From IMG/VR virus record IMGVR_UViG_3300045988_066369, positions 88,892 to 152,891 of that record: a DNA stretch of 64,000 nt; one strand, 5' to 3'. Position 1 is the stretch's first letter; each line of letters begins with the position of its first letter. This document shows positions 1 through 64,000 of the stretch, piece after piece. The position numbers and the translations under genes were made by a program. The notes below the pieces were generated by a model. The model was not told the origin of the DNA. It searched no databases and was given only the letters and a program-made list of their open reading frames with translations. Source of the DNA: a virus.

Positions 1-611
1 GAAGTCTTTGCTACACAGCTACCATCATTGTTAGTGATAAGCTTATACTCCATTCTACCGGAGTCTCCTTCGTTTACTTTAGTAAAGAAGATATATGTAA
101 ACAAACCTTCCAAGGTTACTTTTTCAGACAGCAACTTACCAACAGTCTTGATAACATACTTAGGATTAACGTTGTCTCCAACATTTTCTGAGTGAGTCAA
201 GAAGATCATTTTGCAATCCTCTCTCATCTTTTCTGAATATCTCAGAATTTCCATAGCGTGTTGAGCTAATTCACTAAACTTAGTATAACCAACTTCAGTT
301 GCTCTATCAACGAACTCATAAGAGAGAACATATTGGAAGTCATCAATGATTACCTGCTTGATGTGCGGCATCATCTTATCAATAATTTGAAGAATTTTCA
401 GTATTTGGTCCCACTTTGAACTTACATAGTAGTTACCACTCACGTTCTTTCCTTCGATTTTGATGGGAATATACTTCTTCTTCCATGCACGGAAGGGAAG
501 GGGTTTACCCGTAGTACTTATAATAAAAGTAGTTTCGGGATTAAGATTTCTTAAACTTGTACTTTTTCCAGTACCTGATTCACCTACGATAGCAATTGTT
601 TCAGCAGCCAT
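1..611 (-). CDS. P-loop NTPase, partial (C-terminus lies beyond the window start); Walker A GESGTGKS near N-terminus
   Basis: Own translation of minus strand from ATG at 609-611: MAAETIAIVGESGTGKSTSL... open to window edge. Confidence 0.5.
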   Translation of the reverse strand, partial: MAAETIAIVGESGTGKSTSLRNLNPETTFIISTTGKPLPFRAWKKKYIPIKIEGKNVSGNYYVSSKWDQILKILQIIDKMMPHIKQVIIDDFQYVLSYEFVDRATEVGYTKFSELAQHAMEILRYSEKMREDCKMIFLTHSENVGDNVNPKYVIKTVGKLLSEKVTLEGLFTYIFFTKVNEGDSGRMEYKLITNNDGSCVAKT

Positions 612-1705
612 TATTCTAATGCAAAATTAAAATTCGAATTTGAATTATCTAATTCTGTAATATCATCTAGCTCCTGTTCTACAATAGAACTATTATCTTC
701 TAATATATAGTTTGGACTTGTATATCTCTCATAATCATAAATTTCATCGGGCTTCGGCAGCTCGTAGAACATATTAATCCATCCAAAGAAGTTTACTCCA
801 ACCTCAACATCGCAATCCCCATATCGGTTCTTAAGTACCATAATACTCCTATAATAAGAGCCTAGATACTCAATATTGTAATGTTTATAAGTCTTCAATC
901 CATCTCTGTGAGGATTATACAATGCAATCATGATATTACAATCTTGCACAGTATTACCTGAATCCTTAGCATCATGAATAGTAAACGCACTTTTGCCTTG
1001 TTTAAACCTCTCAATATTTCCCTGCTCTCTATTAGCTTGCTGTATTACTACAGGACTAATAAAACACTTATCTCTAAGAAAAAGAAGATAGCTAGACAAC
1101 AAATCAATATCAGGCTTTGTACCAACAAGACCAATATGGTCTACAACTACATTATAAATAAGATTAGGATTATTTGGAGTATAGACGAGGCGGGTTTCAC
1201 TTTCAGAAAAGGTTCCCATTTCCTCCAACCTAGTTTTCAAGATGGCATATACCTTCTTCGGAGTTACCTTCTTGTCATAGATTTCTAACTTCTTACTAAT
1301 CTTATCTATCCAAGGCATACATTGCTTAACTAAGTCATAATGCTCATCAGATAAAATATATTCTTTTTCTCTTGACAATATCTTCTTAAAAGATAGTTGG
1401 ATTCCATAGGTCTCAAATATATATATGGATAACAGCTTAATATACAAAGCTACTTCTCCCATTTCAAGACTGAAATATAATACCTTAAAATCATCATCAT
1501 CAAGATGTTCCATTAGTGGTCGATATACATAAGCATATAAGGCAAACGAAGTCTTACCTGCACCAGAGTTTGATAGAATTAAAGTATAGGTTTCCCTAGT
1601 AACTCCATCAATAATACTCTCTAGCTTAGGAAGTTTCATAGAAATACCATGATTTAGTCCCTGTCTACCTCTATCAATTTCATTGAGAAGTTTATCAGAA
1701 ATCAT
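611..1705 (-). CDS. DnaB/RecA-fold ATPase (replicative helicase-like C-terminal domain)
   Basis: ORF track 364 aa; Walker A-like LILSNSGAGKTSFALY, acidic Walker B-like LDDDDFKVLYFSLEMGE. Confidence 0.5.
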   Translation of the reverse strand: MISDKLLNEIDRGRQGLNHGISMKLPKLESIIDGVTRETYTLILSNSGAGKTSFALYAYVYRPLMEHLDDDDFKVLYFSLEMGEVALYIKLLSIYIFETYGIQLSFKKILSREKEYILSDEHYDLVKQCMPWIDKISKKLEIYDKKVTPKKVYAILKTRLEEMGTFSESETRLVYTPNNPNLIYNVVVDHIGLVGTKPDIDLLSSYLLFLRDKCFISPVVIQQANREQGNIERFKQGKSAFTIHDAKDSGNTVQDCNIMIALYNPHRDGLKTYKHYNIEYLGSYYRSIMVLKNRYGDCDVEVGVNFFGWINMFYELPKPDEIYDYERYTSPNYILEDNSSIVEQELDDITELDNSNSNFNFALE

Positions 1706-2307
1706 AGTAATCTCATAGAATCATAATTAACTCCGCCTTCATTCTTTAATGCCTCTAGTTCTTCCCACTTATGGTCTATTACAAAATTAGCTATTGTGGT
1801 ACACAATATATTGTGTTCATTAGCCCACTTAACTAACTCTATAATATGGTTATGAGTTTCTGGCTTCCATCTGATAGTTTTACCATAAAACCTATAGAAG
1901 TCTTCAATTGTATCAAATTTCTTAGATACGCTTTTCAGACCCACTTGTGTATTATTAACTATTCCAAATAATGGATAAGTATCCCACAATTCCTTACCTA
2001 AGTCGAATGAACACTTATAAAAGTCTTTCACAACTAACTTATTTAGAGGAACATCTAGTGGGTTAAATACAGACCCTTTCTCAGGAATCTTATAGGATTT
2101 ATGAATAACTCCAGCATCGCGAAGTCCAGTTAATAGTTCTATTGTAAAACCACGAGCGCATACTCTAGAAGAGAAATACTCGTGGACAATTTCGGGTTCA
2201 TCACCCTCTTGGGCGATAAGAAGAATTTCTAACAACAACAGCTCACTTGGGTTTATGCTATATTTTTCACAAAACAAAAGTTGCTGTTTCAGTTCAAGAT
2301 TTTTCAC
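1702..2307 (-). CDS. hypothetical protein
   Basis: 201 aa ORF in co-directional minus-strand operon, overlapping stop/start with neighbours. Confidence 0.4.
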   Translation of the reverse strand: MKNLELKQQLLFCEKYSINPSELLLLEILLIAQEGDEPEIVHEYFSSRVCARGFTIELLTGLRDAGVIHKSYKIPEKGSVFNPLDVPLNKLVVKDFYKCSFDLGKELWDTYPLFGIVNNTQVGLKSVSKKFDTIEDFYRFYGKTIRWKPETHNHIIELVKWANEHNILCTTIANFVIDHKWEELEALKNEGGVNYDSMRLL

Positions 2308-2564
2308 GTGTACAAATTAATAGATTTTCTACTAATCTATACACCAAGTCTAGTTTACTTGTTAAAGCGTTAAAACTTGGTTACGTGATAAACTTTAGTC
2401 CTCAACTTTTTCGCTGGCAGTTTCAAGAAGTACTGCATAGTCCTTCTTTAATTCCTTCAATTCAGCGGTAAGCTTACTAACTTTAGTTTCCAATGCTTTG
2501 CACTTCTTAGTCAAAGCAGACTTCATCTCATTAAACTCTTTTTTAGTGTAATAAGTTTCCATAA

Positions 2565-3842
2565 TTAAAAACGATAGGTAAAATTCTGCAATTTTTTCTT
2601 GTAAGGTTCCCAAGGCTCTCCATTAAGTAACTTTCGTAAGTTATCTACATCAATAGTAACATACTCGCTCTTTTGATGAGACTTCTTAAACCATTCTTGT
2701 TCAACGGTATCTTCTAGCACTAATGTGAATATTTCAGAGTATTTAGAACCTTCTTTTCTAATGACCCTACCAGCGGCTTGAGTGCTTTTTGTGCTACTAG
2801 AGTCAACTCCAAGCATTATCCCGACCGATAGACCGGGACAATCAAAACCTTCAATAGCCAATTTACAGCTATTAATCACGCCCTTGTCTAGTAGGGCGAA
2901 CTCCTCAAGTGTAATTCTGTTTTGTTTTTTACTTTCTTTGCCAGTGTAAACATATCCTACTCCTATCTTCTCTGCCATTGCAGTGTTAGCAGAGAATGTA
3001 ATAATTTTCTTGTCTGCTCTGTGAGCAATAATCTCCCTAGCCACTTCTAATTTAGCCGGATGATTATGGATAAACTTTTTTCTAGCTTGTAAAGCTCTCA
3101 TAAAAGCTGTAGAATGAAAGGTAATCTGCTTCAAAGCATTAGACAGCTCAGCTTTATCCGAACTACTACAAATCTGGTTTCTGTAATTAAGCCTATTTCT
3201 GAGGCCGTCTTTACCAACCATACTCATTGCGAGTCCAAAATCAAAGTTAAAGAATTCAAAATGTCTTATAAATTCCCTATTTTGCTCTCGATAGCTTTCG
3301 ATGTCTTCTGCTGTGATAATTACTTGATATTCAGTAAAATCAGATACCCAACCATTGGCTTTGGCTACTTCAATAGTTACGCTATCAACTACAGGGCAAT
3401 ATTTCTCGACTATAGTATGTCTACCGTCAAGTCTTTCCAGAGTAGCAGTTAGTCCAAGAATTAACTTGTATTTAACCTTACTAAATACAAATTGTAAAGT
3501 CTCAGCAGCAGTTCTATGGATTTCATCAATGATTAAAAAGTCACATTCGTATCCATTCTTTGCTGTAGTATTTACAACTTGCACCTCTGTATTTAACCCT
3601 AGACCTTCCTTATCTAATATATCTATCCACTGATTCTTTAAAAGTTCCGTGGGGACTACTACCAATGCTCTAATAGTAGGATATTTAGATAGAACAGCCT
3701 TTAAACAATTAATAGCACATCGTGTTTTACCAAAGCCTGTACAGGCTTCTATGGTGCCTCTTCCTTTATGTAATAACCAGGCTCTCTTACATTGCTCCTG
3801 TCGCTCATCACGAGTAACAGGAGTAAAGAGGTCTTTCATCAA
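2565..3842 (-). CDS. SF2 DNA/RNA helicase (DEAD/DEAH-box type)
   Basis: 425 aa; motif I TGFGKTR, motif II IIDEIH, motif III LGLTATLER. Confidence 0.7.
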   Translation of the reverse strand: MMKDLFTPVTRDERQEQCKRAWLLHKGRGTIEACTGFGKTRCAINCLKAVLSKYPTIRALVVVPTELLKNQWIDILDKEGLGLNTEVQVVNTTAKNGYECDFLIIDEIHRTAAETLQFVFSKVKYKLILGLTATLERLDGRHTIVEKYCPVVDSVTIEVAKANGWVSDFTEYQVIITAEDIESYREQNREFIRHFEFFNFDFGLAMSMVGKDGLRNRLNYRNQICSSSDKAELSNALKQITFHSTAFMRALQARKKFIHNHPAKLEVAREIIAHRADKKIITFSANTAMAEKIGVGYVYTGKESKKQNRITLEEFALLDKGVINSCKLAIEGFDCPGLSVGIMLGVDSSSTKSTQAAGRVIRKEGSKYSEIFTLVLEDTVEQEWFKKSHQKSEYVTIDVDNLRKLLNGEPWEPYKKKLQNFTYRF

Positions 3843-4702
3843 TCTATATTCCTAGTGATGTCCCATCCTTTAAGTTCTGCAACTTTCTTGATTTCTTCCA
3901 TCTTATCCTTCCATTGTTTAGCCTGGTTCTCGCATTGATTTTGGAAGCGATAAAGAACTTTGTTTGATAGCAGTCTGAGCTGATCACTAGTTAAGTTAGC
4001 ATATTTATCTCGTTTCAATCTACACATAGATCTAAACTCAGCATAACTTAATCCAGTATCACAGATTTTCAGAGCTATAGAAGGATTCAAACGAAGTTCC
4101 TTACTTACTACTAACAGTCTGTTAACAGCTTTACCTGTCACTGGGTCTTTACGATACAAGTCTTTCTGCATTTCTTGCTGTGTAAACCACAGTCCCATTT
4201 TTACAATGAAGTTAAGCGTCAAATGAGAGTTGTCAAACAATCCCAAGGAATCTAAACAAGCATCCATAACTAAACTTACTGGTACTTCTCTAAACTCTAC
4301 AGGGATTCCATTAAGAATCTCTCCAATTGGATAGACCTTAATAGCCTCATTAGTTAACACTTCCTTATTGTTTTTGATAACAGCTTTCAAGTCTTCCAAA
4401 CAACGTGTGTTTGTGTATTGCTTTTCAGCTCTAAGCCATCTAATAAGAAGCTCTGCACGACATCTTTGTATTTGGTCGGACACAATTCCGAGTAATGTTA
4501 CACGACCCGGATTCTTGGTATCAGAGTTGTACAACATTTGTTCACAATGATTGTAGAATCGTCTCAGCTGGTCATAACCTGCGTCTACCAATTTAATTTC
4601 CTCCTGGACCCCATTTACCTTAGGTCCTTTCCATACATAGCTATTAACGTCGTTTGCTTTATCGCTCAAAGCCTCTCTCAGCTTATCTCCTAATACAGTC
4701 AT
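3839..4702 (-). CDS. hypothetical protein
   Basis: 287 aa ORF, operon context. Confidence 0.45.
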   Translation of the reverse strand: MTVLGDKLREALSDKANDVNSYVWKGPKVNGVQEEIKLVDAGYDQLRRFYNHCEQMLYNSDTKNPGRVTLLGIVSDQIQRCRAELLIRWLRAEKQYTNTRCLEDLKAVIKNNKEVLTNEAIKVYPIGEILNGIPVEFREVPVSLVMDACLDSLGLFDNSHLTLNFIVKMGLWFTQQEMQKDLYRKDPVTGKAVNRLLVVSKELRLNPSIALKICDTGLSYAEFRSMCRLKRDKYANLTSDQLRLLSNKVLYRFQNQCENQAKQWKDKMEEIKKVAELKGWDITRNID

Positions 4703-4747
4703 AAATTATTCTTTAAAAATACTTCATAGTTTATCTCCTTTTTAATG

Positions 4748-5071
4748 TTAATCTAATAATATTTGTCCATCTTCAATGATAGGCTTTTCATGAATAAATT
4801 TCAAGAAAATTATATTACTATCCTTGTATGGAACAAAATCTTTACCATCGTACCATCTATCGATGCCTTCTTCTACGTATCTTAGTGAAACATAGCCGAC
4901 ATCTCCTAATTTCATAGAACACTGGTTCCAATTCGGGAATCGAACACACATTATATCCTTGTAATCTAGATTATCATATTCTAGCCTTTCAAAGACATAA
5001 TTAGCGTATCCCATCCCGTCCTCACATTCAGCAACAAATTTGACATGGTAAGTTACTTCTTTGGTTTCCAC
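4748..5071 (-). CDS. hypothetical protein
   Basis: 107 aa ORF. Confidence 0.4.
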   Translation of the reverse strand: METKEVTYHVKFVAECEDGMGYANYVFERLEYDNLDYKDIMCVRFPNWNQCSMKLGDVGYVSLRYVEEGIDRWYDGKDFVPYKDSNIIFLKFIHEKPIIEDGQILLD

Positions 5072-5225
5072 ACTTCAAATGTATTAATATCCTCGAACTT
5101 CCTACAACCATAAGAAGCGAAGTCTCCTTGCAGCTTATCCATGTTAGGCAAGCAAGGGTAATTCTTACACCTAGTGCAGCTACGTTCAGGATGTTTGTAG
5201 TGAAAACCATCTTTGTCCTTAAACA

Positions 5226-5600
5226 TTACTTCAGTAATAGGCATAATAATATTAATACACATGAACCAGCAGCGCCATATTTAATGACATTCTGCTTCTT
5301 TTTTAAAGACTTATTAAGACCTTCAATAGATCTATTTTTATCTTCAATTATGTTTCCATAATACAGTAACTGAACTCTACGAAGAGAATCCGTTTTTTCC
5401 CAACTCTTATTTATTAGTTCTAGATTAGTTATTCGCTTATTCAATAACGGAACAGTTTCAGACAACTTCTGATGCTCGGCAAATATCAGATTAGTTGTTT
5501 TTAGTTGCTCGCTGGTTATTGTAACGGTCGATGTATTCTGAGAAAAAGCACAAATTGATGCTATCAGAACTAGACATAATAGTAGATACTTTCTCATCAT
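5226..5600 (-). CDS. secreted protein (N-terminal signal peptide MMRKYLLLCLVLIASICAFSQ)
   Basis: 124 aa ORF with hydrophobic signal and Bacteroides-like cleavage context. Confidence 0.4.
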   Translation of the reverse strand: MMRKYLLLCLVLIASICAFSQNTSTVTITSEQLKTTNLIFAEHQKLSETVPLLNKRITNLELINKSWEKTDSLRRVQLLYYGNIIEDKNRSIEGLNKSLKKKQNVIKYGAAGSCVLILLCLLLK

Positions 5601-5796
5601 ACTCTTTGTCTATATACTTAATTTTCTCCACGATGGAATCGTTAACTATATAGATGCTATCTCTAATTATAGAATCCCTTACTATTTCCTGCACATTAGG
5701 CGGAGAAACTGCGGTTTCCTTCTTAGGTATTAGCAAATAAATAATTAGCAATCCCATCAAGGCTATTAAGATATAGCAAAACTTAGTCCTGTTCAT
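5491..5796 (-). CDS. membrane-anchored protein
   Basis: 101 aa; single N-terminal TM helix ILIALMGLLIIYLLI. Confidence 0.35.
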   Translation of the reverse strand: MNRTKFCYILIALMGLLIIYLLIPKKETAVSPPNVQEIVRDSIIRDSIYIVNDSIVEKIKYIDKEYDEKVSTIMSSSDSINLCFFSEYIDRYNNQRATKNN

Positions 5797-6367
5797 TTAG
5801 CTCAACGCCTATTGCCTTGGCTTTAGTTACCAGTTCAGCGCATTTAACTACATCTATACCTTCTTTAGCTAGATTCAAAGCTTGCTTCTCTTTATCAGAG
5901 AGATTTTTGATTTCGTTCTTGAGGGCTTCTTTTCTTTCGAATCGAGCTTTCATTTGGTTATACCCCTTAATGATACGCTCTGGATTTTCTTTCAAGAAAG
6001 TAAGCTCCTGTTCCAAGAATGCTTTTACCAGCACTTTACCTGCTACACCTCTAGATGTAGTATAAATAGCTGGACACTTTGGATCATGAAGAGCCTTATC
6101 GTAAGCCTTCTTCTGTCCCTTAGCCAAATCGAAGGTATCACTAGGATTACATACTGCAATACCAACGGTTACTACTCTACAGATTCTAGCATAGTCCGGA
6201 TCATTTGTGCATATGTATTCATCGGGAGCTACCCAACCTACTGCTAAGACACAATCATCCTCACTTACTTCAGCAGCCTGACTTAAAGCACAAGCTACAA
6301 TTTTACGTTCTTCACCCTTAAAGTCTACAAATGAGTCTACCATGTACTCAATCACATCCTGTTTCAT
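5783..6367 (-). CDS. hypothetical protein
   Basis: 194 aa ORF. Confidence 0.45.
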   Translation of the reverse strand: MKQDVIEYMVDSFVDFKGEERKIVACALSQAAEVSEDDCVLAVGWVAPDEYICTNDPDYARICRVVTVGIAVCNPSDTFDLAKGQKKAYDKALHDPKCPAIYTTSRGVAGKVLVKAFLEQELTFLKENPERIIKGYNQMKARFERKEALKNEIKNLSDKEKQALNLAKEGIDVVKCAELVTKAKAIGVELNEQD

Positions 6368-6597
6368 TTTCTACAATTTTAAAACCGTTATTAATTAAAT
6401 ATTCTTCGGGAGCAAATTGTAATTCAAAGAATCTATGCAAAGAGTACTTCTTCCTCTTACAACATAGTTGATTCTTTTTCAATACAATAGGTTTATTAGA
6501 AGAGTAGTATTTTTCTTCCATTAGAGCAGCTCCCCAGCTCCATATTTGATATACTGAACTACAGTAGATAAACTTATCGTGCGTATGCACAATTTGT

Positions 6598-7071
6598 TTA
6601 TCCTTCTCGTAAGTCCTCCGTGAGGTCGTCATAAAACACCTTTATAGTCTTAAAAATGAATTGATTCTTTTGAGTATTATAACAGTCATTCCAGCTACAT
6701 TTCTGATAGTGAGATAGTAGTTCGGAAGCTTTTACGCCAGTATACACATTTCTGCAAAAGCTATCGTCATCATCACAATCTGCTGCGTTTATGGTGTACT
6801 TTCCAATAGAAATCGCATAATGATAATGACTTCTCGCTACTTCGCTAAACTTTTCTTCTAGTTCATAATCCTCGTAAATAATGACTTTGAACTTGAATTT
6901 ATCTCTACTTAGTAGCCTAGCTAGACAGTATGCTATATAGCAACACCCTCCACAATTAACGTCATATTCCTCATCTAAGAATCTACAAAGCTTATTCAGC
7001 CTCTCCGCTAGAATCTCCTGAATCTCCTGAGACTTCGAGTTTAATTTCCTCCTTTGCCTTTTTAAACTCAT
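6598..7071 (-). CDS. hypothetical protein (Cys-rich)
   Basis: 157 aa ORF. Confidence 0.4.
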   Translation of the reverse strand: MSLKRQRRKLNSKSQEIQEILAERLNKLCRFLDEEYDVNCGGCCYIAYCLARLLSRDKFKFKVIIYEDYELEEKFSEVARSHYHYAISIGKYTINAADCDDDDSFCRNVYTGVKASELLSHYQKCSWNDCYNTQKNQFIFKTIKVFYDDLTEDLREG

Positions 7072-7294
7072 CTAAGTACCTACCTAAAGTTATAACTTCA
7101 TCTTTTCCGAACTTTTTTCTTACTGCATAATGGCGACATCGCTCTATAGCAGCTTCTAGGGGATAGCCATAGCCTTCCACTTTAAATTCTTTTCTCGGAT
7201 TTTTCCCACCAATATCATACAACAATTCCAAGTCAAACCTCGGAGAAGATTCACTAATGGGAGTAAGTCTGTAAAAAGGACCTTCAATTACCAT
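6992..7294 (-). CDS. hypothetical protein
   Basis: 100 aa ORF. Confidence 0.35.
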   Translation of the reverse strand: MVIEGPFYRLTPISESSPRFDLELLYDIGGKNPRKEFKVEGYGYPLEAAIERCRHYAVRKKFGKDEVITLGRYLDEFKKAKEEIKLEVSGDSGDSSGEAE

Positions 7295-7304
7295 TTTTAT
7301 TTTG

Positions 7305-8114
7305 TTATTTACAAACGTCTATTACAGTTAAGTTCTCGTTGCTGGGACGATAATTAATATCCCTATGAGAATTAGATACAATAACCTGGTCAAAATTATT
7401 ACACATATTAATCAGACCTTTATCATTAACTGCGTGACATACGATTATGATAAACTTGCTATTTGGATATCTCTCTTTGAGAACCTTAAGCTCTCCTAGG
7501 AAAGTTCCTCCGGCATCACACAAGTCATCAATGAACACAAATGTAGAATAGTAGCAATTCTTAGACTCCTCTATTTCAAAGGACTCAATTCTTCCAGTCT
7601 CTAGATTTCTTTCCTTTTTGAAGACTAAATAACCATAGTGAGAATAGTTACTTCCATATCTGTCCTTCGCCCCATGGTCTGGGAACACGATATTACTTTG
7701 GGCTGGAATCCAAGAGTGGTGTCCAAATTCCCAAGGTAAACATCTGTCACCAAGAAGATGAAAAGTTCTACTAGAATGTGCCTCAAGAACATATATGTTT
7801 CTATAGCCTAAGCTATTTAACATATTACATACTACTTTCAAGGAGAATGGACGATTAAAACTCATTACTCTATCCATACGCATAGACATTAAATAAGTAA
7901 TGTGTAAATCCCATTCTACTTCTTGTCTATCTAAAATATCTCCTACTTGCACTAAGAGGAATAAATCCTCAGTATTAGATATTCTACAAATGACATCAAT
8001 AGATTCCTTTCTGTTTAATTCCTCAGTAAGGAAAAACTGAGGCTCTCCATCAGGAAATCTAGTAACATCGTACTTAATTTCACTGATTTCCTTGTTGATT
8101 AAGTTTAATTTCAT
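7305..8114 (-). CDS. ribose-phosphate pyrophosphokinase (Prs)-like protein; candidate ADP-ribose pyrophosphokinase (Adps-like) of an NAD+ reconstitution pathway
   Basis: 269 aa; Prs-like N-domain (RFPDGEPQFFL, YLMSMRMDR) and PRPP-binding PRT motif VFIDDLCDAGGTF. Confidence 0.6.
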   Translation of the reverse strand: MKLNLINKEISEIKYDVTRFPDGEPQFFLTEELNRKESIDVICRISNTEDLFLLVQVGDILDRQEVEWDLHITYLMSMRMDRVMSFNRPFSLKVVCNMLNSLGYRNIYVLEAHSSRTFHLLGDRCLPWEFGHHSWIPAQSNIVFPDHGAKDRYGSNYSHYGYLVFKKERNLETGRIESFEIEESKNCYYSTFVFIDDLCDAGGTFLGELKVLKERYPNSKFIIIVCHAVNDKGLINMCNNFDQVIVSNSHRDINYRPSNENLTVIDVCK

Positions 8115-8544
8115 CTACTACATATTTTAAGATTTCATAACTTTCTTCCAGACCTGCCCTATCATCTAGGAGGATATTGTAATAAGGTTTCTTAGATTTA
8201 GAGAATATAGAACTACTAATGTTTGGAGCAGATAAAGTATTAGAAGTAATATTTGCTATTCCTAATCGCATACAAATTGTCTGCTTTGCCATAATTTTAT
8301 AATCATCTTCATCAGTGGTGAATAAAATCATTTCAAAACCTAGAAGTGAGCATTCTTTAAGTAGTTCTATAACGCAACTATAATCTCCGCCAGTATTATG
8401 GTAATCGAAAATAGTATTATCAAAATCGAAAGCGACTATTAGCTTTCCGTATTTATGATACTCTTCTAATAGTCGTTTCTTGCAAGCTTCTTTCCCAAAA
8501 GGATGATTAAAGTCCATGGTCAATTCTTTGTCTGATTTCTTCAA
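8080..8544 (-). CDS. HAD-superfamily phosphatase-like protein
   Basis: 154 aa; HAD motif I AFDFDNTIFD. Confidence 0.45.
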   Translation of the reverse strand: MKKSDKELTMDFNHPFGKEACKKRLLEEYHKYGKLIVAFDFDNTIFDYHNTGGDYSCVIELLKECSLLGFEMILFTTDEDDYKIMAKQTICMRLGIANITSNTLSAPNISSSIFSKSKKPYYNILLDDRAGLEESYEILKYVVDEIKLNQQGNQ

Positions 8545-10057
8545 GAGAATATTCTTTCTTCAAGATACCATCTTCAAAGACAGTCTCTAAGCATCCCTCT
8601 TTTTCCTCCTCGATTGAGACCTGGTCGGTAGCAGTATACTTCCCATCCAGACATTTATAGACAGCAATCAAACCTTTCAAAGAGTTCTTAGTACCATCAT
8701 CAGTTTTAGGATGTTTGAAGATTTCTTTCAATTCGCCATTTACTACGCAAGCAGTAGCCTTAATAGCAAACCCAAGACTATCTCTACTTGCATACTGATA
8801 GGAATATGAACCTACTCCCAGAACGAGATTACAAGCCGCCATATGAGCGTTTTCTAATCTCAAGTAGATTTGCTTTTGACGTTCCAGAGTAATAGAATCT
8901 CCATAAAGCAGACCAACCTTAGTGCTAGGATAGCGGTAATCCTTTGAAGTAGTATTCCATCCGAAGATTTTACCAAGCATATAATATGCCCCATAATATT
9001 GACCTTCGGACACTTCAACATACTCTGCATCGTCGTTAAACGGAGCATAGCAGCAATAATACTTACCTTCTTTCATTCTGGTATTGAAGTGAGGATTAGT
9101 TCTCAACCCGCAGATTATATCTACTGGGTCTCCACTATCAGGACGGATTACTACTCTACCATCACGAGCCATAATGTCTTTCTTCAGCTTGGGTAAGAAA
9201 TTTTCAATTACATTCCAGAAATCCCAAGTATCAGATACAATAGAAACAAACCCAGAAGGATACAAATCATTAATTAGACGTTTGAAAGTGCCTAGCTCAT
9301 CTTCCTCCCCTCCAGCACACATTACAGAGTGTTCTGTTGCTGGAACTGTAGCAGCAATCAATTCCTTGTCTGAATTAGCTCCATAATATTCTTCCAGGGC
9401 AGCAATAGCTGGAATAGTCTCACTTCCCACAAAAGAAGTCATATGCGCCATACCAGATATGATTGCAGCTTCCATTCCCGCCATACCTCGCATTGAGAAA
9501 TCATGACAACAAAAACCAAGATTTACATCTGTTGGAAAACCAGTCTTGCAAGCATGACGATGTAGCTCTTTCTTATAGAGCCTAGCTCTAGTAGCAGATG
9601 TGCACGGCATCCACAAGGTACAGCTGATAATAGTCTCTAAGTAGTTAGTTAACCAAAAGAACTCGGGTAGGGTATTTGTAATGGTCATCATGGGAACCCG
9701 AATAGGGCACACAGAACCTTCAGGAAGAGCCTTTATGCGAATTGGTAGATACCCAAGGTCATATAAAGCTTCAATATGTCTGTACCCAACGGATTCAATA
9801 CCAACAAAGTTGTTTACTCTACGATAGAACATCTCCACAGCTTCCTTCTTTGGTAAATTAAAGAAGTTTTTCTCAAACTGTTTAATGAGATATTCTTTGA
9901 TTAGGTATTGAATACCAAATACTACTGAACCTTCGGTTGCTTCTGGGAAGTATTTATTACTTCTAGGAGTCCAGTTACTATAAACTTGTTCAGTACCTTC
10001 GGGGTACATTCTGTGATGGCCCAATTTGTAACCATCTGTAGCATTAATTATTTCCAT
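8507..10057 (-). CDS. nadV: nicotinamide phosphoribosyltransferase (NAMPT/NadV family; possibly Namat-like)
   Basis: 516 aa; blocks matching NAMPT: ATDGYKLGHHRMYPE, LPEGSVCPIRVP...WLTNYLETI, HDFSMRGM, VPATEHS, VIRPDSGDP. Confidence 0.8.
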   Translation of the reverse strand: MEIINATDGYKLGHHRMYPEGTEQVYSNWTPRSNKYFPEATEGSVVFGIQYLIKEYLIKQFEKNFFNLPKKEAVEMFYRRVNNFVGIESVGYRHIEALYDLGYLPIRIKALPEGSVCPIRVPMMTITNTLPEFFWLTNYLETIISCTLWMPCTSATRARLYKKELHRHACKTGFPTDVNLGFCCHDFSMRGMAGMEAAIISGMAHMTSFVGSETIPAIAALEEYYGANSDKELIAATVPATEHSVMCAGGEEDELGTFKRLINDLYPSGFVSIVSDTWDFWNVIENFLPKLKKDIMARDGRVVIRPDSGDPVDIICGLRTNPHFNTRMKEGKYYCCYAPFNDDAEYVEVSEGQYYGAYYMLGKIFGWNTTSKDYRYPSTKVGLLYGDSITLERQKQIYLRLENAHMAACNLVLGVGSYSYQYASRDSLGFAIKATACVVNGELKEIFKHPKTDDGTKNSLKGLIAVYKCLDGKYTATDQVSIEEEKEGCLETVFEDGILKKEYSLEEIRQRIDHGL

Positions 10058-10872
10058 TCTAATTTTTTGTTAAAAGTTATTTCTTTTACTTCTTCAGTTT
10101 CGAGTTTTCCACCTTTGATAAAGTATTGGTGAATAAGAGTATTAATTGTTCTTGCTCCAAGAGTATTATTGCGAAAAGAGCTTTCAAGATACCCTTTCAA
10201 ATCACTAATGACTTGTTCTCTATTCACATTAAAGAATAAGTCAAGATAATTCTGTAACAAGTCTGAACACTCCAAGATAGAATACAAATCCTCTAGAGTG
10301 AGAGGTTTAGTATTGTAGATTAATCCTACTCTTCCAAGAAACTCTGTTTTAACTCCAAAGTCTCTTAGTCTATCTAATGTAATGTGAGGCTCATTATTGA
10401 ACGCTCCGGCAAACACAAATAGTACATTATCAATAGGGACTGATATGTACTTCCCATAATCGCCAAAAACACTAGTAGTATCAGACTCTAAAAGTTTGAG
10501 AAACTCGTTCTGTACACTGGCAGTAGATTCATTAGCCAGTTGGCTATTAGTGTTTCCGTTGATGAAAAGTTTATCAAACTCGTCTACGAAGACTACAATA
10601 GGTGTGTGACTATAGTTAACAAGTGGAGATAGAATTTTGCTTAAACTATTTCCAGAAATACCCTCTTTAGTTATTTGAGCTGCATTAACTTCTAGAAAGC
10701 TAAGTTCATTCATATCACATAACTGTTTAATAGTAAAGCTCTTACCAGACCCGCTCTCACCTGTAAGAATAAAGTGCGGTCTTATCTTGCAATTACTATT
10801 TACAAATACCTGAAATATTCTATTAACTTCCTTAATTAACTTGTCTTGCCCTATTATCTTACTCATAGTCAA
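10048..10872 (-). CDS. P-loop ATPase (AAA-like)
   Basis: 274 aa; Walker A LTGESGSGKSF, Walker B VVFVDEFDK. Confidence 0.5.
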   Translation of the reverse strand: MTMSKIIGQDKLIKEVNRIFQVFVNSNCKIRPHFILTGESGSGKSFTIKQLCDMNELSFLEVNAAQITKEGISGNSLSKILSPLVNYSHTPIVVFVDEFDKLFINGNTNSQLANESTASVQNEFLKLLESDTTSVFGDYGKYISVPIDNVLFVFAGAFNNEPHITLDRLRDFGVKTEFLGRVGLIYNTKPLTLEDLYSILECSDLLQNYLDLFFNVNREQVISDLKGYLESSFRNNTLGARTINTLIHQYFIKGGKLETEEVKEITFNKKLEWK

Positions 10873-11371
10873 TTTTCAATAAATATTTAATATTACCTCC
10901 GGCACTCAAATGCCTAAAGCATTTAGTTACGAAGTCCTTGGTTTCGGGATGTATAGCTCTAGGTGAACTTAGAAATTTAATCCACCAGTTGTACTCACTC
11001 CCATAGGTAAAATCTTTATTATAGGTTCTCCCAGCAGCCAGATAATCACAGACTAATTCCAAAGCATATTTTCTTGGCATTTTCGCTGGAACTCCTCCTT
11101 CATCTAAACTATGAACCCAATATTCATAGTGATGTGGATTTCTTCCTCGATGATGTAGGAAGGTTTCAGAATATCCGTGTATGTTTTTCTCATTAGCTAG
11201 AGGACTAATAGTATCGTCCCAATACTTTATTGACCTACTAAATTCAGTATAGCTAAACTTAGACCAGTCATGTACTATTCCCTGCCAATAAAGACCTAAC
11301 TGGAAACAATAGCGTGCTACCCAGTATTTATGCTTAATAATCCTAATTAGATGTTTAAATATTCGTGTCAT
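10859..11371 (-). CDS. hypothetical protein (His-rich motifs)
   Basis: 170 aa ORF. Confidence 0.4.
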   Translation of the reverse strand: MTRIFKHLIRIIKHKYWVARYCFQLGLYWQGIVHDWSKFSYTEFSRSIKYWDDTISPLANEKNIHGYSETFLHHRGRNPHHYEYWVHSLDEGGVPAKMPRKYALELVCDYLAAGRTYNKDFTYGSEYNWWIKFLSSPRAIHPETKDFVTKCFRHLSAGGNIKYLLKIDYE

Positions 11372-11669
11372 GTATTGAGTTTGATAAAAACTTAATAAAA
11401 GAAACGTCTACCTCGTAATATTTATCGCCGAGAAACTTAAGCATATATATAATCCAGCTTACTATAGAAAGCGAGACAGCTACAGGAGGAAGACATAGGC
11501 TCACTAGGGCTATAACTACAGCCCAACCAGGCACAGATATTCTTCTCCACCTTCTCCACCTTCCAGAACCTAAATAATCTAGTTCATAGGTATGATAAAG
11601 TGTATAGTATAGGAGCGCATAGAGCACAACTCCTATACAATCACTTATCAACATAATCTTTACGTCCAT
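11355..11669 (-). CDS. small membrane protein
   Basis: 104 aa; two hydrophobic helices. Confidence 0.35.
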   Translation of the reverse strand: MDVKIMLISDCIGVVLYALLYYTLYHTYELDYLGSGRWRRWRRISVPGWAVVIALVSLCLPPVAVSLSIVSWIIYMLKFLGDKYYEVDVSFIKFLSNSIHDTNI

Positions 11670-11934
11670 ACTTAATTAGTATTTCTGGACCACAGAATAA
11701 TGTATTCCCTATATCCCTTACCATTATACCATAATAAGACATTATTCTCTATAATATCTACATACGGGTCGTAATAAATAAAGGCGATTATCAAGACTAT
11801 TGCTAGTATAATAGCTAACATAGGTTATCGAGTTTTAACGGAACCAGGTCTAGTGGTTGCAGCTTGGAAATCTTTTCCCTGCTTATCCCACCATGCCTGT
11901 TTATCCTTTAACCATTTTACTTTTTTCTTGTATT

Positions 11935-12951
11935 TCATTGTTCTGTTACGATTACGATTCTGTTAAATTCTCTATCTCCAAACTCAGTAGTGCTTCCGCA
12001 GCCTTTAACTATAAGCTTATCCTCTGGAGCACCATAACTGATAAGGGCCTTCTTCATAGATTCTGCTCTAGCTACAGCTAAGTTGTCATTAAAATCTACT
12101 GGACCTTCTTCAGAAGCATATCCCTCAATCATATATGACTTACTACTATTTGAAATATAAGCTGCTAACTCCGATACTGCAACATTAGAAGTTGTAGAGA
12201 TTTCAGAAGAGTTCTGTAAAAACTGAATTTTAGGTGTAAGAAGTTCTACCTTAGTAACTACTATAGTATCAGTCTTAATTATTTCTACTGGTTTACGAGA
12301 TTCCAATTCGCTATTCTTAGCCCTCAACTCGTTAATGGCAGCATTAAGACTTTCTACTTCAGCGTCACTATATAGTTTCATCATAGGAAAGTTTCCTTTA
12401 TTAGACTTAAATCGGTAAGTAGCTCCTACATAAACATTTACTTCATGATTTAGAGGAGTAGTCTTTGGAAGTAGCATATACTCTGGAGTAACATTTAGTG
12501 CCCAACTATCAGTAATATTAAAGTTGCATCTAATTGCACCTCTTGCAGATACATTATTATAAACATCACCATAAGTATGATACCAACCAGCACCTATCAG
12601 TAATACAGGCTCAAATAAACGTCTAGAGCCTTCGTATCCACAAATAAGATTAGTTAGATTAGTAGTTACATTAGCTGTAAGGTTATGGGAATCGAAGAAC
12701 GTTTTACTGCCTTGATTCATACCTGCCATCATATCTAACTCTAGTCCGAAGATAGGAGTAATTTCTTTACCCACCGCAATATTTACTAATACATCATGAG
12801 GTTCAGCCCAACTTCTTGAGTTGTCCCAAATTGTGGTACCTACATTACCAGAAACATACCAGTTATCTTTCAAACTTCCAGTTTCAACAACTTGTGCGCT
12901 AGCAAACACGCACATTAAACACAAACAAATAATACTAAAAATTTTCTTCAT
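11935..12951 (-). CDS. OmpA-family outer-membrane protein-like (signal peptide + OmpA C-terminal peptidoglycan-binding domain)
   Basis: 338 aa; signal MKKIFSIICLCLMCVFASAQ; C-terminal ...NDNLAVARAESMKKALISYG... OmpA_C-like motif. Confidence 0.6.
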   Translation of the reverse strand: MKKIFSIICLCLMCVFASAQVVETGSLKDNWYVSGNVGTTIWDNSRSWAEPHDVLVNIAVGKEITPIFGLELDMMAGMNQGSKTFFDSHNLTANVTTNLTNLICGYEGSRRLFEPVLLIGAGWYHTYGDVYNNVSARGAIRCNFNITDSWALNVTPEYMLLPKTTPLNHEVNVYVGATYRFKSNKGNFPMMKLYSDAEVESLNAAINELRAKNSELESRKPVEIIKTDTIVVTKVELLTPKIQFLQNSSEISTTSNVAVSELAAYISNSSKSYMIEGYASEEGPVDFNDNLAVARAESMKKALISYGAPEDKLIVKGCGSTTEFGDREFNRIVIVTEQ

Positions 12952-12967
12952 AATTCTATTAATTAAA

Positions 12968-13402
12968 TTAATCCCACCAAGACCTCATACGTTCAAACTT
13001 TAGTTTGTTGTATAAGTACCAGGCTTTTTCTCTTCTCAGATAATCTTTAAGGATTGGAGTATTCCAATCGAGATCAGCAGCCTTAGGGTGGAATCGATTC
13101 CAATTTTTAGTATTTATGTGTCTATCTACAAATCCCTTTGACCCAGGTCTAAAGTCATGGTGATACGCAGAATCTATTTCTAGCACAATATCTAATAGCT
13201 TTAGTGCTAGATTTAGCTCTTTTTCGACACGTTCATTGCCTTCCGCAATTCTAGATACCTTAAAGTATTCATACATTCTAATTAGGGCTTGTTTCTCTAA
13301 AGAGAGAACAAATCCATAATCGAATGGATAAAACTTCATAGCTTCTTTGATAAGTTTCTTATTCTTATTCTTTCTTAGTTTCATATTCCTGACTTGCTTC
13401 AA
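12968..13402 (-). CDS. hypothetical protein
   Basis: 144 aa ORF. Confidence 0.4.
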   Translation of the reverse strand: MKQVRNMKLRKNKNKKLIKEAMKFYPFDYGFVLSLEKQALIRMYEYFKVSRIAEGNERVEKELNLALKLLDIVLEIDSAYHHDFRPGSKGFVDRHINTKNWNRFHPKAADLDWNTPILKDYLRREKAWYLYNKLKFERMRSWWD

Positions 13403-13808
13403 CTGCTAATTTATCTGCGAGATTATTCATCTGAGAAAAGAAGTCTGAACTTGAAGTATGTCCTTTCACCCAACAAAAATCTATATTAGGACAAAATTGC
13501 TTTGCCTTATTTAAGACCTTGTCGTATAAATTCCATAACTCTACGTTCTTCTTTCTTTTCCATCCTTTAGTAGCACATCCTATGACGTACTGAGAATCTG
13601 AGTAAATAGTCAGAGATTCGATTTTACGACTTACTGCATTTAGAGCATAAATTACTGCTAACAACTCACATTTATTATTAGTAGTATTAGGAATCATCTT
13701 ACTAAATTCATAGGCTTTTTCCCCATCAATTACGAATACAACTCCTACTCCTCCTGTGTCTCTAGACGAGCTAAAAGCTCCATCAGTGAACACTTCTAGC
13801 CTGCTCAT
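13365..13808 (-). CDS. rnhA: ribonuclease HI
   Basis: 147 aa; TDGA...ELLAVIYAL...SDSQYVI...GHTS...NNLADKLA matches RNase H type 1 catalytic motifs. Confidence 0.7.
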   Translation of the reverse strand: MSRLEVFTDGAFSSSRDTGGVGVVFVIDGEKAYEFSKMIPNTTNNKCELLAVIYALNAVSRKIESLTIYSDSQYVIGCATKGWKRKKNVELWNLYDKVLNKAKQFCPNIDFCWVKGHTSSSDFFSQMNNLADKLAVEASQEYETKKE

Positions 13809-14196
13809 CAGCAGTATTTACTCTCATGTTAGTTCCGAGTAATATTGCTATCTTTAGCAAATCGTCTTGATTGTCACAAAATATATTATCTAAAATATAG
13901 TTTGCATAATCAACAATTCTAACTCTCTTTCCTATAGCACCATATTTTTCGTTAAGCCATTTAAGCTGAGGAGCAAAATCTTCTAGGTCGTCCCCTAAAT
14001 GCCGTAAAGCCTTCCTAATAGGAACAGGAAACCACATTTTCTCCTTTATCCAGTCTAAATGACAATAACCAAACGCAAATGCTCTACTTAAATCCTTCTG
14101 AATAAACTCGTCTAACTCGAAATTTCTCTCATGCCTACCAGCTTCCTCGAAATCATCTTTCAAATCCTCACAAAAAATCTGATTAAATTCAATCAT
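13783..14196 (-). CDS. hypothetical protein
   Basis: 137 aa ORF. Confidence 0.4.
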   Translation of the reverse strand: MIEFNQIFCEDLKDDFEEAGRHERNFELDEFIQKDLSRAFAFGYCHLDWIKEKMWFPVPIRKALRHLGDDLEDFAPQLKWLNEKYGAIGKRVRIVDYANYILDNIFCDNQDDLLKIAILLGTNMRVNTADEQARSVH

Positions 14197-14587
14197 AACT
14201 CCAAGTTTCTAGGCAAGCTATAAGTTCCAGCATCCCATATCTGCAAATAACCTTGAATGGTCCAGTAGCTATAGAAAGATAAGGACTTTTGTTGTCATTG
14301 TACAGCTTCATTACTTCTCTTAGTAGTACGCTAGCATTTCTGGATAGTTCGTAAAGAGTGGGAACTCTGTGTTCGTTCGGACCTACATACATTTTCCATG
14401 TACTTTTGCCTATACAGCGACCCTCGTCATCATATTCTCTATGACTCTTGTCCCACTGCATATACTCCAGAACCTTATCAAAATCAAAGTTCTCCATAAT
14501 GCTTTTGTATTGTTCCTCCAATGGGGGACAATCATCCCTTGTCAGGACTGTTCTCTTTGTTTTGCTCATTTTTGTAACAATTAACAA
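14189..14587 (-). CDS. hypothetical protein
   Basis: 132 aa ORF. Confidence 0.4.
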   Translation of the reverse strand: MLIVTKMSKTKRTVLTRDDCPPLEEQYKSIMENFDFDKVLEYMQWDKSHREYDDEGRCIGKSTWKMYVGPNEHRVPTLYELSRNASVLLREVMKLYNDNKSPYLSIATGPFKVICRYGMLELIACLETWSYD

Positions 14588-14873
14588 GATTCTGTAAGTT
14601 GGACAACTTATCAGTTCTTACACTGACCAGTAGCCCACCCTTACGTAAGTTGTAACTAAGTTTAATTCCGCAATGATTTAGAATTTCGATAAACTCTCTC
14701 AATGCGCTTCCCTTTAACACATTTCTGTAGACTAGTTTCTGACCATCTTGATATCCTGCTCGATAGTATTCATTCGCAACATCAGAAATAAGCCATCGCT
14801 TAATAGGAGATACCCTACTTAAGAGTTCATTGACTCTGGTTGCGATAAAATCCATATTACTGAATACTATCAA
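14532..14873 (-). CDS. hypothetical protein
   Basis: 113 aa ORF. Confidence 0.4.
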   Translation of the reverse strand: MIVFSNMDFIATRVNELLSRVSPIKRWLISDVANEYYRAGYQDGQKLVYRNVLKGSALREFIEILNHCGIKLSYNLRKGGLLVSVRTDKLSNLQNLVNCYKNEQNKENSPDKG

Positions 14874-15030
14874 TTACAAGACTATCCACACCTAGAGTGT
14901 CTACACTCATTGTGTCAGCAACTTCTTTAACGATTGCGATAGAATCGTTTTCTGGAGCCTGAGTCTTTGTATTACCTGCACAAGCAGACATCAGTGCAAC
15001 CATTCCGAAAAGCAATAGTACTTTCTTCAT
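14857..15030 (-). CDS. small lipoprotein (MKKVLLLFGMVALMSAC lipobox)
   Basis: Own translation; about 57 aa, below the ORF-track length cutoff. Confidence 0.35.
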   Translation of the reverse strand: MKKVLLLFGMVALMSACAGNTKTQAPENDSIAIVKEVADTMSVDTLGVDSLVIDSIQ

Positions 15031-15505
15031 TTTTTCTTAATTTAAATTAGTTAATAATCATTTTATCTATCAAAAAAAAGAGTGGTTCCAGTATCTGTGC
15101 TTCACCAGATACTTTCCCCACTCCTATCACTCCGAAGAGCTTGTACCATTATTAGGTTGGTCAACCTCCCTCTTCATCTTGTTGAGAATTTGGGATAATA
15201 GTCACCAAGTTTAAAGATTACTTGTAACTGAAGCAAAAGGCTAGAATCCCGAAGGGATTCCGTAACTCCTTCAACACGTGGTTGACGAGCTATGTAGGAA
15301 GCTAACGCGCAGGCAAAGATGAAGCCGTAGTCAAAGACCTAGCTACACTAACAAAGACTAAGACAAAGACTCTCAATTAGAGAGTAGGTTGTAAATTTTT
15401 GTGTAGCCAGCGAATAAAGATTAAATCCATGCGGATTTAAGAATATACTGTTCATAATTATTCCTGTTAAGTATGTTATGTTAGCTTCCTACGGAAGTCC
15501 TCTAA

Positions 15506-16417
15506 TTACTTAGAGGAAGAGTCGCCTTGTCTCCTAATCTCTTCGAAAATATCTAAAAGATTCTTAGGCAAAGCGATTTTTAGTTTGGAAATACGTTCCA
15601 TTTCAGAAGTTTTCCAACTATTGAAACGACTTCTCAACTCTCCTAATTCGGAGGTATATTTGTCGTATTTTGCTTTAAATTCAGCCATTTTCTCACGATA
15701 CTCTTGTTCTTGAGTGTTAGAAAGTTTATTAACCTCCTCCTTAAGCTCAGCTTTAAGAGCATTTAACTCCTTCTCGTAAGAACGATAGGTATCTTGAAGA
15801 GACATGAACATATTGTCCACTTTTTCTACTTCGATGGTAGGGTCTTGGTAGTAGAGAATTAAATCTCTTCCAGAGCCTTCCTTATAGATAGGACAATTCT
15901 CAGCTGCATGAACTTCTTTTCGTGCCTTACTAAAGGCTCCTTTTGGATGAATATACTTTCCATAGGTAGAAGCAAACGCCTCTAATCTTAGGAATTTATT
16001 TCTTTTGTTAATATCCCACGACTTTATGATAGTTTCTTCAGTCGGAGAAGGTAGAGCTTCTGGATACTTAGGCTGCTCTGGCAGTCCTATTCCCTGACTT
16101 TCTGCCCAATCATCAAGCATAGTAGCAGATACTTTGCCAATCATTCCTTCTTTCTCTTTGATAGCTTCTCGTACCCAAGCACAAAAACTATTCATGGCAG
16201 CGACCTTTTCCAAATCATCTTTTATAAAGTCAAGGGACTTTTGTCCTACTGTCATTAACTGCTTTTCTCCTCCGCCGATAGAGGCTACAGATACTTGAAA
16301 GAATTTCACATTATTCAAGCGTTCCTGTGCTGCTTGAATCATTTCTTGTGCGATGTTCGCATAGAAGTTTGCTGACGTAGAAGTCAACCCTTCATTTCCA
16401 AAAAATACACTGTTCAT
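15506..16417 (-). CDS. hypothetical protein
   Basis: 303 aa ORF. Confidence 0.45.
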   Translation of the reverse strand: MNSVFFGNEGLTSTSANFYANIAQEMIQAAQERLNNVKFFQVSVASIGGGEKQLMTVGQKSLDFIKDDLEKVAAMNSFCAWVREAIKEKEGMIGKVSATMLDDWAESQGIGLPEQPKYPEALPSPTEETIIKSWDINKRNKFLRLEAFASTYGKYIHPKGAFSKARKEVHAAENCPIYKEGSGRDLILYYQDPTIEVEKVDNMFMSLQDTYRSYEKELNALKAELKEEVNKLSNTQEQEYREKMAEFKAKYDKYTSELGELRSRFNSWKTSEMERISKLKIALPKNLLDIFEEIRRQGDSSSK

Positions 16418-16608
16418 ATTAGTTACGTTTTGTTAGTTTATCCACAACATTAATTATTGATTCTTCTCCTGCTATAAATCCATCACGATGAACATTTCTA
16501 AGTAAACTCTTCAGAGATTCTAATTCTTCGTCTGACTTTAGAGTATTTTTTCTATATATTTCAATAAGTTCTTCTATATATCTTTCCATATTATTGATAT
16601 TAAATTAG

Positions 16609-16694
16609 TACCCGAAGTGGGACTCGAACCCACACGCCCATTACTGGGCATCAGAGCTTAAATCTGACGTGTCTACCAATTTCACCATTCGGGC
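16609..16694 (-). tRNA. tRNA-Leu (anticodon TAA), type II with long variable arm
   Basis: Hand-folded cloverleaf: acceptor gcccgaa/ttcgggt, anticodon stem tcaga/tctga, loop tttaagc, T-arm gtggg-ttcgagt-cccac. Confidence 0.75.
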
Positions 16695-16780
16695 ATAGTG
16701 ATTAGCTATACTCACGTACCGCTAATCAACTTACTATAATAACAGTACAAGTGTTAAATTCAAAGTTAAAAACCGTTAAC

Positions 16781-17095
16781 TTATTTAAACTGCAAACAAA
16801 TGTTAATAAATTTATCGACATCAGTTCCGCAATCTACATAGTTCGGAGTGTTAGCTTCGAAGTATTTGAGAACGGCCTCTGTTCCAAAAAGTCCCATCTC
16901 TTCGAAGTCATACCCCTCACCGTGAATATCCGATGTAGGCATATTTGGTCTGAATACTAACCAGGCTGTACCAGGAAATTCACAACACGTACAAACAGTC
17001 AATCCACTTTCTCTTAGTTTATCTAAGATTTGTGGACTAACTGTTTTCAATACGACACAATTATCCGAGTTCTGCAAGTCGTTGTCTGATTTCAT
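16781..17095 (-). CDS. hypothetical protein
   Basis: 104 aa ORF. Confidence 0.4.
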   Translation of the reverse strand: MKSDNDLQNSDNCVVLKTVSPQILDKLRESGLTVCTCCEFPGTAWLVFRPNMPTSDIHGEGYDFEEMGLFGTEAVLKYFEANTPNYVDCGTDVDKFINICLQFK

Positions 17096-17435
17096 CTTCG
17101 GACATACTTTCCATTTTCTCGGACTGTTTCTTAGCCAGCAGTTCAGTCAGGCGTGCCTTCTCAGCTGCCTTATCTTTAGCTGCTTCTCTAGCGGCCTTGT
17201 CTTTCAGCTTATCAGTGATAACATCTTTCACAATATTGAACTTTAACTCCAGTTCGCTATTGCTAGGAGTATCATTAGTTATGAAAGATTTTCTAGGACT
17301 CTTGGCTAATTCTTCGTCATAGGACACTGCCAGTCTGTCCAATGCAGGCAGACTTAAGTCCCACAAATCTTCCACACTCAAATTACCTTTACTAGTTGCA
17401 AAGCGCAACTTCATTTTAGACGCTTGTTTGTACAT
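17061..17435 (-). CDS. hypothetical protein (Lys/Glu-rich)
   Basis: 124 aa ORF. Confidence 0.4.
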   Translation of the reverse strand: MYKQASKMKLRFATSKGNLSVEDLWDLSLPALDRLAVSYDEELAKSPRKSFITNDTPSNSELELKFNIVKDVITDKLKDKAAREAAKDKAAEKARLTELLAKKQSEKMESMSEDEIRQRLAELG

Positions 17436-17437
17436 AA

Positions 17438-19453
17438 TTAGAATTTAATTTTAAATGGTTTATTATCAACTTTAACTACAACCTCGTCGTGAGACGTACT
17501 AGAGAATCCTAGTCCACTCAACTGGTTATCGTTGTATTCTGCTTTAGCTCTAGAGCCAATAGCTTCGAATACTCTCTTATGATCTTTTTCGAGATCGGGT
17601 CTCAGATATTCATTGAAGAATCCTCGAACTGGGTCAGGATTTTTACATCCATCAATCATGAAGAATAGGTGCTTGTTTCCTATTTCATTACCTTCCCAAT
17701 AATTTGGAGAATACATGATGCAAGAAACAGTTTGGAAACGCATAGTATCAATGCCCCACTCGTTCATAGACTTGTATGAAGTTGCACCTTCGGCAATTAC
17801 CGGACTTAGGGTTATATTACCAATAGAATCTACCTTGATAATTGCTACCGCAATATATTCTCTGTCTGACACCATCTTATCATAGTTGAACTTATGAAGT
17901 TCTCCATTGATTTCGATTTCTACCTCGAATCCAAAGTCTATATGTTCTCTTTTGCAGAAGTTATGCACACGCACTTCATATCGACCTGCTCTGAGTTTAG
18001 ATTGGTCAGTCCAGATAATATTCTCGACTGCATCTCTGGTTTTACCAGAACCAGCGTTCATATCTACATCTAGTGTACCACCAGTTAATCCTCTCTTATG
18101 CCTGTAATAGATTTCATTACCACCAGGTTCTGTTACATGGAGGTCAAGGTCATCATAGTTAAACCAGTGTAGAGAACATCTTAGGAATCCATTTACGTTA
18201 CCACCTACTGCTTTTACTTTCTCCTTGAATGAATCCGCCATAGAGCCATTATACACCCAAGCGAAGTTATTCTTCCATTTGAACAGCTGACCTGCATCAG
18301 GGTTCTCTGGAGCAGTTAGGGTAACAAAATTAGGAATATGCTTATTCTCAACAAGAATTTGCACATCCTTAGAGTGTGGCAATACATTAGTTACAAACTC
18401 CGAAATTGAAATTTCAGTAGCTTTGGTATACTCTTTAGGATTAACCGTTGAGGTCTCTTTTAAAGAGTCAAATATACCTCCTTTCATACGTGCACGAGTG
18501 TCTCTATTTACGAACAGAACGTCGTTTACAGAAATATCTTCTACACGAGCATGACGGCGAGGAAGGGCATCAGTTAACCCAAGTTCTTCAACCTTCTTCT
18601 GAGCAGCCTCAATTTGTTTCTTAGTAATAAGAGCAGTAGGTCTCTTATAGTTAGATGGAGCCATAATGTTCTCATAAGACTTAACAGCTCTTTCCAGGTC
18701 TACACCATTACTTAAGTCAATCAGTAGAGTTCCCATAGCCGTATTTCTAATTTTAGCTATTGGAGATTTGAAGTTAAACCAACAATAGTTAGTGCGAACC
18801 TCTGGTGAGAGATTATCGGCCTCAAGCATAGTTCTTCTGAACTCTTGCAGAGTCTTTAGGAACTCTTCTCCGCGATAGAGATTATTATCCTCTATCAACT
18901 CAATTACGGTTTCTACCGCACTTAGTTTAAGCTCGGAAAGAGAGCGTTCAAAGACACCAGCTCTAGCTCTAACATCTCCGCGATAACCTGCGGCAGAATC
19001 GAAATGATGTACTCTCTTGTTGAATTTAAACTTGTTAGGAATAGTCACGTACAAGTGAGTCCAAGTTCTAGTAGTTCCATCAGGAAGAAGTTGCACATTA
19101 TGGTCACAACCGTGAAACTCATTAACATCCTGAATGAATATATCTCCTATTCCAGCTTCCTTAACGAGCTTAGCTAAATCAGATGCGGTCTTTTCATAGC
19201 CAGGAGTGTGAACATCATCCCAGAAGGTTTTCACCTTGTAGGTTTGAGGGTCTATAGCGACTACCTTACCATAGTGACGTATGAAAGACTTACAAGCATT
19301 ACAATTGTGATATTGCCGAATTGTTTCGTCCTCAAAGGAGAGAAGATAACTCATCCACAAAAGGTCTTTGTCTACATTAACTACAAATAAATTATCTGCA
19401 ATCATAGCATTGAAAGCAGACTCTACATCTTTCTTGAAATCTTTAAAATTCAT
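17438..19453 (-). CDS. large hypothetical protein (Cys/His motif HNCNACKSF near N-terminus; possible replication protein)
   Basis: 671 aa ORF, largest early-block protein; no motif I can name confidently. Confidence 0.5.
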   Translation of the reverse strand: MNFKDFKKDVESAFNAMIADNLFVVNVDKDLLWMSYLLSFEDETIRQYHNCNACKSFIRHYGKVVAIDPQTYKVKTFWDDVHTPGYEKTASDLAKLVKEAGIGDIFIQDVNEFHGCDHNVQLLPDGTTRTWTHLYVTIPNKFKFNKRVHHFDSAAGYRGDVRARAGVFERSLSELKLSAVETVIELIEDNNLYRGEEFLKTLQEFRRTMLEADNLSPEVRTNYCWFNFKSPIAKIRNTAMGTLLIDLSNGVDLERAVKSYENIMAPSNYKRPTALITKKQIEAAQKKVEELGLTDALPRRHARVEDISVNDVLFVNRDTRARMKGGIFDSLKETSTVNPKEYTKATEISISEFVTNVLPHSKDVQILVENKHIPNFVTLTAPENPDAGQLFKWKNNFAWVYNGSMADSFKEKVKAVGGNVNGFLRCSLHWFNYDDLDLHVTEPGGNEIYYRHKRGLTGGTLDVDMNAGSGKTRDAVENIIWTDQSKLRAGRYEVRVHNFCKREHIDFGFEVEIEINGELHKFNYDKMVSDREYIAVAIIKVDSIGNITLSPVIAEGATSYKSMNEWGIDTMRFQTVSCIMYSPNYWEGNEIGNKHLFFMIDGCKNPDPVRGFFNEYLRPDLEKDHKRVFEAIGSRAKAEYNDNQLSGLGFSSTSHDEVVVKVDNKPFKIKF

Positions 19454-19534
19454 AATCTTTATTCGTTAAATATTTGATTGCATAATATAATAGTTAGACC
19501 AGTCATAACTGCGGTCTCAAAACCCGTTACTTCC

Positions 19535-19801
19535 CTAGTTACTAATAGTATTGTTCCCATCAGAACTATTACTAGTAATCTTACTAATTCCTTTTTCCAC
19601 CATTTCATGCTCTAGCTTCTTCAAAGTTTCTACACTCTCCTCATTGAACTTATCCACTCCCAGCTCACTAATCTTATATATAATAAGAATTTGGTGAAAT
19701 CTTAGATAAGGATATTGGTCAATGATTTGACTTAATCTAGTTAATATCTTGAAATTAGCTTTCTTTCTAAATTTGATAGCTTCTTCAATTTGAGCTTCCA
19801 T
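19535..19801 (-). CDS. hypothetical protein; terminates with TAG
   Basis: 88 aa ORF; stop codon is TAG (plus 19535-19537 cta). Confidence 0.4.
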   Translation of the reverse strand: MEAQIEEAIKFRKKANFKILTRLSQIIDQYPYLRFHQILIIYKISELGVDKFNEESVETLKKLEHEMVEKGISKITSNSSDGNNTISN

Positions 19802-20282
19802 ATTTATTAAGTATATCTAATTCCAATTCCTTAACTTTACTTTCATACAAGGAATCCTCAGCGTAGCCAATTCTGTCTAGGAATTTGTAATAATCCTCTT
19901 CTGGGTTATACTTACTAAGGATAAATTGCTTATAAGCGAACACGCAGCTTATCCAACTATCGAACTTGAAGTAAGACATTGTTCTGGAGTTATACAACCC
20001 GAACAGATTGTTATTGTCCTTACAAAGTTTCGATTTAAAATTGCCAGATTCCAGAACAGCCTGAGCTGTTATAATTGCTGGATTTGGAAAATCGTAATGC
20101 TTCAAAGTATTGTACAATACTTCTTCGTTTACTTCATCCAATAAGTAGAATGGATGCTCTGGCAGCAATACCATTTCCTCCTGTTTCTGATTGAAATGTA
20201 TCAGATGATGCAAAGAATAACCAGTTGCAAATCCGAATACAATACTAATCATAAGGATAATTAAAAAACTTTCTTTTTTCAT
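19785..20282 (-). CDS. peptidoglycan hydrolase, glucosaminidase (FlgJ-like/GH73) domain with N-terminal membrane anchor
   Basis: 165 aa; AQAVLESGNFKS...NNLFGLYN...F matches glucosaminidase motifs; N-terminal TM LIILMISIVFGFATGY. Confidence 0.6.
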   Translation of the reverse strand: MKKESFLIILMISIVFGFATGYSLHHLIHFNQKQEEMVLLPEHPFYLLDEVNEEVLYNTLKHYDFPNPAIITAQAVLESGNFKSKLCKDNNNLFGLYNSRTMSYFKFDSWISCVFAYKQFILSKYNPEEDYYKFLDRIGYAEDSLYESKVKELELDILNKYGSSN

Positions 20283-20436
20283 AAAACTTCTTCTTCTATT
20301 AATCTAATATCCCAGTAATTTTGAGTTACCGCCCATTCTATAGCGTCTTTCTTCTCTAGAAAAAGAGGAGAGATCTTCTCATAGTTTATAGGGACTTGCC
20401 CGTCATATGCCGTGGGAATTGAAATATAATATACTT

Positions 20437-20739
20437 TCATATCTCAATTGAATTAATAAATCTCGCATCATTAGCTAATTGATATACAGTAGTATTTAGC
20501 TCTGGCACATAGACTATATAGTAGTAATCAAAGAATTGATTATTATCCTCAAATCCTATGATTACTCCTTTTCGTCCTCCATCTACAATGCAGTCTCTAT
20601 ACATATATTTTGCAATATCTTGACGGATTCCGTCATGATTTATTACAGCCTGCAATGCAGAAAGTCCGTAGTAAGATGTATTTACACCCCTTATCTCATG
20701 TCCAAGCAAATCTTTATCAAAAGGAGAACTTACTATCAT
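20437..20739 (-). CDS. hypothetical protein
   Basis: 100 aa ORF. Confidence 0.35.
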   Translation of the reverse strand: MIVSSPFDKDLLGHEIRGVNTSYYGLSALQAVINHDGIRQDIAKYMYRDCIVDGGRKGVIIGFEDNNQFFDYYYIVYVPELNTTVYQLANDARFINSIEI

Positions 20740-21059
20740 AACAATACTTTAGTTAGGTCCTCTACAGTTAGATTAGCTATCTTCGATAATTCACAGATTT
20801 GGTTTGAGAAATCTAGCCTTGTTTTAAGTTCTAAATCCCTCCATTGCCGTACCTCCTCTCGACTCTTTCTAAGTTCTTCTTGTAAGTAGGATATAGCCGC
20901 CCTTGCTGACTTTAATTGCTCTGTAGAACAAACGACAAAGTGCTTAGCTTCCTTCTTATTTGTAGAAGGAAGAGCGGCCTCAGCCTCTTCAATACTATCG
21001 AACTGTCCTAAGATAAAAGGAATATTATTACATTCCTTAATTAAATAGTACTTACTCAT
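20736..21059 (-). CDS. hypothetical protein
   Basis: 107 aa ORF. Confidence 0.35.
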   Translation of the reverse strand: MSKYYLIKECNNIPFILGQFDSIEEAEAALPSTNKKEAKHFVVCSTEQLKSARAAISYLQEELRKSREEVRQWRDLELKTRLDFSNQICELSKIANLTVEDLTKVLL

Positions 21060-21276
21060 CTTTAATTCCTAGATAATCCTTTAATAATTGAATGTTTCCT
21101 TCTCTCAAATGCCGAATAAAAGCCTCCCTTTCTCTCTCAAATAGCAGAATTTTACTCTCTAACAGGTCTATTCGTCTTTGTTGATTTTCCTCGTATTCTT
21201 CAATAGCGTCGGAAATTGCTTTAAGTATAGAAGATTCCTTCATAGCGCTACTCATTGTAGAACTCTTCGTCCCCAT
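21052..21276 (-). CDS. hypothetical protein
   Basis: 74 aa ORF. Confidence 0.3.
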   Translation of the reverse strand: MGTKSSTMSSAMKESSILKAISDAIEEYEENQQRRIDLLESKILLFEREREAFIRHLREGNIQLLKDYLGIKDE

Positions 21277-21673
21277 TATCGTCGCCTATAGGATTCTCCC
21301 ATCCATACTTTACAGCAGTAGCCTTAAACAAAGGCAACCCATACATAGCATAATTCTCTTCAGGATAATTCTCTAAGCCCTCTTCTAGAACTTGATTCCG
21401 CCTTAGTACCACGTAGAACATTAGGCTAGCTGAAATGCCTCTCTGGTCTAGAGCCTTCTCAAAACCAAACTCCACGTCAGACTTAAGTTGCTCTAGGATA
21501 TTCTCTCTAGTCCATTCCTTAGGCTCTGGATAAGGCTCATCACCATCGTACTTGAAGCCTATTTTTTCTAACTGCTCTTCTGTTAAAAACTTTGCTAATC
21601 TAGAACCGAAACGGTCATCGAGAACTACGGCATAGTCTTTGTAATTGTCTAAAATCTCATTTAACGTTTTCAT
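21248..21673 (-). CDS. hypothetical protein
   Basis: 141 aa ORF. Confidence 0.4.
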   Translation of the reverse strand: MKTLNEILDNYKDYAVVLDDRFGSRLAKFLTEEQLEKIGFKYDGDEPYPEPKEWTRENILEQLKSDVEFGFEKALDQRGISASLMFYVVLRRNQVLEEGLENYPEENYAMYGLPLFKATAVKYGWENPIGDDNGDEEFYNE

Positions 21674-21676
21674 TTT

Positions 21677-21997
21677 TTACATATCTTTTAGGTAAATATT
21701 TTGAGGATATTCCCCGAATACTGATAGAGTTACAGCACAAATCCATACCCTGTCATTGTAATTCTTACTTTTGCATAAGTAAGTTGCTCCACATTCATCC
21801 TCCTCAATTTTAGACAACGTTATCTTAGCTGCAGCTGGGTCAACCATCTGCAATCTAACAAACTTATTATCTAGAGAATCAAGAAGTTCATCTGCACCAC
21901 CAACCATTGCTAGTTCCTCTGGTGTTCCGTCATAATCTGGCCACCAATAGAACCAGACTCCTCCAACCTTTACAAACTCAAATGTTTTTCTCATCAA
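21677..21997 (-). CDS. hypothetical protein
   Basis: 106 aa ORF. Confidence 0.4.
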   Translation of the reverse strand: MMRKTFEFVKVGGVWFYWWPDYDGTPEELAMVGGADELLDSLDNKFVRLQMVDPAAAKITLSKIEEDECGATYLCKSKNYNDRVWICAVTLSVFGEYPQNIYLKDM

Positions 21998-22054
21998 TTA
22001 TTAATTATATTAAACAAAAAATACCCCAACAACTTCCGCTGCTGGGGTACATAG

Positions 22055-22126
22055 TAACGCCAACGGGATTCGAACCCGTATGGCAGGCGTGAAAAGCCTG
22101 AATCCTAACCATTAGATGATGGCGCT
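22055..22126 (-). tRNA. tRNA-Glu (anticodon TTC)
   Basis: Acceptor agcgcca/tggcgtt, anticodon stem caggc/gcctg loop ttttcac, T-arm acggg-ttcgaat-cccgt. Confidence 0.75.
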
Positions 22127-22129
22127 ATC

Positions 22130-22804
22130 CTACTGCACAATTAAGCTATAAGCTTCTTGCAACAGTTTAATAGTTGGAACCATATGGTTATCAACAACTA
22201 TTATTTTATAAATGTTCAGAATTTCTTTGTAGGTTAAAGATGTACAAGTTAGAAATATCTGCACATCTTCGTTTACAGAACCATTTGACAATCCCAAATC
22301 TACTTTAATCATACTGGGTAATGTTCCAATCTGAGAAATATCCCAAGTAGATTTAGTTCTCCTGAAAACTTCCCGCTGTTTGGAGGTAAGTTGCTTTTCT
22401 TTCAATCTAGACTCGATAATAGTACCATCGAACGTTAACGAACCTCCATCGGTATTACTATTATTTAATGCTAGCTGAATCTTCTGAACTGCAGAGTCTT
22501 TAGGTTTTGGCTTAAGTTGTACTCCTTCCTTCAAGCCCTTAATAATCTGCAATGAAGGAATAAAGTCTTTTATTTGAGTTGCATTCCATACAAGAAATTT
22601 TCCAGGACTATCCTTAACAGTAACTATATACTTAGTCCCTCCGTTCAATGGAATAATCACTTGTAAGTCTGCATCACTCATTTTACTTAAATGGTCTGAT
22701 ACTCTAACTTTGACGTTTCCAATGACAAAGTAGCGAGAAACAGTTGTTTCCGCTTCGATAATCTCAGTAGCAGTTGCTACTAAATACTTTTCTAATCTAG
22801 TCAT
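22130..22804 (-). CDS. hypothetical protein; terminates with TAG immediately before tRNA-Glu
   Basis: 224 aa ORF; stop codon TAG (plus 22130-22132 cta). Confidence 0.45.
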   Translation of the reverse strand: MTRLEKYLVATATEIIEAETTVSRYFVIGNVKVRVSDHLSKMSDADLQVIIPLNGGTKYIVTVKDSPGKFLVWNATQIKDFIPSLQIIKGLKEGVQLKPKPKDSAVQKIQLALNNSNTDGGSLTFDGTIIESRLKEKQLTSKQREVFRRTKSTWDISQIGTLPSMIKVDLGLSNGSVNEDVQIFLTCTSLTYKEILNIYKIIVVDNHMVPTIKLLQEAYSLIVQ

Positions 22805-22831
22805 AAAAATTAATCTGATTTAATGGTTAAG

Positions 22832-22904
22832 ATCCCCCACTCGGATTCGAACCGAGGTCTCGAGATTACAAATCACGTGTTCTAACCAACTAAACTACAG
22901 GGGA
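22832..22904 (-). tRNA. tRNA-Thr (anticodon TGT)
   Basis: Acceptor tcccctg/tggggga, anticodon loop tttgtaa, T-arm ctcgg-ttcgaat-ccgag. Confidence 0.7.
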
Positions 22905-22911
22905 ATAAATG

Positions 22912-22983
22912 CCGAGACTGGGGGATTCGAACCCCAACCTTCACAGTGACAGTGTGATATGCAAGCCATTACACCACAGCCTC
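22912..22983 (-). tRNA. tRNA-Asp (anticodon GTC)
   Basis: Acceptor cgaggct/agtctcg, anticodon stem tcaca/tgtga loop ctgtcac, T-loop ttcgaat. Confidence 0.6.
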
Positions 22984-23315
22984 GAAAATGCAGGTATTTA
23001 TCTCGTTACACCTGCGATGGGATTTCTCACGACGGGTTAACAGCCCGCTGCCGTCGGCCACTTGGCTAACCATACATATTATTTCCTCCCAGACATCTGT
23101 AAGTACCCCATTGGTACTTACCTTTTAATGATATTTTTACTCTTGTCCTCTGTATGGAGGAGGTATTGTTCCAGACACTAACCAAGTGTAGTTCTTAGAA
23201 CTCTGTTCAAAATACCATTTAGCAGCTTTCTTTACAACATTAATTACTTTCTTCATAACATTAAAGTTTAAAATTGTTAATAATTAATCTAATAACAGAG
23301 CCACAAAAGGAGTTT

Positions 23316-23395
23316 AGTTGCGGAGGTAGGATTCGAACCGTTTATGACGATTTCTAGGTTATGAGCCTAGCGAGATGACCAACTTCTCTACTCCA
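23316..23395 (-). tRNA. tRNA-like element with perfect CAT anticodon arm but non-canonical T-arm (tRNA-Met/Ile2-like or pseudo-tRNA)
   Basis: Anticodon arm ctagg-ctcataa-cctag, D-loop-like agttggtcat, T-loop sequence ggttcgaatcc present but flanks do not pair. Confidence 0.35.
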
Positions 23396-23515
23396 CGATA
23401 TTAGTAGCTAATTTACATCCGCTACTCAGGGACGCCCTTCTAACCGTAGGTGACGACTGGGTGATAACGTAACCAGACACGTTAACTATTGTAGTTAAAA
23501 GACTTGCACGTCGAG

Positions 23516-23590
23516 ACTCGGTGGTCAGATTCGAACTGACGAATCAGCAGATTTGCAGTCTGAGCCATTAAACCACTCTGGTACACCGAG
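23516..23590 (-). tRNA. tRNA, anticodon uncertain (possibly GCA)
   Basis: Perfect acceptor ctcggtg/caccgag, T-arm gtcag-ttcgaat-ctgac; anticodon arm folds only as 4-bp stem with loop ctgcaaa. Confidence 0.5.
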
Positions 23591-23676
23591 GTGACTACTT
23601 CTCCACCCCGTAAGACTAGCTATTCGGAGATAAGACCAGTTACAACTTGTAACTGCTGTGGAGCCTTGTTTCGTCG

Positions 23677-23758
23677 TTCCGATTAAAGGATTTGAACCTC
23701 TGACCTCCCACTAATGCTTTATTGGTATGGGCGCTCTACCATACTGAGCTAAATCGGA
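23677..23758 (-). tRNA. tRNA-like with expanded (about 15 nt) anticodon loop accaataaagcatta
   Basis: Acceptor tccgatt/aatcgga, D-arm gctc-agtatggtag-agc, T-arm agagg-ttcaaat-ccttt all canonical; anticodon stem cccat/gtggg closes a 15-nt loop. Confidence 0.45.
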
Positions 23759-23762
23759 AAAG

Positions 23763-23834
23763 AGTGGATAATGAGAATCGAACTCACATCCTCGGCATGG
23801 CAAGCCGATGCACTAACCATTGTGCTATACCCAC
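23763..23834 (-). tRNA. tRNA-Gly (anticodon GCC)
   Basis: Acceptor gtgggta/tatccac, anticodon stem tcggc/gccga loop ttgccat, T-loop ttcgatt. Confidence 0.7.
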
Positions 23835-23839
23835 AAATG

Positions 23840-23914
23840 TGCAGGTAGAGAGACTCGAACTCTCCCCTCCAGATTGGAAGTCTGGCGTGCTCAATCCATT
23901 AACACCACACCTGC
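23840..23914 (-). tRNA. tRNA-Gly (anticodon TCC)
   Basis: Acceptor gcaggtg/tacctgc, anticodon stem ccaga/tctgg loop cttccaa, T-arm gagag-ttcgagt-ctctc. Confidence 0.7.
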
Positions 23915-23949
23915 ATAATGGAGAGTTTTACGATACTCTCCTAAACGAA

Positions 23950-24294
23950 TTACTCAGATAACAGCTCCTGCATATCAATCTCGCCAGCTACCTTAGTAAT
24001 AGCGATTTTGAACGGATTCCCCTTAATTTTGTCAAACAAGTGAGCATCACGAGTTTCTTTCACCTCGTCAGGGACGTTAAATTTCTTCTTGCCTTTCTCT
24101 ATGGTTTTCCATGTAACCACCTCGCAGCGAGTTATCTCGTAAACGCTGTCGTTTCGGTCAACGTAAACCTTGAAAAAGTTCTTTTTGTAGTTGAACTTCT
24201 CAACCCTTTTGAAATTCTTGGGATGAGCGTGGAACTTCAAGTCGCATTTTCCATTAGCTAAGAAAATCAATTCTGCCATAATAATACTCCGCAT
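23950..24294 (-). CDS. hypothetical protein
   Basis: 114 aa ORF. Confidence 0.4.
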   Translation of the reverse strand: MRSIIMAELIFLANGKCDLKFHAHPKNFKRVEKFNYKKNFFKVYVDRNDSVYEITRCEVVTWKTIEKGKKKFNVPDEVKETRDAHLFDKIKGNPFKIAITKVAGEIDMQELLSE

Positions 24295-24415
24295 AGTCGG
24301 AGATTCAAAGTTAAACTATGTTAATTCCAGTCTTTCGTCTGGCACTCCACCTCGTTTTAACCAATAGCTACTATTATTCACTATTTGAGCTAAGCTCTAA
24401 ACTGGGATAAAGGTA

Positions 24416-24766
24416 TTAGTCTATGTAAATAAACGGTTTTCCAAATTCTTCCATGAAGGATTCAAACCATCCCTCCATTTCTTCGTCACTATCAAAATAG
24501 ATAGATTCATCATGTCTTTTAGAGAACTCTAAAATGATATGAGGTTTCTGATATACTATTCCATCCTTGTAGAAGGCATATCTCTTCTCTAAAGATGAAA
24601 TCATTTTTTCTTCCGTATAAGTTCCAAAACATGGGTACCAATAATCTCGATGTATTTTCCAAAACAAGAATCGGTAATCGTCCACATAATGTACCCAATC
24701 GGGATGCTTTCTAGTTTTAAAAACTAAAACTCTCTTTACTAAACTTCCATTAATATACTTGTCCAT
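24416..24766 (-). CDS. hypothetical protein
   Basis: 116 aa ORF. Confidence 0.4.
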   Translation of the reverse strand: MDKYINGSLVKRVLVFKTRKHPDWVHYVDDYRFLFWKIHRDYWYPCFGTYTEEKMISSLEKRYAFYKDGIVYQKPHIILEFSKRHDESIYFDSDEEMEGWFESFMEEFGKPFIYID

Positions 24767-24769
24767 ACT

Positions 24770-25198
24770 TTAATCCCAATATTCTGGGCAGTTTTCAGTC
24801 ATTAATAATCCCTTTTCGCAAAAGCCTTTATCATAGAAAATGCAGGATGAACACGAAAGATTGTCCCTAGATTCATATTCTTGAATACCTTCTTGAATAT
24901 CTCTTTTTGCTTTATATCTATCCTTTCTATTCTCTTTCTTGTATTCATATTGCATCATTCTGCTTCTATAAGGAGAAGTGCAATTCTTAAGCATCTTTGC
25001 GTATTTAGAACTATCAAGGAAATCCGTAATTGACTCACAGACCTTCAACGCCTTATTCCTTATTATAGGAACATTATACCTTACATTGGCTTTAATCCCG
25101 GCAACAGGTACGTAAAATTTACCGCAAGCGTTGTAAACCTTTTTAGCTCTCGAAATCCACTTTCTTTTAGAAAGTTCTCTTCTTAATTCTCTATCCAT
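24770..25198 (-). CDS. hypothetical Cys-rich protein (start trimmed to Met33; upstream part of track ORF is tRNA-Cys sequence)
   Basis: Track ORF 24770..25294 overlaps tRNA at 25219-25292; internal ATG at 25198. Confidence 0.4.
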   Translation of the reverse strand: MDRELRRELSKRKWISRAKKVYNACGKFYVPVAGIKANVRYNVPIIRNKALKVCESITDFLDSSKYAKMLKNCTSPYRSRMMQYEYKKENRKDRYKAKRDIQEGIQEYESRDNLSCSSCIFYDKGFCEKGLLMTENCPEYWD

Positions 25199-25218
25199 AA
25201 GCAATAAGATTAGTGTAG

Positions 25219-25292
25219 AATCTAGAGTGGGATTCGAACCCACGAAACACGGTTTTGCAGACCGTTCCCTTAGACCGCTCGGGCATCTAGAC
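25219..25292 (-). tRNA. tRNA-Cys (anticodon GCA)
   Basis: Acceptor gtctaga/tctagat, anticodon stem acggt/accgt loop ctgcaaa, T-arm gtggg-ttcgaat-cccac. Confidence 0.65.
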
Positions 25293-25319
25293 ATAAAGGG
25301 GAGACTAGCTCCCCAAGTT

Positions 25320-26732
25320 TTATAGTACCAAAGAGTTGTAAGTACCTCTACGATACAGAGACGGTTTACTATTTGGATCTTTAATCCAGTAGTAATTAAT
25401 TTTGTTGTCGTCTTTAGTAACCACGATTCCTAGTTTCTTGTCAATCGCAATAATTTCGTCATTATAGAAGTCATCTCCAACTGCCAGATTTGCGAACTTA
25501 ATATCCGAAGATACATAGTAATATGACAGATTGTGGAAATTGTGGCGGCGATATTCATAATACTCGTTAAGAGCTTTTCTTTCCTCAACAGTACAGTTAT
25601 CCTCATCGTCTACAATGGGCCTTGGCATCGGATTGTTGAATCTCTCAACAGCTTTAGAGAACTCTTCAATAGAGAATTTATTCTTATCAGCAGAAATCTC
25701 ACCAGCATATGCATAACCTCTAATGCAGGAATAGTCATACTCATTAGTTACTACGTTGAAGAAGCCTTTAGCTCTTCTCAATCCTTCTATACCGTGAATA
25801 TTGACCTCATTAACTATAGTTTTGAGAATATCAATAGTAGATATAGTCAAAGAATCAATGAAATCAAGCAAATCTTGACGAGCTTCCGGCACTTGAAGTG
25901 CGTCGTCCAGATATTCGTTCACAACCTTCAAATCCAAGTTGCCAAATTCCTTGACATAACGGATTCTAGACGGACGTCCTACCATATTCTCATTGATGGT
26001 CATGGCATTAGTAGTAAGCAGGAAAACCTTGCGATACTTAGAGTTGTAAACACCGTCCATGATTTGCAAGATAGTAGAATCCGATTCACTGAAATTCTTT
26101 TCAAATTCATCCAAGAACAGAATGCAATCTCCTTCAATACCAGAAAGGAACTCAATCATAGATTGATTATGGTCTCCCATATCCTTTACGATAATGATGG
26201 GCAGATTTAGCTTGTTAGCTAGTTCCTTAGCGGTAACAGTCTTTCCAGTGCCCTTTGTACCAGTAAGCATAATTCCGAGATTGCCTTCTGTAGCGTGATA
26301 CGTCTTAATTACATGGTCAATAAACTCGTTCTGCAAACCATACATTTTGTACGGGAATACAAACTTATCCGCATATCTGTCTAGGTGATAACCTGTCATT
26401 GTCAGACAAATACTGTAGATTCCAACTGGGAGAGACTGCTCAACGCTATAGCCTGAGCTTACCTGGGTATATGTAGACCCAGAACACATCCAAACTTTGT
26501 TCATTTTTTCTTTTTCTAAGTTACTTAAAACAGATGCCTGTTTGAGACATCCTACTAATTGATTAGCTATAGATTCTATAGCTTCTTTGTTATCAGTTTC
26601 CTCTGAGAGTCTTTTTACAAACCACTCTTTAGAACGGGCAACTATTTGCTCATCAGTCTCATTTTCGGAGATTGTTTCAGCAAATTCATGGTAGATACTA
26701 GTCAGCTTACCTTCTAATTCTTCTACGGTCAT
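25320..26732 (-). CDS. AAA+ ATPase
   Basis: 470 aa; Walker A GTKGTGKT, Walker B ILFLDEFE. Confidence 0.65.
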   Translation of the reverse strand: MTVEELEGKLTSIYHEFAETISENETDEQIVARSKEWFVKRLSEETDNKEAIESIANQLVGCLKQASVLSNLEKEKMNKVWMCSGSTYTQVSSGYSVEQSLPVGIYSICLTMTGYHLDRYADKFVFPYKMYGLQNEFIDHVIKTYHATEGNLGIMLTGTKGTGKTVTAKELANKLNLPIIIVKDMGDHNQSMIEFLSGIEGDCILFLDEFEKNFSESDSTILQIMDGVYNSKYRKVFLLTTNAMTINENMVGRPSRIRYVKEFGNLDLKVVNEYLDDALQVPEARQDLLDFIDSLTISTIDILKTIVNEVNIHGIEGLRRAKGFFNVVTNEYDYSCIRGYAYAGEISADKNKFSIEEFSKAVERFNNPMPRPIVDDEDNCTVEERKALNEYYEYRRHNFHNLSYYYVSSDIKFANLAVGDDFYNDEIIAIDKKLGIVVTKDDNKINYYWIKDPNSKPSLYRRGTYNSLVL

Positions 26733-26918
26733 TAGTAATCCTCCTCGTTATGTTCATTAGTTATGAGAGAACGAGCCTTTTCTATGCCGGATTTGTAAGC
26801 CTCTGTAACAAACACTATGGCAGTTTTTAGGTCCATTTGACCCATGGAATTGCCATTGTCTACCATTTCCTGAATAATTTCACTTAACTCTTTCATATTA
26901 CTTAATAAATAAAAGTTG

Positions 26919-27000
26919 TAGGGTAGGAGGGACTCGAACCCTCACGCCTTGCGGCACATGGGCCTAAACCATGCCTGTCTACCAATTCCAGCACTACCCC
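26919..27000 (-). tRNA. tRNA-Leu (anticodon TAG), type II
   Basis: Acceptor ggggtag/ctaccct, anticodon stem catgg/ccatg loop tttaggc, long variable arm, T-arm gaggg-ttcgagt-ccctc. Confidence 0.7.
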
Positions 27001-27009
27001 TTGCTCTAG

Positions 27010-27448
27010 TTAATTGTTATTATAATTGTGAAGTTGCATATGACAGTTAGAGCAAACTATCATTAGATTATCCAACTTATTATTATAATGGTTATTATCC
27101 TTGTGATGTAATTCTAAAGGAATTTTCATTCCCATCCACTCTGATAATCCACAACGCTCACACTTATCTTCTTTATATCCATCCTCTATTAATCTTATCC
27201 TCTTTCTAGAATTAGAAACATTAGGATTTTCTATCAGGTCTAAAGCATCTTTCCTCTTTGGGTCTAGTCTTTTTCCCTTAGAACCTTGATTCCCCTTATA
27301 CTCTATTCCCATCTTAATATAATAGGATTTTAAAGTATCAACCTTGCAATTTAGTCTTCTAGCTATTTCAGCATTAGACTCATTTTCTGAAATCCATTGT
27401 CGGATTTCCTATTCTCTTTCTAAAATGTCGATTCTTGCCTTTGCCATA
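27010..27448 (-). CDS. HNH homing endonuclease with N-terminal helix-turn-helix domain; contains one in-frame TAG (read as sense)
   Basis: Track ORF 27010..27312 has HNH motif CERCG...ELHHKD...CSNCH; upstream in same frame MAKARIDILERE(TAG)EIRQWISENESNAEIARRLNCKVDTLKSYYIK joins directly. Confidence 0.55.
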
Positions 27449-27482
27449 TTAAATACTATAAATTCCGCCACTACCCCAACTG

Positions 27483-27755
27483 TTAGGTTGCTTTTATTTC
27501 TTTAGCAACCTTAACCATTTCGTTATATTTCTCTACTACCTTATTAAAGTCTTCCTCAGATATTTGAAAAACTTTGTGAGAGTTTCCATACCACTCTTCT
27601 TGACCAGGAAGCCACATTACATTAATATATCTCTTCTTTTCTAATTCCATATGTACCTTAGATGAATCAATATAAACTGAATAGGCATCCTCTTCGATTC
27701 TACTACTTCGTGGATCTGTTGGGTCGGATGTAAGTCTGAAAAACATTGTTGACAT
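27483..27755 (-). CDS. hypothetical protein
   Basis: 90 aa ORF. Confidence 0.35.
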   Translation of the reverse strand: MSTMFFRLTSDPTDPRSSRIEEDAYSVYIDSSKVHMELEKKRYINVMWLPGQEEWYGNSHKVFQISEEDFNKVVEKYNEMVKVAKEIKAT

Positions 27756-27946
27756 ACCATTGAAGTCTATCTTGAAACACTTTCCTATATAGCTTTTAAG
27801 TAGTGCTTTATGTCTATTATCGCTATCTACCTTCTCTTGGCGTCTCTTCCGTTCTTCTTCCTTAACATATTCATTATACTCTCTTAGAGTGCTGTCTGGA
27901 TGCTTGTCCAGATATTCTTCTATAGGACTCTTTCTTCCCCCACATA

Positions 27947-28363
27947 TTATACTACTTTAAGATGGCAATAAATACTAAATTCTGGAATTGGAATCCAAGT
28001 TGCAATACCATTGCTATCTACTGGTTTACCCTTGTTGATTGTACAAATAGTGATATGAGGTTTAGCATTTGCACAAGGCAGATATTGGTCTCCCAATTCT
28101 ACTCCAAAAGCTATTGCTTTCTCAGAAATCCCTATTTTGTTTACAATTAATCGAAAATTACCATCTATACGATATTGTAGGTCATTAGCCATCTTTTCTT
28201 CATGTTGATTTTTATGGAGAAGAGTGCAATGATCTAAATAAATAGTACTTCCTCTTTGGAACACCAGATTGCAAATGATGGGATTTCCAATGATAACTTG
28301 CATAAGTTTGTTTCTAGTTGGTTCATCTAAGAACAATCCAAAATACTGATAATTCATACTCAA
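27947..28363 (-). CDS. hypothetical protein
   Basis: 138 aa ORF. Confidence 0.4.
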   Translation of the reverse strand: MSMNYQYFGLFLDEPTRNKLMQVIIGNPIICNLVFQRGSTIYLDHCTLLHKNQHEEKMANDLQYRIDGNFRLIVNKIGISEKAIAFGVELGDQYLPCANAKPHITICTINKGKPVDSNGIATWIPIPEFSIYCHLKVV

Positions 28364-28378
28364 AAATTTAAATATTTG

Positions 28379-28451
28379 TTGGGAGTGCCAGATTCGAACT
28401 GACGACCTCTGGGCTATGCACCCAGCGAGCTGACCACTGCTCTAACTCCCA
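28379..28451 (-). tRNA. tRNA-Met (anticodon CAT)
   Basis: Acceptor tgggagt/actccca, D-arm gagc-agtggtcag-ctc, anticodon stem ctggg/cccag loop tgcatag, T-arm gtcag-ttcgaat-ctggc. Confidence 0.75.
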
Positions 28452-28505
28452 TAGATTAATACATTGTCCTAGGCTATACCAATCTATACTATCTATCTTC
28501 CGATA

Positions 28506-28540
28506 AACAGATGTGGACCTAGAGGGCTTTGAACCCCCGA
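28506..28540 (-). pseudogene. 3' fragment of a tRNA (variable loop + T-arm + acceptor 3' strand taggtcc) matching the 5' tRNA-His-like fragment at 29250-29293
   Basis: ggtc-ggggg-ttcaaag-ccctc-taggtcc-a; 7/7 complementarity to acceptor ggaccta located about 750 bp away. Confidence 0.45.
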
Positions 28541-28548
28541 CCTTCTGA

Positions 28549-29145
28549 TTATGAGTCTTTCTTTCTTATTCCTTGAATAACTCTGCGAGTTAATCCAAAA
28601 TGCTGTGCAACTTTCTCCCAATTCTTAAGTATTTCATACTGCTCATTTACTTCTTCTAGAGAAGGATAATGTTTATCAGCATCTCTGCATTCCTTAGAAC
28701 AGTATATCTTACCCTTAGATTTAGGAAATCTTTTGCCGCATACTGGGCATACAGACCCAGTCATGTTTTCAAAAGACGTCTTATCTTTGGCTTCAGTATT
28801 AACTAAATCTTCAACTTCGTCCATTCCCAAGTGAGGATTATGTACTTCTCTATGACAATTAGCGCATAGAAGTTGACATTTATCTGCTTCCTCTTTAAGC
28901 CTTTCTAGACTTGTATTAGATAAATGTCTCATATCTAACTGAAACTCTTTCTCATCTGGATTGATATGGTGAAATTCTAGAACAGCTATGTTTCTATCAT
29001 AGCCACATAGTTCACATTTACCACCACGAGATTTTATTAGCTCTAATTTGCGCTTTAAACCTCTTAACTTTTGTGTATTATAATCATTGTAATTCATATA
29101 CAAATATATATGAAAATAATCATAATACCAAATGTTTTGGTGCAA
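28549..29145 (-). CDS. HNH homing endonuclease with C-terminal zinc-ribbon
   Basis: 198 aa; CELCGY...EFHHINP...CANCHREVH HNH motif; CPVCGK...CSKEC. Confidence 0.65.
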   Translation of the reverse strand: MHQNIWYYDYFHIYLYMNYNDYNTQKLRGLKRKLELIKSRGGKCELCGYDRNIAVLEFHHINPDEKEFQLDMRHLSNTSLERLKEEADKCQLLCANCHREVHNPHLGMDEVEDLVNTEAKDKTSFENMTGSVCPVCGKRFPKSKGKIYCSKECRDADKHYPSLEEVNEQYEILKNWEKVAQHFGLTRRVIQGIRKKDS

Positions 29146-29170
29146 AATTAAAAATTCAATCCAGAAGCTG

Positions 29171-29247
29171 TAGGGACGGTGGGGTTTGAACCCACGTGCG
29201 ACCGACTACCCTTTCTACAAGGTATAAGCTTGAGGGGATACGTCCCT
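29171..29247 (-). tRNA. tRNA-like element (perfect acceptor agggacg/cgtccct and T-arm gtggg-ttcaaac-cccac; D/anticodon region non-canonical)
   Basis: Hand fold; 77 nt; internal coaxial hairpin ccct-caag-[cttatac]-cttg...aggg. Confidence 0.4.
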
Positions 29248-29249
29248 AT

Positions 29250-29293
29250 CTAACTCACAATTAGTTGCTCTGACCGGACTGAGCTATAGGTCC
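29250..29293 (-). pseudogene. 5' two-thirds of a tRNA-His(GTG)-like gene (acceptor ggaccta, D-arm gctc-agtccggtcag-agc, anticodon arm actaa-ttgtgag-ttaga), separated from its 3' part by inserted tRNA-like + HNH gene
   Basis: Hand fold; a complete canonical tRNA-His(GTG) exists separately at 35780-35854. Confidence 0.45.
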
Positions 29294-29299
29294 TAAATA

Positions 29300-29503
29300 T
29301 TATTCGTATGCACTTATTGATTTGCATTCAAATATTACCGTCAGAACATCGCTTGGTTTTATATTAAACTTAGCAAATTCTAGCATCAACTTTTCCATTT
29401 CTTCTACGGAATGTGTTTCTCCTATGATACTTTTTCTATCTATAGAAGTTTGAAAATTGGCAAACAATTCTGTAACTAAACAACTATTAATTATTACTCT
29501 CAT
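29300..29503 (-). CDS. hypothetical protein
   Basis: 67 aa ORF. Confidence 0.3.
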   Translation of the reverse strand: MRVIINSCLVTELFANFQTSIDRKSIIGETHSVEEMEKLMLEFAKFNIKPSDVLTVIFECKSISAYE

Positions 29504-29650
29504 TTCTTACTATTATTTGTTCTTCTGGTTTTAACTTTTCTGCTGCATCAGAGTGTAGCTTACCACACCAACAAACTCCGAATGAATTTTCTCGAACTTT
29601 ACATTTACCTTTGTCACAAAACTTGACAACCTTTCTATAATCTTCTGGCT

Positions 29651-29977
29651 TCATAATTTAGAACGTATATCGTTAATTAACGCTTGAATCATATGAGTTT
29701 GTTCTCTCCATTTGTAATGAAATTCAAGACTGTTAGACTCTTCTTCGGTTAATGGAATATGAAATAATATCTTGTGGTGTATATTTTTAAACCATTTCCT
29801 CTCAAGCTTCCTACTTTCCTTAGTTCCTACCTCATATCCTCTCTTAGATTTACGGTTCTTAGAACGACCACGTGCCCAACCAAATTGTTTGCCATCATTC
29901 ACCCATTTCCAGTCTGCTCTGGCTTCTTTTTGCCTAAGCCTCTTGTTAATGATATTAATCTTTTCTATCTCTTCCAT
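29651..29977 (-). CDS. hypothetical basic protein (start trimmed to Met37 to avoid tRNA-Gln)
   Basis: Track ORF 29651..30085 runs into tRNA at 29992-30063. Confidence 0.4.
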   Translation of the reverse strand: MEEIEKINIINKRLRQKEARADWKWVNDGKQFGWARGRSKNRKSKRGYEVGTKESRKLERKWFKNIHHKILFHIPLTEEESNSLEFHYKWREQTHMIQALINDIRSKL

Positions 29978-29991
29978 ATTTGTTAATTTTG

Positions 29992-30063
29992 TTGGGCTAC
30001 TAGGACTCGAACCTAGACTGACAGAATCAAAATCTGTAGTGCTAACCATTACACCATAGCCCA
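29992..30063 (-). tRNA. tRNA-Gln (anticodon TTG)
   Basis: Acceptor tgggcta/tagccca, D-arm tggtgtaatggttagcac, anticodon stem acaga/tctgt loop ttttgat, T-arm ctagg-ttcgagt-cctag. Confidence 0.75.
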
Positions 30064-30127
30064 ATTTTGGCTTAGCTATTCTCACGAACCACTAAGTCTA
30101 TTTACCATGAAAAACACACAATGCAAG

Positions 30128-30204
30128 TGGGACGAGGCAGGATCGAACTGCCGCTAACGTCCTGGATTTTCAGTCCAGCGCTCTACCTACTGAGCTATCG
30201 TCCC
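30128..30204 (-). tRNA. tRNA-Phe (anticodon GAA)
   Basis: Acceptor gggacga/tcgtccc, D-arm gctc-agtaggtag-agc, anticodon stem ctgga/tccag loop ctgaaaa, T-arm ggcag-ttcgatc-ctgcc. Confidence 0.75.
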
Positions 30205-30459
30205 ATGTCCGTTTATAATATATAGGCATAGATGAAGTAAACGGATAAAACCTTCATCTATGGAAAAGAGTCCCAAAGCAAGTTATGCATTTCCGAGTAT
30301 GTTACGCACGTACTAAGGCGACTTCAACGGACTTAAGGTTATTAGCATTGCGCACTACTAATAACGTTTTGCTGGATTTATCCCTCAGCCATCCACTCTA
30401 TATACTACATAAGGGGTCTATGCAGTCGATAGTCTACTAAGTGCACTTTCAACTATCAG

Positions 30460-30714
30460 TTATTCCAATTCTAGTATTTTTTTGTTCCACCAGTTAGTTA
30501 AATCCTGTAAAGAAAACTTAAATTCTTTTTCAAAGTCTTCTAACGGAACAACTTCTTCTCCTACTTCTATAGCCCACTGCCAACACGCTTCTACTTCTGC
30601 TAGTTCAATAGGCTCCTCACATAGCCAAGTATCATCTAGAAGCATACTGAGAAATTCTTTATGAAGGCTTCTAAATATTTCAATTTTATCTTCCATGAAC
30701 TTTATGATTTTCAT
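30460..30714 (-). CDS. hypothetical protein
   Basis: 84 aa ORF. Confidence 0.35.
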   Translation of the reverse strand: MKIIKFMEDKIEIFRSLHKEFLSMLLDDTWLCEEPIELAEVEACWQWAIEVGEEVVPLEDFEKEFKFSLQDLTNWWNKKILELE

Positions 30715-31105
30715 CCTGATTCACGAACTCTGCCTTAAGTTTATCCTTATAAAGCGGAATAATAGTATCAGCAGAATCAGTAAAACAAAAGTATTGTCCA
30801 TTACTAAGTCTCTGGAAACGGATATACTTTATCCACCAATGGTCAATAGAATCCAATACCAAATGCCTCCAGTCTCCCTCACCACCCGATGCAGTCTCTA
30901 AACTCTTTAGTAAGGGAATAATCTCGTCCTTATTAAACGAACATTGTTCTACTATAATTCTATTCTTTTTCAGGAATTTATTTAATACTTTCCAAGGTTG
31001 ACTTATAGTATCATAAGTAACCATATAAAAATCTCTTGTATCGCAGTGTGCACATTCAAAATCGGATAGCTCTGCGATTGAATCTATGTATTTCCATTCG
31101 CTCAT
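30686..31105 (-). CDS. hypothetical protein
   Basis: 139 aa ORF. Confidence 0.4.
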   Translation of the reverse strand: MSEWKYIDSIAELSDFECAHCDTRDFYMVTYDTISQPWKVLNKFLKKNRIIVEQCSFNKDEIIPLLKSLETASGGEGDWRHLVLDSIDHWWIKYIRFQRLSNGQYFCFTDSADTIIPLYKDKLKAEFVNQDENHKVHGR

Positions 31106-31129
31106 ATCTAATAATTATTTAAGTTAATG

Positions 31130-31217
31130 CGGAGGCAGCTGGATTCGAACCAGCGGGACCCTTTTGAGGCCCGGAGTCTTAGCAGGACTCTGGTTTAGAC
31201 CGCTCACCCATACCTCC
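31130..31217 (-). tRNA. tRNA-Ser (anticodon GCT), type II
   Basis: Acceptor ggaggta/tgcctcc, anticodon stem gagtc/gactc loop ctgctaa, long variable arm, T-arm gctgg-ttcgaat-ccagc. Confidence 0.7.
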
Positions 31218-31277
31218 AAATTGCGAAGGGGCTTTTGTTATACTTTACTAATTCTTTGTAAAGCCCCTTCGCTGTGA

Positions 31278-33236
31278 TTACTTCACTTCTTCAAACTCAG
31301 TAGCTTCTACTTGCTTCTTTCCGAACATTTCCTTTACTGTGTCAGCGAAAGGAATAGAACGTAATAAGTCAAGAGCAGGATTCAAGTTCTCAGCAGTCTT
31401 AGCCATGAAATTACCAGCGGTATTCTCATTACCATAAACAGTAACCTGTCCAAGGTGAATGTGTTCAAACATCTGAGCAGATGCCTGAGCAATACCGGCC
31501 AATTGGTCAACAGTCTTGTACTGAACCACCATTTGTGGAGTCAAGCCAGATTCAATCATCTTCTCAACTGCCAAGGCTGGAGCCATTTCGATAGCTTGAA
31601 CCTTATCAGCTTCTGCCATCAATGATGCTCTCTTACCTTCAGCTTCAGCAAGCAATTTCTTGCGAGTACCTTCTGCCTCTGCTTCTAACTGCAGTTTAGT
31701 AGCGTCAGCTTTCGCTTCTGCTTCTTTCAAAATCTTTGCAGCTTCTGCTTCTGCTTCCAATACCGCTTTGGCTTTAATTGCTTCTGCTTCAATAGTTACT
31801 CTCTCTTTTTGTTTCTGAGCAGGAACAATCATTTCAGCTTGAAGTTTTGCTTCCTCTGCCTTAGCAGCAGCTTCGTTAACCTCAATCTGGCGTTCTTGTT
31901 CTGTTTTGGCTACAGCCATTCTTGCTTCTACTTTAGAAGTACCAGCTACCTTTTCTGCTTCAGCTTGTGCCTGTGCAGCTTCTCCTTTTGCCTTTGATAC
32001 TTCAATAGTTGCTTTCTGCTCAGCTACTCCAGCTTGCTTGTCAGCTTCTGCAGCCTTAATTCTCTTCTGAGACTCATACTCTGCAGTAGCAGCTTCTTGC
32101 TCATTAATTGCTTTCTGAGTGTCTGCTTCCTGCTTTTGCTTAGCTTGAGCAATACGAGTTTGCTTCAGAGCTTCAGCTTCAGCTTTCTTAGAATCTGCTT
32201 CTGCCTTAGCTTTAGCTACATTAGCTTCTGCTTCTGCGTCAGCAGCAGCTTTCTTAGAAGCAGCCTCTGAAGCGGATTTCGCTACATTAGCTATTCTCTG
32301 AGATTCAGCTTCAGCTTTAGCTGATTCTGCTTGAGTGTTTGCACGAGCAATACTAGCTTCTTGTTCCGCCTTCTGTTCAGCGATACCAGCTTGTTTGTTC
32401 TTTTCTGCTTCTGCCAAGCGAATAGCTTTCTCCTGATTAATCTCAGCAACCTTTACTTCCTGTTCTTGCTTAGTTTGAGCAACTGTAGTTTCTCTTTCCT
32501 TTTCAGCATCGGCTACGGCAATCTCACGCTGTTTGTTGGTTTCTGCAATCTGAATATCTCCTTTCTTCTTCTCTTCTGCAATGTCAGCCTGTGCCTGAGC
32601 AAGAGCTTTAGTTGCAGCTTTCTGACCAAGATTCTTGATATAGTTTGCATCGTCCGAGATATCAGCGTTGTTAATATTGATAATACTGAAACCTACCTTG
32701 TTCAACTCAGTTTCAATATTCTCTTTTGCCTTGCCGATAAATTTGATTCTATCAGCATTTATTTCCTCAATCGTCATTGTTGCCATCAAGCTTCTCACTT
32801 CACCAATGAGAATATCCTTGATTTGGTCTGAGATTTCAGAAGTTTTAGCTGTTAAGAATCTGCTTGCAGCGTTTTGCATTAGTACTTGATCGGTTCCTAT
32901 ACCAGTAGTTAATGTCACAGGAATCCTAACCTTAATCATTTGGCTGGATACTCCCTCTACCATTACCTGAATCTGAATAGGTTTCAAGGACATTTTAGCC
33001 CAGTCTTGAATGACAGGCATTACGAATGTACCTCCGCCGTGGATGATTTTAGACGGCAGTATAACTTCCTCCGTTTTACCAGTCTTCTCGTTAACTACCT
33101 TCTTCTTTCCTGCCTTACCAAATACTACCAGGATTTCATCACTAGCACACTTACGATACCGAGACAAAAGTCCGATAAAAGTTACAACTACTAAGAGTAC
33201 AATAACACCCGCTACAATAAGAGTTTCTGTTGTCAT
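31278..33236 (-). CDS. flotillin-like SPFH/band-7 protein (YqiK/FloT-like) with N-terminal TM and long Ala/Glu/Lys-rich coiled coil
   Basis: 652 aa; TM LIVAGVIVLLVVVTFIGLL, SPFH core, then AEAEANVAKAKAEADSKKAEAEALKQ-type repeats. Confidence 0.65.
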   Translation of the reverse strand: MTTETLIVAGVIVLLVVVTFIGLLSRYRKCASDEILVVFGKAGKKKVVNEKTGKTEEVILPSKIIHGGGTFVMPVIQDWAKMSLKPIQIQVMVEGVSSQMIKVRIPVTLTTGIGTDQVLMQNAASRFLTAKTSEISDQIKDILIGEVRSLMATMTIEEINADRIKFIGKAKENIETELNKVGFSIININNADISDDANYIKNLGQKAATKALAQAQADIAEEKKKGDIQIAETNKQREIAVADAEKERETTVAQTKQEQEVKVAEINQEKAIRLAEAEKNKQAGIAEQKAEQEASIARANTQAESAKAEAESQRIANVAKSASEAASKKAAADAEAEANVAKAKAEADSKKAEAEALKQTRIAQAKQKQEADTQKAINEQEAATAEYESQKRIKAAEADKQAGVAEQKATIEVSKAKGEAAQAQAEAEKVAGTSKVEARMAVAKTEQERQIEVNEAAAKAEEAKLQAEMIVPAQKQKERVTIEAEAIKAKAVLEAEAEAAKILKEAEAKADATKLQLEAEAEGTRKKLLAEAEGKRASLMAEADKVQAIEMAPALAVEKMIESGLTPQMVVQYKTVDQLAGIAQASAQMFEHIHLGQVTVYGNENTAGNFMAKTAENLNPALDLLRSIPFADTVKEMFGKKQVEATEFEEVK

Positions 33237-33251
33237 CTTTAAAAATTCTTT

Positions 33252-33779
33252 TTAGTTAAAATAATACTTTCCATTCTCAAATTTTGAAATTCTCACTTTG
33301 TCCCCGTTTTTATACGTCTTATGCTCTTCTTCAGCATAAGCTGACAATTCTTGAAGCATTCCATTTATCTCAACTAAGATAACAGAACTACCACCAGAAA
33401 TATCATTAGGGATAGTGATTGTTCCAATTCTCCCAACTAAGGCTTCACCCTTTTCAGGAATAACTTGATGTTGGAGTTTTAAACAAAGTTTATATAAGTA
33501 GTAAAGTATAATCACAAAAAGAATACCGCATATTAATGCGATTAAATAATCGTACCATTCTATAGAATGAGAAACGGAATGCTTAATACAAAGCCATCCA
33601 CTTGCTCCCATTACAAAATGTACTAGTCCTTTAAAAGAGACAATATCACTCACATCCATGTCCAATTCTCCATCTAAATCTACATCTAAGTCAGTGTCGC
33701 CACCAAACCAAGAGAGTATGAACTGAACAATAAAAATGCCATACGAAATGGCTGCTAAGAGATAATAAGTTTCGCTCAT
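33252..33779 (-). CDS. NfeD-like membrane protein (YqiJ-like partner of flotillin) with C-terminal OB-fold region
   Basis: 175 aa; multiple TM helices then soluble C-terminal domain; located directly upstream of (same strand as) the flotillin gene as in yqiJK operons. Confidence 0.5.
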   Translation of the reverse strand: MSETYYLLAAISYGIFIVQFILSWFGGDTDLDVDLDGELDMDVSDIVSFKGLVHFVMGASGWLCIKHSVSHSIEWYDYLIALICGILFVIILYYLYKLCLKLQHQVIPEKGEALVGRIGTITIPNDISGGSSVILVEINGMLQELSAYAEEEHKTYKNGDKVRISKFENGKYYFN

Positions 33780-33994
33780 TGTAATTTACATAACCCTCCT
33801 TGAGTCGTATTATGAAGTACGTAATACACTCTCCCAGGAACGGAGACTCTATAGACATTCATGTGACTATTAGGGTCGGTATATACCTTTATAACCGAAA
33901 AATGATTTCGGTCTTCCCTAGAAGTAAACGAACAACAGACTGCCGTAACTATTGCTACAACAGCCATCATACAAATTAATCTAATTCTCTTCAT
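33776..33994 (-). CDS. small secreted protein (signal peptide)
   Basis: 72 aa; MKRIRLICMMAVVAIVTAVCCS. Confidence 0.35.
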   Translation of the reverse strand: MKRIRLICMMAVVAIVTAVCCSFTSREDRNHFSVIKVYTDPNSHMNVYRVSVPGRVYYVLHNTTQGGLCKLQ

Positions 33995-34017
33995 AAGTTT
34001 TTAGTTATTGATATTTG

Positions 34018-34090
34018 CATAGGATAAAGGATTCGAACCCTTACCTTCGGTTTTGGAGACCGACGTGCTAACCGTTAACACCAATCCTAT
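34018..34090 (-). tRNA. tRNA-Trp (anticodon CCA)
   Basis: Acceptor ataggat/atcctat, anticodon stem tcggt/accga loop ctccaaa, T-arm aaggg-ttcgaat-ccttt. Confidence 0.7.
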
Positions 34091-34099
34091 AGTTAATTG

Positions 34100-34189
34100 C
34101 GGAAGGACAGGGATTCGAACCCTGGGGACGTTTTACCGCCCGACGGTTTTCAAGACCGTTGCATTAAACCTGACTCTGCCACCCTTCCA
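34100..34189 (-). tRNA. tRNA-Ser (anticodon TGA), type II
   Basis: Acceptor ggaaggg/tccttcc, anticodon stem acggt/accgt loop cttgaaa, long variable arm, T-arm caggg-ttcgaat-ccctg. Confidence 0.7.
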
Positions 34190-35014
34190 AAGGGCTAACC
34201 AATTAGTTAGCCTAACATACATCCAAGAAGCAATAATACACAGAATATAGCTAGAATACACCAGCCTATAGCCTGGACTGCTCCTCAGCCAAATACACAA
34301 ATCATAGAAGAAATAAAGAATACTGCACCACCGACTACACTTATCCATCCGCCAGCATCGTCTTTAGATAGTTTTCCTCTTCCAGTTATTAGTAAAAATA
34401 GAGATATTCCTAACAGTAGTATACCTATTACGACTCCAGCTATCTCCTTATATAGTAATTTCCATACTACAAATAGTTATCGCTGTTTGTCCTAGATTAG
34501 ATTTCAGATATTCTTATAGCCGAATCTTCAACTGCCTTTAGTGTCTCATTTACTGCAACTCCAAATCTCTTTTTTCCGAGACTTGCATATTCAGATACTT
34601 CTTTGATTTCTCCTTTTATAGCCTTCTCGGTAGTTATTTTTCTCGATTTGGGTTCTACGTCTCTCCAGGCAACCTATCATAATCTTCTTGAGATATGGTT
34701 ATTTGAGAGAATGAGGCTACACTCATAAAGAGCATAGCCACAATAAGCATTAAAAAATTTCTTCATTTGTTTAGTACTCTTCTTTATAACTATTCCTGTT
34801 TCCATTGCACATACTACATGATTCGGTATCACAAAGAGCACCTGGACCTAGTGTAAGGATGCCTAAATACAACTCTAGACCCAGCTGACATCTTTTACTT
34901 GACCAATTCCATCACAATTTGGGCAATATATCTCTTCATACTTTATGGTATCAGTTTGATTGTGATTTACTACCTTATCGTGTGTGCATGAGGCAAGCAA
35001 TAGTAGAATTACAA

Positions 35015-35575
35015 TTAGTCTAGCCATTCAAATTCTCCTACATTGAAGTGTCTGGCAAAACAAGCTTCGAATACGAGTTTGCCAAACTGAGTTGATACAT
35101 ATTTGGCAATCTCCTCAGATTTGCACGCAAGCAACCCGACAAGGGAATCGGCATTGCCGACGCCATTGTGAGAACTGAAATAGCCGAGACCCGCATCGCC
35201 GCCATCATCCGCGAAGCCGCCCACCAACGCGAATTTCTCGCCCTGATAACGGAAGTGTCCAATGACCTCTGCATCTTTCGGTACTGATTTCATTCTAAAG
35301 AACCGAACCCAAGGATACCATACAGTTCCAGTTAATAGATTAAACTTATGTCCTTCGTTTAAGGCATCGAGAATGACGTGCAATTTGCGCAAAGCATCAA
35401 CAGAGAAATTTGCAGGAACATTACCATAGACATCTCTACTCATGATTTTACAAGCATCTTCGTAAGTCTGTACCCTTGCAGTAATGTCTTCAGACACAAT
35501 TTCTACTTTTCCAGTCTCTGCATTGTAAACTGGTTTGTAACCATCAGGACATTCGATTTCAATTGTCTTTTTCAT
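35015..35575 (-). CDS. hypothetical protein
   Basis: 186 aa ORF. Confidence 0.45.
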   Translation of the reverse strand: MKKTIEIECPDGYKPVYNAETGKVEIVSEDITARVQTYEDACKIMSRDVYGNVPANFSVDALRKLHVILDALNEGHKFNLLTGTVWYPWVRFFRMKSVPKDAEVIGHFRYQGEKFALVGGFADDGGDAGLGYFSSHNGVGNADSLVGLLACKSEEIAKYVSTQFGKLVFEACFARHFNVGEFEWLD

Positions 35576-35779
35576 TCGTTGTAATTTTTAATAAAACACC
35601 AATAGGTAATTATGTAAATTATAGATATTACACAAAACCAAAATAATTTTCTATCTTTCATAATATAATTAATAAGAGTTCCGATTCTTCACTTATTCAG
35701 ACTTTCCTAAGACTCTACACTATGTCGAGATAACACTGTACATCTGCCAATTTGTTGATCGTTCTGGGAATTATACTAT

Positions 35780-35854
35780 GGGTGTTATAGCGGATTTGAA
35801 CCGCTGACCTCTACAGCCACAATGTAGCGTTCTGCCAACTGAACTAATAACACC
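35780..35854 (-). tRNA. tRNA-His (anticodon GTG)
   Basis: Acceptor ggtgtta/taacacc, anticodon stem ctaca/tgtag loop ttgtggc, T-arm cagcg-gttcaaat-ccgct. Confidence 0.7.
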
Positions 35855-35864
35855 ATCTAATCAT

Positions 35865-36329
35865 TTATTCAAACAACGGCAATAACTTTTTACCAAGAAT
35901 CTTTACCGCTTTCTGTGCATCAGCTACAGTTCTAAAATAAACAATACCTGGATATTTTACGTTTTGATGCATGACGACGTACACTCCTTTTATATCAGTT
36001 TCCGTCTTTCCAGATAGAGAAGAACCTTTTCCAAGAAAATAGCCAGTATTACCTTCTGTTTTGATCCATCCTTTATTTAGATAGTTAGCAACTATTTGTA
36101 AACTAGCTAGAGAACTGAGTTGTTCTGTCATGCTTGGAGGACATACTAATGTATTCCAAAAACCATAATCTTCTTCAGACTCTACTATCTCTTTAAAGGA
36201 AGGAATTAGCATTTCCTCACTAAATGCAGTAAGAGCTAATTTCTTCAAGTCTTCATTACCGCTTTCATACCATTCGCGTGCCTGCTCTAAAGTTACCTCA
36301 AGATAGGCTTTTGTCTTAATTCTATTCAT
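35865..36329 (-). CDS. hypothetical protein
   Basis: 154 aa ORF. Confidence 0.4.
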   Translation of the reverse strand: MNRIKTKAYLEVTLEQAREWYESGNEDLKKLALTAFSEEMLIPSFKEIVESEEDYGFWNTLVCPPSMTEQLSSLASLQIVANYLNKGWIKTEGNTGYFLGKGSSLSGKTETDIKGVYVVMHQNVKYPGIVYFRTVADAQKAVKILGKKLLPLFE

Positions 36330-36571
36330 TTTTGTTTATTAGTTTTTAATGGACACCAATCCGGAATTAATACCCTTTCGTAAGGTCTTAACATTCCCTC
36401 AATTAGTTTATTCCCTGCTTCTTTACAAAGCGCTTTTTCATCATCGTCATTGAACCAGTCATCAGGGTCAGGAGCGATTCTACAATGAGGACATTCCCTA
36501 CACTGCGTAATTTCTTTTTGGAATATTACACTAGTACCAGATTTCTGGCAAGTATCCTTTTCCGTACTCAT
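36326..36571 (-). CDS. hypothetical Cys-rich small protein
   Basis: 81 aa ORF; CQKSG...CRECPHC... Confidence 0.35.
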   Translation of the reverse strand: MSTEKDTCQKSGTSVIFQKEITQCRECPHCRIAPDPDDWFNDDDEKALCKEAGNKLIEGMLRPYERVLIPDWCPLKTNKQK

Positions 36572-36598
36572 ACGTTGTCATTTTATTCTTATTTAAAG

Positions 36599-36793
36599 TT
36601 AAACTAAGCTCCATCCATCATTCCAGTAGGAATCCTGTCTGTCCATCCAAAATAACGATGAGTCAACTTTTACACCATCTTCGAACTCATATAGTCCGCT
36701 GGAATTTATAGTCACCCATTCGTCTTTACTAAAGTATCTATGCCTTACTTTCTTTCCTTCAGACATAGCTCTAATTGCTTCTTCTTTTGTCAT
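36599..36793 (-). CDS. hypothetical protein
   Basis: 64 aa ORF. Confidence 0.3.
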   Translation of the reverse strand: MTKEEAIRAMSEGKKVRHRYFSKDEWVTINSSGLYEFEDGVKVDSSLFWMDRQDSYWNDGWSLV

Positions 36794-36813
36794 AATCTAA
36801 TTAATTAAAATGT

Positions 36814-36899
36814 GTGGGATTGGGAGGACTCGAACCTCCAGTCTCAAAAGAGAGCAGATTTACAGTCTGCGCGGCTACCAATTACCGGTTACAATCCCA
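36814..36899 (-). tRNA. tRNA-Tyr (anticodon GTA), type II
   Basis: Acceptor tgggatt/aatccca, anticodon stem gcaga/tctgc loop ctgtaaa, long variable arm, T-arm ggagg-ttcgagt-cctcc. Confidence 0.7.
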
Positions 36900-36977
36900 A
36901 TTACGGACTCATTTTGTTAAGACAGAGATTCCGAAAGCCAACTGCTGCGTTTCATTCGCAAAGAGACTGATAGTAGT

Positions 36978-37199
36978 CTATCCAATAGTCTGCTTCCATA
37001 TCTTCAAAAATCTCTTTAAGCTCTTCGTCAGATAATCCTTCGTACTTATCTTCCATATAAATAACGTAAAAAATAAATAACTAAAATCTTCTTTAATTTT
37101 ATTAAGAAAGGACTGTTCATTATAGTATTCCCACAATAGATTATACTCATTATCATCTAAGTTAGAACAATATAGAATATAATTATTTAATTCTTTCAT
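36978..37199 (-). CDS. hypothetical protein
   Basis: 73 aa ORF. Confidence 0.3.
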   Translation of the reverse strand: MKELNNYILYCSNLDDNEYNLLWEYYNEQSFLNKIKEDFSYLFFTLFIWKISTKDYLTKSLKRFLKIWKQTIG

Positions 37200-37567
37200 A
37201 ATTTTCTCCTATTAAATAGATTAAAGTAACTTGCTGAATAAATATCACATAATGCTTTATACTTTTTAGGAACTGGGTAGTTAAAATCATCAAAAGCAGA
37301 TTCTTTAATAAATCCGTCTTTGAGAGCCATACTAGCAGTAGTAAAAGCAATGTTACATTTGTTCTTTTGTGCCCATGACATAATATCAGTCATTTTGGAA
37401 TTAAAGTACTCTTTGTCGTTTTCAAGTAGTAAATAGATTTCTACTCTACAAATAGCAGGATTATTAAATCCTTGTTTTCCCTGTCTTAATTCTATCTTAG
37501 ACACGAAATTTAAGTCTAACAAATCAGCTATTCTTTCCTTTGCGATAATTCTTGAAATTCTTATCAT
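37196..37567 (-). CDS. hypothetical protein
   Basis: 123 aa ORF. Confidence 0.4.
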   Translation of the reverse strand: MIRISRIIAKERIADLLDLNFVSKIELRQGKQGFNNPAICRVEIYLLLENDKEYFNSKMTDIMSWAQKNKCNIAFTTASMALKDGFIKESAFDDFNYPVPKKYKALCDIYSASYFNLFNRRKL

Positions 37568-37652
37568 CTTCGTAAAAATAAGTAAACCCTATAGTAGCTA
37601 TTATAGCTATTTCTAGAATAATAAATACTAAAAATCCTATTAACATATTCAT
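37524..37652 (-). CDS. small membrane protein (start trimmed; upstream part of track ORF is tRNA sequence)
   Basis: MNMLIGFLVFIILEIAIIATIGFTYF... Confidence 0.3.
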   Translation of the reverse strand: MNMLIGFLVFIILEIAIIATIGFTYFYEDDKNFKNYRKGKNS

Positions 37653-37660
37653 TAAATTTG

Positions 37661-37743
37661 TGGGAGTGGAAGGATTCGAACCTTCTAAGCCATAGGCACT
37701 TGATTTACAGTCAAGCCCAACTCTCCAACGTTGGCGCACTCCC
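37661..37743 (-). tRNA. second type-II tRNA with GTA anticodon (Tyr-like)
   Basis: Acceptor gggagtg/cactccc, D-arm ccaa-cgttggagag-ttgg, anticodon stem cttga/tcaag loop ctgtaaa, long variable arm, T-arm gaagg-ttcgaat-ccttc. Confidence 0.65.
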
Positions 37744-37950
37744 ATACAATTAACAGATTCGTTCTAATTAACATAGCTGTTACCGTTCTTCCATTTGGCA
37801 CCCCAAATCATCTAACAGCTAATAGCCGCAGTGCGTGGTAACGATATTAAGGACATTGCCTCTGTTAATCGGAGTAATCAGGGATTCATCTAAAAGGCAC
37901 CCTACAGTCCTAATTGCTGTACTAATAGTGAATGTTGATTACTTCTTGTC

Positions 37951-38019
37951 TGGATAGCAGGACCTGCGGTCTCTACATCCCAAATGTAGCATCTTACCAA
38001 CTCGACTATACCCAGATGC
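37951..38019 (-). tRNA. tRNA-like element, TGG anticodon arm (Pro-like) but no canonical T-loop
   Basis: Acceptor ctgggta/tatccag perfect, D-loop agttggtaa, anticodon stem ctaca/tgtag loop tttggga; T region is gcagg-t-cctgc. Confidence 0.3.
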
Positions 38020-38063
38020 AAACACGTGTTTCACAACAAATGTTTACTAGCGGAATAAAAGAA

Positions 38064-38124
38064 AAAGAGTGACTCCGCCGAGACTCCGATATTAAAAGTA
38101 TCGTGCTCTAACCAACTGAGTCAT
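38064..38124 (-). tRNA. tRNA-like element, TTT anticodon arm (Lys-like), atypical T-arm
   Basis: D-loop agttggttagagc, anticodon stem cgata/tatcg loop cttttaa, acceptor tgactc/gagtca. Confidence 0.3.
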
Positions 38125-38222
38125 TAATTTAGCCTCACTATCGTAGGGCTATAAGCTCCCAACGTCTGACTGTTACAGAAGGTTATTTCTCGAGCTAATA
38201 ACCTGTTTGTATGGAATTGACC

Positions 38223-48190: not shown

Positions 48191-48507
48191 ATAATTTATT
48201 ACTATATGGGACTCCAGTAATGGCTAACCCTACTAAGGCTTATATACTTATGACTCAAGAACCTACTGAAAAGATGCCAAAGAAATGGATTAAAGCAATA
48301 TTTACTAAACCTTTAGTAATATTGAAGAGTATATATTTCCATATATTTGGAATTAATCAAGATTTAGCAACCACAAGATTAAATATTTGTAATACTTGTC
48401 CTCATAAATTATAGACTTCATTTGGAGAAGTATGTGAGGAGTGTGGTTGTATACTAGAGAACAAAACTAGAATAGAAGATGAACATTGTGATTTATGTAA
48501 ATGGTAA
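48169..48507 (+). CDS. Cys-rich protein; track ORF ends at TAG (48412-48414) but frame continues with further CxxC motifs to TAA
   Basis: ...CNTCPHKL(TAG)TSFGEVCEECGCILENKTRIEDEHCDLCKW*. Confidence 0.45.
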
Positions 48508-48515
48508 AATGAATT

Positions 48516-49118
48516 ATGGAAACTTTAAGAACAGAATTGAACAGTAATGAGAAACTAGCACTAGCTATAACTGGTATGGAAGGTACAGGACAGCACCTTA
48601 TAGTAAATGGAGAAGCTGCAGATAAAACTTTATTAAGAGAAAAACAGGAAAAATTCAATACAGCAGTAGATGAATTAGAAGATAAATTCTCTAAACATAA
48701 TGCAGCTTTAGAATCTTACGCCAAATCATTATCTGAGGATATGAATGGTGTAGAAATTATGCCTATGTATGGGTATGCATTAATTAAACCTTTCGAACAA
48801 AATCCGTTTCAAAAAATTAAAACTACTAAGAGTGGATTAATTACAGACTTAGGTGGGTTTGCTCCAACATATAAATCTAATGAAACAGGAGAAATAGAAG
48901 AAGAACAACAATTTATTAAAGTGGGTACTGTTATTGAGGTTGGGTACAAGTGTGAGTTCCTAAAACCTGGAGATATAGTATTCTATACAATAGCTAGCGA
49001 GTGCATGGTTCCGTTCTACAAGTTTGGATTTGTTGTAGTTAATGAGAACAGAATTATGGCTGTAGTTAACGAAAAGCTAACTGAAAGAAGAAACGAATTG
49101 AAGTATGGAAACAATTGA
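48516..49118 (+). CDS. protein with GroES-like C-terminal domain (co-chaperonin/gp31-like)
   Basis: 200 aa; ...ALIKPFE...TKSGLIT...VGTVIEVG...LKPGDIVFY...IMAVV pattern typical of GroES fold. Confidence 0.4.
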   Translation: METLRTELNSNEKLALAITGMEGTGQHLIVNGEAADKTLLREKQEKFNTAVDELEDKFSKHNAALESYAKSLSEDMNGVEIMPMYGYALIKPFEQNPFQKIKTTKSGLITDLGGFAPTYKSNETGEIEEEQQFIKVGTVIEVGYKCEFLKPGDIVFYTIASECMVPFYKFGFVVVNENRIMAVVNEKLTERRNELKYGNN

Positions 49119-49328
49119 TGAAAAAGTTTATTTTAAGCCTGGGGATTGTGTTACTTTACGGTAGTGTAAAGTAATGCATTCTCCAGTTATGCTTGTTCTA
49201 AGAAGAGAAGCAGCTTTATTTAGAGATAACCAAGGATTACGAGGATTAAGATGTAGATGGTTTACTGATTCCGGACTTATGTAGGAAGCAGTGTTTAATA
49301 CTAAGGATTTAATTAAAGTAGAAGAGTA

Positions 49329-49910
49329 ATGGCTAACTAGGAAGAATTACAAAAAGCATTTATAGCATATCTAATACAAGATGCCGCTGCGTAGGGAATA
49401 CAAGTACAATCTGAATAGGATTTACAAGCTTATGCTGAACAATTAGGAGAAGACGGCATTAAAGCTAAGTATCAGGAATTTATGCAGAAAATGCAAGGAG
49501 GAGTAATGGCTAGGCTTGGAGCTAAGCTTGAGTATTATAAGAAGCTAAAAGGAGTATGTCCAGAAGGAGAAGAGCTTGTATATTTTAAGCAAGGCGGTAG
49601 AATCTGTAAAGCTTGCCAGAAAGCACAAAAAGGAACTAAAGTTACTAAGAAAGCTAATGAAGTTGATAAATTTAAGGCTGGAAGAGCTTAGTATAAGAAA
49701 GATATGAAATCTGCTAGAGACGAAGCCTCAAGAGATTCTATATCAATCAATAAATACAATGATTAGGAAACTATGGCCAATAAGGGACATAAGGGTAATT
49801 TCCAGGGAGGAAAATGGGTTCCTGACAGAAAACAATATGCTAAGAAAGACGCTTGTGGTTCCAAAATGAAAGTCAATAAGTGCGGTTCCAAAATGAAAAA
49901 GAAATAATAA
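49329..49910 (+). CDS. Lys-rich hypothetical protein, 5 in-frame TAG, terminated by TAA TAA
   Basis: Own translation from ATG 49329; track ORF 49482..49691 is an internal TAG-to-TAG fragment. Confidence 0.55.
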
Positions 49911-49938
49911 GATTATCTAATGTGTATGATAATGATTA

Positions 49939-50505
49939 ATGATTATGAATGTATTTAACTATAACACTTTAACTAAATAGCTAGAAATAAATGAACCAGA
50001 GATATTGCTAGTTAAGGAATTTAAGGCTTTAATCTAGAGGGATAAATCTGCAGAAAAGGATAGAGCTACTAGAGAACTATCTTACATTTATTTAGCTATA
50101 GACTGGAAAAGTCCGTACAGTTAGTATTCGGAACATGAACGACATGACGAAGCTATTAGTGATTCTGGATTGACAGAGTCAGAATTTAATGACCCTATAT
50201 TTAGAGAAGCTTGTAGGAAATACAGAGCGTTACAAGATTCAAACAAGTCAATAAAATTACTAGAAGCAGCTAAAAGAGCTGCAGACTAGTTTATTGATTA
50301 TTTCGAAACTATTGTAGATTTAAATGAGCGTGATAATAACGGCAAACCAGTATTCCAGGCTGAAAAAGTAATGAAGGAAATGGCTACCCTTCACAAAGTT
50401 CATGAAGAACTCATAACACTAGAAGACTAGGTTAAGAAAGAACTTACTGAACAATCTACTGTTAGAGCTGGAGCTGTGGATGGTTTTGACCCAGGAGACT
50501 TTTAA
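49939..50505 (+). CDS. hypothetical protein upstream of terminase (possible small terminase subunit), 5 in-frame TAG
   Basis: Own translation MIMNVFNYNTLTK(TAG)LEINEPEILLVKEFKALI(TAG)RDKSAEKD..., ends TAA 50503-50505. Confidence 0.45.
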
Positions 50506-50507
50506 TT

Positions 50508-52871
50508 ATGCCAAGAAAAAAGATATTACCTGAAGAAATATAGAATATTGTAGATTAGGTAAGAGAAAAAGAATAGAAAGAGGATGCTAAAGAAGCTAGA
50601 GAATTAGTATAGAAAATAAGAGAGGAAAGGGTCAGAAATTCTGACTATTGGGATGTTAAAATAGGAGATAAAATAGAAGTATTTGACCCTACCTTATCTT
50701 ATGAAATAACTGGATACAGACCTATTGACGAAACTCATGGATTGGACTTTAATCCAGATTGGTTTACCGAGACTAGGGAAGTATATAAACGAACTGGTCA
50801 ATACTGTCCCTACCTTAGAGATAGTAAGCGGTACAACGAATTTTGGAAAGAGCAATATAGAAGATGTAAGTATGGAATGACAGTTAATGGATACACCATT
50901 ACTGGAGATAATTACTTCTTCTTAAATTTCTATTAGTTACCTACTATTGACTAGTAGAAAGCCTCTGGTGAGGGTACTGATAATGACTTCCCAATATTCT
51001 TTGCATCACATTATATGTTCTTTCATTATCTATAGATGGCTAGGGTGCTACACAAGCACGCAGCTTTAATGAAAGCTCGTTCTATTGGATTCTCTGAAAT
51101 AAACGCCTCTCTTTCTGCTCGTATGTACTCTGTTATTAGAAGAAGTAGGGTTATGATTACTTGCTTTAATGATACCTTCCTTAAGGGTACCTTTAGTAAG
51201 TTTGACAATGCTCTTACATTCTTAAATACCTGTACTGGAGGAGGATTTTTTAAATTGCGACTTATTGACCAGGATTTGAGAAAGAAATCAGGTAAACAAA
51301 TCAAAATAAATGGTTAGTTTGAAGACGTAGGATTTAAATCTGAGGTTGTAGCAATTAACGGAGCTAAACCATCTAACATTCGTGGAGACCGTGTAGATTT
51401 ATTAATATATGATGAAGCTGGTTCCTGGCCTGGACTTGATACCGCTGTGGTACAAGGTCAAGAACTTTGTGAAGTTCAAGGTATGCCTCGTGGAACAATG
51501 TTGTTTGGAGGTACTGGCGGTGATATGGGTGCTCCTCTAGAGGGCTTAAAAAAGATTTACTATAATCCAAGAGCATATAAGATTCTTCCATTTAGACATA
51601 ATTGGACTTAGGATGGGACTACTATAGAGAGTGGATTCTTTATTCCATACTTTATACAATCTTTGAATCCAGAATTTATGGACCACAGAGGAGTGTGTAA
51701 TACTGTAGAATATAAGAAATTCTTATAGGAGGAGCGAGATAATCTGTTAGCTGTACCAGAAGACTACCTAAAGAAATGTGCTGAACGTTGTTGGAATGCA
51801 GAAGAAGCATTTAATCTAGAAGGTGTTAATAAATTTAATAAAATTTTAGTTGCCGAATAGATAGCTAATATAAGACTTAAACAAATTGGTCCAAGACCCG
51901 AATGTGGTTATATTGATTATTTTTACAAAAATAATAAACATACTTAGGATAACATTGATGGCTTTAAATGGATTCCTAATAGCAATGGTAAAGTAAAAAT
52001 TCTAGAGCATCCAATATGGTCTGACTTATATAAAGAACAAATGGAAAAGCTTAGATAGGAAGCAGAAAATAATGGCTAGGATTTTGAAGTTCCAGTTTAT
52101 AAAGAGATGCGAGACTTATACGTAGCAGGTATAGACGGTATTGATATTGGAGCGAATTAGACTTCTAAGGAAACCAGAGATCCGTCTGATTTCTGCATAA
52201 CGATTAAGAAACGTGCGTTTGGTATGAATGACCCTCAGTATGTTGCTATGTACAAGGATAGACCTGGAGACATCAGAGAAGCCTATAAAATAGCTATGTG
52301 TTTAGCTCGCTATTATAATTGTAAAATAAATATAGAAGCTACTCGTATGGGTATGGTTACTTGGGCTAGAGAAAAAGGATGCCTTAACTATTTTATGAAG
52401 CGCCCAAGAGCTACTCTAACTGATGTCAGAAATGGAACTACTAAATAGTATGGAACTCCTGCTACAAAAACTATAATTGAATAGCATACTGATTTAACAG
52501 CCGCCTTTATAGAAGACTATTGCCATACTATATGGTTCGAAGAAATGCTAGAATAGTTTACTGCATATAATGATGAAAATAAGGGTAAGTATGATATTGT
52601 AGCCGCTGTAGGTATGACTGAGTTGGCAGACCAAGAGCTATCAGGAAGACAGCCCGTACTTGTGGAGAAAGAAGTTGAATAGTTCCAAGATTTTGGTTAC
52701 TATTACGACGAGAGAGGAATTAAAAGATTTGGAGTTATTCCAACTAAGAAAACTCCTGAACTTAATATGCAAAGAAACGAATATGATGACCCATACAGAG
52801 TTGAAACAAGTGATCCTAGAATATATGAGGGACTTGTACAAAATGGAGTATATAGGCGGACTAGATATTGA
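50508..52871 (+). CDS. terL: terminase large subunit (ATPase + RNase H-like nuclease), about 20 in-frame TAG codons, ends TGA
   Basis: Continuous frame-0 reading with TAG as sense; nuclease motif LYVAGIDGIDIGAN(TAG)TSKETRDPSDFCITIK, ATPase-region ARSIGFSE, LLIYDEAGSW; track ORFs 50742.., 51036.., 52224.. are fragments of it. Confidence 0.7.
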
Positions 52872-53062
52872 GAGTTTAGACCCAGTTGGGTATAAAGTCT
52901 CTTTTAACTTTGATAGGTCAGAAATGCCATTAGTAATAATAGCAGATTTACCAGACGAAGAATTTCTGCCATTTATTAAGGAAGAATTAAGAAGTAGGAA
53001 GTTACAAAGAGTTAAGTATTATAACGCTACTAAACTTCCTCCAGAACAACATAATTTATGTT

Positions 53063-55234
53063 ATGAAAGAGAAGGAATTGATAGACAAGACAAACGAGGC
53101 TATTGCGGAACTTGTATATGATAAGTATGAGTTACAGAAAGCTTATAATTATTATAATGGTAAAAGAGATCCTGAATAGTTCCGTTATCTGGAAGAAAAC
53201 TTCGGAATAGGTAGCCCCACTTCGGTAGAGTTTACGCCTTTATTAAAGAAACACGTAGATGCTCTAGTTGGAGAATATTTAGGAACTCCTATACTTCCGA
53301 AAATTTCTTGCAAAGATTCAGATACTATCAGTAATATAACAAGAGAAAAATAGCTAGAAATAACCAAGGGAATAGTAAAGTTTTTGAAAGACCATTTAAG
53401 TAATTCAATTCTTAAGTTTATTGATGGCAAGGATATTACTGATAAAGCTGTAAAGACTTAGTTAGATAAAATTATATAGGATATTGACCAATCCTTTATT
53501 TCTCAATATGAAATTGCAGCTTAGAATATAGTACATTATATTATGCAATCCAGAGAAACCGATTTAATTACTAAGTTACGTTAGTTACTAACAGACCTAT
53601 TAATTACTGGTTATACATTCTTTAGAGTGAAATCATCGGCTTCTGGAACTAATATTGAAATAGAGGTATTAAACCCACTTAATACATTTGTTGATAGAAA
53701 TCCAGAATCTCCATATGTAAGGAACTCATATAGAGTTGTAGTAAGAAAGTGGATGAGTAAGAGTTAGATTTTAGCTAAATATGGCAAAGAAATATCTAGA
53801 GAAGATTTAAGAAGACTAAAAGATGAATGGCGAGCTGATGATTCAGCTGCTGTTTATAGAAGAGTATATGGAGATACTTGTACAGTAGTAAATGAAGATT
53901 AGAATCATGAAACCATTCCCGGCTATCCAGACAATGAATATAGTGCTCATAGGTTCTAGTTAATCCCAGTCTATGATGTTGAATGGATTGAAACAGATGA
54001 TGATTTTGTGATGTAGAGATACAATACTATTAGAATAGGAGAAGAGATATATATTCTTAGAGGATTAGACAAGACTGTTATGAGATCTAAAGATAATCCC
54101 AACTTCTGTTCTTTATCGGTAAATGGAGTATATTTCTTAAATCGCTCTTAGTAGCCTTATTCTCTTATATTAAAATGTGCACATCTGTAGGATAGATACG
54201 ACTTATTAAACTATTATAGAGATAATCTAATAGCTAATAGTGGTACTGCCGGAGTTATTATGGATATGTCTCTGTTGCCTACCAACTTAGGAGTTAAATG
54301 GCCAGAACGAGTACAAAAATGGTTAGCCTATAAAAAAGGTGGTATCATGTGGATAGACTCAAGCCAAGAAGGTAGGAATGATGGACAGCAAGCTCCAAAC
54401 TAGATATATAACGGATTTGATGATACCTTAAAAGCATAGGCTGTATAGGCTATTGAATTAGCTATTCAATCAGTAGAACAAACTACATCATCAATAACTG
54501 GAGTATTTAGGGAACGACTTAACGGTATAGAAACTAGAGATGCAGTTACTAATATTAAGTAGGGAGTAGCTAACTCGTATATAGTAACTAAGCACTATTT
54601 TTAGCAGATGGATTTAATAACCTGCGAGATACTACTAGATAGTCTTAATTAGGCTAAAGTTACTTATAAGAAAGGATTAACTGGAACTATTATACTTGGG
54701 GATAAATATCAACAGATATTCACCGCACTTCCTGAGTATTTTACTGTTACTGACTACGATATTCATATTACTGCTAGTTCAGAAGTGATGGAAGATCTAT
54801 AGACTATAAAAGCAATCATTCCAGAGTTCGTAAAAAGTCAACAGATGGACCCAGATATTATTTTTGAGGCTCTTACATCTAAGAGTCTGACAGACCTTAA
54901 ATATAAGGTTAAGAAAGCTGTTCAAGTTCGCAAAGAGGAAAATAATCAGCTTCAGCAACTACAAGAAAAATTAGAAGAAACTTCTCAATAGGCTCAGTAG
55001 TTATAGCAAGAATTATAGAAAGCTCAGCAAAAGATTGAAAGCTTAGATGAATAGAGACTAGGATTAGAATAGTAGAAGATGCAGTTAGAATATAAAGTTA
55101 ACTGGCTTAAAGCTCAGTCTGATTCTACTTATAAAGATAGACAAATGGATATTGAAGAAAAAAGAACTGAAATAGAGTTGGCTTAGCTTCATGATGGAAA
55201 TCCATATAATGACAAAATAAGACAAATACATTAA
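53063..55234 (+). CDS. portal protein (TAG-recoded, about 25 in-frame TAG), ends TAA
   Basis: Continuous frame-2 reading from ATG 53063 (MKEKELIDKTNEAIAELVYDKYEL...); position immediately after terL; about 720 aa. Confidence 0.6.
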
Positions 55235-55235
55235 T

Positions 55236-55967
55236 ATGGCAACTGGAACAATTGTATACAACAAAGATTAGCAGTAGATTTATCCTATCTCTGATGGGAC
55301 AGTAATTATAAGTAATGCTTCCGGTTCTAAATCAAATGTAGAAGACGACCTAAAAAAATTATTTAAGTAGGTATCAGATTTATCCGGTTCAAGTGAAGCA
55401 GTTAATAGTATTATTATTAAAATACATTATCTCCCTGCTAATACTGCCGATGAATCTGAAATAAAATTATCAAGTAAGTAGTGGTCTGATACTTTTGAGC
55501 TTCCAACAGAAGAGAATCCGTATATATGGAAAAGAACTAAATTTACTTTTTAGGGAGCTGATGAATCATAGGGAACTACTATCTATGAAATAGTAGCGAG
55601 TGATGTCTCTACTATTATATAGACTATATATACTAGAACCGAGGGAATAACACCAGTTATAGAATATAAATAGAAAACAGATGAGGACGGAAATCCGCTG
55701 TATATAGATGCTGAAGGGAAAGAAACTACAGAAGTTACTTCTCTAAAGGCATATGACTATAACTACTATTGGAATGGTCAGCCTTCTTCTGGACTAGATA
55801 AACTACCTCCGACCCCAGATGGATATTCTTATATCTGGACAGATTATCCTCAAGATATTAGTTTATCATTTACTTCCGTCTTCATGTCTAGACGAATAAG
55901 ACAAGCAGGTAAATGGAAACCTTTTTCTACCCCTGCTCAATATGGCTAGTGGCCTATTGAGTCTTAA
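55236..55967 (+). CDS. structural/hypothetical protein (TAG-recoded)
   Basis: Own translation MATGTIVYNKD(TAG)(TAG)IYPISDGTVIISNASG..., ends TAA 55965-55967. Confidence 0.5.
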
Positions 55968-55977
55968 TTATTACAAT

Positions 55978-56709
55978 ATGGAATTTAGTATTGATATACA
56001 TACCCAAATTAATGGGGAAATACTGATAGAAGATTTCTCAAAAGAATATGGCTAGTATATTGATGAAGATGTAGAGGTAGTAACTTCTTACGACTCCTAT
56101 AAGTATAGTGAGAGTGCTACCTTGAATACTATCATCAAAGTTAGTATAAGTGATGCTACTCTGATAGATGTCCTACTTAATGACCATACAGAAGACTTAG
56201 ACTCGTGTATGTTTAAGGTCAAGGATGATGGTTATTACGTAGTAGACCATATCATTATTCCTAATATGAAATGGTATGAAAATTCATCGGACGAATACAA
56301 GGAATACTATGAGACTATCTATGTTACTGATGGAGAAAAATTATATAAAGAAGTAGAAGGTAAGCTAGAAGAGTGTACAGTTAAAGAAGTTCTTGAACGA
56401 AACATAGAAGGAACTACTATAAAAAAATGTAAGGTAGATGTTTTCTTTACAGGAAACTTGTAGTAGTGTTACATTAATTATTGTAAGAAACTCTTTGATG
56501 CTTTACTAAATAAGTGTCTAACTAGAGATTAGGAAGCAGATATATTTGCTCGAGATTTCATATGGATGACTCTTAACATTATAGATTATTTAATATGCTT
56601 TAAACAATTCATGGAGGCTGAGAGATTACTAGCGATGTTCCGTACCTGTGGAGGATTCTGTGATAATCACCACCATGGACATAAACGTATAGGTTGTGGA
56701 TGCTCTTAA
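55978..56709 (+). CDS. hypothetical protein; contains tandem TAG TAG at 56461-56466, after which the frame stays open to a Cys/His-rich tail (CGGFCDNHHHGHKRIGCGCS) ending TAA
   Basis: Track ORF 56122..56463 is its internal fragment; alternative end at 56463 if TAG-TAG terminates. Confidence 0.4.
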
Positions 56710-56864
56710 GAGAAAGGCTATTAAAAGGTATGAGGATTTTCTAAGAAAACTCAAAAAGGGATATAAACCAGATTATCAAGATATTCTTAATCTAATTTGT
56801 TTTATTAACCTACCTGTAAGACTAGATAATCACGAATTTATTAAATAGCAATTATTAAACTAGA

Positions 56865-58439
56865 ATGATACAGTCTATTTACACTTCGGTAAGTAACGCA
56901 GATATAGTGCCTTGTGGTAAAAAGGGTAAGCCTATAAAATGTGAGCCTATACCTCTCTTAAGAAATAACTATTTAGGAGAATATAGGACAGAACTAGAAA
57001 AAGCTAAAGTAAGAAAGAACTTAGGTATTGCTGATGAGTAGAGTCTATTGTGGGGAAACATTAGTGGAACCATAGAACTGCAAAAAGACCTAGTATAGTA
57101 TATAGAACAAAAATGGACCTATACTAGTGACGTTGCAGAAGGTATTAATACTGTGAAGGATGCCCTAGACTATGCCCTATACTTTATTAGTGAATATGAA
57201 TCTAATACAGAAGCAATAGAAGAACTGAAAGTCGATATAAGCAATATTAGAACTTCTATATCTGTATTGAAGGAGGATTTACAACGAGAAATTGATACTA
57301 ATAGAAAAGGGATTAATAATCTATCTGAAGAAATAGTAAAAATCAATGAAGCTATAGTTGAGTTGAATAATGCTATTGAGAATATAGATGTTGATAAAAA
57401 CATTCTTAATTGGATTAAGAATAGTCTCCAAAATTCCAAAACTATAGAACTAAAGGAAGATAATTCTTTAGAGGTGATTTTATCTACTTAGGAAGATAAT
57501 GCTATTCATTTAATAGAATAGGAGATTGGAGAGGAAACCTCTTCTATTATCCTTCCAGGTATCTATGTTAAGAATCTTGAACCTGCTCTAGAAGAAACAA
57601 AGAAAGAAGTATAGAAAACTTAGGAAGCACAACAAGAGACAAATACTAAAGTAGAAGCTAATACTGAAAGTATTACTAATATACAAACTAACTTAGAAAC
57701 TATAGCTACTTATTAGACAGAACTCCCAGATGATACTACTTCAACAGTAATTGAAGGGACTACAGTAGAGAAACTTAAGGGCAAGCCCTTTAATGAGATT
57801 ATTGATACTTTACTATTTCCAACAGTAGTTAGAGATTTAGTATACCCATAGCTTTATTATAGTTTTACTTCTCAAATAGTAGAAGTAGGAACTGCTTTAT
57901 TAACTCCTACACTTACATTTATAAAGAATGATGCTGGAGAAGAAACTGACAGACAAGAAACTATTACTTATAACAGTTCTCCTGTAGAGTCTGATACATA
58001 TAATTCTATTGGTACTTATACTCACTCTGGTACAGTGAGTTATGCCGCTGGAGAATATTTGATAAACAATAAAGGAGAAGTTACAGATAAGAGAGTAGAA
58101 GCTGGTTCTATTTCCGCTACCGCTTAGGTAGTAGCCACATATCCTTGGTATTCTGGTAATACTGATAGTGTGATTAAATAGGCGCTAGTTCCTTTTGGAC
58201 AATCGTCTGGAACTATCACATTTTCACTAAGTGGTAAGGCTATTATAAAATTGCCAGGAAGTAACACATAGTTAAATTCATTTACCGTAGATGGGGGACT
58301 TAGATATTTAAATGTAGACCTAAGTGGTTGGGAAACGTCTACCGAGTAGATAAATGGATTTACTTACAAGGTATGGACTAAGAAAGATACTTACTCCTCA
58401 GCATTGCCACATCAAATTAACTTTATTCTATCACAATAA
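56865..58439 (+). CDS. structural protein, 524 codons, TAG-recoded (coiled-coil segment)
   Basis: Continuous frame-0 reading MIQSIYTSVSNADIVPCGKKGKPIKCEP...; track ORF 57153..57491 is a fragment. Confidence 0.55.
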
Positions 58440-60283
58440 TGGCATTTAAATATACAGGTGATGCTACCTTAGGTGTCGCTTTAACCGTAGAAACTCCGAA
58501 GCCTCTCGATAATAGAACAGTCGTTAATAACTTAGACGAACTTTATTCTATTCCAGAGAAGTATGCTTATCAAGGTATGACCGTTGCTAACATAGATAAC
58601 GGAAATATTTATATGCTAATTGATAAGTCTAAGATTAAATACAAGGAAGGATGGAAAGCATCCTATGAATCTATCTAGATAATCACCTGTACAGAGGCTG
58701 AATATAAAGAATGGTCTGAGAATACTACAGACGATTTTAGGCCCATAGATGAAAGTAAAACGTATCTTCATGCTGAGACATATTATTATATATATGAGGA
58801 TAGCTTAGACGATGACTAGTTTTACCTATCCGCGGAATGGGGAAAAAAGATAGAAGAGCAATTAAAACAGAAGGCCCTTAATACTACTGTAGTATAGATT
58901 AGAACAGACTTAGATAACACTATTGCCAGCCTATCAGATTATGCTACACTGGAAGAATTAACTACTAATTATGTCTCTAATGATTCTTTAGCTCTATCCC
59001 TGACTAAGTATTATACTAAGGAAGAAACAGACGATATTTTCGTTACTAAAGAAAGTCTTAGAGGAGAGGGAATGGAAGGAGATGATTTTGTCTTCGTTAC
59101 AAAGAAAGAATATGAGGAAGATTAGTAGGCCATCCAAGACGAGTTAGATAAAACTCTTAAGGTAGATGGAGATGGTTCCTTAGAAAGCATCACTGTTGGA
59201 TAGATAAAATCTCCTGTAGTAGAGGGAGAGGGAGAGAGCTAGCTAGTAGTAGACGTTAGGTCTGAAGGATTATTTATAGGTGAAGATTAGATTGCTACTG
59301 AATCGGATATTCCGAACTTAGTAACATTAACTGAAGAAGAGTATCTAAAGTTAGTAGAGGAAGGGACGGTAGAGCCTGATACATATTACTATGTATATGA
59401 CGTCACAAATGATGCAAAGGTTTATATTACTAAGGAATATTTGGATTAGAATTATCATACTACCAATCAATATCAGTCCTGGGTTGCTACAAATTATTAC
59501 TCCAAGAAGTAGATTGATGAAATAGTTCAAGGTTTGCAAAAACTTGAAAACTACGTTACTACAGAAGATATTAAGGCTTATTATACTATTTAGCAGGTTG
59601 ATGACAAATTTCTTACTAAGGAAAATGCTCAGTCTACTTATGCTACTCAATAGTCATTATCTGATTTATCAGATTAGATAGCCGAAGATTACGTAACAAA
59701 AGAAAGTTTAAGGGGAGACTCTCCTGAAACCGGAGATGATGATTTCATATTTGTTACCTAGAAAAAATATCAGGATGATTAGGCTGCTGCTGCTAAAGAA
59801 TTTAGCACTGAGCTTTTGAAATCTACATCAGTAGAAACTTCTGATATTACTATTTAGAAAATTGGAGAAAAAGAAGTACAATAGGGAACAACTGGAGAAC
59901 CTTCTGAGGAAACAGGAACTGAGCAAGTTATTGAGAGTTCTGTTAAACTTACCACAGAAGATAACAGGCTATTTGCTGGAGGCAAGCAAGTTGCTATTAC
60001 TGAAGAAGTACCAAAACTTGTATGCTTACCACAAGCTGATTATGATGACCTAGTTGAGAATAGTAAGACTGAAGAAGATACTTATTATTGCACCTATGGA
60101 GAAAAAGATTTACAAGATACTGGATATGTTAGGAGCGAATATCTTATAGAGAGATACTACACCAAAGCTGAGGTAGAAGAACTAATTAGCTAGGCCGTAG
60201 CCGAATTGTAGAAAAAGATAGACGCTTTATAGCCAGGTTCTAGTGTAGAGGTAGGTGGAGAAAATGAACAATTAATATTTTAA
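58439..60283 (+). CDS. tail/fibre-like protein with internal sequence repeats, 614 codons, TAG-recoded, ends TAA
   Basis: Continuous frame-2 reading; repeats TKESLRGEG..GDDFVFVTKKEYEED / TKESLRGDSPETGDDDFIFVT(Q)KKYQDD and YYYIYEDSLDDD / YYYVYDVTND. Confidence 0.55.
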
Positions 60284-60288
60284 ACAAT

Positions 60289-60498
60289 ATGGGAACAATT
60301 TATATTGAAGGACAGTTTAAGAGTTCTGCCAAACCAGTAAAAGTTGTTGGAGGAAGTATAGGAGGCTCTGGAGTAGACTAGGAAGTTCTCAAGAACTATG
60401 CTACTAAAGCAGAATTGTAGAAGGCTGTTGAGGACCTAACTGCTTCCATAGAGGGAATAGATCACGATGTAGTTGATGAAACTTTAATAATACAATGA
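60289..60498 (+). CDS. small hypothetical protein (2 in-frame TAG), ends TGA
   Basis: MGTIYIEGQFKSSAKPVKVVGGSIGGSGVD(Q)EVLKNYATKAEL(Q)KAVEDLTASIEGIDHDVVDETLIIQ. Confidence 0.4.
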
Positions 60499-60499
60499 T

Positions 60500-62317
60500 A
60501 TGGCAGCAATCAAATCTATAAAGGTTGGGGAAACCACATACGATTTAAAAGCTACTTACGATGGTGCTGGAAATGTTATAGATACGACATATGCCAAGGC
60601 TAATGCAATTCCAACTAAAACTTCTTAGTTACAGAATGATAGTGGATATTTAACTGAGCATTAGGATATTAGTGAATTAGCTACTAAGGGTGAGCTTGAA
60701 GGCAAAGTAGATAAGGAGTTAGGAAAGGGACTTTCTGAAGCCAATTATACTGAAACTGAGAAGGAAAAGTTAAGTACTATAGCTAATAATGCTAATAATT
60801 ATGTACATCCAACTACTTCTGGAAATAAACATATTCCATCTGGAGGAGCGTCTGGATAGATGCTAGTTTTCTCAGCAGATGGTACTGCTGAATGGGCAGA
60901 TTCAAGTTCTAAGCTAGAAGAGCAATTTACAGCGCTAAATGAGGCTTGGGAAGAATTGTAGAAGGCACAACAAAAGCTTGATAAGTAGATTACTGAGCTA
61001 AATAGTAATATGGATTTATATTCCTATGGAGTAGAATGGGATGTTACAGTAGCATCTCCGGAACTTACTAGAATAGGTAATCCTTTGCTGCATAAATCTC
61101 TTCCTATTCAATCAGCGTATAGAGGTTGTGTAGCAAACAATGATGTAGTAAATTACTATCTGTTTCCAGATGACTGGTCTTATAAAGAAGACGGAGAAAC
61201 TCCATCTGTCTTAGATGGAACTGATGGAACAGTAAGAGTTAATACTCCTAAATTTTATGGAAAATCTGGCAGCGATGGAAACAAAAGATGGGTTAGAACT
61301 TCTACTGTCAAAATTGATGATTCATGGGTAGAAATTCCTGAACTATTAATAGATGCATACAGAAGTACAGTTGATACCACAGTCTCCGCAACTCCAAAAG
61401 CTGTATCAGTAGTTAATACTACTACTGCATTTAGAGGTGGAGGAAATAGAGCTAACTACGATGATTATCTAACTACAGAATTAGAAACTAAGGATATATT
61501 CAGAAGTGATTTAGGAAAGCCTAGAACTAATATTTCTAGAGCTACTATGAGAACATATGCAACAAATGCTGGTTCAGAATTGCTATGCTATGAATATTAC
61601 AAATGGATATTCTACTGGAATTATGTCATTGAATATGCTAATTTTAATTCTTAGGCTGCATATAATGCAGAGTTAACTGCGGATGGATATCATCAAGGGG
61701 GTTTGGGACCTGGAGTTACAGATTGGGCTAACACAGCTACAAGTTGGTCAGGATATAATGCAACATATCCACTTACGCCTTGTGGTTACTGCAATGAATT
61801 TGGTAACTTCACTGGAGTAAAAGATTTAGTTATTCCAGAATGTACAGCTCAAGATGGCACAAATACAGTAGCAACTCATACATTTAAAGTACCTCGCTGG
61901 AGAGGGTTCGATAATCCGTTTGGAGACATTTGGACTAACCTGGACGGAGTAGTTATAGTGAGAGCAGCTGCTAATGAGATTAGCACTGTCTATACAACTA
62001 CTAACGTATCGGAATTTACCGACGTAGTTGGAGAGAAAACCGTTGCAGGATACGAAGTAGCATCTGATGGTTATATTAAGGCATTTGACTTAGGTGAAAC
62101 CGCTGAAATAATTCCATCCGCTGTTGGAGGAAGTGCTACTACTTATATTTGCGATTACCATTACTGCAACGCAAGCAGCACAGCGCTTCGCACGCTGCTG
62201 GTGGGCTGCCGCGCGAGTAGTGGCGGCGCTGCGGGTCTCGGCTCTTTCTATTCTAACTATGGCGTCGGCGGTGCCGCTTCCGATGTCGGGTTCAGGACTC
62301 TGAATAGAGTATCTTAA
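60500..62317 (+). CDS. DGR target: tail-fibre-like receptor-binding protein, 606 codons with at least 6 in-frame TAG, C-terminal variable region
   Basis: Continuous frame-2 reading from ATG 60500 through track ORFs 61010..61654 and 61703..62317; fibre-like motif HIPSGGASG(Q)MLVFSADGTAEW; C-terminus encoded by GC-rich VR. Confidence 0.7.
62194..62293 (+). repeat. DGR variable repeat (VR) at 3' end of target gene
   Basis: 100-nt GC-rich segment; base-by-base alignment to TR (offset +201) shows 24 mismatches, all at TR adenines. Confidence 0.85.
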
Positions 62318-62394
62318 GATATACAATATAAAAATCGATTTAGATGATAAATCGTAGGATATTACTTCTAAAAACCGTTGATTGGCAAAAAAGT

Positions 62395-62494
62395 ACTGCT
62401 AGTAGGCAGCAACGCGAATAATGGCAGCAATGCAGGTCTCAGCTATTTCAATTCTAACAATGACGTCAGCAATGCCAATTCCAATGTCGAGTTA
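62395..62494 (+). repeat. DGR template repeat (TR), non-coding, AAT/AAC-rich
   Basis: 31 adenines of which 24 are substituted in VR (16 A->G, 5 A->C, 3 A->T); zero non-A mismatches. Confidence 0.85.
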
Positions 62495-62634
62495 TTATAT
62501 ATTTAGAAACATTTTATTATTTTTTTTTAGTTTGCTAAGTAATATCCTTGCCTCTAGGCAAAAGATAACATAGTGTTGAATGAAGGGTGTTAGTAGGTTA
62601 ACTCTCGAACGCTTCCGATGAAATATATAAAAAA

Positions 62635-63846
62635 TTGAAACGTGTAGGATATTTGCACGAGAAAGTATACGCTGAAGATAACATCGAACTAGCTGACGAT
62701 AAAGCTAGAAGAAATAAGTCTATTAGATGTGGAATCAAGCAGCATGATAAGAATAGATTAAAAGAAAATAAGGAATTATCCGATAAGTTAAGGGATTTGA
62801 TTTATCAAACCTCTGAATATAGTACCTTTATAATATACGAACCTAAAGAAAGATTAATCTTTAGACTTCCATACTATCCAGATAGAATAACTCACCATGC
62901 TATAATGAATATTATGGAGCCTATTTGGACTAGTATATTTATAGACCAAACATATTCCTCTATACGAAATAGAGGTATTCATAAAGTAGAGTATGATTTG
63001 TTCAAGGTGTTATAGAAACATCCAGAAGAAACAAAGTATTGCTTGAAAATGGATATAAAAAAATTCTATCCTTCTATAACTCACGACATTTTATACGAAA
63101 TGTTATAGAGAAAGATAAAGGATAAAAAACTATTAAAACTGTTGAAAGAAATAATTTATTCAGCGAAGGGAGTTCCTATTGGAAATTATCTATCACAATT
63201 CTTTGCAAATTTATATCTGACATATTTTGACCACTGGGTAAAAGAGGAGTTAAAATGTAAGTACTACTTTCGATATGCTGACGATATTGTGATTCTTGGT
63301 AATGACAAGAATTATTTGAGAAATGTATTAGTATCTATAAAACTATATCTGAAACAGGTTCTTAACCTAGAGTTGAAGCCTAATTATCAAATATTCCCTG
63401 TAGAAAGCAGAGGTATTGATTTCGTAGGCTATAAATTCTATCATACTCATGTTCTACTGAGAAAATCTATAAAAATGAGGATGTTTAGGCTTATAAATCT
63501 ATATAAATAGAATAAGATTGATAAAGATGAATTGAATAGAAGAATGAGGTCTTATTTTGGATGGATGAAATTTTGCAACTCTAAGAACTTGCTGAGAAAG
63601 GTAGAGGAGTTAACTGGATTGAAATTCTCTAACTGGAATGGAAAAGAAGTTAACATATCTAAGTTTTATAATAAATATATTCACATTGTAGAGGTTGTTG
63701 ATTATGACAATCATTTTCGAGTGCATTTCATGTATAACAATAAACCCTACTATTTTAAAAGTAAGAATAGGAGATTACACTATTCTTTGCTTAGATACAA
63801 ATTTCCTATAAATTTTAAAATAACACCTTATGTTAGAGCCGAATAG
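62635..63846 (+). CDS. DGR reverse transcriptase (3 in-frame TAG)
   Basis: Track ORFs 62635..63015, 63142..63510, 63532..63846 share one frame and are joined through TAGs; motifs LKMDIKKFYPSI, GVPIGNYLSQFFANLYL (DGR-type I/LGxxxSQ), YADDIVILG (YxDD). Confidence 0.8.
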
Positions 63847-63853
63847 AATACAA

Positions 63854-64000
63854 ATGGACGTTTATCCTTAGACAATCCAAAAACTTGGGAACGGTACTTA
63901 TTACTATAACTATGATATAAAAGAAATTAGTGTTAAAGTATCTGATTTAGATAATACCGTAAAAGAAAAAACTTACTATAGTTTTATATAGGTATTAATA
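63854..64000 (+). CDS. hypothetical protein, partial (continues past window end), in-frame TAGs
   Basis: MDVYP(TAG)TIQKLGNGTYYYNYDIKEISVKVSDLDNTVKEKTYYSFI(TAG)VLI... Confidence 0.35.

Follow-up and report, generated by a model that had tools for sequence, protein, structure and literature searches.

The locus at positions 7305 to 10057 of the analyzed viral DNA (the window, 64 kb in all) is probably a NARP1 counterdefense operon of a crAss-like gut phage in which a HAD-superfamily phosphatase forms a conserved third component. Judged from its sequence, the core of the locus is very probably NARP1: the two outer genes belong to the Adps and Namat families, and we infer their enzyme activities from validated homologues. 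The NARP1 core is of an already known kind; the triad containing the HAD gene is a new variant. No published description of such a triad was found, and the literature search returned only the unrelated Metis MisB. The three genes are as follows.

8507..10057, minus strand: Namat (nicotinamide ADP-ribose transferase, NAMPT-like), 516 aa
8080..8517, minus strand: HAD-superfamily phosphatase, capless, accessory third gene, 145 aa
7305..8114, minus strand: Adps (ADP-ribose pyrophosphokinase, Prs-like), 269 aa

In the proposed pathway, a host defense would cleave NAD+, leaving ADP-ribose (ADPR) together with nicotinamide. Adps would then use ATP to pyrophosphorylate ADPR at its 1''-OH, and Namat would combine the resulting ADPR-PP with nicotinamide to give NAD+ and PPi. 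The HAD protein, predicted from its motifs to be catalytically intact and from its position to be translationally coupled between the Namat and Adps genes, would strip the phosphate from phosphorylated ADPR species that Adps could not use, yielding ADPR.

Organization of the locus

The gene order is Namat, HAD, Adps, and start and stop codons overlap at both junctions, by 11 nt (Namat/HAD) and 35 nt (HAD/Adps) in the junction sequences. The program-made list of open reading frames gives the HAD gene as 8080..8544 with a TTG start (154 aa); the ATG at 8517 is the more likely start because the homologues are about 143 to 145 aa long. Adps and Namat lie on the same strand, 392 bp apart with one gene between them; in the original definition of NARP1, homologues of the two lie close together, within 10 genes (bioRxiv 10.1101/2024.02.11.579819). 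Upstream, the junction sequence shows a 10-nt overlap between an AAA ATPase gene and Namat. This gene and a DUF5662 gene, also upstream, were considered as module members and rejected, since they occurred in only 14 and 57 fetched loci, respectively, and are missing from distant crAss-like loci, which have only Namat, HAD, and Adps in common with the window. The module lies within a standard-code block, and the late genes of the phage appear to be TAG-recoded.

Namat and Adps form a probable NARP1 core

The earlier note had recognized a NAMPT homolog at 8507..10057 and a Prs homolog at 7305..8114 carrying the motif VFIDDLCDAGGT. Both were recovered, the former on the minus strand with 524 bits to NF006629 (cutoff, 405) and the latter with its motif and 176 bits to phrog_619; these homologies (E = 1e-157 and 1e-51) are far beyond chance.

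The Namat protein contains the PF04095 and PF18127 domains and scored 610 bits against phrog_448. Among solved structures, it scored 488 bits against 9w5x/9w5w, approximately 226 against mammalian Nampt, and 198 against Xanthomonas Nampt. We identify 9w5x/9w5w as SpβL1 Namat, since their numbering agrees with all of the residues that PMC12774641 names. Against NARP2-type proteins, no more than 211 bits and 30% identity were reached, and the bit scores of 2,023 phage records split into two groups. The SCH signature of Namat has been described as G-S-X-Φ-X-Φ-X-Φ-T-R-D with X aromatic, and its SCL loop as combining a stacking residue with Arg, Lys, or Tyr as the third residue (PMC12774641). In the window, the SCH motif, which forms the adenine clamp, reads GSYSYQYASRD, with all three X positions aromatic (Y418, Y420, and Y422) and Ser for Thr; its NARP2-type counterpart is GGGLLQ..RD (GGGLLQQLDRD). 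In the SCL loop, S33-N34-K35-Y36, an aromatic residue comes after Lys, an arrangement described as Bas63-type. The catalytic His (H243) and 12 of the 13 nicotinamide/NMN contact residues are identical. The remaining one, D215, is Glu (E213), as it is throughout the Namat proteins of the crAss-like clade; D215 hydrogen-bonds nicotinamide, and D215A costs 8-fold activity (PMC12774641). An insertion of approximately 30 aa is present at about positions 318 to 355. In the neighbor-joining tree, the protein fell in the NARP1 Namat clade with Adps-associated proteins, apart from NARP2-type Nampt, in 100% of 500 bootstraps.

Nine NCBIfam Prs models match the Adps protein, none of them above its cutoff (the best, TIGR01251, gave 58 bits versus 113), and the best solved PRPS reached only 34 bits. 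It is 25 to 26% identical to the validated Adps of ICP1 and DyoEdafos. The reported hallmarks of Adps are the catalytic Lys185, the acceptor residues, and a remodeled PP loop (PMC13586617), and these were found in the window protein apart from F92. The ICP1 residues F18, R87, H121, D161, K185, D212, D213, C215, D216, and F221 are all kept, those from R87 onward as R79, H113, D146, K167 (the catalytic Lys185), D196, D197, C199, D200, and F205; the adenine-contact residue F92 is replaced by Met84. The C-terminal α11-α12 regulatory/filament module of Prs is missing (269 aa versus 315 in Escherichia coli Prs), and the alignment stops before this segment. An HMM built from four divergent Adps sequences did not discriminate (window protein, 106.6 bits; E. 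coli Prs, 106.0 bits) and was replaced by a bootstrapped neighbor-joining tree with more Prs outgroups, in which the protein grouped with ICP1 and DyoEdafos Adps at 100% bootstrap, the outgroups being few (six canonical and two divergent Prs). The identification as Adps therefore draws on tree placement, model cutoffs, residues, and gene linkage.

The main alternative for the core is conventional PRPP-based salvage, NARP2-like or housekeeping, in which Prs would make PRPP, NadV or Nampt would make NMN, and a host or phage NMNAT would complete NAD+. The database labels of the two proteins, ribose-phosphate pyrophosphokinase and nicotinamide phosphoribosyltransferase, read this way; Namat keeps PRPP-dependent NMN synthesis in vitro (PMC12774641), the small Adps HMM did not set the window protein apart from E. 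coli Prs, and Mucilaginibacter pairs the same HAD family with a genuine Nampt-type/Prs-like pair. Such a pathway is nevertheless highly improbable here, given a Namat clamp in place of the Nampt GGGLLQ motif, a score against Namat more than twice that against any Nampt structure, the failure of every Prs model together with the loss of the Prs regulatory C terminus, and the lack of any NMNAT match within the 64-kb window. The earlier note had put NARP1 first, although it could not separate this by eye from a conventional NadV+Prs pair, and had named nesting of both proteins within housekeeping Prs and NadV clades as the outcome that would speak against it. The opposite was seen: neither protein nested with housekeeping Prs or PRPP-type Nampt, with both splits at 100% bootstrap, and the clamp and the failed cellular Prs models likewise support NARP1.

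Genomic linkage of the HAD gene to NARP1

HAD motifs I to IV are intact in the middle protein, including the Asp nucleophile and the Asp+2 residue, on a Rossmannoid HAD fold, which places it in the HAD superfamily. Its family is an uncharacterized orphan: Pfam scans of 28 members gave no significant family, phmmer against the PDB gave no match, Foldseek of the model against the PDB gave no significant match, and the BFVD matches were unannotated phage HADs only. A profile search of the PDB returned 2obb alone (E = 0.008), a BT_0820 family HAD-type phosphatase. Membership in that family (NF046079) was rejected at 20.4 bits versus a cutoff of 165, and a literature search on BT_0820 gave nothing relevant. 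The nearest characterized fold is that of T4 Pnkp, a ribose 3'-phosphatase, and one Bacillus phage record names a HAD homologue polynucleotide kinase.

A single-sequence search of IMG/VR with the HAD protein gave close relatives only, and an alignment-based repeat was used. Among loci centered on a HAD homologue, 90 of the 97 from IMG/VR and 33 of the 66 from GTDB had both Adps and Namat within 6 kb, which amounts to 32 of 47 lineages defined at 70% identity. In every linked triad the three genes shared a strand. The median span was 2.7 kb, and at least four arrangements occurred (Namat-HAD-Adps, Adps-HAD-Namat, Adps-Namat-HAD, and HAD-Adps-Namat). Carriers include crAss-like phages, Bacillus phages, and bacterial clusters, with DAC15, cr126_1, and Bacillus phage Belinda as annotated examples; abundant human-gut crAss-like phages and Prevotella megaphages are among the HAD-bearing phages. 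In three bacterial lineages the linked HAD lies in chromosomal clusters adjoining NrtR, and some of these loci also carry Macro, ADP-ribosylglycohydrolase, and NADAR genes. The HAD gene adjoins the kinase gene, Adps, in nearly all lineages except those of Bacillus phages. The earlier note had correctly placed a small HAD gene between the two homologs, describing them as separated only by it; this gene seems instead to be a conserved third member of the module.

The linkage has its limits. Approximately 30% of the HAD lineages have no NARP1 nearby, some of them (L096 and L132) pairing HAD with a radical-SAM-like gene instead, and in a Lak-like locus (L088) HAD has Adps as its neighbor but lacks a Namat gene inside the 6-kb range. 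In Mucilaginibacter, HAD accompanies a conventional cluster of NadM with Nampt-type and Prs-like genes, which counts against a NARP1-specific role. No residues specific to NARP1-linked HADs were found, conservation being equal in 26 unlinked HADs. HAD was found in 82 phage records, versus 1,477 with an Adps homologue.

Comparison with known NAD+ reconstitution systems

NARP1 of phages Bas63, SpβL1, and ICP1 pairs neighboring genes of these two enzyme families (bioRxiv 10.1101/2024.02.11.579819; PMC12774641; PMC13586617). The window shares with it the Namat selectivity clamp, the catalytic His and most of the nicotinamide/NMN contacts of Namat, the PP loop and catalytic lysine of Adps, the loss of the Prs regulatory helices, and the clade in both trees. 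It differs from described NARP1 in the intervening HAD gene and the Namat-first order, and from the validated proteins in the Asp215 substitution and insertion of Namat and in the lack of a Phe92 equivalent in Adps. NARP2 (Nampt plus Nmnat, KVP40-type) likewise restores NAD+ with a NAMPT-family enzyme; the window, however, has the Namat rather than the Nampt motif and no NMNAT match in its 64 kb, and so does not fit NARP2.

Closer in layout is NARP1-AP of Vibrio phage Gary (Adps, Macro-domain Adpp, and Namat), which also has three genes with a small phosphatase in the same slot (bioRxiv 10.64898/2026.01.28.702374). HAD-bearing phages have hosts from genera that are listed as carrying aRES, and the window locus may work similarly. 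The phosphatase folds are unrelated, HAD in the window and Macro (an ADPR-1''P phosphatase) in Gary. No Macro (Poa1p-like) homologue was detected in the window by tblastn or HMM, and the locus is not NARP1-AP as defined. In mycobacteriophage DyoEdafos, the gene between Adps and Namat encodes RyDEP, an accessory enzyme that turns an ADPR derivative into ADPR (bioRxiv 10.64898/2026.05.28.727677). RyDEP is a glycosidase whose substrates are cyclic ADPR signals, whereas the middle gene of the window encodes a predicted phosphatase; neither the window nor any of the HAD loci contained a RyDEP homologue.

Possible roles of the HAD phosphatase

It is likely that HAD works with the NARP1 core. That it does so as a phospho-ADPR phosphatase feeding Adps has about an even chance of being right, the precedent being the position of Adpp in Gary and RyDEP in DyoEdafos between Adps and Namat, where each supplies NARP1 with ADPR. 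By yielding ADPR for Adps, HAD would therefore be the functional counterpart of the Macro-domain Adpp. One candidate substrate, though less likely than not, is ADPR-1''-phosphate, which RES-type NAD+ phosphorylases (aRES, for example) produce; 2'-phospho-ADPR or NADP+ is an unlikely substrate. We tentatively consider, as a possibility on the weaker side, that HAD evolved independently as a second ADPR-phosphate phosphatase, matching Adpp without the Macro fold. In Bacteroidota and Bacillota phages it would extend NARP1 to noncanonical NAD+ depletion (phosphorolysis by RES/aRES, or debris derived from NADP), and in the NrtR-adjacent bacterial clusters the same triad would recycle ADP-ribose. 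The Macro-containing NARP1 operons in Table S1 of the NARP1-AP report include no Bacillus, Bacteroides, or Prevotella phages, and its aRES table names all three among the host genera (bioRxiv 10.64898/2026.01.28.702374). This complementary host range could reflect lineage history. A strict reading in which HAD replaces Macro is weakened by six bacterial loci that carry both (L165 with a Poa1p-type and five with a MacroD-type domain). This co-occurrence speaks against a simple redundancy of HAD with Macro, and the two may not be equivalent.

The same six loci would be natural if the two phosphatases differed in function, for example if HAD belonged to the module and hydrolyzed the PPi of Namat/Nampt, or another shared by-product, thereby pulling the transferase forward. 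PPi is the sole product common to NARP1 and the conventional Nampt cluster of Mucilaginibacter, in which HAD is present, and HAD-fold inorganic pyrophosphatases such as BT2127 exist. This role is nonetheless quite improbable: inorganic pyrophosphatase is already abundant in hosts, the closest characterized fold, T4 Pnkp, is a ribose-phosphate monoesterase, and outside Bacillus phages almost every lineage has HAD next to the kinase gene, as does the Lak-like locus with no nearby Namat. HAD might instead be a 2'-phosphatase that converts NADP+ to NAD+, or 2'-phospho-ADPR (the NADase product of NADP+) to ADPR; we consider this unlikely, and phmmer, Foldseek, and the profile search of the PDB recovered no characterized HAD NADP phosphatase. 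A hitchhiking phage gene with no tie to NAD+ reconstitution, such as a nucleotidase or RNA-end phosphatase, would suit the lineages without nearby NARP1, the radical-SAM-like pairings, and the polynucleotide kinase label. Such a gene would hardly be expected to stay linked across four or more gene orders, both in Bacteroidota and Bacillota phages and in the NrtR-adjacent clusters of three bacterial lineages, to overlap both neighbors at its start and stop codons, and to be one of the only three genes common to the window and distant crAss-like loci; hitchhiking is thus very unlikely.

NAD+ depletion is among the commonest bacterial antiphage strategies, and phages counter it most often with NARP1. 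Accessory enzymes, Macro Adpp and RyDEP, have recently been shown to decide which defenses NARP1 beats. Were HAD irrelevant, the locus would be an ordinary, well-supported instance of NARP1. The linkage to NARP1 offers an orphan HAD family a testable function, and, if the proposed role is true, an unrelated third accessory enzyme family would add a further layer to the NAD+ arms race.

Organization of the module and its genomic context

The three minus-strand ORFs picked out in the earlier note were all recovered in the ORF listing. They are given here with the genes next to them and two tRNA genes.

Features of the window
8507..10057, minus strand, NAMPT-like gene, 516 aa
8080..8544, minus strand, small HAD-like gene, read from a TTG in the ORF listing; likelier start, ATG at 8517
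7305..8114, minus strand, Prs-like gene, 269 aa, containing VFIDDLCDAGGT
10048-10872, minus strand, AAA+ ATPase gene (PF00004; weak ClpX/HslU-like matches; phrog_5534, 387 bits)
10859-11371, minus strand, DUF5662 gene, preceding the AAA+ ATPase gene
42512-42582 (minus) and 44864-44936 (plus), tRNA genes of suppressor type on either side of the strand switch; one has anticodon CTA (that at the start of the plus-strand block), the other TTA

The ATG at 8517 is the likely start of the HAD gene because its 606 homologues are mostly 143 to 145 aa long. According to the junction sequences, the NAMPT-like (Namat) and HAD genes overlap by 11 nt and the HAD and Prs-like (Adps) genes by 35 nt, while the Namat start lies within a 10-nt overlap with the upstream AAA+ ATPase gene. 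These start/stop overlaps fit one translationally coupled operon. The AAA+ ATPase and DUF5662 genes were considered as further members and placed outside the conserved module, since just 14 of the fetched loci had the former and 57 the latter.

The only near-identical public phage record (99.4%) was MT836666.1, an unannotated 25.6-kb "Bacteriophage sp." from human feces. Among annotated phages, the module has its best relatives in the Crassvirales members DAC15 and cr126_1, from which we infer that the window phage is crAss-like. Namat, HAD, and Adps were the only genes that the window had in common with distant crAss-like loci. Among IMG/VR relatives (L018, L015, and L023), the module is mosaic: L018 is identical to the window in Namat (100%) and nearly so in Adps (99%), with HAD only 68% identical, and L023 shares 98% (Namat), 67% (HAD), and 42% (Adps). 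Recombination among phages that are otherwise nearly identical seems to swap HAD and, in some cases, Adps.

The module lies in a minus-strand, standard-code block. In the plus-strand block (44001-64000), reading TAG as sense lengthened the longest ORFs from 305 aa (standard code) to 793, 747, and 620 aa; no such gain was seen in the minus-strand block. A tRNA(CTA) gene lies at the start of the plus-strand block, and the whole window holds 22 tRNA genes. Thus, the late block from about 44 kb appears to be TAG-recoded. Recoding is known for crAss-like phages.

The NAMPT-like protein is of the Namat type by sequence

The definition of Namat combines a catalytic core like that of Nampt with an adenine "selectivity clamp," made up of the SCH motif GS-X-Φ-X-Φ-X-Φ-TRD (X, aromatic) and the SCL loop, whose third position is Arg, Lys, or Tyr (PMC12774641). 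In the window protein, the SCH motif reads GSYSYQYASRD, aromatic at each of the three X positions, and the SCL reads S-N-K35-Y36, in which an aromatic residue comes after Lys as in the Bas63-type arrangement. The corresponding SCH motif is GSFTYQHNTRD in the validated DyoEdafos Namat and GSYTYQYMTRD in a Namat from Felixounavirus, the genus to which Bas63 belongs; the NARP2-type motifs of phages nt-1 and IME-CF2 are GGGLLQQLDRD and GGGLLQEVTRD.

Against PDB sequences, the window protein scored 488 bits with 9w5x/9w5w and 387 bits with 9ke8, versus about 226 bits with mammalian and 198 bits with Xanthomonas Nampts. The 9w5x entry is SpβL1 Namat, because all residues named for that protein (D13, Y15, R40, F189 ... 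D400) match its numbering (PMC12774641). Two score groups were found among 2,023 phage records, NARP1 type at 290 to 455 bits and NARP2 type at ≤211 bits. In a neighbor-joining (NJ) tree of 29 sequences with limited outgroups, all 500 bootstraps (100%) set the NARP2-type proteins apart from the other sequences, and the window protein fell within the NARP1 clade. The NAMPT homologue proposed in the earlier note was thus confirmed and assigned to the Namat type by its clamp, its SpβL1 match, and this tree.

Compared with SpβL1 Namat, the catalytic His and 12 of 13 nicotinamide/NMN contacts are identical. The exception is D215 (GTD), which hydrogen-bonds nicotinamide and is Glu213 (GSE; codon 9419-9421) in the window. 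All eight crAss-like Namats of the set share this Glu, which none of the other Namats and Nampts examined has; the change may have no effect or may shift base preference. At Namat residues ~318-355 (window ~8993-9106), the protein is longer than SpβL1 Namat by an insertion of about 30 aa, at the site of a larger insertion (about 100 aa) in the Felixounavirus Namat.

The Prs-like protein and the choice between NARP1 and salvage

For Adps, the sequence evidence is weaker than for Namat because the family is very divergent. The window protein matched nine NCBIfam Prs models, each below its cut-off (at best 58 versus 113, with TIGR01251), scored ≤34 bits with any solved PRPS and 176 bits with phrog_619, and lacks the C-terminal α11-α12 segment of Prs. 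Pairwise BLAST gave 62 to 79 bits with the Adps of ICP1, DyoEdafos, Felixounavirus, and Belinda and 40 bits with Escherichia coli Prs. An Adps HMM built from four sequences could not tell the window protein (106.6 bits) from E. coli Prs (106.0 bits); therefore, an NJ tree was built with six canonical and two divergent cellular Prs, one of them from Parabacteroides. With these limited outgroups, all NARP1-linked Adps, including the window protein, split from all Prs in 100% of bootstraps. The same group holds the biochemically validated Adps of ICP1 (PMC13586617) and DyoEdafos (10.64898/2026.05.28.727677). Of the ICP1 residues, F18, R87, H121, D161, catalytic K185, D212, D213, C215, D216, and F221 are kept, and F92 is Met. 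At the final two positions of the PP loop, the window protein keeps the ICP1 residues, which in E. coli Prs are replaced by Ile and Leu.

Phylogenetic placement, one of the checks suggested in the earlier note, thus grouped neither protein with NARP2-type Nampt or cellular Prs. Within the 64-kb window, tblastn gave no match for NMNAT, Macro, ADP-ribosylglycohydrolase, NADAR, RyDEP, or NrtR (best E = 0.18). The lack of an NMNAT match in these 64 kb, together with the Namat motif, argues against the PRPP/NMN route. The NARP1 reading is preferred over a NadV+Prs pair, the alternative held open in that note, given the Namat clamp, the 100% splits in both trees, and the subthreshold Prs models. The NARP1 core has been known since 2024, and that of the window is very probably a further instance.

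An orphan HAD protein linked to NARP1

The HAD family is invariant at motif I (D31-F-D33-N-T35), motif III (K110), and motif IV (D118-D119), and motif II is Thr/Ser. A confident AlphaFold2 model (pLDDT, 90.8; pTM, 0.87) predicts a minimal capless HAD. By sequence and predicted fold, the protein represents an orphan HAD subfamily, because Foldseek, phmmer, and Pfam gave no significant match and NF046079 scored 20 against a cut-off of 165.

HAD was found in 82 phage records (54 Bacillus, 15 Prevotella Lak megaphages, and the rest crAss-like, Bacteroides, and a few others); any Adps homologue was carried by 1,477 of 50,697. DAC15 and cr126_1 are annotated with the order Namat-HAD-Adps, and Bacillus phage Belinda has Adps-Namat-HAD. 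Through the family alignment, 97 IMG/VR loci (with some redundancy) and 66 loci of GTDB genomes, each centered on a HAD homologue, were collected, and their ±6-kb flanks were searched by tblastn. Both Adps and Namat were present in 90 of the 97 viral and 33 of the 66 bacterial loci, counts that ignore kinship; five viral loci had neither, three of them cut by a contig end. After clustering, 32 of 47 HAD lineages were linked at 70% identity and 55 of 78 at 90%. In every linked triad the three genes share one strand; the triads span 2.7 kb at the median and come in at least four gene orders. In L088:5974-7307 and L087, Lak-like contigs of megaphage size, Adps comes directly after HAD, and Namat is missing from the 6-kb flanks. 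In two loci without NARP1, viral L096:5253-6441 and bacterial L132:5253-6384, a 243-aa ORF with a CxxxCxxC motif, putatively radical-SAM-like by eye, overlaps the HAD start.

In bacterial chromosomes, NrtR (Nudix and NrtR_WHD domains) occurred in 29 of the 66 loci and adjoins the triad in Flavobacteriia, Saprospiraceae, and Paenibacillus/Cohnella.

NrtR-adjacent Adps-HAD-Namat clusters
L123:4162-12391
L112:2182-7093
L109:3741-7105
L144:5181-8677

Macro, ADP-ribosylglycohydrolase, and NADAR genes join the triads of Saprospiraceae and Tenacibaculum, a neighborhood that, judged by gene content, is devoted to ADP-ribose metabolism. In Mucilaginibacter (L134:1478-6342; also L133, L135, and L146), the genes ahead of a HAD of the window family form a conventional cluster: NrtR, NadM-like NMNAT-Nudix, Nampt-type (GGALLQKVDRD), and canonical-like Prs. 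A Macro domain accompanies HAD in six bacterial loci. One MAG contig (L165:4139-6192), the only locus with HAD plus a Poa1p-type Macro phosphatase, carries this Adpp homologue, which shares 48% identity with the one in Acinetobacter phage phiAbaA1, along with Adps and a HAD cut by the contig end.

No link between a HAD phosphatase and NARP1 was found in the literature covered, with most subscription journals outside its scope, nor any report of NARP1 in crAss-like phages. The papers on NARP1, Namat, Adps, NARP3, aRES, and RyDEP do not mention a HAD phosphatase, "NARP1" and "haloacid" were co-mentioned only for the unrelated MisB, and a 2022 survey of viral NAD+/ADPr systems has HADs only in other contexts. 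The aRES preprint calls Macro "one of the most common" NARP1 neighbors (10.64898/2026.01.28.702374), so its authors may have seen others.

Possible role of the HAD protein

The slot between Adps and Namat, which HAD occupies in the window, holds a Macro Adpp in NARP1-AP and RyDEP in DyoEdafos NARP1. Adpp removes the phosphate from aRES-made ADPR-1''-P, which NARP1 alone cannot use (bioRxiv 10.64898/2026.01.28.702374), and RyDEP opens cyclic ADPR signals (10.64898/2026.05.28.727677). Since both deliver ADPR, a phosphatase in this slot would most simply free a phospho-ADPR for Adps.

By this analogy, the leading proposition, at about even odds, is that HAD feeds ADPR from a phospho-ADPR. In its favor, the Macro-NARP1 operons of Table S1 include no Bacillus, Bacteroides, or Prevotella phages, and Table S2 lists these genera as aRES hosts (10.64898/2026.01.28.702374). 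In addition, the nearest characterized fold strips phosphate off a ribose hydroxyl, and Lak-like L088 pairs HAD with Adps while its 6-kb flanks lack Namat. Against it, HAD coexists with Macro in the six bacterial loci, also accompanies the conventional Prs/Nampt cluster of Mucilaginibacter, and has the same conserved residues whether linked or unlinked. A pyrophosphatase or other helper is an improbable reading, and a wholly unrelated function is slightly less probable still. Regarding the substrate, ADPR-1''-P is a tentative candidate, and the 2'-phosphate of NADP+ or 2'-phospho-ADPR is a rather unlikely one. The probability left over by all of these readings goes to other NAD- or ADPR-related phosphoesters. 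If HAD does feed ADPR to the pathway, it would dephosphorylate a phosphorylated ADPR, and the resulting ADPR would go to Adps.

Follow-up and report, generated by a model that had tools for sequence, protein, structure and literature searches.

Organization of the interrupted tRNA locus

The window, the whole 64,000-nt stretch of viral DNA that was analysed, comes from a human-gut phage group of about 150–280 kb. It encodes replication helicases and a nicotinamide phosphoribosyltransferase, and has 36% G+C and a minus-strand tRNA island. ARAGORN called 22 tRNAs in the window, among them an intact tRNA-His(GTG) at 35780–35853, which the initial annotation had also reported, and none in the interval 28506–29293. 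All the features of this interval lie on the minus strand:

29266..29293, minus strand: 5' fragment of a tRNA-Ile2(CAU)-like gene, nt 1–26; recipient-derived (it differs between cassette-bearing contigs, the cassette does not)
29248..29265, minus strand: remnant anticodon arm actaa ttgtgag ttaga plus t, the left end of the cassette (from sequence comparison with intact alleles and sister cassettes)
29171..29247, minus strand: D-arm-less tRNA-Ile(UAU)-like gene, the cargo of the cassette, 77 nt, agggacg...cgtccct a (from Rfam, covariance model R1 and covariation)
29098..29170, minus strand: AT-rich spacer of 73 nt that separates the cargo tRNA from the HNH start codon (read from the sequence)
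28549..29097, minus strand: HNH endonuclease gene, 182 aa, from ATG at 29097 to TAA (from profile matches and homologues)
28514..28557, minus strand: 3' fragment of the tRNA-Ile2(CAU)-like gene, nt 30–76 (collinear with the intact allele)
28558..29262, minus strand: insert of 705 nt that is missing from the uninterrupted allele (from the alignment to MT838061)

Read from 29293 onward, the minus strand is ggaccta ta gctc agtccggtca gagc a actaa ttgtgag ttaga t, followed by the 77-nt element. The 5' fragment consists of the 5' strand of the acceptor stem (ggaccta), the dinucleotide ta, the D-arm (gctc/agtccggtca/gagc) and a single a, which bears out the acceptor strand and canonical D-arm first noticed here. 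The 3' fragment reads ga ctCATaa tcaga aggtc ggggg ttcaaag ccctc taggtcc a. Its parts agree with those annotated initially, with aggtc as the variable loop, ggggg/ttcaaag/ccctc as the T-arm and taggtcc as the acceptor strand, but it ends with the discriminator A at 28514 and not at 28506. The 3' fragment overlaps the end of the HNH open reading frame, where gac tca TAA serves both as the last HNH codons with the stop codon and as anticodon stem and loop in the broken gene. The mobile unit is 717 nt long and comprises the remnant anticodon arm, the D-arm-less tRNA, the spacer and the HNH gene up to its stop codon.

The HNH open reading frame with its zinc ribbon had been recognized at the outset. 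The frame stands, while comparison with homologues places the start at the ATG at 29097 instead of the mechanically delimited 29145..28549. It matches PHROG 2255 (HNH, 8e-26) and, just under the cut-off of 21.4 bits, Pfam PF01844 (20.3 bits). Comparison of the protein with PDB and NCBIfam returned only weak zinc-finger or McrA-like matches, which are uninformative. The HNH motif is EFHH...N...CANCHREVH, and its H-H...N...CxxCH residues are invariant among the homologues (alignment A1). Further features of the protein are a CxxC...CxxC zinc ribbon and, at its C-terminus, a helix-turn-helix-like tail. The frame of 182 aa is uninterrupted in all eight of the eight near-identical copies. The predicted nuclease belongs to the HNH class, and its gene would be a free-standing homing endonuclease gene.

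At 29108..29101 the spacer holds the sequence TAtaTTTG, which resembles the TAnnTTTG boxes that precede the homologues in contigs L011, L012 and L040. In the window, this box lies only 3 nt from the HNH ATG and is at most a candidate promoter or a clue to the host.

The empty site and the identity of the broken gene

An uninterrupted form of the gene is found in MT838061 (L001), a human-faecal phage contig. Its positions 1–3348 align with window positions 25209–28557 and its positions 3349–5761 with 29263–31660, and both sides are 99% identical. Because MT838061 joins 28557 directly to 29263, the 705 nt at 28558–29262 are extra in the window. The gene across this junction is a perfect 75-nt tRNA with the anticodon CAT (ggaccta ta gctc agtccggtca gagc a gctga ctCATaa tcaga aggtc ggggg ttcaaag ccctc taggtcc a). 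The two fragments are therefore, as had been supposed from their complementarity, halves of one gene and not a chance match. The insert had been placed in the variable-loop region; it sits instead in the anticodon arm, within the stem, between nt 29 and 30 of the intact allele. The insert has no transposon-type target-site duplication.

Alleles with the same acceptor stem and the same T-arm are intact in at least 13 IMG/VR contigs, with the D-loop as the sole difference, so that insertion-free relatives of the kind the initial annotation had proposed to look for exist both in these contigs and in MT838061. The cassette or its remnants are found in about 12 IMG/VR contigs, and intact and filled alleles coexist in near-identical phages. 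This is an exact-site presence/absence polymorphism in otherwise near-identical genomes. A scan for the empty site of the L010 lineage gave back the L010 contig only.

When the intact allele was compared with 5,426 E. coli genomes, the best match was a RefSeq tRNA-Ile gene with a CAT anticodon. The pairs C4:G69 and C5:G68 are present in all split alleles, and positions 4:69 and 5:68 are identity elements for E. coli TilS (PMC11947777). In addition, a homologous cassette in contig L165 splits a canonical tRNA-Ile(UAU) gene. On these three grounds we read the target as an AUA-decoding gene of the tRNA-Ile2(CAU) type, to which it is most similar, the choice of Ile2 over Met being made from similarity and the acceptor-stem pairs. 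In the long open reading frames of the window, a crude count gives about 17 AUA per 1000 codons.

A remnant anticodon arm at the cassette end

The cassette opens with a 17-nt stretch that is laid out as an anticodon arm (5+7+5 nt). This arm reads actaa ttGTGag ttaga in the window and actaa ttATGag tcaga in all sister copies, and the intact alleles all have gctga ctcataa tcaga at the same position. GTG is a single point change confined to the window. The tRNA-His identity initially given to the gene must be abandoned, since the triplet on which it depended is found in this window only and the intact gene has the anticodon CAT.

A remnant of equal length and layout follows the 5' fragment in L039, L040 and L165, and a shorter one is present in L010 and L046. 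These comparisons identify the remnant arm, which moves with the cassette, as a decayed copy of the anticodon arm of the target. The 5' piece appears to have extra length because the cassette starts with this decayed copy. The nucleotide A27 (29265) is linked to the cassette. As all intact alleles with the window's acceptor stem have G27, we assigned A27 to the remnant. This one cassette-linked SNP is the only candidate marker of co-conversion in the window.

Mobility and decay of the cassette

We set the 717-nt cassette of the window, which extends from the remnant arm through the stop codon of the HNH gene, against its counterparts in eight other contigs (L002–L009). The cassette in these contigs is 93–98.5% identical to that of the window, and in six of the eight the 500-nt flanks outside the tRNA are, on either side, about 50% identical, i.e., unrelated. 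The tRNA alleles that bear the cassette include ggaccta/taggtcc with ggggg/ccctc, gggcctc/gaggccc with atcgg/ccggt, and gggccta/taggccc with gtcgg/ccggc, given as acceptor and T-arm strands. The halves are self-complementary within each allele, the 3' fragment downstream of the anticodon loop is allele-specific in the other cassette-bearing contigs, and at least four tRNA(CAU) alleles are occupied. The end-points of the cassette-derived sequence vary, with L006 retaining its own nt 27–31 and L009 its own nt 39–43. Such a pattern would be expected from repeated insertion of one element at the same site of diverged targets, with variable co-conversion.

Because a near-identical cassette sits in different alleles with unrelated flanks, we regard it as a mobile free-standing HNH cassette and not as a spliced intron. 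The proposal that a mobile HNH cassette had invaded a tRNA gene within a phage tRNA island is upheld by the same observation. Covariation of the acceptor stem was considered as a sign of a functional split tRNA and rejected, as the near-identical cassette in different alleles means that the covariation predates the insertion.

Diverged HNH homologues (39–65% amino acid identity) with the same architecture are present in L010, L039, L040, L046 and L165. Other contigs carry damaged copies. The HNH gene is truncated in L013, L014 has a frameshift, and L011 and L012 retain the 3' half only. In L032 and L025, a 2.2-kb deletion that runs from the cargo tRNA to the 3' end of tRNA-Leu(TAG) has removed the HNH gene together with the 3' half. 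Among the diverged homologues, a one-nucleotide loss in the anticodon loop has also cost L039 the HNH stop codon, and L010 is without the 5' strand of the anticodon stem. Some HNH homologues have canonical upstream tRNAs or no flanking tRNA fragments. Taken as they stand in these contigs, the decay products argue against splicing and for the cycle of invasion, decay and loss that is typical of homing endonuclease genes. The locus had also been described as a possible snapshot of tRNA-gene turnover, and this description fits both the empty site and the deletion derivatives.

The cargo RNA belongs to a family of D-arm-less tRNA-Ile-like RNAs

The 77-nt tRNA-like element noticed initially at 29247..29171 is recovered by the Rfam tRNA model with 31.6 bits against a gathering score of 29. 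The Rfam alignment of this element has the D-arm deleted, with no cloverleaf D-arm to be found in it, and a long insertion ahead of the T-arm. The cargo RNA has a 7-bp acceptor stem, a 3-bp helix that extends a 4-bp anticodon stem, a 5-bp T-arm with the loop TTCAAAC, and the discriminator A. Its anticodon loop is cuUAUac (anticodon 29226..29224), and its 14-nt 3' connector contains a D-loop-like TA..GGT..CA. The hallmarks of tRNA are kept in the family, namely the 5-bp T-stem, the TTCRA loop, the 7-nt anticodon loop, U33, a purine at 37 and the discriminator (alignments A2 and A3). The family invariants are U8-A9-U10, the loop c-u-N-A-U-a-y, the connector T-A-A-U-n-G-G-U-y-r-C-A, which resembles a D-loop, and the T-loop.

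The first covariation set consisted of ten distinct copies from HNH-linked loci. In their four helices, 97.9% of the cells are paired and 16 of the 19 pairs show compensatory changes, and the observed values were reached in none of 500 shuffles. With the covariance model R1, the cargo of the window scores 99.6 bits and the family members 75–101 bits, against at most 35 bits for ordinary tRNAs. We scanned IMG/VR with a pattern that consisted of the 3' connector and the T-arm and excluded the anticodon, and obtained at least 119 loci. Among the 90 distinct viral sequences listed, the anticodon is TAT in 61, GAT in 18 and CAT in 8, i.e., Ile in 87; the outliers are a Val TAC and the low-scoring Arg ACG and Arg TCG. 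In the alignment of these 90 sequences, which leans towards the structure because it was fitted to the model, 97.8% of the cells are paired and 18 of the 19 pairs have compensatory changes. A scan of genomes, with one representative genome per species, yielded 33 further members whose anticodons are all Ile (TAT 20, GAT 9, CAT 4). These include members in Chryseolinea, Chryseosolibacter and Pedobacter isolates, and many of the 33 are located in tRNA arrays.

Phages of many habitats carry members of the D-arm-less family, as do cultured Streptomyces phages and some genomes of Bacteroidota. In Streptomyces phage Jay2Jay (NC_029098), an unannotated member with the anticodon GAU lies at 75237–75313 and scores 94 bits. 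Most of the other GenBank phage records listed also leave the member unannotated, and that of EGole labels the site as tRNA-Leu. ARAGORN in standard, relaxed and mitochondrial modes made no valid call on three family members; its sole output was a tRNA-?(Val|Gly) call on one of the three, made at a score threshold of 80% and implausible in its fold. The Rfam tRNA model reported none of five family members at its gathering score. No description of a D-arm-less phage or bacterial tRNA-Ile was found in the searchable literature, and the family may be new in its own right.

Two other origins of the cargo were considered. We rejected a degenerate tRNA-Leu, as the likeness to tRNA-Leu(TAG) at 26918–27000 is confined to the T-arm and the trailer; this likeness at the 3' end accounts for the deletion in L032 and L025 and not for common ancestry. 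A degenerate relic was rejected because of the strong covariation.

An Ile-type tRNA lies immediately upstream of every close HNH homologue, either a D-arm-less UAU or GAU form or a canonical UAU or Ile2-like CAU form. This HNH gene lies downstream of only 8 of 107 independently found D-arm-less tRNAs. It is thus the nuclease that associates with tRNA-Ile genes and not the reverse, and the D-arm-less RNA is not an intrinsic part of the homing element. No D-arm-less tRNA was detected in 306 kb around 36 intact tRNA(CAU) alleles.

Proposed mechanism and alternative explanations

We consider it probable that insertion of a free-standing HNH homing-endonuclease cassette in the anticodon arm has inactivated a tRNA-Ile2(CAU)-type gene, and that no splicing takes place. 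In the proposed mechanism, cassette-free tRNA-Ile genes that decode AUA would be cut by the HNH enzyme close to the anticodon. The break would then be repaired on a copy that bears the cassette, so that the cassette is copied in, with variable and short co-conversion, and the conserved tRNA halves might act as short portable homology arms. The cargo RNA would be a working AUA-decoding tRNA-Ile. Owing to its different gene sequence, it would be immune to the nuclease of its own cassette and could replace the destroyed function at low cost to the phage. For this replacement step, in which the element targets canonical AUA-type tRNA-Ile genes and brings a differently built AUA decoder that is invisible to the nuclease, we regard the case as evenly balanced.

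We also put forward, tentatively, a broader proposal concerning the cargo. It would represent a functional and undescribed class of D-arm-less tRNA-Ile, with the 3-bp helix under the anticodon stem and the GG motif in the 14-nt connector, that is used by phages and some Bacteroidota. The HNH family would exploit this class as a nuclease-immune substitute and could then destroy canonical AUA decoders, the CAU form that depends on TilS among them, without any cost to the phage.

One alternative to an inactivating insertion is that raised in the initial annotation, that the 705 nt are an intron or that the halves form a functional split tRNA, with cutting and religation restoring the tRNA(CAU). 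This could proceed by group I or group II self-splicing, by an archaeal-type bulge-helix-bulge (BHB) endonuclease, or by RNase P/Z together with a phage RNA ligase. The halves are indeed collinear, on one strand and perfectly complementary, and the acceptor stem and T-arm are undamaged in several lineages, but recent insertion into different alleles explains why the halves are intact. A search of 28300–29500 with Rfam for group I, group II and ribozyme families at E ≤ 10, which covers the search for group I cores proposed at first, returned only two tRNA matches and noise. When the tRNA-like gene is left out, the non-coding part of the insert is only about 90 nt. The junction sequences vary between lineages, and no bulge-helix-bulge pairing between the junctions was seen by eye. 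Moreover, the broken gene in L039 is without its anticodon and that in L010 without the 5' strand of its anticodon stem, and one half is missing in L011, L012, L032 and L025. With fragments decayed or orphaned in this way in the relatives, we judge an intron or a working split tRNA very improbable. Still less credible to us is an origin without homing, by ordinary recombination or deletion among repeated tRNA genes that left an unrelated HNH gene between two tRNA relics. Arrays of tRNA genes do rearrange, as the 2.2-kb deletion in L032 and L025 and the deletion in L013 illustrate. Such an origin is opposed by the exactness of the empty site, by the same cassette at the same tRNA position in at least four alleles with unrelated flanks, and by at least five further lineages with diverged HNH genes. 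A single ancestral rearrangement with shared flanks is contradicted by the unrelated flanks.

A different question is whether the cassette is as described but its cargo is no replacement decoder, the broken tRNA being dispensable. The cargo might then be a hitch-hiker or a decoy for tRNA-targeting defence, or it might act as a processing signal by which the HNH mRNA is released from the transcript of the tRNA operon. The window has two further CAT tRNAs by ARAGORN, and the broken tRNA(CAU) gene may simply be redundant. The small share of D-arm-less family members that adjoin this HNH gene, and the HNH homologues that have canonical tRNAs or lack flanking fragments, likewise agree with such a role. 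Against it, the upstream tRNA is always of the Ile type and every broken gene is a tRNA-Ile of the AUA type, a match that a processing signal would not predict. The family as a whole combines three anticodons with one amino acid, and none of its members was found in the 306 kb around the intact alleles. We therefore view a cargo without a decoding role as unlikely.

A homing cassette in a tRNA-Ile2-type gene makes the apparent split or intron-containing tRNA-His at this locus a tempting misreading. There are two other routes by which a homing element is tolerated in a gene of an essential type: splicing, in the case of introns and inteins, and reassembly, in that of split protein genes. The element described here apparently takes a third route by bringing a replacement gene and, if this is true, it compensates by replacement and not by splicing. 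The occurrence of one cassette in several alleles suggests that conserved tRNA sequence serves as a portable landing pad between unrelated phages. Should the D-arm-less RNAs decode, the tRNA inventories and codon-usage analyses of phages and of some bacteria are incomplete, and the family would be well suited for testing which functions of the D-arm the translation machinery of bacteria depends on.

Comparison with known systems

Group I introns that bear endonucleases are known from bacterial tRNA genes, e.g., cyanobacterial tRNA-fMet and tRNA-Leu(UAA). Like them, the cassette is a mobile insertion in the anticodon region that is able to carry a homing endonuclease. Unlike them, it has no group I core, shows no sign of splicing and has another tRNA gene aboard.

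The cargo RNA can be compared with the mitochondrial tRNAs that lack a D-arm, e.g., mammalian mt-tRNA-Ser(AGY) (reviewed in PMC7609411, which does not mention phages). Both have acceptor, anticodon and T arms without a D-arm, and in both the anticodon helix is extended. In contrast to the mitochondrial tRNAs, the cargo family is found in phages and bacteria, is unshortened at 77 nt, is nearly confined to Ile anticodons, and contains the conserved 14-nt 3' connector with its D-loop-like GG motif.

The nearest precedent for the nuclease is SegB of phage T4. SegB is a free-standing GIY-YIG endonuclease of the T4 tRNA cluster that recognizes a tRNA T-arm sequence and drives the inheritance of its own gene and of neighbouring tRNA genes (PMC2330249). 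The gene described here is likewise a free-standing endonuclease gene within a phage tRNA island, and it resembles SegB in the presumed recognition of tRNA-gene sequence and in its presumed spread together with a neighbouring tRNA gene. It differs in that the enzyme is of the HNH class and not GIY-YIG, and its presumed target is the anticodon arm of tRNA-Ile genes and not a T-arm motif. Furthermore, segB lies between genes, whereas the cassette lies inside its target gene and splits it.

In this last respect the cassette is closer to mobE, a free-standing HNH gene that splits nrdA of Aeromonas phage Aeh1 (PMC3045599; review PMC2988022). In both cases, an HNH-type free-standing endonuclease gene sits inside a conserved gene and leaves two collinear pieces. 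The protein halves of NrdA reassemble into a working enzyme, which is impossible for a tRNA severed in the anticodon arm, and the function here would apparently come from the separate cargo tRNA. Free-standing endonucleases were known already. What sets the cassette apart from these precedents is an endonuclease of the HNH class, and not GIY-YIG, inside a tRNA gene, with neither splicing nor reassembly, and apparent compensation by a cargo tRNA.

A widespread tRNA family without a D-arm

The 77-nt cargo tRNA of the cassette belongs to a family of D-arm-less tRNAs that is widespread in phages of many habitats and occurs in some Bacteroidota genomes. Members include the following.

Window 29171-29247, minus strand: the cargo tRNA
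L232 1495-1571 (NC_029098 75237-75313): Streptomyces phage Jay2Jay
L290 2189-2265: Pedobacter nyackensis
L284 6646-6722: Chryseolinea

Covariation within the family is strong, and nearly all anticodons are those of isoleucine (UAU, GAU, CAU). The family is undetected by ARAGORN, all five members tested fell short of the Rfam gathering score, and most of the listed GenBank phage records leave the gene without annotation. Arg anticodons (ACG, TCG) were seen in an architecture of this type at two related loci, L131 7912-7987 (minus strand) and L139 2864-2942 (plus strand), which score low (42-49 bits) against covariance model R1 of the family. The restriction of the D-arm-less fold to isoleucine may not be strict.

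The unannotated Jay2Jay member lies immediately after gp110 (L232 960-1481). The annotation of gp110 is 'nucleotidyltransferase'; it could be a CCA-adding enzyme.

Deletion derivatives and neighbouring elements

Three related loci carry deletion derivatives of the cassette.

L032 3323-3460 and L025 1-120: 3' end of the cargo tRNA joined, at about window 26941, to the tRNA-Leu(TAG) trailer
L013 2802-3280: HNH gene cut off at window 28819 and fused to 26837

The fusion in L032 and L025 corresponds to a loss of 2.2 kb, in which the HNH gene and a tRNA-Met disappear together with the 3' half of the split tRNA.

A second small HNH ORF of 100 aa (window 27010-27312, minus strand) contains CxxC...HH...CSNCH motifs and is weakly similar to the main HNH protein (E 0.013). 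The tRNA-Leu(TAG) gene (27000-26918) begins 10 nt downstream of its end. More distant members of the main HNH family sit in the tRNA arrays of other phages (L070, L078, L107, L108, L101 and L080), where tRNA-Asn(GTT) or tRNA-Arg(TCT) adjoins them. The tRNA target may differ between HNH subfamilies.

Two genes look irregular and may add to the damaged or unusual tRNA genes of the island.

Window 23317-23397, minus strand: 'tRNA-Met(CAT)', 81 nt, with a poor T-arm region
Window 23676-23758, minus strand: 'tRNA-Tyr' with anticodon ATA

A stretch of about 100 nt in L011 (2755-2856), immediately upstream of tRNA-Ile(UAU), contains long inverted repeats (gactgtgacac...gtgacagtc) and is conserved in L012; it may be a structured RNA.

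Genetic codes and suppressor tRNAs

The HNH gene of the window's cassette ends in TAA and has no in-frame stops. Among its homologues in other phages, those of L011 (about 3466-3468) and L012 (about 3454-3456) have an in-frame TGA at the position of a TGG (Trp) codon in the window; in the L014 homologue, in-frame TAG codons at about 3028, 3034, 3464 and 3530 stand in place of the window's CAA or CAG (Gln). ARAGORN predicted two suppressor-type tRNAs in the window.

Window 42512-42582, minus strand: anticodon TTA, reading UAA
Window 44864-44936, plus strand: anticodon CTA, reading UAG

Judged from the in-frame TGA and TAG codons, the phages carrying this endonuclease family use at least three genetic codes.

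Follow-up and report, generated by a model that had tools for sequence, protein, structure and literature searches.

A probably active, accessory-less diversity-generating retroelement with two targets in a TAG-recoding, zeta crAss-like phage

The DNA analysed here, a 64,000-nucleotide stretch of a viral genome (the window), very probably carries an active diversity-generating retroelement (DGR) of the accessory-less, Avd-independent kind (Architecture A), in a zeta crAss-like phage with TAG as a Gln codon. The reverse transcriptase (RT), encoded directly downstream, would reverse-transcribe the template repeat (TR) with misincorporation opposite the template adenines, and the cDNA would replace the homologous variable repeat (VR) in two genes. 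One recipient, VR1, lies in the C-type-lectin tip of the tail-fibre protein encoded beside the cassette; the other, VR2, lies in a 186-aa protein encoded on the other strand. With its ten AAY codons and its further codons that contain A, TR could yield about 1e16 peptide variants and never a stop. An RNA intermediate, its mode of priming, the roles of the RNA helices P1 to P3 and the route of cDNA integration would all be parts of this scheme.

Direct comparison located the two repeats where the first-pass annotation had placed them, with the same start-to-start spacing of 201 nt, and exact counting set their common core at 98 nt. VR1, which adjoins TR, occupies 62195..62292 of the plus strand and codes for the last ~33 residues before FRTLNRVS; TR (62396..62493, plus strand) is non-coding and contains 30 adenines. 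Within the core the repeats differ at 23 positions, all 23 at TR adenines (16 A>G, 4 A>C and 3 A>T), while 7 TR adenines are unchanged; the chance of such a distribution on 30 A positions of 98 is 1.4e-16. Non-A mismatches begin directly beyond the core limits. The A-only pattern claimed earlier is therefore upheld, as is the rejection of a simple duplication with non-A mismatches, and only the count of 24 over a 100-nt span needs correction (25, distributed 17/5/3). In the VR frame the ten AAY codons of TR are eight AAT, instead of the seven first counted, and two AAC, and no substitution of a TR adenine can create a stop codon. The GC content of the VRs is 65-66%, close to the ~65% given at first, versus 45% for TR and 35.7% for the window; the background had been put too low, at ~33%.

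Target gene 1 (60500..62317, plus strand) corresponds to the 606-codon fibre frame described initially, with 605 aa and a stop, and contains six in-frame TAG codons read as sense. Its product, which terminates in ...LLVGCRASSGGAAGLGSFYSNYGVGGAASDVGFRTLNRVS, belongs to a tail-protein family (phrog_5302, 1e-82). In the structural model a C-type-lectin-like domain takes up the last ~220 aa, with VR1 at its end, and the nearest structures are the DGR variable proteins TaqVP, Mtd and AvpA together with C-type lectins. The expectation of a lectin or Ig-like fold was thus borne out on the lectin side, and the proposed targeting of a tail-fibre-like C-terminus agrees with both the family match and the model. 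A variable repeat at the C-terminus of a target with this fold is what is seen in DGRs. The resulting fibre variants may change the host range of the phage.

The DGR had been described with this single target; the fibre target stands, and a second one had been missed. VR2 (35133..35226, minus strand) matches the same TR with 19 mismatches, again all at adenines (19/19; chance 1.5e-12), is read in the codon frame of VR1 and is followed by 39 more codons. It lies in target gene 2 (35015..35575, minus strand), a TAG-free gene 27 kb from the cassette, for a 186-aa protein of phrog_11581 (function unknown), in a non-structural, tRNA-rich block. Across 32 genomes the entropy of VR2 was 1.296 bits at the A columns versus 0.061 at the non-A columns, and lineage-specific non-A changes of TR were copied into VR2. 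All VR2 peptides were distinct in the 116 database proteins (116/116), their variation being limited to codons with a TR adenine at position 1 or 2. No relatives of the VR2 protein were found in Pfam or in the PDB. Homologues of target 2 occur as adjacent tandem DGR targets in two further loci (L056 and L058). DGRs of other gut phages repeatedly target this small-protein family, in which hypermutation may serve a purpose other than fibre variation.

The RT gene (62635..63909, plus strand) starts with TTG, where distant relatives have ATG, and ends with TAA at 63907-63909. Three in-frame TAG codons had been reported; these are present within 403 codons (codons 127, 158 and 292), and a fourth was found at codon 404. 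This fourth TAG (63844-63846) is the end point given in the first-pass annotation, after which the frame continues to the TAA, so that translation gives 403 aa up to the fourth TAG and 424 aa up to the TAA; the residues beyond the fourth TAG are disordered in the model. In DGR RTs the motif [I/V/L]GxxxSQ replaces the QGxxxSP of group II introns, and YxDD is also present. The motifs announced for this RT were recovered: PIGNYLSQFFANLYL, with IGNYLSQ at 63178-63198 (in the context PIGNYLSQ), and YADD at 63274-63285. Profile searches matched Pfam RVT_1 (9e-20) and phrog_1423 (1e-113). The best PDB match was the Bordetella RT (bRT) 8ub7, with an E-value of 4.4e-45 versus ~1e-15 for RTs of the group II intron or retron type, and the five top Foldseek matches of the model were bRT states (28-32% identity, TM 0.76-0.79 on bRT). 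Neither a group II intron nor a retron RNA was detected when the window was compared with Rfam. Motifs, PDB E-value and Foldseek comparison together place this RT in the DGR clade, and the proposed check of DGR against group II and retron profiles was decided for bRT by both sequence and structure.

The alignment with bRT stops at about residue 329 of the query. Beyond this point the RT carries an extra domain of ~70 aa (63625..63843, plus strand) with the order beta-beta-beta-alpha-beta, which bRT does not possess. The domain was modelled with a pLDDT of 83-88, contains invariant and near-invariant residues across 62 homologs, and occurs solely at the C-termini of this DGR RT family. It had no relatives in Pfam, and PDB sequences all gave E > 0.1; its fold was searched as part of the whole RT model. 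In locus L056, a 105-aa ORF following a short RT was considered as a split version of the domain and rejected (hhalign probability 0.3%).

Avd occurs in about 74% of DGRs and is essential in Bordetella. There are no ORFs between target 1 and TR or between TR and the RT gene, in keeping with the initial remark that no avd-like ORF separates target and RT. Of 90 candidate ORFs, 32 were excluded by eye as low-complexity or antisense, and none of the remaining 58 Avd-sized ORFs of the 64-kb window, which covers part of a genome of ~186 kb, gave an Avd-type Pfam or NCBIfam match. No Avd match was obtained either for the ORF downstream of the RT gene (phrog_11557, function unknown) or for its neighbours. 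The term 'complete' applied earlier to this DGR holds for an accessory-less Architecture A element, not in the sense of an Avd being present in the window. The idea that the C-terminal domain of the RT tracks the absence of Avd was abandoned: relatives with short RTs devoid of the domain also had no Avd nearby, and the correlation does not discriminate.

The region around TR contains three helices supported by covariation. The 5′ arm of P1 (62356..62367, AGGATATTACTT) and its 3′ arm (62537..62548, AAGTAATATCCT), both on the plus strand, form a long-range RNA stem enclosing TR; P1 was found in the single-sequence fold, and RNAalifold and pair counts revealed compensatory changes at 4 of 8 aligned pairs. 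P2 (62549..62564, plus strand), a TGCC-TCTA-GGCA stem-loop adjoining P1 and followed by unpaired AAAA, displays one compensatory change and is otherwise invariant. P3 (62585..62616, plus strand), immediately ahead of the RT start in the spacer, is a covarying stem-loop with changes on both sides in 5 of 7 pairs. Overall, 96.9% of the cells were paired and 10 of 19 pairs were compensatory; none of 500 shuffles reached the observed values, and slid controls gave 35-59%. The z-score for folding of the whole region was not significant, and the helices are therefore supported by covariation and not by thermodynamics. The Bordetella DGR RNA comprises a cPRT Stop duplex, a stem-loop with adenosines and an RT-binding stem-loop (10.1101/2023.10.23.563531). 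The elements P1, P2 with AAAA, and P3 follow one another in the same order around TR and, by this analogy, may be functionally equivalent to the cPRT Stop and RT-binding elements; P3 is a candidate RT-binding element by its likeness to the stem-loop bound by bRT. No stem-loop of the Avd-binding type was found between TR and the 3′ arm of P1, in the window or in four relatives.

The 3′ end of VR1 contains a putative IMH-like element of only ~9 nt (62284..62292, plus strand), which reads TGTCGGGTT in VR1 and TGTCGAGTT in TR. VR1 and VR2 both terminate in GTCGGG, the equivalent in TR being GTCGAG, and the G at 62289 is fixed in 27 of 27 VR1 copies. By likeness to the Bordetella IMH/IMH* pair, this end may mark directionality. 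No strong Bordetella-like DNA hairpin was found 3′ of VR1 or VR2; the hairpins at these places are weak, do not exceed shuffled controls and are not conserved. The centroid of the DNA fold contains a small hairpin, CGATTTA-GATGA-TAAATCG (62336..62354, plus strand), after the stop codon of target 1 and ahead of the P1 5′ arm. It is confined to the close clade, where the version of L013, CAGTTTA...TAAACTG, retains pairing.

The activity of the element was assessed by comparing VR1 and TR in 27 related phage genomes of ~186 kb. The entropy of VR1 was 1.295 bits at the 30 A columns versus 0.091 at the 68 non-A columns, and TR was nearly invariant (0.051). Six non-A polymorphisms of TR co-occur exactly with the VR1 of the same genome, and the same changes were seen in VR2. 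The element is regarded as active on three grounds: variation in VR1 is almost confined to the TR-adenine columns, TR itself hardly changes, and the rare non-A changes of TR are copied to the VR of the same genome. The comparison of genomes and database proteins shows transfer in one direction, from TR to VR, and bears out the polymorphism predicted for related genomes, restricted to A-corresponding sites. Differences between assembled genomes and among database proteins further suggest that VRs turn over within populations. In more distant relatives the VR-TR-RT layout is kept in 38 of 40 cases.

Genomes with flanks about 97-99% identical bear wholly different VRs, which is hard to reconcile with a fossil DGR that diversified VR1 and VR2 in the past and is now inactive, the differences between genomes being old inherited alleles; we consider this possibility very improbable. 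Flanking coding sequence has an entropy of 0.15-0.34 bits and the non-A VR positions a lower one, 0.06-0.09; such a scarcity of non-A substitutions in the VRs is expected if TR continually overwrites them. Moreover, recent non-A mutations of TR are already found in both VRs of the same genome, and the RT ORF has remained intact, with conservation over thousands of sequences. A fossil would accommodate the lack of an Avd match in the window and the fact that activity is known from assembled sequences, not from reads. The same applies to the A sites that are G in every VR1 copy (62200, 62203, 62267 and 62289), two of which are synonymous; neutral mutagenesis does not explain these all-G sites. 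One non-A difference, T>G at 62199, was present in 10 of the 27 VR1 copies.

That the hypervariability of the VRs is in part an artefact of metagenome assembly, from consensus or chimeric contigs of mixed populations, is less probable still. Assemblies are known to become broken or blurred at variable repeats (PMC8008677), and several sequences here look suspect: one VR1 (L007) has an indel and six non-A differences, two VR2 copies (L123 and L133) have indels, and two TRs (L003 and L032) contain short VR-like patches of chimeric appearance. However, chimerism shuffles existing variants and cannot make an A-restricted pattern, most contigs have zero non-A differences from their own TR, and JGI, ENA and Logan gave the same VR pattern from independent sources. 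An ordinary repeat family, produced by duplication and gene conversion or recombination of lectin-domain genes beside an RT of other origin (retron, group II intron or defence) and unrelated to the repeats, would fit the VR-like patches in the same two TRs, if these reflect recombination and not assembly mixing, but is effectively refuted by the A-restricted differences of both VRs, by a non-coding TR that is invariant while both coding copies vary, by an IGxxxSQ-bearing RT whose E-value with the Bordetella DGR RT is 30 orders of magnitude better than with those other types, and by covariation in the RT-proximal RNA structure.

The DGR resides in a phage that we assign to the zeta crAss-like phages (proposed Echekviridae; Crassvirales-related) on the basis of a feature match to Table 1 of PMC12386605. 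Phages of this group are marked by a crAss-like-related terminase and portal, genomes of ~155-190 kb, tRNA genes in blocks, and recoded stop codons served by a suppressor tRNA. The related phage contigs measure 183-193 kb. The TerL shares 25-29% identity with its Crassvirales counterparts and 43-44% with that of unclassified gut phages, and megablast of 58000-64000 against INPHARED returned no match. The window contains 22-25 tRNA genes, including an amber suppressor with anticodon CTA (44864..44936, plus strand; ARAGORN and Rfam), identical at 58 of 73 positions to the phage tRNA-Gln(UUG); the reading of TAG as Gln, very probable in our view, belongs to the explanation proposed here. In-frame TAG codons occur solely in plus-strand late genes. 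Judging from these codons, full translation of the RT and of target 1 would need the CTA suppressor tRNA, and RT production would probably be delayed until the suppressor is available. The in-frame TAGs of the RT also suggest, as proposed at first, that diversification is coupled to the recoded late programme. As a qualification, target 2 has no TAG and lies in a non-recoded block.

A more specific reading, to which we give rather little weight, is that this RT family would carry out Avd-independent mutagenic retrohoming with the ~70-aa C-terminal domain in the role of Avd, which in Bordetella would be to position the template:primer duplex and to grip the RNA. Correspondingly, the Avd-binding stem-loop would have been lost from the RNA, which would have kept the cPRT-Stop-like duplex, the stem-loop with adenosines and the RT-binding stem-loop. 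In the same reading, the element would also diversify target 2 as an early non-virion protein made in the standard-code programme, and the RT would be completed only with an active amber suppressor.

The prototype of these elements, the DGR of Bordetella phage BPP-1 (mtd-avd-TR-brt), shares with the window element the adenine-specific transfer from TR to VR, a homologous RT and a receptor-binding target of C-type-lectin fold with the VR at its C-terminus. Unlike BPP-1, the window DGR has no avd gene (in the window), no Avd-binding stem-loop directly 3′ of TR, and neither a GC-rich IMH nor a strong hairpin 3′ of VR; it has, in addition, the ~70-aa C-terminal domain of the RT, two targets and TAG as a sense codon. 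The target-TR-RT core with no accessory gene is that of Architecture A (accessory-less TR-RT), to which 29% of the 372 DGRs curated by Wu et al. (2018, PMC5758913) belonged, in a data set from before the genomes of crAss-like and recoded phages; targets away from the cassette, within ~50 kb in the same phage genome, are described there as common. In the Quimbyvirus DGR (Benler et al. 2021, PMC8008677) the RT is split over three overlapping frames, whereas the window RT is a single frame with ambers, and the second target lies in a defence-related island, whereas that of the window is surrounded by tRNA genes and by genes whose function is unknown.

The closest known systems are the zeta crAss-like DGRs reported in 2025 (PMC12386605). 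According to the available text of that report, these phages have genomes of ~182-189 kb, a GC content of ~34.5-35.7%, numerous tRNAs and a suppressor tRNA with anticodon CTA; their RTs contain amber codons and GxxxSQ and measure ~400-414 aa with an extended C-terminus; and they have no Avd and a tail-fibre target with a C-terminal C-type-lectin domain, features shared with the phage analysed here. The window lineage would be a sister clade of the genomes named in that text: database RTs of 414 aa on contigs of ~184.5 kb are 73-75% identical to the window RT. One VR per cassette is described in that text for the zeta clade, as against two here, and it contains no mention of a non-adjacent second target, of TR-flanking RNA structure or of cross-genome evidence of activity. 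The kind of DGR, with an amber-interrupted RT, no Avd and lectin-tipped fibre targets, is thus already known, and accessory-less and two-target phage DGRs had been described before the zeta report. New here are the second target with VR2, the covariation-supported helices flanking TR and the family-specific, conserved C-terminal domain of the RT. As a natural data set the system is unusually clean: in dozens of ~186-kb genomes that are nearly identical, and in hundreds of proteins from databases, a single TR is seen to feed two targets, and its point mutations can be traced into both VRs. The system is compact and Avd-free (an RT, ~280 nt of structured RNA and two targets), and RNA elements defined by cryo-EM in Bordetella are recognisable in it by covariation; with RT and RNA both defined, the workings of the ~29% of DGRs that have no Avd become directly testable.

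Repeat search revealed a 98-nt direct repeat formed by the variable repeat VR1 (62195-62292) and the template repeat TR (62396-62493), spaced start to start by 201 nt. Counted base by base, the two copies differ at 23 of the 98 nt, and all these mismatches are located at adenines of the TR (16 A>G, 4 A>C and 3 A>T), 7 TR adenines being kept. Under random placement over the 98 positions, 30 of which are A, the probability that 23 of 23 mismatches fall on A by chance is 1.4e-16. The VR/TR pair proposed in the first-pass annotation is thus real, including the 201-nt spacing and the restriction of the mismatches to A. The 100-nt span that it had assigned also contains exclusively A mismatches, but their number is 25 (17/5/3) and not 24; non-A mismatches start one base beyond these limits on both sides. 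The GC content is 65% in VR1, 45% in TR and 35.7% in the window. Read in the VR frame, TR carries 8 AAT and 2 AAC codons; according to the codon table, no adenine substitution can generate a stop codon and around 1e16 peptides are possible.

The activity of the diversity-generating retroelement (DGR) was evaluated in IMG/VR, which holds many relatives on contigs of 183-193 kb. In an alignment of the window with 26 IMG/VR relatives, the mean entropy of VR1 reached 1.295 bits at the TR-adenine columns, 26 of 30 being variable, against 0.091 bits at the non-A columns, 0.051 bits in TR and 0.15-0.34 bits in the flanks. In each genome, 16-26 adenines of the TR are changed in the accompanying VR1, and in most genomes the two show no non-A difference. 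Lineage-specific non-A substitutions were found at six TR positions (for instance four C>T in the related phages L022, L026 and L034, and one T>C in L018), and in every case the identical change was present in the VR1 of the same genome. This mirroring is direct evidence of an information flow from TR to VR that took place after the lineages split. The element is active.

In the substitution spectrum of VR1, measured after selection, A>G accounts for 67%, A>T for 21% and A>C for 12%. The A sites 62200, 62203, 62267 and 62289 are G in 27 of 27 VR1 copies, two of the four being synonymous third positions. At the non-A site 62199, T in TR, 10 of 27 VR1 copies have G; neither the all-G sites nor this T>G change is expected from neutral mutagenesis of adenines. 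Short VR-like patches of A>G or A>T also occur in the TRs of two relatives, L003 (5740-5775) and L032 (5800-5850). They reflect either assembly mixing of the repeats or occasional VR-to-TR conversion or TR self-targeting.

With TAG taken as sense, every plus-strand gene between 49.3 kb and the window end opens into a long ORF that has 4-28 in-frame TAG codons and does not use TAG as terminal stop; minus-strand genes contain essentially none. A tRNA with anticodon CTA is encoded at 44864-44936 and, because it is identical to the phage tRNA-Gln(UUG) at 58 of 73 positions, TAG is most likely decoded as Gln. Target 1, the tail-fibre-like gene carrying VR1 (60500-62317, plus strand), encodes 605 aa with 6 TAG codons and matches phrog_5302 ('tail protein', E 1e-82). 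No ORF was found in the intervals from target 1 to TR and from TR to the reverse transcriptase (RT) gene. A tRNA with anticodon TTA, which would read ochre TAA, is located at 42512-42582 on the minus strand (ARAGORN 'tRNA-Stop'; Rfam tRNA 57.9 bits), and a full-length RAGATH-14 RNA lies at a distance of 27 nt (42609-42779, minus strand; 172.7 bits, above the gathering score). Despite this tRNA, TAA is the commonest stop among the window genes. The 22-25 tRNA genes lie between 16.6 and 45 kb, mostly in a minus-strand block, and these many genes together with a NAMPT (nicotinamide phosphoribosyltransferase) gene (8507-10069, minus strand; phrog_448, 7.5e-183) are typical of large crAss-like phages. 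An RNase HI gene (13365-13817, minus strand; NCBIfam PRK00203 1e-23, Pfam RNase_H 5e-25) is probably a replication gene; its product could act on the DGR RNA:cDNA hybrid.

The RT gene (plus strand) extends from a TTG at 62635 to a TAA ending at 63909 and has TAG at codons 127, 158, 292 and 404; at this very start position, ATG is present in more distant relatives. The 21 residues past the fourth TAG are predicted to be disordered. The protein matches Pfam RVT_1 and phrog_1423 and carries the motifs PIGNYLSQ and YADD. Among solved structures, it is closest in sequence to bRT, the DGR RT of the Bordetella phage (8ub7 series, E 4.4e-45); RTs of group II introns and of the retron type matched at around 1e-15. 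The AlphaFold model (pLDDT 81) retrieved bRT states as the top five Foldseek hits, with a TM on target of 0.76-0.79 and 28-32% identity. In the region 62618-62640, an ATG lies six codons 5′ of the TTG and is out of frame because the A-run there counts 6 A's. This run is one A longer in the 99% identical relative P0121, in which the RT was called from the upstream ATG (MKYIKKLKRVGY...); the difference reflects either a homopolymer of variable length or faulty assembly at the RT start. An ORF of ~125 aa (63830-64000, plus strand, cut by the window end; phrog_11557) overlaps the read-through tail of the RT. It is kept in close relatives and is full length in one of them (L010:7196-7573).

Scanning the whole window with TR, adenine positions being disregarded, revealed a further TR copy on the minus strand at 35133-35230. 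Without its first four bases, this copy (VR2, 35133-35226, 94 nt) has 19 mismatches to TR, all at adenines (P = 1.5e-12 by chance), and lies 27 kb from the cassette. The first-pass annotation was correct in recognizing a DGR, as shown by the A-only mismatches, the bRT-like RT and the hypervariation of VR1, and in placing a target at VR1; VR2, the second target on the other strand, went unreported. VR2 belongs to a TAG-free ORF of 186 aa (target 2; 35015-35575, minus strand; phrog_11581), shares its codon frame with VR1 and is followed by 39 codons. The gene is surrounded by tRNA genes within the minus-strand block, in which a helicase, NAMPT, an ATPase and RNase H are encoded as well. In 32 genomes, the VR2 entropy was 1.296 bits at A columns against 0.061 bits at non-A columns, and the C>T or T>C variants of TR were present in the VR2 of the same genomes as well. 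Target 2 has 838 clusters in the protein database; all 116 full-length proteins examined have a distinct VR peptide. In this set, codon entropy was 2.20 bits where a TR adenine occupies position 1 or 2, 0.04 bits at the other VR codons and 0.08 bits outside VR, and each AAY codon yielded 11-15 different residues. The protein has no relative in Pfam or PDB. Two smaller phages, whose RTs are short (330-344 aa), encode tandem small proteins clearly similar to target 2, two in each and each with a VR next to TR (L056:4907-5786, L058:4895-5779). Since these homologues are adjacent DGR targets, this family of small proteins recurs as a primary target of DGRs. A homologue with 62% identity was also observed in a 282-kb viral contig (IMGVR_UViG_3300045988_113697, L136).

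Folding of the region 62330-62640 as RNA predicted a helix, P1, in which AGGATATTACTT (62356-62367) pairs with AAGTAATATCCT (62537-62548) to enclose TR, followed by a small hairpin. RNAalifold on 17 sequences, with RT identities down to ~57%, independently gave the long-range stem P1, a hairpin P2 that abuts it and precedes AAAA, and a stem-loop P3 just 5′ of the RT start. Over the 19 pairs of P1-P3, 96.9% of cells are paired versus 35-59% with slid partners, and two-sided changes affect 10 pairs versus 0-4 in slid controls; none of 500 shuffles reached the observed values. The order of elements is the same as in the Bordetella DGR RNA, where cryo-EM of the RNP revealed an upstream:downstream duplex that halts cDNA synthesis, next a short stem-loop with A-minor adenosines, and further on a single-stranded 'thumb ring' and an RT-binding stem-loop (10.1101/2023.10.23.563531). 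In Bordetella, a stem-loop binding the accessory protein Avd lies directly 3′ of TR (10.1101/2023.10.23.563531). In contrast, the 43 nt between TR and the 3′ arm of P1 are AT-rich and weakly conserved, and in the window and four relatives they fold no better than shuffles; hence nothing here appears to correspond to the Avd-binding element.

The proteins encoded nearby were also analyzed for Avd. None of the 58 Avd-sized ORFs within the 64-kb window matched any Avd-type family; the phrog_11557 ORF (125 aa) downstream of RT gave no such match and is not Avd-like by Pfam. The order target-TR-RT, with nothing between, is kept in 38 of 40 more distant relatives. The alignment with bRT stops at around residue 329 of the window RT, leaving ~70 extra C-terminal residues that are highly conserved in 62 homologs and form a beta-beta-beta-alpha-beta domain predicted with confidence. 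A search of 1.84 billion proteins retrieved this domain in 48 representatives, exclusively as the C-terminal part of RTs of this family, and neither Pfam nor PDB revealed a relative. The domain might compensate for Avd; in relatives whose RT is devoid of it, Avd is likewise absent nearby, the surrounding ORFs of the short-RT relatives giving no Avd-type match. A possible 'split' form of the domain was considered and discarded.

The terminase shares 25-29% identity with Crassvirales terminases, and the RT reaches 52-60% with its counterparts in named crAss-like phages. The features of the genome match those listed in Table 1 of PMC12386605 for the amber-recoded zeta crAss-like clade (182-189 kb, ~34.5% GC, CTA suppressor, DGR present). 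According to that paper, 18 of 43 zeta genomes carry DGRs; the RTs have the motif GxxxSQ, reach 414 aa and vary at their C-termini, seven RT genes contain amber codons, Avd is restricted to two genomes, and the targets are fibres with C-terminal lectin domains (PMC12386605). The window RT shares 73-75% identity with 414-aa database RTs encoded on contigs of ~184.5 kb, so that the window represents a sister lineage. Accessory-less Architecture A accounts for 29% of DGRs, and phage DGRs with non-adjacent targets within ~50 kb were reported in the same study (Wu et al. 2018, PMC5758913); in a gut phage, Benler et al. 2021 described a DGR whose two targets are a structural and a non-structural protein (PMC8008677). 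The element belongs to a kind already known, the accessory-less DGRs of amber-recoded zeta crAss-like phages. New here are the non-adjacent second target, an RNA architecture that is supported by covariation and has no Avd-binding element, and the definition of the conserved domain at the RT C-terminus; they increase the usefulness of the element as a model without making it categorically new.
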